DNA of 64,000 bases from Yuukianura sp. NJ FZ-2021 (lineage: Eukaryota): contig CM102284.1 of NCBI GenBank assembly GCA_046563655.1, positions 1,798,001 to 1,862,000 of the forward strand, given 5' to 3'. Positions 1-64,000 of the stretch are shown here, piece by piece; within the stretch, counting starts at the first letter, position 1, and each line of letters starts with the position of its first letter. The notes beneath the pieces are model-generated. The model was not told the origin of the DNA. It searched no databases and saw nothing but the letters and a program-made list of their open reading frames with translations. The translations under genes were made by a program, and so were the position numbers.

Positions 1-181
1 AACGGCGCGGAACTTGAGCATAACGAATCCCGAGGTACGCTTCGTATCGTAAGCCGTTTCTTGAAGTATCGTAAACTCCGCGCAGTCGCCCTCGACCAGT
101 GTCAGCGATTGGTCCATCGTCTACATTCCCAATCGACGTCGGAATGAAGAAGCAAAGGAAAATCACACCGACAAAAACCAT
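1..181 (-). CDS. Carboxylesterase (type B/COesterase family), N-terminal fragment continuing off the window
   Basis: Manual translation from ATG at 181: MVFVGVIFLCFFIPTSIG (signal peptide) NVDDGPIADTGRGRLRGVYDTSRNGLRYEAYLGIRYAQVPRR. This fits the G-x-L-R-G...Y-L-G-I-x-Y-A-x-x-P start of carboxyl/cholinesterases. Confidence 0.8.
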   Translation of the reverse strand, partial: MVFVGVIFLCFFIPTSIGNVDDGPIADTGRGRLRGVYDTSRNGLRYEAYLGIRYAQVPRR

Positions 182-980
182 TTTATACCAAACAATAACT
201 ATACAATTATTTTTATAAATCGCTTGCTCAACCGTCCAGTTTCTCACATGTCCAGTAGAGCAATGCAACCTCAAAAGATTTCACACAATGGCCATATGAA
301 TGGCCAGAAGATAACGCCCCAAGGTCAACCAGTTTAAATTTAAGCTTTTCCATCACATAATCAACACACTATTTGCTCATATGGCGTGGTTAATGTATTC
401 CTAGCATACTCAATCCCATAATTCCCCAAAACAAGTCCATAGCAAATATGTCAAGTTGTTTACAAGGGACTTTCTGAAGAAACAGATCTGTTTCAGATAT
501 CTGCATCTTCGACAAAGGGCATTCGAAATTGCACCGAATTTAGAAGCATCACAAGAAACACTTTCTTCTTTTTTTTCGGTTTTTACAGTTCTTCAACATT
601 TAAGTTGAAAAATTCGAGTTACTTCATTATGGCCTCTGGAATCGTATGTCTATCTGCAATGGATTCAAATTTTCAAAATCAAAACTTGTTTTTTATTAAA
701 CTTGTAAGAAAAAGTGTAAAAACTTCAGAAAATAGAAAGCGGTTATTACCACTTTAGTTTTTTTTTGTCCAACTATAGGAGTGGCACTGGAAAGAAACCT
801 TGACTGTCGTGTTGAATACATGTCAGCTCCATAGTGATTGGAGCATTTCCAAGAAATGGGAATTTTTTAAGCACTTGTACTATTTTTGAAATAATTTTAA
901 AAAGTTCGGTTGTAGTTTTAAACATCTTCTACAATATATTTATTAGGGTATAACGTTTTTAAATATTGTTTTGTTTTAAA

Positions 981-2093
981 TCAATTCAAATGCGAATGGT
1001 CGTCGAACATGAAAAGTTGCACTCTCCGTTTTCCAGTTGCGTCAAGTTTTCGGCTGATCCGTACCTTTGTGACGCAAGTATTTTTAAGGTGCGTTGAATG
1101 CACAACTTTACTTGCGTTTTCAAGACTTCCTTCTTTGTCTACTGCGAAGTTTTCTGATCGGTGGAGCAAATAGTCCAAAGTACTTAAAATCCAAATACCA
1201 TGTGACACCACAAGGACATTACTGACGGAATGATTTGAGCATGCGTGTGAGTAAACTTCCTGAAACAAAAAATTTTATCTAATTTTGTCCAAAAAATTTG
1301 TCCAAAAACAATTTTTTTTGGCTCACTTCAAAAAACTCGGCAACGCGATTTTTTAAATCTTCGTACGTCTCTCCACCAGGCGGATTAAAATGAATAGCGG
1401 GCTTTCTTTCTTTGAAGCTCCACATAATGGCTGCTTTAAGCCAATCAGAAACAAGAGTTCCTGGTTGCAACGTTCCCATGTCCTGATAAAAATTTTAAAT
1501 TTTTTGAAATTCCCGGGGCATTAAATTTCCAAAATATCATTAATTTTGAATTCAAATTTACCCGCTCACGAATCCTGGCATCAATTTTGAGTTCTGGTAC
1601 GTCAGTTTCTAAATGGGACAAAATCGTATTCGCAGTTTCCTCCGCTCGTTTCAAGTGGCTTGTATACGCGGCATGGAAAACTTCAGATTTTAAACGCCTC
1701 CCAACCTCAACGGCCTGTTAGATTCGAAGTCAAAATAATTTCAACATTTCGAAATTGAAATTTCAAATTCTGAACTTAGACTAGCAGTACGTAACGTGTA
1801 TTTAATTATAAACTGTAAATTAAAATACACTAGTTACCTGTTTTGCTCCAGTAGAATTGAGCGGCAGATCTGCTTCGGTGTCACTTTTGATGACTGGACT
1901 TAAGTTGTAATCAGTTTCGCCGCTAAGACGCAAAAATTAACAACAAAAAATTGTACATTTCGAATTTTGAACAATTTAGTCAAACATTCGTTGTTGGGTT
2001 ACTTTCTCTCAAATGTACTTTTTTTATGATATTTCGAATTACTTACTGTCGGACAATTGTAACAACAAAACTGTTGCTCCACAGATCGTGCAT
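981..2093 (-). CDS. Histidine phosphatase, TIGAR/phosphoglycerate-mutase-like (about 5 exons)
   Basis: Spliced translation gives VTIVRH|GETDYN (RHG motif split by an intron), LNSTGAKQ, YTSHLKRAEETA, DARIRER|DMG, PPGGET, VLVVSHG, LKNTCVT and DDHSHL, with GT-AG introns. Confidence 0.85.
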
Positions 2094-2751
2094 TTTGCTT
2101 ATTCTGTTTTTTGAAATTGAAAACTTTTTTAAGAAATACAACTCCCACAGGCCTCAAGGCTATGAACTTACAAAAACTGGTTTATTCTGTCTAAGCTTAT
2201 AAAGTTTAGTTTGGGTTTTTGTATTGAATTTTATCAGTAGATAATTTTTTTTTTACAACGGTTGATGTCACACCTTTACACTTCGGCAACTAAAAAAGAA
2301 CTTTGTATCATGGAATTCACACGTTTTCAACTCACATGCTTAACTTAATTTTACAATTGTATGTTCCACTTGGCAAAAAAATAGAAGATTACTAAAGTTC
2401 ACACCTTCGATTTACATCCAGAGTAAACTTTTGCTCGAGCTTAGTTGAACCCACTTCGTCGGTCCAAGATTAAAGTAATCATGAATTTGTTTAGTTGATT
2501 CATCATCATGTTGAAAACTTTGTCAACTCAATCATCACATCAAGGCAAATCAAACAACTCACAGAAATTATGAAGCCGTGACATGATGACCACACGGCGC
2601 ATGACCAAATAAATTCAGAACTACAAACACAACACAAAAGTTGACCTTTGAAACTTCCATCCAAAAAGTTTAGTTCTCGTACGATAAAATTTGGATTGGA
2701 TATGACCTTTGACCTTGAAATGACAATTATTTCAGGTCAGGCCAAGTAGCG

Positions 2752-2850
2752 TCATTTTTTAAATTGAAGTTATTTCATTACAACCAAATTAGCGTAAAAA
2801 TTTACGCTAATTTGGTTTCTATGAAATAATTATTGCAATTTAAAAAATGA
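2752..2850. repeat. Imperfect ~100-bp palindrome, possibly a collapsed MITE
   Basis: Perfect core aaccaaattagcgtaaa / tttacgctaatttggtt, with outer arms tcattttttaaattg...ttatttcat / atgaaataa...caatttaaaaaatga. Confidence 0.6.
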
Positions 2851-3275
2851 ATTGAAAATTTTTTTCGAATTTTAAAGACGTTATTTTTTAAACTCGTGTA
2901 AATTTTGTGATTCAATCAAATATGTTTCACCTTGGCAAAGACGCTAATCTTATTTAGGTATGCACTTTCGACGTCTGCATTGTGGTTTGAACTGAAGGAA
3001 TTTGACCCTGTTTGAATGCCACAAATTCCGATAAAAATTAATATGCAGTTCAAAATGAATTTAGACAATATTCAGTTCCGTGTGGTAACAGTGATTCAGT
3101 CAATTTTCTTACTTTGGTGGAATTTCACAATTTCAATAATTTCACTACTGAACCTAAACCTATACTGCAGTCACTGATCTAAAATTTAAGATTTTTTAGT
3201 TGTGAAATAAAGCTAATGACACAACTTCACTCAAACTAAAAGTTTTTCTTAAATATTTTAAATTTTTGAACAAAA

Positions 3276-3949
3276 ATGGGTAAAGCTCTGCCAGTGCTTT
3301 TATTAGCCGTAGTCGTTGGAGTAATTTTGGCAATTGACAACAGCGCACATGTAAGTATAGAATGAAATTTCTTTAGTTAGTGCCAAATGTAAATGTAGAA
3401 AAAGATTGGACGTTTCATCAAAAACTTTCCATTAAGAAATACTCCACTCCAATTTTCTTTTCAAGCATTTTTGAAGTTCCCTTTTCAAAATTTTACTTTT
3501 AGACACATTTTTAGCTATTGATCACTGTTGATCAACTATCGGCTGTTTGATATTTCTGGTTTCTGAGCGTTGATTTTAAAAGTCTGGATTTTGTAGTAAA
3601 AATGTTTTAATTCAATACTTTGCAAAGTAAAGTGTGCTATTTCGATATGTTCAGCATATATTATAATACGTTTTATATTGCACTTATTTTTTAGCAATTA
3701 TCCAAAGTGCAGACGGAGTTGAAGGCAGGGAAATTATTCAGTGCCTTTGACACAGATAGAAATGGAGTTCTAGACGAGAAGGAATTTACATCCGGTTGGG
3801 TGCAGCATAGCGAAGATAAATGTCCAAAAACAGACTACTCGAGCTACGTTTTCCAAATCGGTGATTGGTGCACGCGGAATGAGTACTGCTCAAACGCAGT
3901 TAAAGGCATGTACGAAGTTGCGAATTCTCTTAGTTCTTCAATGTCTTAG
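3276..3949 (+). CDS. Small secreted EF-hand protein (2 exons)
   Basis: Exon 1 MGKALPVLLLAVVVGVILAIDNSAH ends at a gtaagt donor. Exon 2 follows ttttag near 3695 and contains the canonical EF-hand loop DTDRNGVLDEKE. Confidence 0.65.
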
Positions 3950-4499
3950 GTGTATAATAACAAATCTGTTCAGCAACAAAAATTTAGAATGTGATACTCG
4001 CTTTCTGAGAAAATAAAAACAGCACACCGAGTTGTTCCAACTGTACATAGTGATATCAAGTTGACCTCCATTTGGCATGCTCCGGGCGGTCGCTACGTGA
4101 ACGTGACATCCTATTTGAGCTAGTTTTATGTGCATGCTTGATAATGCAGGATGTCTATAATTTGAAGAGAAAAAACTTTGAAAAAAGGCTACTAAAAAAA
4201 CTTTTAAAGCATTTATGTCATTCAATTCGAGCTAAACTGAAGCAATATGAAGCAGTCGCGTTTCTATGCCTAGTCGCGTGTAAATTCAAATAAATGTCGC
4301 ATTGAAATTATGCCCAGGACTTTATTATCTTTGCAGCTATGTATTTCCTACTAAATTGCTGCATAATAAGTACTTATAACAAACTTTTTAGACTTTATAA
4401 AAGTTTTTTCTTACTGTGCCACTTCTTTCTTCATGCGCTCAGTTGAGTATAGAATCGGACCAGTCAGTACATCTGAATACCTCATCTGCCTTTGAAGAA

Positions 4500-6721
4500 A
4501 TGTCACTTGTAATGTTGTACGTATGCTTCTTTTCCACTATAAATATTGTGTTTGCACAAGCGCCGCTTGGAATCGATACCACAAAATTTCCTAACTGTCA
4601 AATAGACATTCTGGACTCCGGGTTGAACTTGGAAAGTTACGGTAACATTCCGTCTCCTGTTTCTATTTACACAAATTTAGGCCACCCAGTTACCTCAACC
4701 CCAATAAACGATTACGTCGACGTACGGCTTTTGGAATTGATCAAATATTGGCCATTTCTAAAGCTTCGTTGCTACGTCATATTGGACATTTATCCACCAA
4801 CTACACTACACATTAGACTCAATCTCAAATCATACAAACTTCTCGTACACTGTTGGCGAGACCCAGGATACCCAGACACTTGCTATGGTCGGTACACCTA
4901 CCACATAATAGTTCTGCGACCAGGTACAACAGGCAGATTCAACGTCGATACATCGCAATACAACAAGATACCGAAATATACTTATGAACGGACCAATCAA
5001 AATAAGTCTCTTGTTACAGTCCAAATGGCAAGTGGGGAAACATACATATTGTCACATACTGGCGGTAAAGAACCTCTGTCCAAAGTATTTCTGGATAATT
5101 TATATGGCCAACTAAGCCCACATATATGGCCTATGAACTGGCTACTTGGAGGACACTACGATATTTTCTTCGAAACTCATGATATACTTAAACGTACGTT
5201 TCGTGAGAAACCAATCAAACCGTACTCCGAGATGTATGTTATTTGGCATGTAGTTAGACCAACTACAACTTCAAAGTATGCCAACTTTACTAAAGCTGTG
5301 CTTCGCCGGAAAAAAGGTATTTATAACATACATGTCAAAGTTCTACCTGGTTTTCCGTTGGCCTATTCACAAAACGGGTTACTTGAACAAGACCAGGACA
5401 CATACGTTTTCATTGTCAAAAACGTGTGGTATAATTTTATCACTTGTGACGGAATGTCGTCTTACCTCAACCTTGCTTACCTTTCTTCACCATACGAAAT
5501 TCACGTCTGGGTTGCAATAGTTTTGTGCTTCACTATTGCAACGGTCTTCATTTCCGGACTTTTCCGCCAACTGAAAGTTAAGGATAGCGCAGTTTTCCTT
5601 TTTACGAAAATTGTTGCGGAGCAGGGCATTGGAACGTCGAAAAAGACGACGAATTCTACCGGATTCAAAGCAGTGGTGGGAACACTGATTTTCATATGCT
5701 TAGTTTTGGCTAATTTGTACAGAGGGCGTGTCACTTCAAATTTGACAGCTCCTACTCCGGCTACTGGACTCCAGAAGATTAGGGACGCTGTCAATCAAAA
5801 CTATACATTCCTGATCCCATTGGACTTGGACAATGACTTCGTTAGAAATCATCTTGGAAGTAGTAAGTCCATTATTATCGTGTCCCTATGGTTAAAATGC
5901 CGTAAAATTTTGGGTCACAGCACTACAAGATCACATGTCAAAGGTCACAGGTCATTTTGCAGTACAAGAAACGAAATTCAGGGACGCAAAAAACATATTT
6001 GAAGGAAGAAATGTGTCACTATAAGTTTATTTTCTTTTTATTAGTTGACGCCGATGGTACTGACTTCATCTTCCTTTTTGACTCGCATGCCATACAAAGG
6101 GCATGCGAGTATTATTCAGCAGATCGTGACTCTTTGATGGCTATCGATCATGAAATGGAGCACAATTACAATGCCAGTGGATTCAGCATACCGCAGCGCA
6201 TCCGTCCACCAGCCAAATGCCTTGGAACGTCAGTCAAGCAACCGCGTTTGAACAACTTAAACATTTCGCTGGAGCGTGAATTTTTAAAATGTAACAAAAC
6301 TCTTGTTGCGAGCACTCCGACAAAACTGGATTACTGGTTCACATGGATGGCGAACAAAGCGTCGGAGTCGACTCCAAAGATTTACTACGGAACAGATAAA
6401 TTTCACTATGAAAGTAGAGCGTTCGGTATAGAAAAAACGCAGTGGGATAGGCTAATGATTCTGTACCAAAGGTTTCAGTCAATGTTGACTTCTGGATTAT
6501 ATGCTAAAATTGCAGAGTTTGAGGGACTTGCGGCAAAAATTAACAGTCAAAAGGCATTATTCAAAATGCGGACAACCGGACCACTACCGATTGGCACTGA
6601 AAGTAACTTGTTTCTATCAACATTCACTGTATTTGGATTTTGTTTGGTCATTTGTACGATTGCATTTGGTATTGAAACGTGGCTGAATGTTATGTACTGT
6701 ATGGCAAAATATTTTTTTTGA
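4500..6721 (+). CDS. Divergent ionotropic receptor (iGluR/IR)-like protein, copy A; intron 5863-6044
   Basis: Signal peptide, large ectodomain, YNFITC, SPYEIHVWVAI (M1), re-entrant AEQG, LANLYRGRVTSNLTAP (SYTANLAAF-equivalent helix), S2-like region and a final TM helix. Confidence 0.7.
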
Positions 6722-7341
6722 GAGTTTATTTAATTATATACACATGCTAAACATGTTAAACAGTTGAAGGCATGTACGAAGTTGCTGCTTCTCTCGGTTC
6801 TTAAATGTGTCGGACTTATTTAAAAAACCTGTTCAGCAATAACAACAATGTCATAATCGAACTCTGAGAGAATAAAAATAACACTTGGCTTTGTATAAAT
6901 TGTACATTAGTAATATTAAGCTCCCCTACATTTGACGTACTCCTTCAGTCCGTAGCATCACAACCGTTTGAGCTAATTATATGTTCATGTTGGATATGTT
7001 ATGTCCATAATTTGAAAACCATGGACAAAAAAATAACTTAAAACCGATTATGTTCAACCCGAGTTAAACTGAAGATATACAAACAATTGAGTTCCTAAGT
7101 ACAATACAAGATTTTTGCCTAGTCGCGTGCAAGTTCAAACAATTGTTGCATTCAAATTATCCCAGGAAATTTCTTTATAAAGGATGTAAATACTACTAAA
7201 TTGCAGCGAAAAAATAACTTACAACAAAATTTCGAGCTTTTTATTTCAGAGTTTTTATCATGCTATCTTTTTTTAATACGAGTTCAGTTGGGTAGAGTAA
7301 GTGAAACGCTCGGTTACATCAGAATATCTGAGAATCTTGAA

Positions 7342-9858
7342 ATGTCAGTTGTAGTGTTCTACGTTTGGTTCTTTTGTATCGTCAACACTGCCTATGCCAA
7401 AGCACGGCTTGGAATCGATACAACAAAATTCCCTAACTGTCAAATTGACATTTTGGATTCCGGGTTAAACTTGGGAAGTTACGGTAACATTCCGTCTCCA
7501 GTTTCTATATACACAAATTTAGGCCACCCAGTTAGCTCAACCCCAATTGATGACTATGGGCTCAGGGCACAGCCCCTGGAATTGCTTAAGTTTTGGCCAT
7601 TTTTAAAACTTTGTTGCTACGTCATTCTGGACATTTACCCACCTACTACAAAGCACGTTGAACTCAATCACGACTCGTACGAAGGCCTCGTAGCCTGCTT
7701 CCGAGAAACGCACCCTCGGACCTGCTACGGTCGGTACACATACTACATAATAGTCTTACGACCCGGTACAACCGACGGATTCAATATCCACGACGAGGCA
7801 TGGTCCTACAACATACCGAAATATACGTATGAACAGACAACCAAAAATACGTCTTTGGTTACGGTCCAAATGGAGAATTGGGTAAGATACAAGTTGGCAA
7901 GCACTGGAGGTGAGCAATTTTTGTCAAAAGTATTTTTGGATAATTTCTATGGACAACTTATTCCGCACATATGGCCTATGCAATGGGTACTTGAAAGAAA
8001 CTATCATCCCAGCTTACTTGAAGTTGATGATTTACGCAAAGGTACGTTTCGTGGAAAACCAATCAAACCGTACTCCGAGATGTATGTTATATGGCAACTA
8101 GTTAGACCAGTGACGATTTCGAAGTGTGTCAACTTTACTAAAGCTGTGCTTAGCCGGAAAAGAGGTATGCATAAGATAGACGTTACGCTTCTACCTGACT
8201 TTTCGTTTTCGATATCACAATACGGGTTACTTGAACAAGCCCAGGACACTTACGTTTTCATTGTCAAAAACATATGGTATAACTTTATCACTTGCGATGG
8301 AATGTCGTCTTACCTCAACGTTGCTTACCTTTCCTCACCCTACGAAATTGTCGTCTGGATTACAACAGTTTCTTGCTTCACAATTGCAGCGGCCTTCATT
8401 TCTGTACTTTTCCGTCATTCCAAAATTAAGGACAGCGCGATTTTACTTTTTGCGAGAATTATTGCAGAGCAAGGCATTGGAATTTCGGAAAAAGCGTTGA
8501 ATACTACAGGGTTCAAAACAGTGGCGGGAACACTGATTTTCATATCACTAGTTTTGACGACGTTGTACAGAGGGCGTGTCACTTCAAATCTGATAGCACC
8601 TACTCCGGTCACTGGACTCCAAATGATTAGGGAGGCAGTTAACCAAAACTATACATTTCTGATACCACTGGACCTAGACAATGACTTCGTTAGAAAACAA
8701 CTTTCAAGTAAGTCATAATTATTGCTGGGATTACAATATGCCCGATTGTCACCTACACTTTTTCTAATGTGTTGTTCAGCGAAAATTAGACACCAACAAA
8801 CTCAAAAATTTGTTTATTTTCAAAATTATGCGGGGTGATGAGTGCCAAATGCTCTGCGCAATAAGAATTCGTTTAAACGTATTTCGTTTTTTGGTCTCAA
8901 TTTTCGCAAAAATTGCAAATTTAAAAGAAAGATGCCACGGAAACAATTTGGGGGAGTCTACTTATCCCTGAACAACACTTATAGTTTTACTAAGCAGCGT
9001 CAAAAAAAACAGCGGAAGAAATAAAACAAATCTTGCGAAACAAAGTTTACTGGTATATTACTCGCGCTTTTCGCATCAGTATGCTATAAAGGCTTATATG
9101 TTTCAAAAAATTTCAAAAAATATTCTTTCAAAAATATTTTTGGAAGAATGCATTTTAGGCTGATTTTCTTTTTAACAGATCCCGATGGTACTCACCGGCT
9201 CTTTGAGCCAAGACGTTTACATATAGTATGCAACATGTATTCAGATATTAACTTTTTGCTTGCTCTCGAACATGAAATGGTTTACAATTACAACAGCAGT
9301 GGATTTATCATACCGCCGGGCAGGTATCGCCGAACCAAATGCCTTGGAATATCAGACAAGCAGCCGTATTTGAACGACTTAAACATTTCATTAGAGCGGG
9401 AACTTTTAAAATGTGACAAAACGTTAGTTGCCGACACTCCGGAAAAACTGGATCACTGTTTTATAAGGATGACCAGCAAAGTGTCGGAGTCATCTGCTAA
9501 GCTTTACTATGGAACAGATAAATTTCATAATGAAAATAGAGCGTTTAGTATAGAAAATACTGAGTGGGATCGACTGATGATTCTGTACCAAAGGTTTCAG
9601 TCAATGTTCAGTTCTGGACTATTTGACAAAAGTGCAGAGTTGGAGGGACTGGCAGCAAAAATTATAAATCAAAGAGCACTGTTTAAAATGCAGACAGTTG
9701 GACCACAACCGATTGACTATAAAAGTAACTTGTTTCTGTAAACGTTAACAGCATTTGGTTTCTGTTTTATCATTTGCATAATGGCATTTGGTATTGAAAA
9801 TTGTCAAAGTGTTAATATATATGTATTATTATTCAGATTTCTCCAATTGCAGCATTAA
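7342..9858 (+). pseudogene. IR-like copy B with premature TAA at 9739-9741 before the last TM helix; intron 8708-9178
   Basis: Paralogs read ...TTT CTG/CTA TCA AC...; this copy reads TTT CTG TAA AC. The frame stays open past the stop (TLTAFGFCFIICIMAFGIE...LQH) to TAA at 9856-9858. Confidence 0.7.
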
Positions 9859-10455
9859 CAGTATTAGCTGAGGGACAAGTATATGCCGAGGGACAAGTTA
9901 AAGGTCAGTAGGTTGTTGATGACTCTCTCATTTCCACAATCGCTTAACCTAATTTAAAAAACCTGCAGACAACAATTTAGAATGTGATAGTCGATTCATG
10001 AGAAAGTAAGATGATGTACAAATTATGCATTGTGCTATTAAGCTGACCTCTTTTTGACCTACTCGTCCGATCCGTAGCATTACTATTTGAGCTAATTTTA
10101 TGTCCATGCTAGGCAAATTATTTCCATACTTAAAAAAAACAACAACTTAAAACCGATTATGTTCAATTCGGGCTAGTCTGAAGAAAAGGAACAATTTAGT
10201 TTCTCCGCAGCGAAAGCGTAATTTTCTCTAGTCGCGTGCAAATTCAAATAATTTTTACATTAAAGCTATCTCAAAAAATTTAGCCATGAAGGTATACTTA
10301 ATGCTACTATGTGATACGAAATTGCTACGAAATAAGCAGTTACAACAAACTTTTTCCTCTAACAAATTCTCATCATGCTATCTCTTTTCACATGAGTTCA
10401 ATTCAGTAAAGTAAACGAAACAGTCAGTTGCTGCAGAATATTCAGAATCTTTGAA

Positions 10456-12640
10456 ATGTCTCTAGTAGCGTTGCACGTATGGATTTTTTCTGTTGTAATC
10501 ACAGCGTATTCTGAAGCACCGCTTGGAATCGATACCACAAAATTTCCTAACTGTCAAATTGACATTTTGGACTCCGGGTTAAACTTGGGAAGTTACGGTA
10601 ACATTCCGTCGCCTGTTTCTATATACACAAATTTAGGCCACCCAGTTACCTCAACCCCAATTGATGACTACGGGCTCAGGGCACAGCCCCTGGAATTGCT
10701 TAAATTTTGGCCATTTTTAAAACTTTGTTGTTACGTCATAGTAGACATTTACCCACCTACTACAAAGCACGTTAAACTTAATCACGATTCTTACGAAGGC
10801 CTCGTAGCCTGCTTCCGGGAAGAACCTTTTCATCACACTTGCTACGGTAGGTACACCTATTACATAATAATCCAACTACCCGGTACAACAGAAAGATTCA
10901 ACCTCAACATATATACCTGGATACTCAACAAAATACCGAGATATACATATGAACAGACTAGTCAAAATACGTCTTTGGTTACAGTCCAGATGGAAAGTCA
11001 TGGAAGATTCAAATTGGCACATACTGGAAGTCTACGATCTTTGTCCAAAGTATTTCTGGATAATTTCTATGGTCAACTTATGACGGATATATGGCCCATG
11101 CAATGGCTACTTGGAGGACACTATGGAGAAAATCTCTTTGAATTTGATAATATACGCAAAGGTAGGTTTTGGGGAAAACCAATCAAAAAGTACTCCGAGC
11201 TGTATGTTATATGGGATGTAGTTAGACCAACGACGATTTCAAAGTATGCTAACTTTACTACAGCTGAGCTTAGGTGGAAAAAAGGTAGGAATAGCATAAG
11301 GGTTTCAGTTCAACCTGATTTTCCGTTGGCCAATTTACGAAGCGGCTTATTTAACCAAGCGCAGGACACGTACGTTTTCATTGTCAAAAACGTGTGGTAT
11401 AACTTTATCACTTGCGACGGAATGTCGTCTTACCTCGACATTGCTTACCTTTCTTCGCCCTACGACATTAGCCTCTGGATTGCAGCAATTGTTTGCTTTA
11501 CTATTGCAACGGCCTTTATTTCTGGACTTTTTTGGCATTTCAAAACTCAGGATAGCGCTGTGTTCCTTTTTGCGAAAATTATGGCGGAGCAGGGCCTTGG
11601 AATGTCAAAAAAGGCGATGAATACTACCGGATTCAAAACAATGGCGGGAGTACTGATTTTCATATCTTTAGTATTGACGACTTTGTACAGAGGGCGTGTC
11701 ACTTCAAATTTGACAGCTCCCACTCCGGCCACTGGACTCCAAAGGATAAGGGACGCCGTCAATCAAAACTATACATTTTTATACCCACTGGACTTGGACA
11801 ATGACTTCGTTGAAGAACACCTTGCAAGAAGTAAGTTTATTATCGTGTACCCCTATGATATATATAAATATCATAAATATCATATCTATAAATGTATAAA
11901 TTTCAAAAAATAGAGGGGGAAAAATATGTTTCGGAAGAGTCTTTTATAGGTTGATTTTCTTTTTAATAGGCACCGATGGTACTGACTTCCTCTTCCTGTT
12001 TGTGCCCAAAAGTGTACAGAGCGCATGCGACTCGTATTCAGATCGTGACTTTTTGATTGCTATGGCACATGAGATGGAGTACAATTACAATGCCAGCGGA
12101 TTTACCATACCCGCGGGCAGCTCCCTACGAACTAAATGCCTCGTATCATCAGTCAAGCTACCGCATTTGAACAAGTTAAACATTTCGCTTGAGCCCGAAT
12201 TTTTAAAATGTAACAAAACTCTAATTGCGAGCACTCCGCAAAAACTGGATCACTGGTTTACATGGATGACGAACAAAGCGTCGGAGTCGACTGGAAAGAT
12301 TTACTACGGAAAAGATAAATTTCACAGTGAAAACAGAGCGTTCAGTATAGAACATACTGAGTGGGACAGACTGTTGATTCTGTACCAAAGGTTTCAGTCA
12401 ATGTTAAATTCTGGACTGTTTGCTAAAAGTGCAGAGTTCGAAGCATTGGCGGCAAAAATTAAAAGTCAAAAGGCACTGCTTAAAATGCAGACAAGCGGAC
12501 CTGTACCGATTGGCGTTGAAAGTAACTTGTTTCTGTCAACGTTAACAGCATTTGCGTTCTGTTGTATCATTTGTACGATGGCATTTGCTATTGAAATGTC
12601 GCAAAATGCGATCTATCTCTTGCGAAGTATTTTTGGGTGA
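10456..12640 (+). CDS. Divergent IR-like protein, copy C; intron 11831-11969
   Basis: Same motifs and same phase-1 intron position as copy A; both exons are open. Confidence 0.7.
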
Positions 12641-12918
12641 CAATTTATTTTATTATACATACATAGGTATAATATATTATTGAATTTATATTTTCAACAA
12701 CAAAACTAACAGTTATAGCTTGAGTATCTGTGTGGAGTGATGCCGTTAGCTGGTTGCTGTACTACTAATCAATTTTATTGAATTAAAAGGAAAATAGTTT
12801 TTCGCGGAAGAGGTTCTTCTCTTTAAGGTTGGGGCGATTTAAGAAAATTTTAGTAAAATGTAAGCACTCCAAGTTGATATAAATTGCATTAAATTGACAC
12901 TTAGTCATGTTTTCGCCT

Positions 12919-13678
12919 TTAATATGACGAGGGACACGGTCTGTAGACATAACCCAGAACACCATCGTTTGTCCATCCCATGTTGTCCATTGCCTTGATG
13001 TTGTACTCCAAAGCCAATCGCTGGACACCACCTCTATGGAATGCGTAGAGCCCAAAAGTACCTTCCCTTGGTTCTGAAAAGATGTAACATGGTACGTAGG
13101 CACCATTAGTAAAGTGGTTCCAACTGCCAGTGAGAGGTTTAGTTGAGAACCGATTGTTGTTCCCATTGTAGTATCTCTCAAGCACAACCGTCCCATTTAT
13201 TGGCGATTGCACCACTCGAGCCAGCTCTCCCAAATTCCAATGTGAATATCCTTCTCTTGCTGATAATTAAAAGAAAATCTTTGTTAAAGAAATCAATACC
13301 AACCTACACCTAGCAAAAACCTTTGACGAAGAAATACTTTAGTATGTAACCAAGTAATCAATTAAATGATGTTTACATAAATTTATGTAAAACCACGATT
13401 TAGCAAGGTTGCTGCTTAGCAACTGATTTATACTTACAAAGATCAGTCCAGACAGTGGAATAAAAAAAGTCCGTCCCGGCAGGCTGGTAGAACTCACGGA
13501 ATGAAACAAAGCGTGAATCTGAGCAAACGTCGAAACTGAAATCGGGACAGGTTTTTGCCTGATCAGAGTTTTCTTTGTAATAATCGCCGGTCAATAATTT
13601 TTGATCTGGTAATGCCATTGTAACATTCTCTCCGGTATAACCGTTAACAATTGACAAGACTAGCACAAACGTAGGCAT
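12919..13678 (-). CDS. DUF5648-like repeat protein, copy 1 (2 exons)
   Basis: Three degenerate repeats (FVSFREFY..DFFYST, TVVLERYY..NRFST, TFGLYAFH...GWTNDGVLGYVY) after a short hydrophobic N-terminus; intron about 13260-13437. Confidence 0.55.
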
Positions 13679-14149
13679 TTTGCAAATGTTGTTACAAGCT
13701 TTTGACTTTGGTTGGTTCACTTGAAGCCTCTTATATTTAACTCCTTTTTTTAAACACTTTTTACTGCATTTTTTCCGGCTCATTTGAATATAATGAATGA
13801 AGGAACCTGGGATTTTAGGTGCGGCAAATGTTCCAAAATGTCCACAACAATATTTTATTTTGGTATATTTTCTTTAGAAAAAAGAAAAACTGGGTCGTGG
13901 TATAATTTAAAATAATACCATACCACACAAATTATTGGTGGAATTAGAGTTTTGACCAAAAGATTTTCGGCACAAATTAACCTAATTATTCACACCGCGT
14001 GAAATTAATGTCGCGCGTGCATTACACTTTGAAATTTATTTTCTAATTTAAAATGATTTTGATTTCAATAAAACTCTTCTTAATTGCTTGCCTGGCTTTC
14101 GAAAAGTATTTCAACCACATTTATTTATTTTTTCAAAGTCGAACTGAAA

Positions 14150-14970
14150 TTATGATAAAAGTGGTGATGGACATGGTCTATAGACATAGCCCAGGAGGTC
14201 ACCCTTGACCCAGCCCAAGTTTTCCAATGCCATGATGTTGTAGTCCAAAGCCAATCGTTGGATACGGTCTTTGTGGAAAGCGTAGAGTCCGAAAGTTCCT
14301 TCTTTTGGTTCTGCAAAGATGTACGTTTCGACGTAGTTGGCATCAGTGTATGGTTGCCATCCATCAGTTAGATGTTTTGTTGAAAACCGATTGTTTCTAT
14401 TGTATTTCATGTATCTCATTAAGGGAACTGTTCCATTAATTTGTGATTTCGCAACTCGAGCCAGTTCTCCCAAATGCCAAAACCCATACGGTGCAGCCGC
14501 TGTAGCAAAAAGTTGGAACTTTAGTAATTTAGTTTTTTTCGAACGAACAGCTATGGAAATGGTGCGGCGTCTTTTACGCCACGGCTTTACTAACCAAAGC
14601 TGGGCGAATTAAACCCATTAAAACGTTTTCCAATTTTCGGTGCAAGGAATTTTTTTGAAAAAAAAAATGTTTAAATAAATGGTATTTGAAGGATCCGAAG
14701 ATTTCACATAATCGTAAGTAGATGAAACTTACCATTCTCCGACCAGACTGAAGTGTAGTGAAAGTCAGAATTATCCATTCGCACAAACTCCCGCAGCGGA
14801 ACAAACCGCGAATCACGGCAGACGTCAAAAGTAAAATCCGGATTTGTTTTTACGCTTTCGGACTTTTCTGGGCAAATAACAGAAAAATCTAAATCTGATG
14901 GTGACAAAGCTAAGCTAGCATTGTCTCCACTGCTGCTGACAATGGACAATACTATTAGAAATGTCGACAT
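14150..14970 (-). CDS. DUF5648-like repeat protein, copy 2 (2 exons)
   Basis: Clear paralog of 12919-13678: FDVCRDSRFVPLREF, GELARVAKSQINGTVPLMRY, GWVKGDLLGYVYRPCPS. Confidence 0.55.
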
Positions 14971-15058
14971 TTTGGAAACTAGCTCAACTTCTGAACTGGT
15001 TGTATGTTTAAATAACTTTTTAAAGCCTGGACTAATATACACAGAAAATGATCATCTA

Positions 15059-15468
15059 CAGAGGCTTTTTTAAGTACTGTCCCAAGGTCATGCCTATAGC
15101 GCTAAGTTAAGGTAGCCACCTTTTGGGAAAAAACTCAACTTCTCTTTTCCCTCCACGAATTGCGCGGTTCTTTTGCTAACCAACTAATAACAGATCCCAA
15201 ATTAAGCAGAAAACCAAAGTTTAAAACTATCAATTGAAAATTGAAACTAACTTGTGATTGTATAAATCTTAATTACTATTAATTACATCTGAGTTGTCAA
15301 CCGAATTCTTTTAAATTTTAATCCTTTATTTTAAATCCCATGAATTTAAATCCTTTCTATGCCTTGTTTTTGCGCAAAACTCGCGGGGGAGGAGTAAAGT
15401 TTGATAAAACTCAGAAGAGTCACGCTCAACATTGTTGAGACAATAGGCAGTACTTAAAAAAGCCTCTG
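15059..15468. mobile_element. MITE, non-autonomous Tc1/mariner-type, 410 bp
   Basis: Perfect 21-bp terminal inverted repeats CAGAGGCTTTTTTAAGTACTG / CAGTACTTAAAAAAGCCTCTG, TA on both flanks, no ORF inside. Confidence 0.8.
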
Positions 15469-16293
15469 TATAACAATTTGATGAAATTTTTTTTGAAAGT
15501 AGGGCATGGTGGAATTAAAAATTTGAATTTATTGATCTAAATTAGAGATCTCTATGGTCAAAGACATTCAAGCTTAACTGGACATGATTGAAATAAAACC
15601 AACGCCTGCTGATAATTCGCTTAACTTTAAAAAAAATGAACCAAATTCCGAAAATATTCCCTCGAAAATTAACAGGAAAACAGACATTGAACTATTGAAA
15701 CAGGTTGATGTTGTTCACTCGATCACGTCGCAGTTGAAAGCAACCAAAGTAGCAAAACATATTTAATTTTTAAAGACTCCAAAGACGAGAATTTCAAAAT
15801 TCCCAAAAGATTTCAAAACAAAAATGTGATTCAAGGAATATTTTTGCCATCACATTGCAAATATGTCTATCATGACCATGATTTATATTTTAAGAACAAA
15901 AGAAAAAGCAAAAGAAAATTGAGCAAAAGATTCTTAAAAACGTCGATGAGAATTTGGCAATTCAGAAAAAAGTAAGAGTATGTCAAAATTCATTTGACAT
16001 GCTCGAACGGACCGTAGCATGACAAACCTAATTTTATTTTGTGCAGGACATATCCGCTCAATGTTTTGCCTTTAAATGGGCAAAATTCAAACAATTATTG
16101 TTGTATTCAAGTTGTCCCAGGGTATTTTATACATACTATAGTTATGTATATACCACAAAATTACTGCATAATAAGCAACTAAAACAAACGTGTTAATCTA
16201 AAACGTTTTCGTCATGCAATTTCTTTTTAACTGCTTCCAGTTGACTAAAACAAACGAAACAGTCTGTTACCTTAGAACCTTTTGAAATTTGAA

Positions 16294-18784
16294 ATGTCAC
16301 TTGCAGTGATGTACCTATGGGCCCTGTCTACTGTACTAACTGTATATGCCGAAGCACCGCTTGGAATTGATACCACAATAGACATTTTGGATTCAGGTTT
16401 GAACTTGAAAAGTTACGGTAACATTCCGTCTCCTGTATCTATTTTCACAAATCTAGGCTACCCAGTTACCTCAAACCCAATAAATGAAGATGTTACAGTA
16501 CGACCCCTGCAATTGCTCAAATTTTGGTCATTTTTAAAACTCCGTTGCTACGTAATATTGGACATTTACCCACCGACTGCAGTCCACGTTAAACTCAATC
16601 ACGATTCGTACAACGGCATGGTGTCATGTTTCCGTCGAGAAAGGTACCCTAAGACCTGCTACGGTCGGTACACTTACTACATAATAGTCTTACGACCCGG
16701 TACAACCGACGGATTCAAACTCCACGAAGATGCATGGTTCTACAACAACATACCGAGATATACGTATGAACAGGTTAGTCAAAATACGTCTCAGGTTACA
16801 GTTCATATGGAGAGTGGGAGAAGATACAAATTGTCTCATACTGGAGGTCAACGATCTTTGTCTAAAATATTTCTGGATAATTTCTATGGCCAACTTATTC
16901 GGGACATATGGCCTATGCAATGGCTACTTCAAGGACGCTATGTTGGTTTATTTGAATTTGATGATGTACGTAGAGGTACGCTTCGTGGAAAACCACTCAA
17001 ACCGTATTCCGAGATGTATGTTATATGGCATGTGGTTAGACCAACGACGATTTCAATGTATGTCAACTTCACTACAGCTGAGCTAAGCCAGGAAAAAGGT
17101 ATCCGTGTCATAGAGGTTGTAGTTCAACCTGATTTTCCGTTTGCCAATTCACATCGCGGGTTATTAATTCAACAAGAGCAGGACACATACGTTTTCATTA
17201 CCAAAAACGTGTGGTATAACTTTATCACTTGCGATGGAATGTCGTCTTACCTCGACATTGCTTACCTTTCTTCACCCTACGAAATGCGTGTCTGGATTGC
17301 AGCAATCGTTTGCTTCATTATTGCAACGGCCTTCATTTCTAAACTTTTTCGATATTTCAAAATTAAGGATAGCGCGGTTTTCGTTGTTGCGAGAATTATT
17401 GCGGAGCAGGGCATCGGAACGTCGGAAAACACGATGAAAACTACCGGATTCAAAGCAGTGGTGGGAACAGTGATTTTCGTATCTTTAGTTTTGATAAACT
17501 CGTACAGAGGGCGTGTCACTTCAAATTTGACAGCTCCCACTCCAGCCACTGGACTCCAAAAGATTAGGGAAGCAGTCAATCAAAACTATACATTCCTGCA
17601 TCCACTGGACTTGGACAATGAATTCGTTAAATACTACCTTAAGGGTAAGTCGTGATTATTATGGTGTTCCCATTGTTACTATGCTGTTCTCACGTTGCCC
17701 CAGTAGGTCCGCACCTCGGCTACACTCGTTTTAGAGTTGTCTTGCGTGAAAAAGAACCGGCGGCGGAGAAAATAAAATATACATACATCGCACACAGGGA
17801 AAAAGGAGCCCAAACTGAGACAAGGAATCCCATTTAAACACATGTAAAATCTTGTCTCACTTTGAGCTCCTATTTCCCTATGTGCATCGCTGGTTGGGTA
17901 GAATCACAAACGGACATGCGGAAGGATGTCAACTTTCACTGGCCGCCTTCCCTTCTCACATTTATTAAATTACCAACTTGGCATAGATATATATTGTATA
18001 CCAAGTTGGTTTTGAAATGTATTATAAGTTGATTTTCTTTCTAATAGAAGTTAACGGTACTGACTTCCTGGTCCACTTTGTGCCCGAGAGTCTACAAAGC
18101 GCATGCGAACAATTTTCAGCAGATGGTGACTTTTTGATTGCTATAAAAGATGAAATGGAGTACAATTACAATAGCAGTGGATTCACCATACCGCAGGACA
18201 ACTTTCCACCAACCAAATGCCTTGTAACATCAGTCAAGCAACCGCATTTGAACAACTTAAGCATTTCGCTAGAGCCTGAATTTTTAAAATGCGACAAAAC
18301 TTTACTAGCGAGCACTCCGCAAAAACTGGATTACTGGTTTGCAAGGATGACAAACAAAGCGTCAGAGTCGACTCGAAAGCTTTACTATGGCAAAGATAAA
18401 TTTCATGATGAAAATAGAGCGTTTAGTATACAAAGAACGGAGTGGGACAGGCTGATGGTTCTGCACTATAGGTTTCAGTCAATGTTAAATTCTGGTCTTT
18501 TTGCTAAAAGTGCAGAGTTTGACGGAATGGCAGCAAAAATTCAAAGTCAAAAAGCACTTTTCCAAATCCAGAAAACCGGACCTCTATCGATAAGCATTAA
18601 TAGCAACTTGTTTCTGTCAACGTTAACAGCATTTGGGTTCTGTAGTATCATTTGTACAATGGCATTTAGTATAGAAACGTGGCAAGACGTTATGCACGTA
18701 TTGCATAATATTTCGGTGAAAGTTCTTTTAATTACAAATACATACTATACATTATTATTTCGATATCTCCAATTACATCGTTAA
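16294..18784 (+). CDS. Divergent IR-like protein, copy D; intron 17645-18047
   Basis: Paralog of copies A-C with an in-frame 18-bp deletion (KFPNCQ) near the N-terminus. Confidence 0.7.
17790..17885. repeat. 35-bp-arm inverted repeat inside the copy D intron
   Basis: gcacacagggaaaaaggagcccaaactgagacaag versus the reverse complement of cttgtctcactttgagctcctatttccctatgtgc: 4 mismatches in 35 bp. Confidence 0.7.
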
Positions 18785-19241
18785 CAGTTAAACCTTGCGT
18801 ATATCTATGTGTTGCTACATTTGAAGCCGTTTATATTTAACTTCTTTTTTTTTAATAATTTGTGTCGCATTCTTTCAGTTCATACTTATCACAGTAATGA
18901 AGTGAATGTAGGTCACACACTTATTCAAAATTCACCACAACAAAATTTGGTTTAGGAAGATTTTTTTTATAAAAAAAAAAATAGGTCGTGGCATCATTTA
19001 AGCCTGCAATACCGCAAAAATTATTAATGGAATTAAAGTTTTAGCCAAAACATTTTTAAACACAACTTAACCTACTTATTCCTCCAAGTAAAATTAATGT
19101 CGCATGTGAATCATATTTTGACAATTACTGCCTTCTTTTAGAGGATTTTAATTTGAAGTATTGATAAGACTATTAAATTTGCGGGGCTTGCAGTTAAAAA
19201 GTGTGTTAATTAAGATTTTTTTTCCAAAGTTGAAATGAAAA

Positions 19242-20074
19242 TTATGACACCCCTAAAAGTGGCGACGGACATGGTCTAAAGGCATAGCCCAGGAGATCGT
19301 CCTTGACCCAGCCCATATTTTCCAATGGTTTGATGTTGTAGTCCAAAGCCAATCGTTGGATATGTCCTCTGTGGAAAGCGTACAGTCCAAAAGTTCCTTC
19401 TTTTGGTTCTGAAAAGATGTACGTTTGGACGTAGTCCCGATTTGTTTTTGGTGGCCATTCAGCAGTTAGATGTTTGGTTGAAAACCGATTGTTTTTGCCA
19501 TTGTGGTACCTTAAGAGGGCAACTGTCCCATTAATTGGTGATTTTGCAACTCGAGCCAGTTCTCCCAAATGAGAGTATGTATAATATGCTAATAAAAAAG
19601 TCCAAATTTTAGTAATTAATAATAGTTAATTAATAATTTAATTCATTAATTAATAATTAAGTAGTAGCAAACTAAAGCTCTACGAACGCCCATGAAAATG
19701 AATTGATAGTCCAAGGAGTTTTTTTTTCGAAAACGGTTGAAAAATTTTAAAAAATAGGATTTAGTAATCCAATAATTTTATAGAATCATTGAAAATCATA
19801 TAAGTAGTAGATGAAACTTACAACCTTGCGGCGTCCAGACTGAGGTGTAGTAAAAATCAGGTGGAGGCGATGGAATGGTGCTCACAAACTCCCGTAACGG
19901 AACAAACCGCGAATCAGAGCACACGTCAAAAGTAAAATCCCGGTTTGTTTCTGCACTTTCGCACTTTTCGGGGCAAATAGTAGAAGAAAAGTCTAGTTTT
20001 TGTTCTGGTAAAGCTAAACTAACATTGTCCCCACCGCCGCTGGCAATGGACAATACTATTATAACCATCGACAT
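19242..20074 (-). CDS. DUF5648-like repeat protein, copy 3 (2 exons)
   Basis: Paralog of copies 1 and 2 (FDVCSDSRFVPLREF, GELARVAKSPINGT, GWVKDDLLGYAFRPCPS). Its flanks resemble those of copy 2. Confidence 0.55.
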
Positions 20075-20137
20075 TTTGGAAATGTACTGAACTGCTGAGC
20101 AGATCGCGTGTTTAAATAACTTTTTAAAGTCTGCAAT

Positions 20138-20200
20138 AATATACGCAGTAAAAAAAACACCACCTAAAAAAAACCGGTGGTGTTTTTTTACTGCATATAT
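20138..20200. repeat. Hairpin upstream of DUF5648-like copy 3
   Basis: atatacgcagtaaaaaaaacaccacc ... ggtggtgtttttttactgcatatat. Confidence 0.6.
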
Positions 20201-20535
20201 TTTACAAATTTATAAAGCAGAATATACAAAAGTAGCGAAGGATGGTGCTGCATTTGCAAACTCGCGTTAGTCATTAGGGTAATCCATGATGAAATTCGCT
20301 TATGCACTATGGCTGTAAACGGTGAAATGAAAAAATTGAACACATACCATGATTTTTGGCAGTTTTTGGTTTGTCAAAAGGTTTCTCCACAAAAGATTTA
20401 TGAAATTAATGTGTAAGGAAAATAGGTAACGGTGTGATTAAAAATTCAAATTTATTGTGCTAAGTTAACTAGTATTCAATATTTATCTTTAATAAGCCAC
20501 AATACCTGCAATATGTCGACCAACACCTTTACAAT

Positions 20536-22197
20536 TTATAACAGACGATACCGAAAAATCAAAAAGTTGACGAACAAAATCGCATAAAGTTGAAGAGGAA
20601 TCGTGCTGGTTTTGGCGCCATTTTTTCCACCTGAACTTTGTGTCTCCGTGCTACTTTCTTCGCTTACTTGTTCTAAACCATGTACGAGACGGTCCACCAT
20701 TCTGTTTATAGCGGCAATTTGTGGACCTCTTTTTGTCTCTGTAAAAAATCATTTGAATTGGATTAAATTGAAACCAACATTTGATTAAATTATTCTTGAA
20801 TTGGAAAATTCAGAATCAAATTATACATTTTGTCTAAGAAAAACATGTAATTTGATTAAAATATCACAAAATAATTGTAATTTATTTGAAAAACGTACCG
20901 TAATAGTCCCCTGTGAATCCTTCGTAGTCCCAGCATCCACGAGGATTAAGTTCTGGAATGCTGATTGTTTGTGGAAACAGCATTACAATGTTGTTGGCTT
21001 CAGCTACTTCCAGAAATCCAGATTTTTCAGTAAAAGTGCTATTGAGTTTCTCCCGTTGCGAGTTGCACCCGTGCAGAAAAATATGCAGAAGGCATTTATT
21101 TTCCTGAGCTCCGATGCAATTTGTTGGTATGTAAAGGAAGCCTGTTTCGTCTAATCCGATTTCATCTGATTTGAATTTCCCGAAAAATTCTGATTGGTCG
21201 AACAGTCGAAGTGGTTGTAGAGTAATGTTAGGCTCAGGAAGAGTAATTGATGGGCCAATTAAATGCGTGAGAGATTCGTAACTTCCGGAGTAATTGCAAT
21301 TTCCTAAGAATGGAAACTCTGCATTCGATGCCGGTGTTGTGCAAGGCTGAGACACTGAATTAGTTGGCTACAAAAAAAGGAATTCAAAAAAAAATTGTTT
21401 TTTATATTTGCAAATGTAATTTTTAAAACTTTCAAAATGTTATTCATACCAGAAGATGATAAGCCGACTGCAACTTGGTGTAGATTCTTTCTGGGGAAGA
21501 AATGAAATTTTGATAGAATGTGATAATTCCGAGCCTTGCGGCTAAATTTAAATTTAAAAAAAAATATAAAAAATTTCAAAATTTTTATGAAACAGAATTG
21601 TTATTTTTTTGAATTCTTTACATAATCCAGGCCTGTTTTCATCTAGAATTCCAAACCAGAAGAAAATGTTATGATTTTGAAGATTGGACAGGGAGTCGAT
21701 CAATCCGCGGTTTTCATAATTCACGGCATCTGAAATTCCATCATCTGCAGTTCTGCTTCCATCGAAGCAAAAACTCTTGTTCTTAGTGTCTCCAGTACAA
21801 CTGTAGAAAACTATTAAAACACATTTTCAAAGTTTTCCAAATTTTTATGTTTAGAAAATTTGAAAATATTTGGGTTTTGTAAGTTTCTCACCACTGGAAA
21901 ATAATCCAACACCGTCAAACCGCCGTGAACTGCTTATATGAAGCTGCTGTGCCATCGTCGCTCCAGATGAAAATCCCGATACAGTCATCGGATGTAACTC
22001 AATGTTCAGCTTTTCTGAAAAGTTGCATGAATTTTTTTTTTAAATTCAGAAATTTTCGAGAAAATTAATTTTAAAAAATCAACTGCAGAAAAAGACTCAC
22101 CTAGTTTTTCTACATTTTCAACCTCTAACAGATGGACGGTCTTTACCACAAAAACTAATAAAGACAATATTACCAAATGATTTTCAATTTTGAACAT
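20536..22197 (-). CDS. Poly(3-hydroxybutyrate) depolymerase-like serine esterase, secreted, probable GPI anchor (about 6 exons)
   Basis: Signal peptide; MTVSGFSSGATMAQQLH (nucleophile elbow); LIDSLSNL..FWFGILDE (Asp); SAYHLL|PTN (His); CLLHIFLHGC; AEANNIVMLFPQ; NPRGCWDY; TKRGPQIAAINRMVDRL; Ser/Thr linker plus hydrophobic C-terminal tail. Confidence 0.8.
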
Positions 22198-24200
22198 TTT
22201 TGGTCTACAAATTTTTAAATTTTCCAGTTTAAAAATTTTATGTGGATCAGTTAAAACTGTACTTCAACTGACATTGATTCAAAAATGAAAAAAAAAATTG
22301 AAAGTTCTTCCTCATGTAACCTAACCAGAGAAGCATCTGTCAGCATAATTTTCTTTTGTTAGCTTATCAAGAGGCTATGAGTTTCCGAAAATTCAATTCC
22401 CAATGTCAAATCCTTCGAATCCAAATTTCATTTTTTTCAATGCAAAGTCACAACTTGAGCTTTTTACTTATGGTCCATAGCGTATATAGAAACATATATG
22501 ATGAGTGACATACATATCTTTGCAAATATAACTGGAAATATCAAACCATAAAGCCAACCATAATGTATTCCTGTCTTTTGCCAAATACACACGAAAAGTT
22601 CATGTTACTTTTAGCAAATGAGTCACTTTTTCGGCCGATTTTGTTTTAAACACCAAGAGTTTCACCTTTGACCTGACTCCTGACTCGAATTTTTGAGCCA
22701 ATTGTGTTCTCCAGGCTTCGTGCTAACAAAATAGCAACTTTGCACCATTTTTTACCATATCATTTTGTTCAAGCTTCGCTTTTTACAATAAAATGACTAT
22801 AGCGGCAGATTCGATCCATTTTCAGTCTGTTTGTATTACTGGCAAAATTTATTTTGCTTTTAAATTCAAACCATTACATTTTTGAACTTAAAATTTAAAA
22901 AGTCAAATTTAATACTCTAGAAATGCCGATGGATTTGCTTCTTCTGCATTCCAGAATTCCAGAAACTCCAGGAGCTTAATCTGAATCTTCCGAGCAACTG
23001 GAACATTCTTCAGCGTTTTTGAGCCTTCGGACTTTCCCTTTCAGCAACCTAATTTTAAGCTTCTGCGCTGCAAGCTTGGCAAGAAGCTGTTCTGCTTCCG
23101 TAGTATGAGCAACCTTCAACTGCTCCAGTTCGTGTCCCAAAGTGTGAATTGCCTGGTTGGTAGCCTCCATTTCAAAATGATTTTTTTGAAAAGTGAAAAT
23201 TTCAAAAAATGGGTTAGATTTTGAAACAGGAGTAGGAACTTGTGTGTTATGGATGCAGTACTCAGGTGATGGTTTTATAAGGACGTTATTTGCAAGGCTA
23301 CGAGCTTATCTAAGATTAAAATTATCGTCACTTCCTGCGTACCTTGAGCTTAATTGAAAATTTGTCATTTCGGAATGACAAAGTCACGGTGATAATAAGT
23401 ATTTTTGCTTCCTCTGATTTCATTCTCCGCACTTAACTCTTTTCCTGTTGATTTTTCAGTTTTAAAAACTAATCGGAAACAAGGTCACCGATTTCAGGAA
23501 AAATGACTCTGTGCATCACTATCAGTTGCTCAATAAAAGTTTAGCAAAATGGAAAAAATTAAATTTAAATATTAAGTTGGATTAATTTTTTTCAATTTTT
23601 GTTTCGTTCCGAACTTTTAACACTGCGATTAACTTAAGCTTTTAATAAAAAAACGCGTGAGCTTTACCGACATTTACAAACACCGTGTTTGAAATAATTT
23701 CCGTTTCATAACATGAAATTTATCTTTATTAGTTAAAATCTTTCAATACTCTTCCAAAAACTCTTTTTTTGAAAAAAAAATTCTGATTTTGAATTTTCCA
23801 TTTAGGCGATCAATTGCATAATCTTCAGGAATTACAAATGTCTAAATTAGCGAGAAAATTTTTCGAAATTTGTTGTTTGTTTTTTAAATTTTTGAAAAAT
23901 TACACCCTCCCCCACCCATCTCCTCTGCCCCTTTGCCCTACAATCGGAAAACACAATATGACGTCACGAGTGAGTAGAGGCTGGAGGTCTTGCGGGTGTT
24001 GTGAGTCTGTTACCCGGGCATTAAGGAATATCGATTATCCGAAATTGCTTTACTTTCTCCCGCAGTTTCAAGGTCGATCACTCCTCAACACTTTCTTCGT
24101 CTTCTACAACTACAATTTCCAATTTTTATGAAACCAAATTAATCTTCAACGTGCACCACTGTGTGACCTTATAACATCTTTCAGTAAGATTGAGTAGGTC

Positions 24201-25239
24201 ATGGAACCTCCTGACCTCATCGCAAATCAGTTCAGATACAGGAAGGCTGTCAGATGCATTGCAATTACTGATATTGTAAGTCGATTTATAAAAAATTTGG
24301 AATTTATAAAAACTCCAATTCAAAAAATTCTTTTTAATTTTTGGCTATTCTTAGTGCATTGCCCTGTTTATGCTGGCTTTCTTTGGACTTCGAATTTTCG
24401 CGGGCAGTCCATATGTTAACAACTCGCAACAGGAAGTCCATCCACTCCGAACTTCACAACAGTCCAATAATAATGCTACGACATACATTCTGTCTAACTC
24501 GGATCCTGGTAAGGTCAAGGTCATCTTGGCCTATGACCTCTGATAAAAAAAAATTCAAAAATTTTTGTAAAGTTTAAAAAAAACTCGAAATTTTGAAAAT
24601 GCAGTTCCGAACATCTTCATTCTAATCTGCCTGTGCATCTTCTCGGTGTATTCAATCCAGCTCATCATGGGGCAGGTCCTCCTTAGCGCCACCTACCACG
24701 TCAGTTTCTCAATTTTCAAAACCTTTTGGAAATCAAGTTTTTAATTTTTGAAATTTTGAAATTGTCTGTTTTAGAATGACAAGGACATTGTTTTGGCGAG
24801 ATGCTCACGCTGGTACTGGACGTCTCAATTTCTAAATGTGATGCAAGGCATGGAGTTGTTTCTGCTCGTGTTTTCAACTCGTGGCGGCACTCCAGCGGCT
24901 CTGGGTATTCTCGTAATGAAAATCATTTTTCGCGCCATTGCAAGTCACATGGTCAAAGTATTCATGTGGGACTTGCGCACTCCGCAGCAACTGAGCGTCT
25001 TTCCCCTCCCCATTTTGCCCATGCCCAGTTCCAACTTGATGCGGGCTACAAGTAGGATGAGGATGCCCAGGCAGATGGGGGAGGGGGAGTGTCCCCCGAG
25101 GGGGGAAGAGGGGAGGGAAGTGGGTGGTGGGGGGTTCGGAAATTTGTCTGCAGCCATCCCTATGTACGAACCACCACCGTCTTATGCAGAAGCTGTTCGT
25201 GAGAAAAACTTTCCACAGGACTACAATCAAGTTGCTTAG
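24201..25239 (+). CDS. Four-TM membrane protein with C-terminal PPxY motif (4 exons)
   Basis: Exons join in frame via GT-AG: ..VRCIAITDI|CIALFMLAFFG..|VPNIFILICLCIFSVYSIQLIMG..|NDKD..WYWTSQ..GILVMKIIFRA..EPPPSYAEAV. Start codon uncertain. Confidence 0.6.
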
Positions 25240-26129
25240 ATACAAAAACAAGTCACGATTTTAAAAAAAAACCGCGAGCGTTTAATTAGCAATAACCACT
25301 GTGGCTATTTAAAAAAAAATTAAAGTGTACATTCCATTAATCTTGCAAACTTCAAAGCACAATCGATAAAGTTCTACATAAAATTATAAATGCACAAAAT
25401 TGAACATTTTTTGAAAAAAAAGTTTAGATATTTTAGCCCAAATTTTGTTTTTACAAAACCAAAATCTCTTCACAGCGTGATGTGACTGTGAAGTCCTCGG
25501 AATAAAATTTTCAAAAGAAAATGAAAATTACGAACATCAGAGGAAATCCAGTACATTATGTTAAAGATTGAAACTAATTTCAAAATGGTTTCATTTTGCA
25601 CTAAAATGCATTCCATTTCCAACCAAAATTTAACCTTGGTAATCTATTTAGCTTAACTTTTAATGTTACCATATAAACTCAGCCTTATCAATCGCATACG
25701 CGTGTCAGTGAAAAACAAAAAAGTCAATTAAAATTTATTCTAAAATTACCTACTTTTTTAGTGTAGAAATTTCGAAATTTACTTTTGTGTTTTCCTTATC
25801 CAAGGAGAAACTGTAGTAGATAGGGTGCATCCGGATCCTTGTACACCACAAATAGATTAGTTGCTTAGATAAGGAAAAAACATGCTAAATTATCACCTCA
25901 ATACGACGTTTGTGATGTCAATAGAGTAAACGACAAACTATTTCGAAATAAAAGTTACATGCGCAGTTATGTTTTCAATTGTGTTGTAAAAGTGCTGAAA
26001 ATAACCAGATAAAAAAGTTATTCATTTCAAAAATGGTGCCATTTTCTGAAATCTGTGGAAATTTTTTGCTAAAAATGGAAATTCTTAGAAATTTTCGTAA
26101 ATAAGTACAAGAAAAAAAAAGTTTTTGCC

Positions 26130-26741
26130 ATGTTAAGCGCACCAGCAATTGTACCTCTACTGACTTTGTTCGCGGGATATTTCAAATCCGAAGATGTTTC
26201 AAATCCTGCAATTGTTCCCGCTCAGAATAATCACCTGATCCGTCCAGGAACTAACGAGTATCCAATTCATGGCGGTGGAATTGCAACAGTAACTACTCAA
26301 CTAATTGATGGAGTTGAGTTGCCAGTGGCTGTTACTGCAACGATTACCGTCGGAATGATTCGGGAAGAATCGGAAAATTTCGACTCAGTAGAGGGCGTTG
26401 CTGATTGGCTGGCAACCAGGCAGGCGAGGCATGACGATAACCTTGGACTTATTCTTGGATCACGATTGGGTGGACCTCGTGACCAATGGAATCTGATTCC
26501 TGTAGCACGTGACTGTAATGAATATGCTTCAAGCCATAACTGCGCTGTATGGTTTGAACTGGAGCGGGAAATAGTGAAATACGTTCAACGTACAAGAGGA
26601 TACGTGCAGTGGAGGATGTGGCTCAAGTATGAGAATAAGACAGAACCTAGACGCCCATCATCATTTCAAATTGCGGCGCGATTTTTCAAATCTGGCAAGC
26701 TCATAACACAATTTGACACTGGAGCATTACTCAACACATAA
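26130..26741 (+). CDS. DNA/RNA non-specific endonuclease (His-Me finger, Endonuclea_NS_2-like), catalytic His apparently replaced
   Basis: Intronless. DDNLGLILGSRLGG...NLIP...N...W..LEREI...V.W...Y...RRPSSF follows the D-x-G-H-L-L-x-x-x-L-G-G...N...W...E...RP pattern, with Leu in place of His. Confidence 0.6.
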   Translation: MLSAPAIVPLLTLFAGYFKSEDVSNPAIVPAQNNHLIRPGTNEYPIHGGGIATVTTQLIDGVELPVAVTATITVGMIREESENFDSVEGVADWLATRQARHDDNLGLILGSRLGGPRDQWNLIPVARDCNEYASSHNCAVWFELEREIVKYVQRTRGYVQWRMWLKYENKTEPRRPSSFQIAARFFKSGKLITQFDTGALLNT

Positions 26742-28632
26742 TAAAACTGTCAATGTTCCTAGGACGCACTTCGGTTTCCGAGTTTGAGGAAAAAATGAAA
26801 TTCTGATAGTTTGAGATTTAAAAAAAAGTATTTTTATACAGGAAATGGAAATAAATTTTGAGTACCGGAAAGTTCAACACGAACAGTCAGTTTTTAACTT
26901 ATTCCTTAACTTTTGTTAAAATTCAACGTTGTTCGTTACTCCTTTTGAAATTATTTGTTACAAGAAATTGCGTGATTTGCAAAAAGTAAATTTCAAAAAT
27001 AGAAAAGAAAAAAGCTATTCTCAGAATTTTCATAACGTTTGTCCACTCTATCTATTCTCTTTCCAATACCGATAGTAGGAGCCCGTACAACCAACCGGTA
27101 AATATTAGGTACCAGTATCGTGAATATCGCTTAGTGAATAAATAGTTACCGATTTGCCCCGATTCCAGTTAAATTTTATGCAGTTCATAATTTGTACATA
27201 AAGTGTGCAGAACCTTATGTACTGTTTCTGCAGTTACAGAATGTGTGCATAAAGCATTCTCACTTTATGTATCGAATATTAACCTAATCTGCACAAATGG
27301 TACATAATAGTCAAATAATTTATAACTGAAATCAATGTACTTTAGACGAATATTCAATGATTTATTTTATTCATAATTAATTTCACTTCAATATTTACAT
27401 TTCCTTACTTATAATTATTTTACCTAACATAACTCAAAGTGATTCCAATTAGTTGAGTTCCGAGTGGAAACTTGACCTCAGTTACAGATCCTTGGGCGTC
27501 GGCTCTCGGCAACAAAGTAACTGAATATGAAAAAATAAGAAACATTTTAAACGGGCTTACTACACCCTTAAATGCGAATCACATCTTAAGAACCATCTAC
27601 TTAAACTCTACATTTTGTTTTGAATTGTCGGACACTTACAACTGCAATTCTGTTCCACTTCAGATAAGTTCGATCAGCCAAGATGAAATATCTATCCTGT
27701 TTTGGTGCATGACCGCGTTGAACAGAAGATAGACGCTAGAAGTTTTGACTTGCGCTAAAATAGAAACAAATAGAGATTTAATTGGAGCTATATAGTCAGC
27801 ATTGTCTGTTTACCAACTTCGTAAATCAGTAATGTAAAGTGACTTACCAAATGCTTCTATGACTTAGATCTGCAGGTAGTTAGACATTGGATGAGTCCTC
27901 CGTGGAGCCGAAGTATGTAGTAGAGTGAATAGGACTCCGAAGCTCACTTTCATCACTTGAGTATCGGTTTTTGTGATTAGGGATCACTAATTAATGGTAT
28001 TTTGACTTTGTTGAAAGTCATGTCACGAGCTACACTGACAATGAGAGAAACCGAACTCTAACGGAACAAAACATATGAGCGTCTCCATAAGATTCATATC
28101 CGGTGCATTTTTAGTAACTAAAAAAAGATACTTCCTGAGATGCTCATAAGTGATACCGTTTAGATACATTTGACTTAGGCAATAAAATGTACATTTCATT
28201 CTGTACATTTCTTGCAAATACTGTCATTAGAGTTATATGCATGAATACCCGAGGTGTATATTCTGTGCATAAACGCTAAATCAAAGTTGCAGTGTAAAAG
28301 TACAGGCGTCGAATATTTACGCAATTGACACCCATTGACGTACAGCGACGCTTTATGCACGAAATATTCACCAAATATTTTGCCATATTCACGAAATATT
28401 AACTGGTGGTTGTATGGGAGGATCCGCGCGCGCGCACTTTTGCAGAATGAGGTTTGTATATCCCATTTGAACAATTTTGTAACTTTAAAAAAAACAACTA
28501 TTTTTTTTTAATTTTAACATTTTATTGATTTGGAATTCCAAAACAGAAATAAGCAAGTTGCATTGTATTTTGATTTTTTCAAACAGCCACCAGCAATTTG
28601 TCTTGGCCATTGGATTAGCCGTTCCAGTGACA

Positions 28633-28638
28633 ATGCTG

Positions 28639-28685
<47 letters not shown>

Positions 28686-29016
28686 AACTTTTGGATGTAA
28701 AGACTTGGAATTTGATAATTCGACTCACTGCATTCCCGGAGCAAAGTCAGATTCCAAATTTTCCTGTTGTCGCTACGAACATACATACATGCCAGAGAAC
28801 AAAACTGTGTACTTTCAACCAGCTTGCGTGGACTTTGGACTGTGGGGTTACCAATGTACGTTACATGATGGAACGTCTTGTAGATTGGAAGGACAGTCTT
28901 GTGGCGACCATAAAGCTAAAAATCACACACAGTGTTGTCCACCTACGGCCCAAGGTAACTTGTTCTGCGATGTAAAAGCGCGGAAACAGACTTGCAAGCT
29001 GGAATCATCAACGTAA
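28633..29016 (+). CDS. Cys-rich peptide with two tandem knottin-like (C-C-CC-C-C) domains; true start may lie in an upstream exon
   Basis: Twelve Cys in two C..C..CC..C..C sets after a hydrophobic (LT)n segment. Confidence 0.55.
28637..28683. repeat. (TGACCT)n hexamer microsatellite, about 8 units
   Basis: Read directly; encodes the (Leu-Thr)8 run. Confidence 0.95.
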
Positions 29017-29665
29017 CGGCAAAGTCTTAAAAAAGTCACGTAGTTCACTCGAAATTTGGCTGTAGTAAGTTTCGAAGTTCGTTAAAAAAACGACCAAACC
29101 TAAAATTTCTTTCAACCGAAAATAAAACCACATTGGATACACATTAATCGAAGTGTTTGCATGATTTAATTTACAATAACCGTTAAACATTAAAAAGTAG
29201 CGTAGCAAAACAAAAAATAAATTCTAAACTAATCTACTTCCTGAATCGCTACTGCTGCGTTTCATCCTGGCCTTTGTGTTTGTGCTTAATTTTATTTATT
29301 ATTTAGTAATGGCTTACTTTAGTAAGTAACTTTGGTTAGTTACATTTCAGTTAGGTGTTTAAAAACGTATCTTTAAACTAATTAAACGTAAAGTAATCAT
29401 GTACACACTTTGCATACACCGATAGCAGTTAAAACCGTATTTTAACATACGAATACAAAGGACGCCAATGTCGTTAGTTCAACCCGGGAATACAAAGGCG
29501 GATGTTGCTGCTTACTTCAACCTTTGTTTACATTGAAATTCTTTTCTTTGCTTAGAAAAGCCTGTCAGCAGACCCTCCCTCATTCATATTCATCAAGATT
29601 CAAGACGTTAATTAATTGGTTGTTGTCATAATTAATTAGTCGGGTTGCGTTTCTGACCTTCTGAC

Positions 29666-30362
29666 ATGGAGTCCGGCGATGAAGACGAAATTTCGATGGC
29701 TGGAAGAGACTGGAATCGAATGGAGGAAAAATTACAAAAGGTAAAGTAGTAAAAACGTTATTGTTAGGTCTATATCGTTTGGGTGTTCGTGTTCTCTGAA
29801 ATCTATATGCTGAGTCATAATTCATGGCTAACTCACGAACTTATCATGTGGCATCGATCATTTTTCATTATCTGAAATACTTCAGCAGTTAATTGCTAAA
29901 CTTTTTTACAGGAGGGGTTTCGCGAAGGAATTGAGAAAGGAAAAGAAGCAAACTTGCAAAAATATTTCGACATGACAGTTGAGTTAACACGAAGACATTC
30001 CGAGCGAATTGGCACGTTAATTGGACTCATTTGGTAAGTTTAAATACATGAATTACTATGTAATACTTGACTATCAGCTGATCACTGACCAATGCCATTT
30101 TTCATCCAATTTTTATTTATTGTTTAGCTATGAAATTGATCACGCTAAGGATGGTGGTAAAGCAGATGAGCTGAAACAGCTTTTGAAGGACGTCGAAGGT
30201 CATGCTGTCTCCATTCGTACAGAAAAAACTGCCGATTTTATCACCAATGACAGTTTGACCTTTGAAGACCGACTGGTCGCTCTAGAAGAAACCTGGAAAT
30301 CCCCGTTGACTCACCTCGAAAACCAGTTTCATTTCCTGATGCGGAACGAAGTAGTCCAATAA
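29666..30362 (+). CDS. YAE1: YAE1 homolog (Yae1_N domain), 3 exons
   Basis: MESGDEDEISMAGRDWNRMEEKLQK|EGFREGIEKGKEANLQKYFD matches the Yae1 G-[FY]-R-E-G-x3-G-K-E-x2-L-Q motif. Confidence 0.75.
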
Positions 30363-30987
30363 ATTATGTAATGAGCTGCGCTGAGAAGGTGTTTTCATTG
30401 TTCCAACAATGCGTCAGTACCTTTTTCCACCTATAACATTGTTTTTTTCGCACTTCATTTTTATTTTTTCTTACTATATTTTTAGGGTTAAGACGTCAAG
30501 ATTCATTGAGTATTCGCAACACTTTACTCGAATTATCCCACGATTCAAGTTTAAAAAAAATTGGAATAACCCAAAACCACAAACTTGTTGATCATGTAAA
30601 TACCAAAAAAGTCTCAACAGAATTAAACAAGAATGGATCTCACTGATTTTCCTTAACTTCTCGTTCAGAATTCCCAGTCTCCAGGAAGTGGGGACTTCAA
30701 AAAACAAGATTTTCATGGCAGTTAAACTTAGTCTTCTCTTGGCATCCGAGTTCTAAAGGTAAGGCTTGTTTGTGATCAAGTTAAAAAAAAACTCACAAAA
30801 AAATTTCATTTTTCCAATACAAAAGAAATCAGATAAAATCTAACCAAGAAAATTTTATTTCAGGACCCTCTAGGTGGCCCCAGGAAGTGACAACGTGAGG
30901 TCAACTCTAACTTTACTGTGTCAACTGTCGAAAGATCAACAAGGATTTCATTCAAACCAGCAGTTTCAAAATCAGAACCAAGTCAAA

Positions 30988-32234
30988 ATGGGATCAGGAG
31001 TGATAGATGTTCCGAAACTATTTTCGAAAGAAGAGAATCAAGATTTCCACGACGTTTTTACCAAGTTGGTTGAAGATTTGACACATCTTCCGGAGCTGAG
31101 GGACATGCCGGAAACGAATTCCTGGTTGTCACGGGTCCTCTATTACAATGTTCCCCATGGAAAGATGAACCGTGGACTCTCTTCTGTAGTGGCTTACCGT
31201 TTCTTGGCGCGAGATCATGACCTAACAGAAACCAATATCCACCTTAGCTACATCCTTGGCTGGACGGTGGAGATGCTGCAAGCATATTTTCTGATGGCTG
31301 ATGATATTATGGACAACTCTGAGACTCGTCGTGGCAGACTTTGTTGGTACAAAGTCACGGACGTAGGAACAGGAGCACTCAATGATGCTATTATGGTGGA
31401 AGGAGCCATTTACCCTGTTTTGAAAAAATACTTTGGGCACAAGGACTACTACGTGGATCTTCTGGATATTATGCATGACGCTACCTACAAAACGCTGTAC
31501 GGCCAAAGCCTAGATACAAGAACCGGATTGGACAGAAACATGGAAACGTAAGTTTTAGTTTTTGTAAAAATTCAAAATAGTTTTAAAAGTTCAACATTTA
31601 AATTTTAAAATTTAATTGAAAAAATTTATCTCTAATTTCATGAAGGTATACCATGGAGAAGTACTCTGCTATTGTAAAATACAAGACCAGCTACTACTCG
31701 TTTTACCTTCCAGTGGCATTGGCAATGGCTATGGTAACTACATTGTATAAATTCACACGTGACTTTTAGCAAAAATTCCAAGGTTATCTAGTTTCTGAAA
31801 TAATTGTTTGTTTTTTCAAGGCTGGACTCAAAGATGAAGAGTTGATAAGGCAAGTGAAAACTGTGACTCTGGAAATGGGCCACTTTTTCCAAGTACAGGA
31901 TGACTTTTTGGATTGCTTCGGAGATGTTAGCGTAACTGGCAAAATTGGGACGGATATTCAAGACTGCAAATGTTCTTGGCTGTTTGTGACGGCAATGGAA
32001 CGAGCCAGTTCAGAACAGAAGCGAATTCTACTGGATAACTACGGACAGGATGATGAGATCAAGGTCAACAAGGTCAAGGATTTGTATGCAGAGCTAAATA
32101 TTCCTAAACTGTATGAAGCCTATGAGGCACAAACTTTCAACACAATTTCAGCTCATATTCAACAAATGTCACCAAAACTTCCGAAAATTCTGTTCAATGG
32201 AATGTTGGACAAAATTTACCAAAGATCAAGCTAA
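30988..32234 (+). CDS. FPPS: Farnesyl diphosphate synthase (at least 3 coding exons; N-terminal extension from 30874 possible)
   Basis: GKMNRG; first Asp-rich motif [10 protein letters not shown] with aromatics at -5/-4; [21 protein letters not shown]; second motif [25 protein letters not shown]. Confidence 0.93.
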
Positions 32235-32414
32235 CTGCACGTATGATATGTTTCTGTGTGGAGATATCAACTAAAACTTTTAGTCATATCACGTAGCCCA
32301 ATTACTAATTAAGATTGTTTTAGTTTCATTAGTTGTCTGCTGTAGAAAATTAAAATAACAGCCAATTATGCCGTTATTACTACCGCCACGCACTGTTTTC
32401 TTGAACATTTTCGA

Positions 32415-32800
32415 TTTTTAAATAGCGAAAGCTAGTTTATGGTTTCAGCTGGTTTGTCCGTCTGGCCGGACGGCCGTCCGTCGGCGTCGATTATCTCAGA
32501 GATGGCTGAAAATTTCTGGAATCTGTTTTTACTAGTGACCAACGGGTGACCCAGAGGTGTTCACTATTGAATATCCTTCCGGGTCAAAGGTCAAGGTCAA
32601 CATGTTTATCCCCGTTAACACGGGAAGTGACTTCTACAAAAGCTTTTCAGCTCATCTAGACCAACAACTTTTGTGTATATCATGCGACCCCGACTCAAGG
32701 TGGGCCTATATGAGCAACCATTCGCGATTGCACCGATATCTTTCGCTACTTTTGTACACTTTGGGTTACAACCGGATTTGTCGATTCACTTCTCATTTTT
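32415..32800. mobile_element. Possible DINE-1/Helentron-like non-autonomous repeat
   Basis: GC-rich GTCY-type run (gtccgtctggccggacggccgtccgtc) followed by ggtcaaaggtcaaggtca in intergenic DNA. Boundaries are approximate. Confidence 0.3.
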
Positions 32801-33980
32801 TGTCGAATATGCATTTCAGAATGTAAAGCATGTTAAATATTGTTCAAGTTATGCGAAACCAGTTCTTCAAATACCCCGCATAATTTTAGTTGGAAAACTA
32901 AACCGTACAACCAAGGGCAACCTGATAATTAAGGCATGGTTTTTTTAACTCCACTAAAGGCTTAGCCCATTTTTGTAAAGACCTCAATTTTTTTTATTAT
33001 CTTGCTCTCGCATATCAGTGCGAAATTTTTTATTACACATTCGTCATACACAGATTTGCAGTATTACATCTGAACTTTGTTGAAGTTCGTGATAAATGTT
33101 TAATGTCTTCCATCCACTAAAAGTCTTATCCAGTGTGGGCGAATTTCTTCCAATGGGATACGTGTTAGGGTCAATTCGCCGTTACTTTTTTAAGCATCCA
33201 GCGATAAAAGCGAGTGTCTGTTCATGTCAACTCAAGGCCAAACTCTTGTTAACTACAACACATTACTTCTCGTTTTTCTTTAGCTTCAAATCTATTTATA
33301 CCTATGACTAATCCATGCTGAAATTTCTGAGAAGCAGACTGCATTTCAGCGCTATCATATTAAAAAAAAAAGAATTTTTTTTTGTCAAAGGAGTGGCACT
33401 TCCATCTAAAAACTGCTAACTTCAATTCATTTCGTTTTAAACGGAGGAAAATACTGTTTACATCAAAAGGTACACCACGAAACTTTTCAAATTCCCTTAC
33501 CAATACCAAAGCAGCGCTAGAAACACTGCTCCGTTTAGAATTACTAATACTTTCTTTATTTTTTTTTACAGGAAATTTACATTTACATTCTAAGAACTGC
33601 AGCTTGAAAGATAAAAGTCAATTGGAGAAAGTTGAAGTTGAGTAATTTGTGAAGGTAATTGTTATGCTAATTAATTCCTTCTTGGAAAGAAAATATTTAA
33701 ATCAAACACAACGCACTACGTTGCAATTAATTTAAACTCCATAATCGGGTTGAAGCAAACTTTGCTTCGCCACCTGTCCCAACCAGTTCAAATTTTGGCG
33801 CTACTTCTACCTGGAGGAGCAAAGGTTTTGCGGTATTGTACTACCCACAGAAAGAAAAACCTTGTGCTCTGCAGATTTTCTTTCACTTCACTGCAAATAA
33901 ATATAAATCCATATTTATGTCATTCTGTCAAGAAATTTTATCTTAAGAAAAATAATTTCAGGTGAATCATTCCCAGAAAC

Positions 33981-36900
33981 ATGGACAGAATTACGCGTCC
34001 TGCTCTTGGAAGTTTTGCAAAATTGGGAGATTTGTACGACGTTCGTTGCGACAATTTCACGGGCGGGACAATTTTTCGACGGGAATTGACTGACGAAGTG
34101 ACCATCCGAGATAACCCAAGTAGTGACACAAAGTTCATCACATCTGACAAGATTTCTGCCAAGTTTGAGCACTTGGACGTCAGCGCTGAATTGAAGTTGA
34201 GTGTTCTCGGAGGCCTAATACCACTAGAAGGATCTGGAAAGTACTTGCAAGAGGAAAAGTTACATGCACGAGATGTCAGTTGCTCATTGATTCAAAAAAT
34301 TACAATGGTGTACGAAGAGCTTAAAGTTTATGACGACACACTCAAAGACATTATTTCACATACGGCACTCAAGAACTGTCGGGCTACACATTTCGTAGGT
34401 GGGATTTACTGGGGAGCAAATCTCGTAGCAACTGCAACTTATCGAAACGAAAAGAATGAAGACAAAAGAGAAATTGAGGGAAATCTAAAAGCGCAGTTCA
34501 ACAAAATCCCGAAAGTTGCTATTGGCGGTTCCTCAGAAGTGGACTCGAAGGTTTCAGGATCCAAAAATACTGAAAAATTTTCACTTCATGTTCTCGGAGA
34601 CGTTTTGCCTCAAGGAATTTTGCCTAAAACAATTGAAGAAGCACAGAATTTGATTTCTGCTCTGCCAGAACTTATACAGAAAACTAACAACGGGAAAGGG
34701 AGACCGATGATATATGTACTGTATCCATTGACATTTCTCAAGGACCAACTTAATTTGGAAGTTCAAATTGATAACACAATTGTTAAACTTGGCGAGGAGA
34801 CGGTCCTGCGCGTTGTTCAACTTTTCGATGACATCCAAAATGTTAAGCAAATACTCAACGACATTCACGACGACATCGTCCATCACTCGTTCTGCCTCCA
34901 TCCAGAAACTGTCCAGGCAATCAAAGATTTGAAAATGAACTCAAGTGTTTCTGAGGCCAAGATTCGCGCCGATTTTACTACTCTCTTGAATCAAGTCAAG
35001 CGTAATGAAGATGGAAAAACGTTTGCAGATATTGACCGTCTTATTGAAGAATTTAAAAAAGCAGACTATTCTCCAACAAAAGTTGTGAGTCTCGCTGACT
35101 CTCACTACGCAACAGCTAAAGAAAAAATTGAAACCCACCAAGCCTTAACTCGTCACGAGGTCAGTTTTCTCTCAAAGCATGAAAATAGCCTAGACGTGTC
35201 CCTACTCAACAACGACGACAGAGACATCTATTTCTTGTTTTCGGATTCCAAGGTCAAGGAAGAATCCAAAGATCGCTGGTTGGCAATGATTCATCTCTTT
35301 TTGTCCATCATCAAAAGTGGTGAATCAGCCTCAACTCCACCAAAATTTATTTATGTTGACACTGACATTTGTCCACGTCTGGCTATTCCTGGAGGCATCG
35401 GAATTCAACATTTTAGAAACGGAAAGTGCGTGTCGCCCGACGTTTACGCAGATACACAAAGACTGGCCAACGTTTGTGTTGCCTTTTCGCCAGAAACGAC
35501 CTACTGTTCTGAACTTCCTGAGCAGACAACGGAAGTGGAAATTCGGTGCCCAGGTTCCTTAGGTGGAGGTCAATGTGGTCACAAACTGCAAGAGTTCAAA
35601 TGTTCAAAATGCAAAAAAAATTTGAAATTCGGTTTCGATGATAAGTTCTATTGCAATTGCGGGTCAGCTCAAGCGCAGACGTATGAGTTCAAGTGCAATG
35701 ATGGTAAACATGGACTTTGCTTCTTGAAGTTTGAAAACGAGGATGTTTTGGAAAAACTACTTGAAAAATTGGTTGTTTTTGAAGAAAAGAATATCTTAAT
35801 TCTGGGTGAAACTGGAGCGGGAAAATCAACATGGATTAATGGCATTGCCAGTTACTTGCAATTTTCGACATTCGATGAAGCTATGAAGAACGAGTTCCAT
35901 TGTCCAATTCCATTCTCATACACAGTTAAAAATGAAGACGGCAAAGACGTAACTTACAAAACTGGAAAAGACAAAAATGAAGGCATAAGAATTGCAGAAG
36001 CTGGTAAATCTGTCACCCAGTATCCCAAATCACATGTTTTCAAAAGACGAGACAAACTGTTTCGATTAATCGACACTCCTGGACTCGGAACTTTCCTAGA
36101 CAAAAATGAAAATTATCGGCGGATAATGGAGTACATTTCAGACCTAAGCGAACTCCACGCGATTATTATTGTCATCCACCCGCAAAGTTTGAATTTTACT
36201 TCTTATGTTAATTGGTTGCTTGCTCGCCTTCACGTCAAAAGCAAACCAAACATTTGCTTTTGTTTCACCCATGGGAGAAAACATGGCTATTTACCTGGTG
36301 ACGCTTATGGCTCCCTAGTGAAAAATCTAAAAGACGCCAATTTTGAACCAGTCCACTTCATACATTGTGCAGTGGATAACGAATCTGTACGGTTTCTTAC
36401 CCAACACAAGTTAAATAGTGATCATCCGACTTTAGATGAAGAGTACTTAAATTGCAACGATAGTTGGACTAAGTCTGCCAAGGAAACAAATAAGTTTTTT
36501 GACCGCATCTTGGACCTTAGTCCCTGCAGCACTGAAGATATCCTTGGTATCCATTTGTCTCTGCGTGAACTGAACGTTACTACAAAAATGATTTTGGAAA
36601 CAACCAAAAAAACTAATGAACTGGCTGCCATAAGAAAACAATTGGACATCAAATTGGGTGAGAAGAATGTCACTTGCAAAGAGTTGAGCTGCAAGTTATA
36701 CATTCCCACAATAGAATTAGAGCACAAACGTCTGGATTCTGTACGAATCGTCTGCACTGCTCCAAAATGTGTTAAATACGTAAGGTTCAATGGAGTAGAA
36801 CATGTGAATTATGTTCAAGTCTGTGACAACGACTGCCAAGACGATATTCTACGTATCGGAACAGTGCCCAACCCTGAAATTAAAAATTCGGTTGTGATGG

Positions 36901-37349
36901 ATACAGATTCCAACTGCACAAAATGTGGTTGTTCGTATGCTCTTCACATGGGTCTCAACTACTCCACAACAGAAGTTCTTAGGCAAGTAGAAGACGCCAA
37001 CATTCAACTGAAGTTGAGTCAAGTTCAGAAGGAAGCGGAAGCATTAGACAAGGAATTAGTCAAAGTCGTTATAAGGGCGATTGATCTTGCGAAATTGAGC
37101 AATGAATATGCAAAGAAGATTCAAATGATGCTTAAATCTGTGAATACAGACGCCATTGCACCATATGATGACTATATTGATGAGTACTTGGACACATTAA
37201 TTGCCAGGGAAGAAGAAAATAGAGCCCTCGGAGGAAGTATGGACGTTCTGAACGAACTTCGCGAACTGAAAATGCTTAATTTAAATGAAAACGTGCTAAC
37301 AAAACTCTGCAAAATCGAAACAATAGATTTAATTTCCGATAGTGAATGA
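33981..37349 (+). CDS. Stonustoxin/verrucotoxin-like (MACPF/CDC-type) N-terminal domain + Cys-rich linker + P-loop GTPase + Cys-rich/coiled-coil tail, 1122 aa
   Basis: Uninterrupted ORF. RPALGSFAKLGDLYDVRCDNF, ELKLSVLGGLIPLEGSGKYL and ATHFVGGIYWGAN are stonustoxin-like. ILILGETGAGKSTWIN is G1 and LIDTPG is G3; several CxxC clusters. Confidence 0.75.
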   Translation: MDRITRPALGSFAKLGDLYDVRCDNFTGGTIFRRELTDEVTIRDNPSSDTKFITSDKISAKFEHLDVSAELKLSVLGGLIPLEGSGKYLQEEKLHARDVSCSLIQKITMVYEELKVYDDTLKDIISHTALKNCRATHFVGGIYWGANLVATATYRNEKNEDKREIEGNLKAQFNKIPKVAIGGSSEVDSKVSGSKNTEKFSLHVLGDVLPQGILPKTIEEAQNLISALPELIQKTNNGKGRPMIYVLYPLTFLKDQLNLEVQIDNTIVKLGEETVLRVVQLFDDIQNVKQILNDIHDDIVHHSFCLHPETVQAIKDLKMNSSVSEAKIRADFTTLLNQVKRNEDGKTFADIDRLIEEFKKADYSPTKVVSLADSHYATAKEKIETHQALTRHEVSFLSKHENSLDVSLLNNDDRDIYFLFSDSKVKEESKDRWLAMIHLFLSIIKSGESASTPPKFIYVDTDICPRLAIPGGIGIQHFRNGKCVSPDVYADTQRLANVCVAFSPETTYCSELPEQTTEVEIRCPGSLGGGQCGHKLQEFKCSKCKKNLKFGFDDKFYCNCGSAQAQTYEFKCNDGKHGLCFLKFENEDVLEKLLEKLVVFEEKNILILGETGAGKSTWINGIASYLQFSTFDEAMKNEFHCPIPFSYTVKNEDGKDVTYKTGKDKNEGIRIAEAGKSVTQYPKSHVFKRRDKLFRLIDTPGLGTFLDKNENYRRIMEYISDLSELHAIIIVIHPQSLNFTSYVNWLLARLHVKSKPNICFCFTHGRKHGYLPGDAYGSLVKNLKDANFEPVHFIHCAVDNESVRFLTQHKLNSDHPTLDEEYLNCNDSWTKSAKETNKFFDRILDLSPCSTEDILGIHLSLRELNVTTKMILETTKKTNELAAIRKQLDIKLGEKNVTCKELSCKLYIPTIELEHKRLDSVRIVCTAPKCVKYVRFNGVEHVNYVQVCDNDCQDDILRIGTVPNPEIKNSVVMDTDSNCTKCGCSYALHMGLNYSTTEVLRQVEDANIQLKLSQVQKEAEALDKELVKVVIRAIDLAKLSNEYAKKIQMMLKSVNTDAIAPYDDYIDEYLDTLIAREEENRALGGSMDVLNELRELKMLNLNENVLTKLCKIETIDLISDSE

Positions 37350-38097
37350 AACGAGTGGATTTTATAATAATTTAGGCAGTAATAATCTAAGCATTCAAAA
37401 AATAAGGAAAGCAAAATCTTAGCATGCTGAATTACGTTTAGATTTTGGCGTGATTAGATTTTTGCATCCTTTAGATTTTTGCATCCTTTAGATTAAAACT
37501 TGCTTCGAGTGAATCAGCGTGGCTTATAAAACAATGGCGGCAATAACTTCTTCCAAGATTCTACAGTTCTTGCGCGAATTTTAATGAAAACGATTATTCT
37601 GATTTTTAGAGTCTAATGTCTTACTTATTATTTGCTTTTTCCAATTTAAATACAACAATGTAGAAAATTGGTTAACAAACTGCTCTCTGAAGAGTATATA
37701 AATTTTGTAAAGAAAATTTGAAATTTTGATATAAAAAGAAAGATTTACATGAGATTTACCAAAACTTTAATTTTAACTCAGTTTATATTCGATGGAGCCG
37801 GATGTGAGATCCAGGGTTCGACCTGGCTTTGAACGAAAGTGAAGAAAAATCAATAAATCGAGTGGTATGGCAAACGACTAAAGCCAAATTTTATAGTATA
37901 ATTAGAATTAATGGAAAAGGATTCAACCCACATTTTAGAGTACAATTTGAATTAATGCGAAACGAGTTTTTTGAGAGCCTAGGACAACGCTATTCTCCAG
38001 ACAAACCGTAAACTATCCTGGGAAAGTCGACTAGTGGTTTTCAGAGAGTTTAAATTAATTGCGATCTACCGGCTACAAACCGTTATACGTAAGTAAC

Positions 38098-38175
38098 ACA
38101 AGATGGTGTTGAATAAGCTAATTACTGTGACAGCTTACGAAAGATGGCGTTGAATAAGGTAATTACTGTGACAGG
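38098..38175. repeat. Two-copy ~42-bp direct repeat
   Basis: aagatggtgttgaataagctaattactgtgacag and aagatggcgttgaataaggtaattactgtgacag. Confidence 0.75.
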
Positions 38176-38789
38176 TTTAAGAGAACGTAGACTCCGGAAA
38201 TATTGAGCAGCATAAAGGCAAAACCGTTTAAAAAAAGAGACGTAATTTTGAATACATATGGATTCCTTTCTAAATTCATGCTAAATTTTATATTCCTTTT
38301 ATCCATTTAAAAGTTTTTTGATTTTTGTCTGGTTTATGTCAACTCAAGGCCACGTTCCTGTTACCTTATAAGGCTTGTAACGTCTCGCTTTTCTTTCGTT
38401 TCAAATCTATTTATACCTAAGACCATGCTGAAACTTTTCAGGAGTCTAGAATTCAGCACGATTCTATTTCTAAGAAAGAAAAAGCTTTTTTTTTCTTGTC
38501 AAAGAAGTGGCCACTTCCCTAAGAACTGCTTTCAATTGATTTCTTTGTACCGATCGTAGTAAAATACTTTTTTGCATCAAAAGGTTTTACCAAATATTTC
38601 TAAACACTTATTAACGCCGCGCTGTTAAAAAAAATGTGCTGCTTTTGGTGTTGTTCATAATTTCTTCACTTTCACGTATTCTAAAAACTGAACTTCGAAA
38701 GATACAAGTCAGTTGGAGAAAGTTGAACCTCAGTGATTTGTGGAGGTAGTTCTTATACCAATTAATTCGTGGAAAATTATTTAAATCAT

Positions 38790-40442
38790 ATGGAATATAT
38801 CCCTGGAGCCATCGGAATCCAACATTTCAGAAACGGAAAGTGCGTGTCGCAAGACGTTTACGCAGATCGCCAGAAAATGGCCAACTTTTGTGTTGCCTTT
38901 TCGCCAGAAACGGCCTACTGTTCTGAACTTCCTGAGAAGACAACGGAAGTTGAAATTCGCTGTCCAGGTTCTTTGGGTGGAGGTCAATGTGGCAACAAAG
39001 TGCAAAAGTGGTCTTGTCCAAAATGCAAGGAGATTTTGAAATTCGGGTTCGATGATAAGTTGTATTGCAATTGCGGGTCAGCACAAGCGCGGACGTACGA
39101 GTTCAAATGCAATGATGACAAACATGGACTACGCTTTTTGAGGTTTGAAAACGAAGACGTTTTGGCAAAACTGGTGGAGAAATTGGTGGTTTTTGAAGAA
39201 AAAAATATATTAATTTTGGGTGAAGCTGGTGCCGGAAAATCAACATGGATTAATGGAATGGCTAACTACTTGCAGTATGCAACATTCGATGAAGCTATTA
39301 AGAATGAGTTCCACTGTCCAATTCCATTCTCCTACACAGTTAGAGACGAAGATGGTAAGGAAGTAACTTACGAAACCGGAACAGACAAAAACGAACTAAT
39401 TGGTACTACAGAAGCTGGGAAATCTGCCACTCAGCATCCCAAATCACATGTTTTGAAAAGAGGAGACAAACTGTATCGGTTAATCGACACACCAGGATTC
39501 AGTAATTTCCAAGACAAAGAGGAAAAGTATCTTCGGATCATGGAGTACATTTCAGACTTTGCTGAACTCCACGCCATTTTAATCCTCATCCACCCGGACA
39601 GCCCGAATTTTAGTTTTTATGTTAAATGGTTGTTTGCCCGCCTTCATAAGAATTGCAAACCAAACATTTGCTTTTGCTTCACCCATGGGAGAAAACACGG
39701 CTATTTACCTGGTGACGCTTATGCGACGCTCTCGAAAATTTTAGAAGACGCCAATTTCGAACCAATCCACTGTGTTAATTTTGTACTGGATAACGAATCT
39801 ATCCGGTTTCTGGCGCAACTCAAGTTAAATAGTGACTACCAGGCTTTAGATGAAGAATACTCAAATAGCAACAGAAGTTGGACTCAGTCCGCCGAAGAAA
39901 CCAATAAGTTTTTTGACCACATCATGCAGCTTAATCCGTGCAACACTAAAGATATCGTTGAACACCATTTTTCTCTGTGTCAACTAAATGTTACTGCAAA
40001 AATGGTTTTGGAGACAGGCAAAAAAGCTAATGAACTCGTTGCCCTAAAAAAGAAATTGGAAACCCAGTTGGATGAGACGAAGGCCACTTACAAGCAGCAA
40101 GTGGAAGACCCCAATACTCGACTGAAGATGAGTGAAGTTAAGCAGGAAGCGGAAGCACTTGAAAAAGAAATACTGGAAGTCAATGCCACAGCTATGGATA
40201 TTGCGATACGTGTATTTAAAGACGCCGAGAATATACAACAACTCGTTGAACGCGTAGCTATAGACGCCATTGCACTATTCGATGACTACCCTGAGGAATA
40301 CGTAGAAACGCTAACTGCCGTTGCAGCGGAATTTGTAGCACTTCGTGTAAATACTGAAGCTACGTACGAATTTCCTGAAGTGAAGAGAATTCATTTGCCG
40401 GAACCACAACAGCGACCTGCCAAACCTGCGAGACGACGGTAA
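38790..40442 (+). CDS. Truncated tandem paralog of 33981-37349: Cys linker + GTPase + coiled coil only
   Basis: High similarity from IPGAIGIQHFRNGKC onward; GEAGAGKST and DTPG retained. Lacks the ~470-aa N-terminal region and a ~100-aa Cys-rich segment, yet the frame is open. Confidence 0.7.
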   Translation: MEYIPGAIGIQHFRNGKCVSQDVYADRQKMANFCVAFSPETAYCSELPEKTTEVEIRCPGSLGGGQCGNKVQKWSCPKCKEILKFGFDDKLYCNCGSAQARTYEFKCNDDKHGLRFLRFENEDVLAKLVEKLVVFEEKNILILGEAGAGKSTWINGMANYLQYATFDEAIKNEFHCPIPFSYTVRDEDGKEVTYETGTDKNELIGTTEAGKSATQHPKSHVLKRGDKLYRLIDTPGFSNFQDKEEKYLRIMEYISDFAELHAILILIHPDSPNFSFYVKWLFARLHKNCKPNICFCFTHGRKHGYLPGDAYATLSKILEDANFEPIHCVNFVLDNESIRFLAQLKLNSDYQALDEEYSNSNRSWTQSAEETNKFFDHIMQLNPCNTKDIVEHHFSLCQLNVTAKMVLETGKKANELVALKKKLETQLDETKATYKQQVEDPNTRLKMSEVKQEAEALEKEILEVNATAMDIAIRVFKDAENIQQLVERVAIDAIALFDDYPEEYVETLTAVAAEFVALRVNTEATYEFPEVKRIHLPEPQQRPAKPARRR

Positions 40443-41365
40443 TAACGACTTCCACTTTATTACTTCTCCGACGAAATTTTACTGATGCGATATTTCTTTC
40501 CGTAGAGCCCTAATTATATTATTTGCTTCTTCCTAGGTGGTGGCGGTTTCTAATGCCAACGAAAAAGAAATGAAATCCGTGACGTCATCAAGAGGAAATA
40601 CAATGAATTTCTTGGTATTTGTAATTTACGAAAACTTTTTCAGTAACGGCGTTAAAACGGACACAGAGAAAGCAGAAATTGAACATTAACGGTAGAAATG
40701 ACGTCATCGAGGGAAAAAATCGCCACAATTCTTATTTATTTTTTAAGGGCCGTACCTACGTAGTATTCTATTGACTTGGCTTCTTCCGAATATTTTAACA
40801 CTTTGGCCCAAATAAATTAACCAGCAACAATAGATCAAAATAGTGTTACTGGAACTATTGACATCAATCGTCTCTTCGAGCAAATTCAACGCGTTTCAAC
40901 CATGCCCGTCCGCTGTGCATTGTTCCGTTGTATCCGCGAATTCTGAGGATTAGTGCATAACGACTACTGTTGTTTACATTCATCAGAGGAGCAAGGTGAA
41001 ATTGCATTTATTGTAAACACGTAGTGTAACCATCATGACTGACAATACTTGTGTCGACGTAGTAGGTACGAGAACTGGTTGCACAATGTACAGTTAGATT
41101 ATTGGATCAACGTTACTTGTGGTTGGTAACCATATTTTTGAAATCAGCGAGTGTATTCACTGAGTGGTTACAACAGTGGTTACAATGCTGCAGCGTCCGC
41201 CTAACCGCAACCGATTTATAATTTCAACGTTGGAGGGAAACAGTCAGAGGTTTTTGTTTTTGCTCAGATTTGCTTGAAAAGATAAACGGAACACAAGAAT
41301 TAAGAATATTGATACCGATTGATTGAACTCATCACGCTGATTGGATTGGTTTGTTGACTTTTGGC

Positions 41366-42419
41366 ATGGACTCTGGAGATGAAGATGAATTGGTTGTCTC
41401 GGCCGGGATGAGCGGAAACCGAAGAGAAGATAAGTTACAAAAGGTATGATCATGATCACTAATTAGTTGATTTCCACTGGATTCAAGGTGACGATGAAGA
41501 GTGTGGTTCGTTCGTTAATTATTAATCCTGTTTCTAGTTGTCTGCTGCTGAATTATGTTTACTCAATCCACGTACTTTCTTGAAAGTGCTGGCGACGAAG
41601 AGCACTGGAACAGATTACGCTAAAATGATCTTGCACATTGCTCAACATGCTACTCAAGGGTTTGGGAAGACACGTTTTGGAAGCACTTCCATCTCAAGCA
41701 GTAATCCAATTTCCTCCAACTATATTTCATGGGCCGGTAACTTTGCGGATGATGATTTGGAGGAATCGGCTCTTCCAGCTCTTTTCACCTTTGTGGCCCG
41801 TATTTACAGTGCGAGAAACTACATTGAGCACTTTCCAATGATCGACTTGCTTGGGAAGAAACGAAGCATAAAAGCAAAGTTCAATCGCTCTGTCAAAGGC
41901 CCTGAAGAACTACAGATCTGCCTTGACCATCAAAAGGCATACTACCATAAGAAGGCCGTGAAGGCTGCCAAGATCGTCGAAGTCAATAGCCGATCTCGAT
42001 TGAGACAAATTAAGAGTTGTGTTGAGGCGACAAAAACTTGTCTAGAAGTACTCCAGTTCCAAGTCAGCGAGCAGCGGCCAGATGCGAAGCGCCTTCGATT
42101 GGATTCGGCTTCCACTAACCCCAGAAATCCTCAAGACAAGCAAGAAGCCAAGAAGGAATTGATCAAAACTCTCAAGGAGCAGAACAAAAGAGGCCGTGAA
42201 ATTCTCGCAGAACTAATTGTGGAACTGGTCAAACGTCGAGAGGTATCTTCGAAGTTACAAACGTTCATGTTCGACGTGGTCAAAACAGACGATACCGAAG
42301 TGGATGCTACTCGTCTGGGGCCTCGGGACCTGGAGTTCTTGGTTCTTGACACACAAATCCTACGCTCAAAAAGTGTCAATGGTGAAATTATTCTTCAACT
42401 TAATGATCTCTGTGATTAA
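41366..42419 (+). CDS. Uncharacterised coiled-coil protein whose first exon is a paralog of YAE1 exon 1 (intron 41444-41537)
   Basis: Exon 1 MDSGDEDELVVSAGMSGNRREDKLQK with a phase-0 donor; acceptor tttctag at 41537 leads into a 293-codon open exon. Confidence 0.6.
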
Positions 42420-43677
42420 GTTCATGATCAAAGATTCCAAAGTCCTGGTTAAACTTAACAAGCCTACTTAACATTTTTCTTGCTCACGAATATCCAGTAG
42501 CAGTTAGCGTCGTGTTTTCTGAGAAATTAATTTCAAAAAAAGTTTTGTTTTTCGATTTGTCGTTTTCCTCATACTTATTTTGATTTTGATTTATTTCGAT
42601 TAGTCTTCTAAGCATTTTTCATTTACTACTCTCATAATTAAGTTCAACTTACGGATCGTTGGATCTTTTGCAACTGCAATTTTTGTATGAGCAATCTCTA
42701 ATCTCAAAAGCATAATAAACCGGATTTTAAATTATTATCTACTAAAATAGTTGTATCAATAAATAGTGCTATAAAATAATTTCATATCACATAATTTTTA
42801 AGTGTTTTCCTTGACATGAGGTTGATGTAATTCAGACGTTATAGGCAATAAATTTTTCCAGTAACAGTTGAACAATTGAAATTGTGGAAATTATTGGTAT
42901 AGTTTTGACCCCCCGCTCATAAAAAATTTTGACAGTACAAGAAATTGAAATTGTTCTTTTCATTGCATTTTTTTTGCAATGCGAATCTTCAGATTTTCTG
43001 GAACTGAAATTTTTTGAGGGGAAAGACTAAACCATAAGATAAAGAATCTTTGAAACTACTGTAAATACTATAAAGTAAAATAGTTCTTATTTTCCTCATG
43101 GAAATTTCATGCCCGAATCATTCTATAATTGGTGTGTTTGTCACGAGTTGGTTTTGGGTGATAAACTTATTCAGAAGCATGAAATCAGACAAAAATATTT
43201 GCAATAACAGTTGAATAATTAAAATTTTGATGAGTTTTTGTTATTGCTTGTTTTGAGTAAACACTACCGACAGACTAGTCAAAATAATAACAATGCGTCA
43301 CCCACGTTTGCAGCTGAATAGAAACTGGTTCCAGGAATGTAGCAACAGCTTTGTCGCAAATCTGAAAAGCTGTGAGTTTTATATCGACTTTACTAGTTTT
43401 TAACATAAACTTCCTGGAACTGGAATGTTTTGGGTTTGTATGCAATAGTTCTTGGAAACCTGACTAATTATAATAAGCTTTTCAATTTTATTTGAAGTTT
43501 GACGTAAATTTTCCAGTTTAAAAAGAGTAAGCAGCGGAGATTTTTGCACAGAATAACAAGCTGCACTCGTGAAAGCCAGTTTTAATAATTCAAACAAGTT
43601 GAATCTTAACATTTTTTTTTTGAGTTTTAGTGAAAAAATTTAACAAATCTTTGTTGTTAAATTTCTACAATTGTACC

Positions 43678-44307
43678 ATGATTACGGTACGATCATTCAT
43701 TTTTGCTGCGTTTATAATCGGCGCCAATTCGCAATTCCCAGATTGGTTTGCATACAACACAAAGCTTTGCTACGATTGGTCAGCCGATGGAGACGGTGGT
43801 CAATGCGCAGGTCCTTCGAATTCGCTCTGCGCAGGCGTCAATGACAGGACGCCAAACTACCGAGATGACACGGACAACCGTGGTGGAGGATGTCAGATGA
43901 GCTGGAGAATCGATTCTCCAAATGCCCCTGATTGGTTCAAGCAAGTTCAGATTTGCTACCGGTGGTATGCCGATGGTGACAACGGACAATGTGGCGACCA
44001 TTCTGGTCGTGGCGAAGTTTGCGCCTATGTGGGACAAGGGACACAGAATTATCGAGATGACACTGATAAACGTCCTGGAGGATGTCGAATGAGCTGGAAA
44101 CTCAAAGTACCACCCAGCGCTGAAAGTTGGATGTTCAACACTCGGCTGTGCTACTCTTGGTATGCTGATGGAGACGGAGGTCAATGTGGAGGCGGGGCTG
44201 GAAATGACCTTTGCGCCCGTGCAAACTACTGGACGGACTACTACAGAGATGATACTGATGGAAGGCCTGGAGGATGTCAGATGTCATGGTCACTTCTGAC
44301 AAACTAA
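43678..44307 (+). CDS. Secreted Cys-rich triple-repeat protein, perivitellin-2 67-kDa C-terminal (IMAD)-like, copy 1
   Basis: Signal peptide plus three repeats of CYxWxADGDxGQC...CA...YRDDTDxRxGGCxMSW; intronless. Confidence 0.65.
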   Translation: MITVRSFIFAAFIIGANSQFPDWFAYNTKLCYDWSADGDGGQCAGPSNSLCAGVNDRTPNYRDDTDNRGGGCQMSWRIDSPNAPDWFKQVQICYRWYADGDNGQCGDHSGRGEVCAYVGQGTQNYRDDTDKRPGGCRMSWKLKVPPSAESWMFNTRLCYSWYADGDGGQCGGGAGNDLCARANYWTDYYRDDTDGRPGGCQMSWSLLTN

Positions 44308-44821
44308 CGTTTTCAAAAATTTTCAAAAAATCTGTCATTGCTTCGAATAGAAATTTTCGAATCGGACATTGTTTCGACGCTCTTAACAAATCTAATGCAA
44401 ATTAACCTAAATCTAAGCCCTAAATACTAAACAATTAGTGTTTTGAAATAATTATTTTTTCGAAACAATTCGCATTCGAAACAATCTTTTCGACACAATG
44501 GTGTGTACCCGGTCCCTAAGCACTTTCTCCCCTTATGCTTCTTTTTGTTTTGCTTTCGTTAAATTAATCATAAAATTTAAAAAAAATTGACAGAAGGAAA
44601 AAACAATTTCATAGAGTACGTTTCCTCAACATTAGTAATTACAAAGTAACTAACTAAATTACCAAGTAATTATTTTAATTAGAAACTAATTGGCTATAGC
44701 TGTTAAACCTTATTACAAATAGTTATAAAATTCCATCTTTAAATTCAAAAACTCGCGGAATTAAATATTCCCTTTTTAGGATTTGTCTGTAGTCCAAGTT
44801 ATTTGAAAGAGAATTCGAAGG

Positions 44822-45556
44822 ATGTTAACCAATCAAACGTTGCTTTTTGTTGTACTTGGTATCGGTGTGAAGTTCGATCTTCCAACAGACAATTCCGTGC
44901 TTCCAGTAGTACTTCCGGAGCTTTCGGACCAGAATTCTGAACTTCCAGACAACAACTCGAAACTTCCAGCAGGAAATGATAGTTCACAACTTCCAGACTG
45001 GTTTGCAAAGGACACAAAATTTTGTTATGATTGGTCAGCAGAAGGAGATGGCGGGCAGTGCTCAGATCCATCAAATTCGTTCTGCGCAGGCGTCAATGAG
45101 AGGACAGCAAAATACCCAAACGACACGGACAGCCGCAGTGGAGAGTGTAAGATGAGTTGGAGAATTGATTCCCCTAATGCCCCTGATTGGTTCAAGCAAG
45201 TTCAGATTTGCTACCATTGGTCCGCATATGGCGACAACGGACAATGCGGGGACCATGGTCAGGGAGAAGTAGTTTGTACCAACGTGGGACAAGGGACACG
45301 GAATTATCAACATGACACTGATGACAGTGGATGTCGAATGATCTGGAGCTTGAGAGTTCCACCGAACGCTGAAAGTTGGATGTTCAAAACTCGACTGTGT
45401 TATCATTGGTTTGCAGAGGGAGAGGGAGGTCAATGCGGAGGTGGGGATGAAAATGACTTATGCGCCGGCGCTAACTACTGGACGGAGTACTACAGAGATG
45501 ACAGTAACGGAAGAGGCGGAGGCTGTCGCATGTCATGGTCACTTCTGAGCAACTAA
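44822..45556 (+). CDS. IMAD-like triple-repeat protein, copy 2 (degenerate repeats 1 and 2)
   Basis: Paralog with an added ELPxxNS-type linker; motifs altered to YPNDTDSRSGEC and YQHDTDDSGC. Confidence 0.65.
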   Translation: MLTNQTLLFVVLGIGVKFDLPTDNSVLPVVLPELSDQNSELPDNNSKLPAGNDSSQLPDWFAKDTKFCYDWSAEGDGGQCSDPSNSFCAGVNERTAKYPNDTDSRSGECKMSWRIDSPNAPDWFKQVQICYHWSAYGDNGQCGDHGQGEVVCTNVGQGTRNYQHDTDDSGCRMIWSLRVPPNAESWMFKTRLCYHWFAEGEGGQCGGGDENDLCAGANYWTEYYRDDSNGRGGGCRMSWSLLSN

Positions 45557-45987
45557 CGTTTTCAAAAAACGTTTTCGCATTTTGTAGAACAATTCAATTT
45601 TATTTCAAAAGTACTTTTTCAGCTTACGCTCCTTTTTCCTGTGTTTTAATTTTACATTACATTACTCATTTAAATTTAAAAAAAATTAAGAGAAGGAAAA
45701 AAACAATTTCAAAAAATGAGTTTCCTCAAAATTAATAATTATTAGTGTTAATATTCTAAAGTATTAATTTAGTTAATTACTTTGGAATTAATTGCAAGGT
45801 AATTAACTAAATTACCAAGTAATTATTGTAATTAGGAATTAATTGGCTACGGCTGTTATATCTTACGTCAAATAGTTGTAAATAATCCAAGCATATTTAA
45901 ATGCCAAATTCCCGAAATTCAATATAATTCAGTTCCTTCCTCATCCAGTATTTCTTAGTGCCAAGGATTTAAAGAAGAATTGAAAAA

Positions 45988-46749
45988 ATGGTAGCAAATC
46001 AAACACTGTTTTTTGTTCTATTTGGTATCGGTGTGAAATTTGATCTTCCAGGAAACAATTCCGAACTTCCTAGAAATAATTCGGTAGTTCCAGAAAAACT
46101 TCCGGAACTTCCAGGACAGAATTCTGGAGTTCCAGACGATAACTCAAGACTTCCGGCAGGAAATGATAGTTCACAACTTCCCGACTGGTTTGTATACGAC
46201 ACAAAACTGTGCTATGATTGGGTAGCAGATGGAGATCGCGGGCAGTGCGCAGGTCAATCAAGTTCGCTCTGCGCAAACGTCAATGAGAGAACACCAAACT
46301 ACCGAGACGACACTGATCACCGTGGTGGAGGGTGCCGGATGAGTTGGCGCATTCATTCCCCGGACGCCCCTGCTTGGTTTGATCGTGTTCTGATTTGCTA
46401 CCGATGGTATGCTGATGGCGACAATGGACAATGTGGCGACCATTCTGGTCGTGGAGAAGTTTGTGCCTATATGGGAGATGGGACGCCGACTTATCGGGAT
46501 GACACTGATGGTCGTCCTGGAGGATGTCGCATGAGCTGGAAGTTGGACGTACCATCGGACGCTGAAAGCTGGATGTTCAACACTCGCCTATGTTACTACT
46601 GGTATGCAGATGGAGATGGAGGTCAATGTGGAGGTGGGGTTGGAAATGACCTTTGCGCCGGCGCAAACAACTGGACGGAGTACTACAGAGATGACACTGA
46701 TGGAAGATCTGGAGGTTGTCAAATGTCATGGTCACTTCTGACCAGCTAA
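45988..46749 (+). CDS. IMAD-like triple-repeat protein, copy 3
   Basis: Paralog with the ELPxxNS linker and three intact YRDDTDxRxGGC motifs. Confidence 0.65.
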   Translation: MVANQTLFFVLFGIGVKFDLPGNNSELPRNNSVVPEKLPELPGQNSGVPDDNSRLPAGNDSSQLPDWFVYDTKLCYDWVADGDRGQCAGQSSSLCANVNERTPNYRDDTDHRGGGCRMSWRIHSPDAPAWFDRVLICYRWYADGDNGQCGDHSGRGEVCAYMGDGTPTYRDDTDGRPGGCRMSWKLDVPSDAESWMFNTRLCYYWYADGDGGQCGGGVGNDLCAGANNWTEYYRDDTDGRSGGCQMSWSLLTS

Positions 46750-46851
46750 CGTATTTACACGTTTTTTTTTTCAGAATTTTAAATTTTTTTGAAGTTGAGT
46801 AGAAACCTCCCAAAAATGTTTACAGTTTACATTGTACATTTATTTGACTAA

Positions 46852-48505
46852 TTAGAAGTGTGCTCCACCAGCGGCCCACCTCAGCATTCTTTTGAATAAG
46901 CGAGTGTCGAATGCAGTGAGGATAGTAGCATTTGGTGGGTGGCCCAATTGGCCTCTTCGGTCCACCACCATCATCCCCCTAGTAAAACTTCCATTCAGTT
47001 CCACTGTACAGTAGTGCTTCTCAGTTTGTGTAACAATCTTAAAACCAACAAATAATTAAACACTTTTAATAGTAATAATAATTATTATTATACTTATAAA
47101 TTTAATAGGTAATAAAAAAAAGTTTACCTTTGGATTAATCATCCATGCCGTTGGGACTGGATCGATGGTGTTCCATGTATTCTCATTTGATTGCAAAATC
47201 TTTGCTTCTATAGCGTTCAACAACTTTATTTCCGGAGTATTCAGTTTTCCCAACTTCTTTACTCTGTAAGCCTGAAAAGCAGAAATTAATATGACAGTTA
47301 TAATATTATAAATGTAATATGTTCATATTACATAAATATTACTTACCTTGGTGGTAGTGGAATATTTAAGAGTAACTTCCCAGGGAGCAAGGAATATTGG
47401 GCACTTGTAGTTCTCTAGCGTCACACGAGCACCCTCAGGATCAACAAGGAAATTGAATTCGGCGTTTGGTGTTGTATTTCCAATGCCTAAGTAAAACATT
47501 TATCATAATTTTACGAAGGGAATTTTCAATGTAATTTAACTAATACGTAAAATTTCGAGAAAAAAAAACTACGGAGTAAATTTAAGTTTGGTTTAATTAT
47601 ACAATTGGTTACAAACATTTTTTTACCAAATATATTTCCACCCATAATAAAAAGTTCCTGTAGTTTAATATATGGATTGAGACGAATTGCCAGTCCCAAA
47701 TTTGTTAACGGGCCAAGCGCCAGGATTGAGAGATTTCCTATAAAAAACAAAAAACAAAAACAAGGCAACAAAATTTACACAATTTTAAAAGTAATCACAT
47801 AGTGTCTACATTTTTAAAATACGAAATTTCAGTTTAGAACAGTTTAGAAATTATTTCGAATTGAAATTTTGAATTCCTGGATGTGTGTATAGTTTACCTT
47901 GATATTTCTCTGCTAAAGACACAATAACATTGGCAGCAGGTCCTGGAGCAACTTTTGTGGAGATTGGAGGTAAGTTTGCATCTCCAAATCCATCTTTTCC
48001 AAAATACGGTGGACCTGGATCCACAAATGGTAGCACCAAAGGCGTCTTTGCACCGCTGTAAACTGGAATCTTAAGAAAATCAATTTATTTAAAAGTAGAA
48101 ATGAGAAATAAAGAATCCATTAAAAACATTATAAATTTGACAGAATTTTTTTTCCCTCAATTTACATCTGAAGCACCAACTGTCTCAAGGACTCTAGTGA
48201 CATTGTTATTAACGTGGTCCAAAGATGCATTTCCGTTGACGGTAGTAATGGCCACAATGTGCAGAGCATGCGCAGGGTCCCTGTGGGCCCTAATGGCCAT
48301 GAACAATGCCCAGGCATCATCTCCTCCAGGATCAGTGTCAATCAACACGTATTTTGGTGATTTTCTTTCCTAAAAACATAAAACAAGTCGACTTTTAGTT
48401 AAACCTTTTTTTTCTATATGCGGATTTTGTTTAAAAATGGAAACGTTTAAAATTTCTTACTTCCGAGTCCGAAGGATTCAATTCGTTTTGGTCGACGCTT
48501 CCCAT
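46852..48505 (-). CDS. Inosine/uridine-preferring nucleoside hydrolase (about 7 exons)
   Basis: VLIDTDPGGDD (DxDxxxDD Ca-binding motif), ITTVNGN, GKDGFGD, LALGPLTNL, MGGN, AEFNFLVDPEGA, DPVPTA, TRGMMVVD. Confidence 0.9.
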
Positions 48506-48890
48506 GTTTGTTGAATTACAAACGAAAAGTGTCGAGGAAAATATTTCTCGAAATTGTGAGTTTATACATAGTATAATGTAGGTCACGTCATTAGCTTTAT
48601 CCAGTTTGCTCCAAATAGAAAATTGCAACAACAATAATTTTCAAATTGACACATTTTCTTAGAAATTGCAAAAACAAAAAACTGGAACAAAGTAAATTTA
48701 AAGGAAGCAAAATAGTTGACAATTTTAAGAATTTCGATGGGCAATGCAATTCGTGTTCATTTCACAATTGGGGCAATGTGCAACCGAAAACTCAGTTTTG
48801 TCAACCACGGTACAAAAAACATGTAGTAATACTTGCAAAAATATTTTAATTTTCCAACTTGAGTTAGACTGCCACTAAAAAGTACGGAAT

Positions 48891-51432
48891 TTAGCAAGTC
48901 TTGCCAGGCGGAGATGCTTGAGCCATAAGCGTCTCCATTTGGCGCATGAGCCGAGCGTATTGGTCTAACAAGCACTTGTCCTTGGCCAATTGACAGTCGA
49001 GTTTATCCTTTGCCGCCTTCACAGCCTCTTCCGCTTCTCGTGTCAGTTGCGTCTCTTGTAGAAGTTGATCTTTGACCGCCTCAAATTCAGATTCCAGCTT
49101 ATTCTGCTTTTCGGTCATCTTGGCTTGTAGCTTCTGAAACTGACATTCACGAGCTGCTTTAATCTCGTTCAAATGTTTCAACTCTTGTGCTTTTCCTTCT
49201 TGTTCGGCTTTCAGCATGTCCAACTCCATCTTCAAAAGTTCCAACTGCTGGCGTTCGAGCTTCAGCGCCTCAGCTTCTTCTGAAGCTTCCAGTTGAGCTT
49301 CCATTTCCTTCCGAAGTTGTAGCAGTTCGGCCATCATTTCCTTCTGTGCTGCTGACTGACACGGAGATTTTGATTGGCTGCTACCATCCGCCCCTAGCAC
49401 TCCCAGTTTGGTTTCAAGTAGAAGGTTTTGGTTAACAAGTCTTTGGATTTCTTGTAAAAGAGCGGCTTCTTCGCAAGTTTGAGGAACGCATGAGCCGGCA
49501 GGATTTTGTGTGGTTGTGGCTGGAGCGTTTGCGTCGTTTGGACTTTCACTGGTTGTCGATTGGCTGTTAACGTTTTCTGCTGTGCATGGAGCGGCAAGAT
49601 TTTGTTCCGGTGTGGTTGGAGCGTTCGAATCTACCGGTAGAGCGCATGGATCAGCTGAACTTTGATCTGATGTTGCTGTAGCGACCACATTTTGTGCTAG
49701 AATGCATGGATCAGCTGGATTTTGTTCCGTTGTGGTTGGAGCCTTCGCGTTTTCTGCTTCAGCTGTAGTTGGAGGAACGCTTGAACTGCCGTCCGTTGTA
49801 GTTGGACCACTCACATCTTGCTGTGTGCCTGGAGCAACTTGGTTTTCGGCAGTTGTAGTCACAGTGTTTGAATTTTCCGCTTCACCTTCTGCCGATCCTT
49901 CAGCTGACTTTTCAGCTGGCTCACTTTGACCGGAGTTTTCATTTTGCGATGCCTCTCCACCTTCAGCTGAATCTGGGTTTCCACCTTCATCAACCTAGAA
50001 AACAAAGTAAACACTCAGGATTAATTGATCATTAACTAATCGATTAATTTTTAAGTATGTTCATAACTCACCGCAGTAGTTTCAGCAGTATCGGAGGGCA
50101 AATCTGACGATCCATCGTCAGCCGGTTTAACTGCCTCTGAACTTTCGCCTTCTGCAGTTCCGGGTGCTTCTTGTTGTAAATCCTGAGAACCTGATTCTCC
50201 AGTATCTTCGGGCGGAACAGCTAAAGCGGTATCGTCAATGTCTGCTGCTTTTGCATCAGCGTCAGCTTCTGGCGATGATTCTGGATTTTCTGGAAATTCG
50301 GATTCTGGTGCAGGAGCTTCAGCAGTTTCGCTCAAAAGTTCCTTTGTTTCTGTAGTGGGTTCGGCTGTCTCACCACTTTGAGAATCAGCACTTCCAGAAT
50401 CATTTGCTGCAGCTTGAGCTCCTTCAGCTCCAGTAGGAGAATCGTTTGCTTGTGAAGCACCACTCACAGTTGCATCTCCGCCTGATACGGCACTATTCGG
50501 ACTGGACGCTTCATCACTTGCTGGAACGGAACTCGTAAGTCCGTTGTCACCGCCTACAGCACCAGGAGAAGATTCTGGTTTGGAAGTGGCATCACTGGCA
50601 GCCAATGCATTCTGATCAGTGTCGGGTGACACTGAAGCAGGAGGAGATGTCTTAGCCTTATCAAGAGATGCACTGTCGTCAGCAACTGGTGCTGGCAATG
50701 CCAGTGGTGAATTTGCAGCAGGTTCAACTGTTGTCGCTGTGGCTGGAATTTGCCGTTCTTCTGGTGGCGGCAAAATGGCAGCAGCGGTTTTGGCAATCGG
50801 CTGGAGAGACAAACAGCAATTTAAAACTAATGCGGATTGGTAAAATCTAACAACACTTTTTCTAAAAATGAATTTCAAACCGCTGTAACCGGCGCGGATT
50901 TGATTGTGGGTTCTGCCGACAGCATTTCATGAATTTCATCAACTCCTATCTCAGAAATTTCAGCCAATCCTGGTCCGCTCTAGAAGAAAAAACTTTTGTT
51001 TAGTTTCGAAATGAGGGGTATCGACGTCCTGAGAGGTCAAAGGTCATGATTTTGGTCACTCACTTTTGCTAACACATCTTCCGCATTTGAACGGCCCATT
51101 TCGTCCAGGAACTGTTTCCGACGACACTCTGGCGACATACTCCAAGACATTGGGCCATCGTCATTACTTGGTAGCATAGAAGCAAAGTGACAAGAGTCAT
51201 TGACCTTGAGACTTTCGATGGTCGTCAATGTCAACCTCTTTGACGTCGCTTTTTGTTGCGAACATGGCTGTGGCTCTTTGGGTCTCGAGCTGAGGCAAGA
51301 CGGAATTTGGTAGCAGCAGTCACGACCAGGAATACTGGAACGGTTGGCTTGATTTGGCGAAGGTGACAAGCTGCTCCCTCCACGTCGTGTCGTTGGCCCC
51401 GATCGTGTATTAGTCGAAGTCGAACAATGCAT
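48891..51432 (-). CDS. Multi-exon low-complexity (A/S/T/E/P-rich) protein with C-terminal coiled coil; start uncertain
   Basis: Long same-strand ORFs (51037-51468, 50051-50878, 48891-49862) with splice signals between them, internal APTTxEQNxAxPC repeats and an E/K/Q/L heptad tail. Confidence 0.55.
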
Positions 51433-51799
51433 TTTCCACTCCAGAAATTTTGAACTTTCCAATCGCACTTTTTAGTAGAACTTACCTCACTATACTTGAC
51501 TCCACTAAATTTGGATGAAACTGCTGAATTTGAGTGATAATAAAAAACAAAATTCAATTTGCCTGTGTTTGCGCAAATAAACCGTAAACAAACAACATAA
51601 CATGATTGATGGAATCATCGTCCTAGCAACATAATTCCAGTGTCTAACAACACATGGCTAGGCCCAAAACGCTACAAATCTTTGTATCAATTTCTTCAAT
51701 GATATGCACTCGGACTTACAATTCTAATGTTACAAAACAATGATACCTACTTGCTGGGCAAAATGAAAGCATCTAGCCTCATACCCTCCAGCGAAACCA

Positions 51800-51910
51800 A
51801 AAATCCGCAAAAAGCCGGATTTAATGTTTTTAAAATCCGGATTTGGAAGCATCCGAATGTGTCAAAAATCCGGATTTAAATCCGGAAGAAAAATTCGGAT
51901 TTACACCCTA
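51800..51910. repeat. Cluster of AAATCCGGATTT palindromic units ending in GGATTTACACCCTA (probable end of a dispersed repeat)
   Basis: Several aatccgg/ccggattt units; the same ggatttacaccctaaat end occurs at about 55059-55075. Confidence 0.5.
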
Positions 51911-51914
51911 AATG

Positions 51915-52215
51915 TGAATGTGAAGCAAGAATTTAGAGCCGATTCTCGCAACTCTTCAATGAAGTTGTACCATCTTCTGAATTTCGGTTTGAAATTAAAA
52001 AGTGGAGCGTATGAGTTGATTTTATTGGTTTCAATGAAGAACTTAATGATGTTGCCTTCGACAACACCTTTGAAAAACGTGCGAGGAGGGGCGTAGGAGG
52101 GTATTTCTTGTTTGAATATAATGTAATTTGGCGCTGTATCCTTTCGGAATAGAATGTGCGCTGAATTTGTAACTGTTCCGTGTAGTATCGTATATAAAAC
52201 AGTAAATATAGTAAT
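51915..52215 (-). pseudogene. Internally deleted relic copy of the 3' part of the gene at 55162-56625
   Basis: Three collinear blocks match about 55150-55252, 55650-55770 and 55872-55925 (e.g. catcttctgaatttcg.tttgaaattaaaaa and gtgcgaggaggggcgta.gagggtatttcttgtttgaatata). Confidence 0.75.
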
Positions 52216-52241
52216 GTACTAAAATCATTTAATGTAATCCT

Positions 52242-53807
52242 TTAATGCAAACTACTTTTATTATTCCAGTGTAGTTGGCTCCGAGGAAGACAGAGGGCCC
52301 TGTTATGTTCGTCCCACTGAAACGGTTTATTCCTATGAAATTTGGTGAGATCACCAACAAGATGTACCATGGCACACAATCGACAGAAAAAATGTGTTGG
52401 AATAAATTCTCCAGTTCCTTTCCATTCAAAGTACTTGTTGTACTTAGTGTCATCCGAATCCAGGTCCCGTAAGTACTGCGCCAGTGCTATAGGACTAGGG
52501 AAGTTATCTACGTGGATAAACGAATTGGACGGTGCGAATACTTCGTAGTCTCTTGGATGTCCGCCCATTACGACTGGCACAACATCGTTTCTAAAAAAAC
52601 CAAAAGAGGTCAAATTCAGGGTCAAGGTTTTAGAAAAAGTGGACTTACTTGTAAGCATTTTCAAAAAGTTTTTCAGTAATGTAGTCTCTACAGTTTGAGT
52701 TTTCAAAAGACATGTAAAACTTGTAATGCCGCTTCAGTTTCTCAAAACATTCATTGCTTTTGAGAAACCTGGGACAACTCAAAGTTCCACATTTTCCATA
52801 GACATCTATCGGAATGTGTTGCTTGAGTTGATTAACATAATCTGAGCGATTGTTTGGAGCGACGCAGTTGGACATAAAAATGGCTACTAATTTGTCCTTT
52901 CCTTGTGCATAGTTCCTGGGTTGTGGCTGTCCATGGACTGACTGGTTATAGTAGACCCACTTTCCATAAGGAATCATAATGTCAGATCCACTCCAGTAAG
53001 AGGCTAAAATATCATTAGGCCGAACAAGAGACTCTTGAGAATGGAACGGTGACTCCTGAATGTAATACACACGCATAACATTTTCTTTGACAGGAATAGG
53101 CGGCCTCCGATGCATACTACGTACAGCAATCACGGCGTCTATCTCGATGGATTTGAAGTGCGAAAAGTAGTTTCCTGGGCCATCCACAAATTCGCACTTG
53201 TCGTGAATCCCTGGACAGGATTCGCCAAGGTTTTTTGGATTCCAATTCCACCACCCAGCAAACGAATCCAACAGCAATATTTTCTTTTTCTAGAATTCGG
53301 AAAAGTTTAAAGTATTTTTTTGTGAACTGAAAGTGACAGTGTGGGTTTGTTCACCTTTGCTACAGCAGTTGACTTCATAAATAGCATTGCGCTAATTAGT
53401 TGTTCCAGTACCCGATCTTCAGTGACAGCCTGCGCATGGTCCGTGTCAGTTAGCAGGAATTTAGGACGCCACGGTGAATGCCGATCAAAATCAAGATTGT
53501 CTAACCCATGACCAGTAGTAACATAATTTTGCCGTGGTTTTCCAACCAACTTCCAATAAAGGTCAACCAAACTACCGTGTTCCCATTTAGTCTTTAGAGC
53601 CACTTTCTCCTGCTGAACGGTAGTGAAAGGAGCACTAGATTCCAGGTGAAAGGTGCCATCACTGGTGGTCTCATCAGTCCACGAGTTTACTTCGTACAAA
53701 ATGAAGAAATAAGCAAATCCGCTGATTAGACACAGCAAACAAATGTATTTGAAGCTCGCCGTCATGGGTAGGCATTTCGCCATGAATCCAACCATTCCTG
53801 TTTTCAT
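52242..53807 (-). CDS. Alpha-1,3-fucosyltransferase (GT10), FucTA-like, 3 exons
   Basis: Type II TM anchor, QESP, FMSNC, YKFYMSFENSNCRDYITEKLF (GT10 signature), VPVVMG, SFIHVDNF, WKGTGEFIPTHFFCRLC. Confidence 0.92.
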
Positions 53808-54081
53808 TACTCCTTTAAAAGCCCAGCTTCATGCAAATGTAGAGTTGACACTTGGGTACTAAAGAGTTGAATGTTGAAACCATAAGCTGACTTTCATTTA
53901 TACTAATTTAGTCATTAACTACTTAATTGTTTAAGTAGGCATATGTAATTCTCAGGGTCAGGTTATGGGGTTCCATGCCATTGTTTCAAATGAATTGTTA
54001 CAAATCAAATTGCTTAGAAAACCAGATGCTTTCCGTTGTTCCAAATCCAATGCGGTTTTCTTTAATGTAACTTTACTTCCT

Positions 54082-55039
54082 AACTTTCTAGCTTTTTACT
54101 TTTCGGACTAAAAGTGTATTTTCAAAACTTATGCAGAATTTAAAAAATTCCAAAATATTGTTTTTTTCAAACGTCATCACACCTTCGAACTTTCTAGCTT
54201 TCTACTTTTTGGAAAAAAGTGTATTTTCAAAACTTATGCAGAATTTAAAAAATTCCAAAATATTGTTTTTTTCAAACGTCATCACACCTTCGAACTTTCT
54301 AGCTTTCTACTTTTTGGAAAAAAGTGTATTTTCAAAACTTATGCAGAATTTAAAAAATTCCAAAATATTGTTTTTTTCAAACGTCATCACACCTTCGAAC
54401 TTTCTAGCTTTCTACTTTTTGGAAAAAAGTGTATTTTCAAAACTTATGCAGAATTTAAAAAATTCCAAAATATTGTTTTTTTCAAACGTCATCACACCTT
54501 CGAACTTTCTAGCTTTCTACTTTTTGGAAAAAAGTGTATTTTCAAAACTTATGCAGAATTTAAAAAATTCCAAAATATTGTTTTTTTCAAACGTCATCAC
54601 ACCTTCGAACTTTCTAGCTTTCTACTTTTTGGAAAAAAGTGTATTTTCAAAACTTATGCAGAATTTAAAAAATTCCAAAATATTGTTTTTTTCAAACGTC
54701 ATCACACCTTCGAACTTTCTAGCTTTCTACTTTTTGGAAAAAAGTGTATTTTCAAAACTTATGCAGAATTTAAAAAATTCCAAAATATTGTTTTTTTCAA
54801 ACGTCATCACACCTTCGAACTTTCTAGCTTTCTACTTTTTGGAAAAAAGTGTATTTTCAAAACTTATGCAGCATTTAAAAAATTCCAAAATATTGTTTTT
54901 TTCAAACGTCATCACACCTTCGAACTTTCTAGCTTTCTACTTTTTGGAAAAAAGTGTATTTTCAAAACTTATGCAGAATTTAAAAAATTCCAAAATATTG
55001 TTTTTTTTTCAAACGTCATCACACCTTCGAACTTTCTAG
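54082..55039. repeat. Tandem array of about nine near-identical 105-bp units
   Basis: Unit ...cttatgcagaatttaaaaaattccaaaatattgtttttttcaaacgtcatcacaccttcgaactttctagctttctactttttggaaaaaagtgtattttcaaaa with period 105. Confidence 0.97.
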
Positions 55040-55161
55040 TTTTCCGGAACAAAAATTTGGATTTACACCCTAAATTTACAGAAACAGGAGAATAAATGAA
55101 ATGAAATGAAAATGAAAAATAAATGTAGTCCATTGGAGTAATGTCAATGTGAATCAAGAAT

Positions 55162-56625
55162 TTAAACCCGAGTTTCGCCACTTTTCAAGGAATTTGCACC
55201 ATCTTCTGAATTTCGCTTTGAAATTAAAAATTGGAGCGTAGGAGTTGATTTTGAATAATGAAATGGATTATGAAGCGATTTTCCAGATGTTGGTGGAGCT
55301 TTGAAACGCACAAAGTGCAACTGGGCATTGATCTTAGATCGCTTCAAATCCGACATGAATTGAGGTGGTGAATAAGTCCTTTCAGAATTCCAGTGCCCAG
55401 AATCGCTGATTCCTTCGCTGCTGCCAGTTCCAGCTGAACCTGTTGATGGTTTTACCAGAATCAACTTCAAGTTCACCTCAGTGGGAACTTTGTCTGAAAC
55501 GGAGTGAACGTATACGTGTTGTACATGTTTTGATTGATCTGTAACGGCAGCTTCAGCGATGTTGGTGTTTGTTGGTTGTTGGAAAAATTCTGCAGCATGC
55601 GATGCCATTGGTGGATTCCAACCTTGGGACGTCGAGTGACCAAACATCGGTTTCAACGAAGAACTTAATGTTGTGGCGAGGCCTTCGACAACACTTTTGA
55701 AAAAAGTGCGAGGAGGGGCGTATGAGGGTATTTCTTGTTTGAATATATTGTAATTCGGCGGTTTGTATACTGAGTCATTCACTGTCTCATAACTTGGGAG
55801 TTGACCTGCGCCGACGCTGTGGCTGTAAGCATTTGCTTGTTGATATGCTGGAAATTGTGGTCGTTCGTAGTTCGGAACAGAATCTGCGCTGAAAGTGTAA
55901 CTGTTCCTTGTAGGACTTTTATAGATGAAGCGATGATCAGTTTTGTAATGATCTCCAGTATCTAGAGCGGGATATTCAGATTTGTAGCTGTTGTAGGGAA
56001 CAGGTTCAGTATAGAAGTCATGTTCGCGCATGCTCCGAATTCCTTTCCATCTGTTGAATTTGTCGTTACCATCGCCCAGAAATGCATTTTGATACTGCAC
56101 AGGCGCGGATGATTCTAAAGGAACTGAGTGATGTTGAAAATCCGCAATTTCTTGAGACGGACTGTAATCGTATTGGCCGCCATGCGTTCGGGAATATTCA
56201 AAATTTTGCGGGTTTATCGTTTCGTGACCTGGCGCGTTACCAAAATGCTGAGTATTATGTCCATAATCACTTGCAAAATTTTTCCAATCGCTTGAGGCGT
56301 CAGTCCAAGATGACGTTGCATAAGGTACTGTTGGAGAATATGCATTGCTTGAGTATCCATTTCCAGAATAATGTTCATATCCAGGAGAGTTGTAGTGATG
56401 TCTGCTGTAATCGCTGCCAGCCGAAAATGCTTCTGTAGGAAGCAAGTGCTTGCTGCCAAAATGGTGTGATGAAGGTGGTTCTGCATTCAATGGTTGACAT
56501 AGCCAAGTCAGCTTTAAATATAAAAAAAGTGAGTTTTTCTTAGCTTAACAAAAAATGTAAAGTGTACCCAAATTAAAAGAAGAATCTTTTACCAGAATGG
56601 TAGAGAATAGAAGCAGTTTAAACAT
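55162..56625 (-). CDS. Secreted S/Y/H-rich protein with Tweedle/DUF243-like blocks (putative cuticular protein), 2 exons
   Basis: Signal peptide MFKLLLFSTIL|LTWLCQPLNA; C-terminal blocks KHVQHVYVH, NLKLILVKP and QLHFVRFKAP resemble Tweedle blocks I, II and IV. Confidence 0.5.
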
Positions 56626-57109
56626 TTCTAAGCGAACCGAAGGAAGATGAAGTTCAAACAAAATCTAAAAATTAACTAAAACTAAAATGGTGTTGCTCGT
56701 TGAATCGAGAGGTTTTAAACAACCGATTTCACAATTATTAGGAAGAAAGTAATTGAAAAACAGGTTCTAAGACCAATGGTTTACAGAACTTCGAAACAAA
56801 ATTTAGCATACAATAGAATCTTAGAAAGTAAATAGAGATTAGGAATTTTTGCATTTCTGTGTAAAAGAAAATAAAACTTTCCACTGATTTAAAATTTAAT
56901 ATAAACCTAGAGATTTATTCTGCTTTTTCTTTTATAAAATAACTAAGTCCAGTGATTTCTTAAAACAATTTTTTATTATTTAAACAATTTGTATCAATTT
57001 TTTGGTTAGGTTAGGTAATTGGATTCAAATCCGGAAAATCTTTAAGGCTAGACATTAAGCTCACCACGTCTTTGCACATAGTCATCAACACGGACTAAAC
57101 ATGTTTGTC

Positions 57110-57450
57110 CTCCAATGAGAAATGACGTAAAACTTTGACCTAATCAAAAAAACAGATTACTCCAGGTCATGACATCATGCCGAGTCGAGCAGTCCGTGGG
57201 AACACTCGTCATTGGATAGGCGTTAAATCTCTAGCTCGTTAGCAACGGACTAATCTACTTTGTCATCAAATGATGCAAAACATTGACCTCATGATGAATT
57301 GTAAAAACAGATAAGTCCAGGTTATCCTTAAACCGACTGGTCCATTGGAACACTCAAAACACAACGTCATTGGACATGCGTTAAATTTCCAGCCCTTGGT
57401 ATGAAAATAAACAGCCAATGCGTCCTCAAATGACGTAAAACTTTGTTAGT
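57110..57450 (+). repeat. Imperfect ~155-bp tandem duplication upstream of bioA, with two aatgacgtaaaactttg (CRE-like) sites
   Basis: acagattactccagg...ggaacactc...cgtcattgga..gcgttaaat occurs twice; ccaatg...aatgacgtaaaactttg occurs at about 57112 and 57415. Confidence 0.55.
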
Positions 57451-57497
57451 CGTAAACAAACCATTCTTTGGTTACAACAGATTTGCAAGTTCTAAAA

Positions 57498-57580
57498 CTA
57501 TATAAAGAGATCTCCTTTTGTTAGTTGTTAAAAGCATTAAGAGCTTAGTTGTTAAAAGCATTAAGAGCTTAGTTGTTCAA
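57498..57580 (+). promoter_or_regulatory. TATA-like box (tatataaag) followed by a 24-bp direct repeat (about 2.5 copies)
   Basis: ctatataaaga about 150 bp upstream of the bioA ATG, then ttagttgttaaaagcattaagagc repeated. Confidence 0.45.
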
Positions 57581-57652
57581 AAGATTTCCTTGTTAGCAGC
57601 GCTAATCCAGAGATAACTTCTAGTTTCTGAAGTGTTCGTTGATTTAAAAATT

Positions 57653-58993
57653 ATGGAGCATCAAAATAATTCTGAAATTTTGGACAAGTTGGAGGATATT
57701 GATAGGAAATTGGTTTGGCATCCACTAACTCAACAAAAACTAGCTCTCGATCCAATTCCAATTGCAAGAGCCAGTGGATCCTACATTTACGATGTCAACG
57801 GAAAAGCTTACTTGGATCTTGTATCCAGTTGGTGGGTAAACATTCATGGGCATTGCCATCCAGAAATTGCGGAAGCAATTCACAAACAAGCTACAACCTT
57901 GGACCAAGTCACTTTTTCTGGACTAACGCATGAGCCAGCAGTCAAGCTCTGTAAATCTCTGGCTCAAATCTTGCCGCCGCAATTGCAACGCTTCTTTTTC
58001 TCGGATAATGGGTCCACTGCAGTGGAAGTTGCACTCAAAATGGCATATCAATACTGGATCAACACTGAAAAGAAGGAACGACCCATCGTGTTGAGTTTCG
58101 AAGGAGGATTTCATGGTGACACTCTAGGGGCTATGGCTGTTGGGCGTGGTTCTGGATATTTTGAACTTTTTGCAAATCTATTAATGAAATCGCACCAAAT
58201 TCCATTTCCGGCAACTTGGATCGACGATGCAGACGTTGATGAGAAAGAAGCACAAGCGTTGTCTGTTCTAAAAGACTATCTTAATGAAAATGGAAACAAC
58301 GTTTGTGCCATTTTTATGGAACCGTTGGTCCAAGGAGTAAGTGGAATGCGCATGTGCCGGGTTCAATTTCTAGAGCAAGTTGTTCAACTCGTCCGAGAAT
58401 ATTCGATTTTAGTAGTTTTTGATGAAATAGTGACAGGATTTGGTCGAACGGGAACAAATTTTGCACTTGATCAAGTCAAAGAGACATGCCGCCCGGACAT
58501 TCTATGTTTGGCCAAAGCACTCACTGGTGGATTTCTGTCAATGTCATTGACCGTGACAAGTGACAAAATCTATGAAGCGTTTCTTGGAGACGACCTTGCT
58601 TCGACATTTCCGCATGGACATACATACACAGCAAATCCCATTTGTTGTGCAGCAGCGGTCAAAAGTGTGGAAATTTTCAAAAGAGAGAAAACTGCTGATT
58701 CTATTGCAGCAATTCATGAGGCACATTTGGTTGGGTTGAAAGATTTGGAGAAAATCCTGGGGAGTAAAATTTTGCACATGAGAACACTAGGAGTAATTGC
58801 TGCATTTGAAATTTCTCCGGATTGCAAACTTGTTCCTAACGCGGTCTGGGACAGAAGATTTTCCAAGGAAGGACTCAACATGTTCGTTTTCGGATATTCC
58901 ACGGTTTACATTATCCCGCCGTACTGTACTACACCCGAGGAAATACTTGGAGCATATCGCACTATTGCCAAGGTCATAGAAGAATTTGCATAG
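57653..58993 (+). CDS. bioA: BioA-like class III PLP aminotransferase (DAPA synthase family), bacterial type, intronless CDS
   Basis: WHPLTQ, DLVSSWWVNIHGH, FSDNGSTAVEVALKMAYQY, FHGDTLGAM, EPLVQG, FDEIVTGFGRTG, PDILCLAKALTGG (PLP Lys), HGHTYTANP, YIIPPY. Confidence 0.88.
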   Translation: MEHQNNSEILDKLEDIDRKLVWHPLTQQKLALDPIPIARASGSYIYDVNGKAYLDLVSSWWVNIHGHCHPEIAEAIHKQATTLDQVTFSGLTHEPAVKLCKSLAQILPPQLQRFFFSDNGSTAVEVALKMAYQYWINTEKKERPIVLSFEGGFHGDTLGAMAVGRGSGYFELFANLLMKSHQIPFPATWIDDADVDEKEAQALSVLKDYLNENGNNVCAIFMEPLVQGVSGMRMCRVQFLEQVVQLVREYSILVVFDEIVTGFGRTGTNFALDQVKETCRPDILCLAKALTGGFLSMSLTVTSDKIYEAFLGDDLASTFPHGHTYTANPICCAAAVKSVEIFKREKTADSIAAIHEAHLVGLKDLEKILGSKILHMRTLGVIAAFEISPDCKLVPNAVWDRRFSKEGLNMFVFGYSTVYIIPPYCTTPEEILGAYRTIAKVIEEFA

Positions 58994-59725
58994 CAATGTC
59001 GTAAGTGATATTTTGCATTTCTATACAAAATGGATTTTGTTACAATTTACTTCATTAACTATTTATTTTGTTTTTAATTTTTGTTTTGATTTAGATGAGA
59101 ACGATGATATGTAAAGAATTCCAAGAAGCTGACGTTTTGATCCCATTTAGCTTAAAACAGATAACTTCAAACTGAAACTTTAATATTTTAGAAAGTGAGG
59201 AGTAACCTTTGAAATCTTCTGCTCAAAAATTTTTAGTGAAACTACACAAAACAGTTTGAATATTAATTTTTAGGAGCGTAATTCCTGGGAATTTTCGAAA
59301 CTATTGTTCAATAAGTTGTGATTTTCCTTGATGTCCCAAAAGCAATTCACTTGTGTCTTGTGATGTTGAATATCAAGCGTTAAGTATAGTTGTGAGTAGT
59401 GCTTTTATTATTAATTATACATTAGTTATTATAATTATAAATTGTTTATAATTTAACTATCTATCTATTTCCTGAATTTTTTTTGTCTTATTCTCTTTTC
59501 AAGCGGAAATAAAATCAATTCGTAGTCAAATGGTTTTTTTTTAAACTGATCGCAATGATGTCATTGCGTGGGACCAACGGGATTTAGAGTTAATCTGTGA
59601 TGACTTTTTTTTACTACTTTCTTTGTGTAAATCTAAGAAGATAAAGATTAGATTAATTTCATTCTTTTTAAAATGACTTTCGAAAAAGTTAACCGTAGAA
59701 TTTTTCAATGGTTAAAGTCATTAGG

Positions 59726-62700
59726 CTAATTTTTAGTACAAGAGACATTGCTCAACAGTAGTGCTAATTCCGCACGAAACTTCTTTCCAAGTAAGAAGTA
59801 AAATACAAAATTGGTAGATGAATTGATGATGATTGGAATTGAAGAAAATACTTCAATATCTTTTGGATCGTAGTTCCCAAAAGATACAAAAATCCAAATT
59901 ATTGATCCATTTGCAATGTTGCATAAAACGAAACAAATGCTAACACAAAGCAGCATGGCGGTCAACGCTGCAGTGTCACTTGACCTATCCCCTTGAGAAC
60001 TAAGCGATCCGCGTTTTGCAGCAGCTCTCCGTACCTGCAATTTTGTAAAATATTTGAATACATGCATATTTAAATCAACCAAAAACAAAATTGTGCGGTT
60101 TAGGTAATTGGTGTTGGAGTAATTGCGTTACCTTAATGAGAATTCTTATGTTGAGGTAAATGAGGAGTGGTATAGGGATGCCGTACATCAGAAATGTCCA
60201 CATGTACCCATGGTACAACCGTCGGTACATTCGTTGTTGCAAAATATTTGGCCGATTGTAGTTTCGAACGAGAGTGAAATAGAAAATGCCATCTTCGAAT
60301 TCCGTCATGTCAGAACGGATTGTTGACTCGGCATTTTCAAACCACCGGGGCAGATTAAGGAGAACCGCCGCAACAAGAATTATGGTACACATCACCACTG
60401 CTTTCTTTTTGCTCGTCCAGTTACGAATTTTCAATGGATAGCACACTGCTGCGAAACGTTCCAGTGTCAACAATATGGTGACGTATACGGATCCACTGTA
60501 AGCTAAAAATTTAATATACAATGGTAAGTTCCCGGTCAATATAGTTATTACCCGGTATTTACCGGGTAACAATGGAAATTTGTGTGTTTTAATGAAACAA
60601 GTTTGTTCCTGTTACACATTTTTGGTGTGCTAGAAACGTCGTTGTGTTTAAAAAGACTATTGATATGACTTTGTCCGTCTGTCTATCTGTCGGTTTTTTT
60701 GTTACCGTTTGCATTGAAACATAATAGTGCCACTAACTTTAATTATCCAAACCTAACATAGTTTACGCATGGTTCATTTGACCGATGGTCATTCTTCTGT
60801 AACATAAAACCAATGCTATGGTACGCACCACCCTTAACTTGTATTGTTATTGAGTAAGGATTTATTTACCTGTTTTTGTCAAAGGATAAATGTAGCTTGA
60901 CAGAATTCCTTCCAGGAAAACTGCTGTTTTCAGTGGATTTTCGCCAAGTAATGAAATTTCCGTTGCTGAAGTCGTAAGGAATTGGAAATGATAAATTCCA
61001 AGAAACTGGCTAACAAGTTTGAATCCAAATAATGGCAGAGATGCAGCCAAGGTCAATAGAATTGTGAGGTCAAACAGCCCCAGTGCAATCATAATGCAGC
61101 TTGTTGAAGTCATCATTGCTTTTCTTAGAAGAACGGCAATTGACATAGTGTTTCCAATTATTCCAAAGACGCAGACGGCAAAAACAGTACCGACGTAGGT
61201 ATAAAACCACTTTCTTGTTACTTCGTTATTTTCCTTTGAAATTTCTCCAGAGTAGCGCCAAGTGTTGTTCGTTTTAATCAGTTTCCAAAATTTTGCAAAT
61301 TTTGGAGCCCCCGCTTCGTCGAAAAATTCCTCAACATTTTCATTTCCAAAAGTGTCTCCCGTGGATACTTGCGTGTATAAGTTGGATACCGAAGTGTTTA
61401 GAACTTGCGGAAGAAGAGAATCATTTAGTACTTCGTAAAGGATCATTTTTTGAACGTTGCTGAATACAAACGAAAAGTTCTGCAGCATGTTTGTATCCAG
61501 CTCGCAGGAACCAAGGGTCAACTCGTTCAGCTTTTTAAATTGGAAGTCAGAGCTGAGTGTTATGCTGAAATTTGTTAATGTAAGATCCTCTAGAGTGTCA
61601 CTTGATAACTGGAGTAGAGACATGTCAAAAGTCATCTTCGGGCCTACTTCTGGACCATAAAGGAGTACCATTTCTAGCATCGTTTGACCATACATGACGT
61701 CAAGTCCAAAGAGATTTGCAGGAAACAGTGAGTTTTGTATGGTTACTTGGATCAGTGACTTTGAGAAGGTTATTCCCGAAGTATTTACGGGACTGTTGAC
61801 AAATTCAATTTCGTTCAACTTGGGCAGAACAATTGGGTTTGTGGCATAAATCAAATTTGCGTCTTCAAAAAGCATTTTTTCCAATAAACTGGTATCAAGC
61901 AAACTCAAGTCGTATGTCGAAGTGGAGTTTTCAAATGTTACTTGATGCAAAATGAGCCTGAAAATAACAAAAGTAAAACTACCAATTACAAAAGTGCTTA
62001 AATTGTTGCGGTGAACCAGAGCTTCACAAATTGTAGTTACTGGATTTATAATCCACATTTTACTTCTCTTTTAGACTAGGGTGTGTATAACGTATATATC
62101 GTATCATTTACTACATATACTACATTCGTATAACTTTATGTACCTTGTAACAGGTTGCCCAGACAGTTTTTGAAACAGGTTTGTAGACGTCCCATTTCTA
62201 AGCACTGAGTTCTTGATTGTAATGTCTTTGACCCCAACACCCCGAAATTTCGAGACGTCAAGTTCCGTTCTAAGAGCATATAGTTTTGTGTAGTTAAAGT
62301 AATGTTGAATATCGTAAGGAATATCGTAGGGGTACAACTCTTGATCATTGTAACTAAAACTTCCTCCCAATTCTGCGTTGACTGAAATATACATCTTGTC
62401 CATATTTGTTGACGTAAAGAAGAAAGTACTATCCCAGAACTCTTCAGAAGAACTGTCAGAAAATGACCATTTTTTGCGTGTAATTCTAACAAAATCTAGA
62501 TTTGGTAGTTCAAGTTTTTCTGAAAATTTTCCTTCCCAAACCACATCAGTAAACAATATACTAGTAAGGTTCACTGATTTTAACTGCGCAGTTAATTGTG
62601 CAGGTTCAAATTCGACTTTTTTCAAATTCAATCCTGTGATGCGAGATTTGTTTGGGTATTTTATTTCGGTAAATTTTTCAAATGGATAATAGTCCAATTC

Positions 62701-62964
62701 TCCAGCAATGACTAGGTCTTCATCCTAAAATTAATATTCAGTTTAAAGTATAACAATTCAAAATATATATTATGTAAATATACAATATTACAATAACTCA
62801 AATTTTGTAGTTGTAAAACTTTGACTTACTACTACAGTTTCTTGCAGAGAATTTACATATCCATCTAATATTAGAACAGTTACGACACAAATTTTGCTTA
62901 GCGTCCCGTCCAACATTATTGCATTTACACAACTATTGAAATTTTGAGGAATTAACTCCAGCAT
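59726..62964 (-). CDS. Rhodopsin-class GPCR, FMRFamide/sex-peptide-receptor-like 7TM, with long LRR-like ectodomain (about 5 exons; both ends uncertain)
   Basis: GIIGNTMSIAVL (TM1), LGLFDL (TM2), SGSVYVTILLTLERFAAVCYPL (TM3), LNLPRWFE, INSSTNFVFYFLLGKKFR (TM7). More than 450 aa upstream contain LxxLxL patterns. Confidence 0.75.
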
Positions 62965-63602
62965 GAATCAAAACGAGTTAAAGAATGACGGAAATTTTCC
63001 AAAGAAGCTTAACTAATTACCATGTCAAAACGAATAAAAAAAAATAAAAAAAAACTACTAATGGTATAAATTAATTAATCTGCACTTTTTTTTCTAAATA
63101 CTCACTTCTCGCTGCTTTAAAATCACTTTTTGCTGATGTTTCTACGTGAGGTCAGAGTGGTTTAGATTTCCTTCTGATTAGACGTTGGCTTCATTTTCAA
63201 AAAATAAAAAATTCGAAGCTCATCACTAATTAGAATACAATTAATGCAGTGGTCACGACGGAACAATACAAAGGCATTCCCTACGTTTTTCCTTTTTATA
63301 CCTTTATATCAGTAATATTTGCAACTACAGGTCACAGTTTAAAAAAAAAGTATACAAAAAAGCACGATTATTGAAAACTTACATCTCAACTGCAATCAAC
63401 ATTTCAAGTTAACGATTTTCATTTCGTTTTTTATTTCTCATTTTGATTTTTATTCCGAATTTTCTTCATTTTTTTTTTTGACTTTCTATAGCTTATAGGT
63501 TTTTTTATTTGTTCATGCGGTAATGTGCATAGTGTTTCAAGAACCAAATTTTAAGAAACAGTTTTTTTTTAAACTGAAGTAAAGTTCGTATCTTTCGAAC
63601 CT

Positions 63603-64000
63603 CTAAATATGGAATTGTTCAGTTGTAGTTTGGGCGTAGTGAAGCACATCTTGCGGCGTAACTGGCCCGTCTAATTGGTGTGGTTAAATTCAAGTATGAC
63701 TTTAATTGTGATTAACTTTTTTTAAGTATTTTATTATTGTACTATTTTTGTTTTTACCGATTTGATACCAATCTGTATTTCCGGCGTCTTTTCGAGCCGA
63801 GTCAATTGCATTCTTGAGAGCAAAGAGTACGCAAACGCTGGCAATGATTCCTGGTTCGCCAGTACCTGATGATATTTAAACAAAATATGTTATAATTACA
63901 TTTTAATAATACAATATATTTTAGTATATTATTTTTTCAAGGTCATTGACCTTTTGTGCCAAGAATCCCTTTGGGGTTAGGTCCGGAACTGAAGAGTTTG
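63603..64000 (-). CDS. Aldehyde oxidase / xanthine dehydrogenase-like molybdoenzyme, last three exons
   Basis: Manual translation: KLFSSGPNPKGILGTK|GTGEPGIIASVCVLFALKNAIDSARKDAGNTDWYQI|DGPVTPQDV...stop, matching the conserved K-x-x-G-E-P C-terminus. Confidence 0.85.

Follow-up and report, generated by a model that had tools for sequence, protein, structure and literature searches.

The locus described here raises the question of what a bacterial-type bioA gene does in an apparent animal genome when the arginine that anchors the substrate of bacterial BioA has been replaced. The gene lies in the window, the whole stretch of 64,000 nucleotides (64 kb) that was analysed, which contains no N. Its coding sequence occupies positions 57653..58993 of the forward strand, with the ATG at 57653, a TAG stop codon at 58991-58993, and an upstream in-frame TAA at 57614-57616. 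The frame is intact and intronless and encodes a BioA-family class-III PLP aminotransferase of 446 amino acids. The protein passed the NCBIfam bioA equivalog model TIGR00508 (EC 2.6.1.62) with 493.7 bits (cut-off 405), and its PF00202 score was 327.6 bits. The first-pass annotation, which had described an intact, intronless bioA between spliced genes, is borne out by this frame and score. Three narrower bioA equivalog models were missed (NF004624, 461.6 vs 494 bits; NF005443, 343.9 vs 729; NF005940, 318.2 vs 625). Omega-transaminase-type models gave about 220 bits, far under their own cut-offs and under the 494 bits of the bioA model.

The fold and the chemistry of the family appear to be preserved. 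The AlphaFold model of the window protein has a pLDDT of 87.3 and a pTM of 0.89, and its top fold matches are all BioA (query-normalised TM 0.85-0.88). In the alignment with E. coli BioA (K-12, NC_000913; 33% identity, alignment A1), all indels are in frame and the PLP-binding and other catalytic residues W60, W61, G120, S121, D156, E223, D257, R265, and K288 are kept, as the first reading of the PLP motifs and the Trp-Trp pair had claimed. The features of the class-III fold are all there: the PLP lysine K288, D257 as the Asp to the pyridine nitrogen, E223, and the phosphate-binding G120-S121. K288, the Schiff-base lysine (K274 in E. coli), is encoded by AAA at 58514..58516 on the forward strand. 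The pair W60-W61 is accompanied by R265, the counterpart of E. coli Arg253, which we take to be a residue of the SAM half-reaction. We infer that the window protein is a folded and dimeric class-III PLP aminotransferase.

The window protein departs from bacterial BioA at one adjacent pair of residues. Where E. coli BioA reads GVWIRPFG, the window protein reads GLNMFVFG, and the alignment and a codon check place F411 and V412 (TTC GTT, 58883..58888, forward strand) in the positions of R391 and P392. The F411 codon TTC lies at 58883-58885, exactly the codon at which the loss of the anchor arginine had been noted before. The Arg-Pro pair was present in all 147 bacterial BioA sampled. These proteins have 42 invariant columns, and the window protein keeps 40 of them, losing only the adjacent R391 and P392. 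Among 150 diverse representatives, Arg was found at position 391 in 144; of the remaining six, five are truncated or poorly aligned, leaving one full-length Arg-less protein, P0407. By the genetic code, the changes from Arg to Phe and from Pro to Val require at least two base substitutions apiece. The available text of PMC5935190 describes Arg400 of M. tuberculosis BioA, the equivalent of Arg391, as forming a salt bridge with KAPA and as 'conserved in all species'. The Arg391-Pro392 pair, with its salt-bridge partner of the KAPA/DAPA carboxylate, is missing from the window protein. No new basic residue was found within residues 409-414; novel basic residues occur elsewhere in the protein (H77, H181, K276, K337, K346, and K392).

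The residues flanking the replaced pair are likewise altered, and the change from P392 to V412 is a further one directly after the lost Arg. Clustering of changes near residue 411 was not significant (at most four changes in five residues, p = 0.16 by shuffling). Membership in the class-III amine (omega-) transaminases was rejected, as the bioA model fits far better and Phe stands at the Arg position. The 'flipping' Arg of omega-transaminases presumably sits where BioA has Arg391. The window enzyme may act like an amine transaminase without belonging to that family.

Two other substitutions had been read earlier as signs of a changed substrate pocket. WHPY of E. coli is WHPL in the window protein, with L25 (CTA, 57725..57727, forward strand) at the position of Tyr17, and GYHGD is GFHGD, with F153 (TTT, 58109..58111, forward strand) at the position of Tyr144. 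The KAPA pocket of BioA would have Tyr144 and an aromatic residue at position 17, residues that do not strictly define the family. Position 17 in the 147 bacterial BioA is Phe in 127, Tyr in 18, and Leu in 2, and Leu occurs in 5 of the 150 representatives. Phe at position 144 was found in one of the 147 bacterial proteins and in six of the 150 representatives, all six of which pass TIGR00508; P0408, a BioD-BioA fusion of 663 amino acids, has this Phe and also passes. The alignment and codons thus upheld both substitutions, and their supposed specialness did not survive, since natural BioA variation covers them. The changes at positions 17 and 144 add little to the case for an altered substrate.

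The window gene could still encode a working DAPA synthase, acting in a biotin pathway of the host or of host and symbiont together, with the loss of Arg tolerated or compensated. We consider this somewhat unlikely. The protein passes the bioA equivalog model, which is a counterpoint to altered specificity, and all of its cofactor and catalytic residues are intact. The variation at positions 17 and 144 fits a DAPA synthase as well, and P0407, which passes TIGR00508 with Gln at position 391, shows that the Arg loss is not unique in nature. The need for biotin is presumably tiny, and a poor enzyme might suffice. The transferred biotin genes of whitefly 'can synthesize biotin' in the available text of PMC8659303, which cites Ren et al. 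2020. However, a working synthase is hard to match with the constancy of Arg391-Pro392 in bacterial BioA, with the role of this Arg as the partner of KAPA, with the lack of a compensating basic residue in segment 409-414, and with the lack of another bio gene in the window. When E. coli BioB, BioF, BioC, and BioD were searched against the 64-kb window by tblastn, only the bioA ORF was found at E <= 0.01, in agreement with the first-pass annotation, which had seen no second bio gene there. The ORFs that flank bioA at four bacterial loci likewise hit nothing but the bioA ORF at this threshold.

A second alternative is that function was lost after the transfer and the gene is drifting, its frame being open only because the relaxation is recent. 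Several measurements of constraint bear on this. Among highly conserved columns, 35 of 191 (18.3%) are altered in the window protein, whereas 155 of 238 other columns (65%) are altered. The figure of 18.3% is double the 9.1% predicted from bacterial peers (z = 6.1), and no member of its clade has a longer terminal branch (1.01 vs 0.22-0.62 for peers from the same polytomy). Both values would suit a relic, as would the two lost invariant residues, the failure of the searches to find an orthologue, and the absence of partner bio genes nearby. The doubled changes in conserved columns fit partial relaxation as well as a functional shift. On the other hand, a relic would not be expected to show an intact frame of 446 codons with all indels in frame, 40 of 42 invariant columns kept, a confident structure model, and a rate of change in conserved columns so far below that elsewhere. 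In a simulation of neutral decay, no stop codon arose in 16 of 300 runs at 10% divergence, whereas all 300 runs had acquired one once amino-acid divergence reached 20% or more. The force of this simulation is reduced by the chance that some of the long branch was accumulated in a bacterial donor outside the sample. The host-like codon usage described below also argues for long residence. We regard a drifting relic as unlikely, and the window gene probably remains under selection as an enzyme. As judged from these comparisons, the constraint on the window protein is strong yet shifted.

The origin of the gene was assessed from its relatives. A protein search covered 5.8 billion clusters, with 8000 candidates scored and the best 120 listed. 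These best 120 show 49-55% identity by BLASTP and up to 56% in alignment A2; they look bacterial, with lengths of 417-450 amino acids, and all source names given are bacterial. The names among the matches listed include Rickettsiaceae, Midichloriaceae, Fokinia, Jidaibacter, Mesenet, Bartonella, and a Verrucomicrobia MAG. No orthologue closer than 56% was found among the best 120 matches, and none closer than 51% among 1.84 billion representatives. Bacterial genome contigs gave no match above 48%, and JGI metagenome contigs gave at most 47% for a partial match and 45% for a full-length one. In the trees, the window gene is nested, on its long branch, in a BioA clade of Rickettsiales and other intracellular bacteria. 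This clade is unresolved and no specific donor emerges. The suggestion of a Wolbachia, Cardinium, or Rickettsia donor therefore stands as far as Rickettsiales are in the clade, and no further. The Rickettsiales-type bio gene set is of the kind discussed as BOOM (PMC7750005).

The surroundings of the gene are those of an animal genome. The neighbors on both sides are of animal type and are broken up into several ORFs; they encode a rhodopsin-type 7TM receptor and a GT10 fucosyltransferase. The best named matches of an FPPS gene in the window are springtails, and it is by this one gene that the host looks like a springtail. No ORF of at least 60 amino acids was found in the 1.1-kb and 0.7-kb flanks of bioA. 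The bioA ORF has a GC content of 42.5% (GC3 36.5%), within the 27-50% range of host ORFs and slightly higher than the flanks (about 29-39%). Its RSCU correlates with that of the host at r = 0.69, and 16 host genes span 0.33-0.89. This host-like codon usage points to long residence in the host. As in the transfers of the whitefly type, the gene nests in a bacterial clade yet sits among host genes. The bacterial-clade trees, the animal neighbors, and the codon usage all support the earlier proposal of a horizontally acquired bacterial gene, and we consider it very probable that this is a BioA-family gene acquired horizontally and resident in an animal genome.

The flanking sequence on the forward strand contains several short elements. 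A TATA-box-like TATATAA, a consensus match only, lies about 150 nt 5' of the ATG (57499..57505). Further upstream, a repeat of about 150-160 bp is present in about 2.5 diverged copies (57090..57450), and within it the 18-nt element AAATGACGTAAAACTTTG, with a CRE-like TGACGTAA core, occurs in three copies at 57120, 57268, and 57428. The repeat and its 18-nt elements may be promoter elements. A 24-bp tandem repeat of 2.6 copies lies between the TATA-like motif and the ATG (57521..57583). The first AATAAA 3' of the stop codon, a motif match only, is found 515 nt beyond it (59508..59513) and is a possible polyadenylation signal. An Rfam scan of the window gave no match and no hint of the taxon. 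An assembly artefact, in which a bacterial read or contig from a symbiont or contaminant was misjoined into an animal scaffold, is very improbable: a bacterial-type gene without introns and with a GC content slightly over that of its flanks could arise in this way, but here the gene stands alone between two AT-rich flanks free of ORFs, with animal genes beyond them, other bacterial ORFs were undetected in the window, the GC content equals that of host coding ORFs, the codon usage is host-like, identity to bacterial proteins among the best matches is at most 56%, and the upstream sequence carries repeats and a TATA-like box of the eukaryotic kind.

The reading that we prefer, and hold to be about as likely as not, is an old, domesticated transfer that would now serve as a transaminase with changed acceptor specificity rather than in DAPA synthesis. 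By this mechanism, a bioA from a lineage common to Rickettsiales and other intracellular bacteria would have passed into the germ line of a springtail-like arthropod, where it became domesticated. Phe-Val has taken the place of the Arg-Pro whose salt bridge holds the terminal KAPA/DAPA carboxylate. The first half-reaction would persist, with an amino donor, possibly SAM, turning PLP into PMP. In the second half-reaction, the carboxylate-bearing KAPA would no longer be selected, and the amino group would pass to another, more hydrophobic carbonyl acceptor. Since KAPA would no longer be selected there, the enzyme would have dropped out of biotin synthesis and would form or remove amines in some other host function. 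The first-pass annotation had likewise proposed a non-carboxylate substrate, which is reasonable given the changes of Arg to Phe and Pro to Val and the constraint on the protein; its suggestion of a part in secondary metabolism or detoxification is entirely conjectural.

A more specific version of the changed acceptor is doubtful. It supposes that a springtail made a vitamin-pathway enzyme from an intracellular bacterium into a BioA-derived transaminase, possibly SAM-dependent, in which Phe-Val-Phe would form a hydrophobic wall and the substrates would be lipid-like ketones or alpha-aminoketones free of a carboxylate. The acceptors might, for example, combine a KAPA-like head group with a plain alkyl chain, and the products might feed into springtail-specific amine or diamine natural products of the cuticle or chemical defence, which we likewise hold to be improbable. 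We found no published case of a horizontal transfer followed by active-site re-specification of this kind in an animal, and this version, if true, would be an unusual one. More generally, the window BioA combines intact chemistry residues with a rewritten residue pair that is unvarying in the sampled bacteria. If expressed and active, it would be a natural experiment on the re-tooling of a transferred foreign enzyme by an animal, and a scaffold for a transaminase that no longer requires a carboxylate. Should DAPA still be its product, Arg391 would be less essential than structural work implies.

Among known systems, E. coli BioA, the DAPA synthase (PDB 1QJ5, 1DTY), has the same fold as the window model (TM 0.88) and shares with it the PLP lysine, Asp245, Glu211, Gly112-Ser113, Trp52-Trp53, Asp147, and Arg253. 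It differs in having Arg391-Pro392 for Phe-Val, Tyr144 for Phe, and Tyr17 for Leu, and its gene is in the bio operon, whereas the window bioA stands alone in an animal genome. The E. coli mutants R391A and Y144F (PDB 1MGV, 1S09) are changed at the same two positions as the window protein, though as engineered single mutants, and the window model matches mutants and wild type equally well. For these mutants, Eliot et al. (2002) and Sandmark et al. (2004) reportedly found the KAPA/DAPA half-reaction to be badly impaired and the SAM half-reaction nearly unchanged. P0407, a BioA-family protein of 419 amino acids that scores 443 bits with TIGR00508, has Gln-Thr where BioA has Arg-Pro; it is 38% identical to the window protein and differs in having Gln rather than Phe and in keeping Tyr144. 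The BioA of Rickettsiales and other intracellular bacteria (Rickettsiaceae, Midichloriaceae, Fokinia, Jidaibacter, Mesenet) are the closest to the window gene (49-56% identity) and share its WHPF-type N-terminal motif region and overall motif set. However, they all keep GLLIRPLG, whereas the window protein has GLNMFVFG, a branch 2-4 times longer, and host-like codon usage.

A parallel in an animal is the whitefly. No published collembolan bioA was found in the literature searched; the genome papers on Folsomia candida and Orchesella cincta contain neither 'biotin' nor 'aminotransferase' in their main texts, and their supplementary tables of horizontal transfers might list such a gene. The transferred genes of whitefly, as given in the available text of PMC8659303, are bacterial biotin genes in an arthropod genome like the window gene, but they form a set of bioA, bioD, and bioB that is reported to make biotin, whereas bioA is alone in the 64 kb analysed here. 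The loss of Arg391 argues against a biotin role alongside transferred bioD and bioB. The whitefly is a sap feeder, and the window host is a springtail-like hexapod whose BioA has lost the anchor Arg. Biotin genes are known to have been transferred into sap-feeding insects, and such transfers have been interpreted as nutritional patches; the enzyme described here is the same one, in a soil hexapod.

The bioA-like gene (window 57653-58993, + strand) is intact where the first-pass annotation had placed it: 446 codons run in a single unbroken frame and close with TAG, and an in-frame TAA lies 39 nt 5' of the ATG. Its product, the window BioA, scores 493.7 bits against NCBIfam TIGR00508 (bioA, equivalog; cut-off 405) and falls below the cut-offs of three narrower bioA models in the NCBIfam profile search. 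PF00202 (327.6 bits) is the sole domain in the Pfam scan. Among solved-structure sequences there were 36 matches at E <= 1e-40, and the top 20 of these were all BioA. The AlphaFold model, made with an input alignment of 75 rows, has a mean pLDDT of 87.3 and a pTM of 0.89; its best fold matches are BioA of Citrobacter, E. coli, M. tuberculosis, M. jannaschii and B. subtilis (TM 0.80-0.88, normalised to query). By profile scores, the protein descends from BioA and lies outside the omega-transaminase families. We compared the residues named earlier with those of E. coli K-12 BioA from the annotated genome by alignment and codon-by-codon reading. The PLP motifs and WW pair are intact, as stated before, and the cofactor and catalytic residues W60, W61, G120, S121, H154, G155, D156, E223, D257, R265 and K288 are kept. 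The reported substitutions also read correctly: WHPY(17) is WHPL (L25), GY(144)HGD is GFHGD (F153), and GVWIR(391)PFG is GLNMFVFG, with the F411 codon at 58883-58885.

Substrate-site conservation was judged against 147 bacterial BioA (120 search matches, 26 locus proteins and E. coli; 17 of 43 genome loci, where no clean BioA ORF was picked, were left out). The window BioA keeps 40 of the 42 invariant columns, and its two losses, R391F and P392V, adjoin. In M. tuberculosis BioA the counterpart of the lost arginine, Arg400, forms a salt bridge with KAPA and is described as conserved in all species (PMC5935190). The window BioA deviates at 5 of 68 columns conserved in at least 97% of rows and at 7 of 81 conserved in at least 95% (row median 1); certain divergent bacterial BioA show 7-11 deviations in the latter. 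Arg391 is present in 144 of 150 more diverse representatives, five of the six exceptions being truncated or misaligned at the C-terminus. The sixth, P0407 (an unnamed 419-aa BioA-family protein), is full-length, carries Gln-Thr for Arg-Pro and passes TIGR00508. P0407, presumably bacterial, is a second natural full-length BioA-family case without Arg-Pro. Positions 17 and 144, put forward earlier as special changes, turned out to be ordinary. Among the 147, position 17 has F in 127 rows, Y in 18 and L in 2, and F stands at position 144 in 1 of the 147 and 6 of the 150. All six of those representatives pass the bioA model, including a 663-aa BioD-BioA fusion for which a role outside biotin synthesis is hard to imagine. 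The case therefore rests on Arg391-Pro392. In the alignment, nearby changes (L409N, I/L410M, L413F and, after G414, an insertion of one residue) reinforce it. Three polar pocket candidates have become Phe (Y153F, H170F and R411F), a tendency that the loss of Arg391 fits, H170 being a putative pocket residue. At least two base substitutions are required for Arg-to-Phe and again for Pro-to-Val, so the pair is not one recent slip. Clustering of changes around residue 411 was not significant by shuffling (p = 0.16).

The window BioA has the BioA fold, is competent for PLP chemistry and lacks the anchor for the KAPA carboxylate. In E. coli BioA, R391A reportedly increases the Km for DAPA about 180-fold and leaves SAM kinetics near normal, and Y144F is said to lower the half-reaction with DAPA by three orders of magnitude. 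An enzyme that is still a DAPA synthase, scoring above the equivalog cut-off and lacking Arg391, is unlikely but deserves to be kept in mind. The reading we favour, at about even odds, is a changed acceptor specificity. Arg253 (R265 here) and the cofactor site are intact, so the first half-reaction, in which SAM or another compound donates the amino group, probably persists. In the second half-reaction, specificity for carboxylate-bearing KAPA would be gone and the pocket wall (Phe-Val-Phe) would be more hydrophobic, so that the protein would act like an amine transaminase on a carboxylate-free carbonyl.

The gene has only in-frame indels. It departs from the clade consensus at 35 of 191 highly conserved columns (18%) versus 155 of 238 other columns (65%). 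When neutral decay of the coding sequence was simulated in a crude way, stop codons were absent from 16 of 300 runs at 10% amino-acid divergence and from none of the 300 at 20, 30 or 40%. These results and the intact frame make a drifting relic improbable, although the 18% is twice the 9.1% predicted from the bacterial trend (z = 6.1), as a relic would have it. In an outlying bacterial BioA (L002), 14.6% of conserved columns are changed, and part of the long branch of the window BioA may be older than the transfer. We read the pattern as continued selection on the fold and PLP chemistry, with the substrate-site constraint apparently shifted or partly relaxed.

No close database sequence was found: the best 120 listed are 49-55% identical to the window BioA (8000 candidates, those with most words in common, scored in a search of 5.8 billion clusters). 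Among 1.84 billion representatives the top of 31,247 matches reaches 51%; bacterial genome contigs reach 48%, and metagenome contigs 47% in a partial match. Named near matches belong to Rickettsiaceae, Midichloriaceae, Fokinia, Jidaibacter, Mesenet, a Bartonella and a Verrucomicrobia MAG. FastTree (148 rows) places the window BioA within a 116-row clade of near matches, with two unnamed metagenome proteins as sisters (SH-like support 93). IQ-TREE (LG+C20, 47 rows picked from those 148) places it in a polytomy inside a 30-row clade (SH-aLRT 83), where its end branch measures 1.01 versus 0.22-0.62 for peers from the same node; the lineage evolved 2-4 times faster than its relatives. The position inside the near-match clade in both trees points to a donor BioA of the type circulating among intracellular bacteria (background in PMC7750005). 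The phylogeny proposed against Wolbachia, Cardinium, Rickettsia and other BioA recovered a clade that includes Rickettsiales and singled out no one donor.

Genes around the bioA-like gene are animal-type and were read across several separate ORF pieces. Its neighbours are a rhodopsin-family 7TM receptor (59.7-62.7 kb, - strand) and a GT10 fucosyltransferase (52.2-53.3 kb, - strand), and animal-type genes for an IU-nucleoside hydrolase, a MACPF/SNTX-GTPase protein and a farnesyl-diphosphate synthase also surround it. We call the host springtail-like because one exon of this last gene, the one gene used, has its best named matches in Allacma fusca (65%), Orchesella cincta (60%) and O. dallaii (60%). 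No ORF of at least 60 aa lies in the 1.1 kb upstream or 0.7 kb downstream. As first noted, the window has no other bio gene: tblastn queries with E. coli BioB, BioF, BioC and BioD and with flank ORFs of four bacterial bioA loci gave no match beyond the bioA-like ORF. No second copy was found in the window. GC is 42.5% and GC3 36.5% (16 host ORFs, 27-50%), and RSCU values correlate with those of the pooled host codons at 0.69 (host genes, 0.33-0.89); the composition is host-like. Contamination or a chimera is very improbable given the ORF-free flanks, the lack of a bacterial companion gene in the window and this composition of the gene, which looks resident in the host genome. Upstream there is TATATAA at 57499. 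The 57090-57583 region holds a ~150-160-bp repeat in about 2.5 diverged copies, which carry an 18-nt TGACGTAA-like element three times, and then a 24-bp tandem repeat a short way 5' of the ATG. All of these are motif matches, not expression evidence. The acquired gene's promoter region seems to have been built through local duplication.

Elsewhere in the window, a large two-ORF-piece gene has four tandem paralogues (4401-6721, 7123-9741, 10396-12640 and 16276-18784, +) with a transmembrane C-terminal half and a weak, sub-threshold ligand-gated ion channel match (PF00060, E 0.009). Interspersed with and following these copies are small paralogous genes on the minus strand (12783-15051 and 19242-20209), for which Pfam gave no match. 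Three tandem paralogues at 43624-46749 (+) encode a Cys-rich, secreted-looking protein with three internal repeats (WYADGDGGQCG ... YRDDTD.R.GGC.MSW); a Pfam scan of one copy gave no match. The 1127-aa single-ORF protein at 33966-37349 (+) combines a MACPF/SNTX pore-forming-type domain, DUF7656 and a P-loop GTPase domain, and a partial duplicate without the N-terminal part lies 1.4 kb downstream (38766-40442, +). The ORF at 26073-26741 (+) has a borderline DNA/RNA non-specific endonuclease match (PF13930, 28.0 bits, cut-off 27); it may be another foreign-derived gene, since this domain is common in bacterial toxins. A 105-bp AT-rich tandem repeat (54082-55044, 9.1 copies, 98% identical; GC 27% in that kilobase) sits between the fucosyltransferase gene and a low-complexity ORF (55162-56544).

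In the literature searched, we found no report of a springtail bioA-type gene, though supplementary HGT tables may list one, and neither biotin nor aminotransferases are mentioned in the main text of the Folsomia candida or the Orchesella cincta genome paper. The sequence pattern of the bioA-like gene is clean, and the functional question is directly testable. Transferred bioA, bioB and bioD are known in whiteflies, mealybugs and scale insects. The whitefly genes are said to make biotin (PMC8659303). The present gene shares with these cases the movement of a bio gene into an arthropod; new here are the host group and the rewritten substrate anchor.
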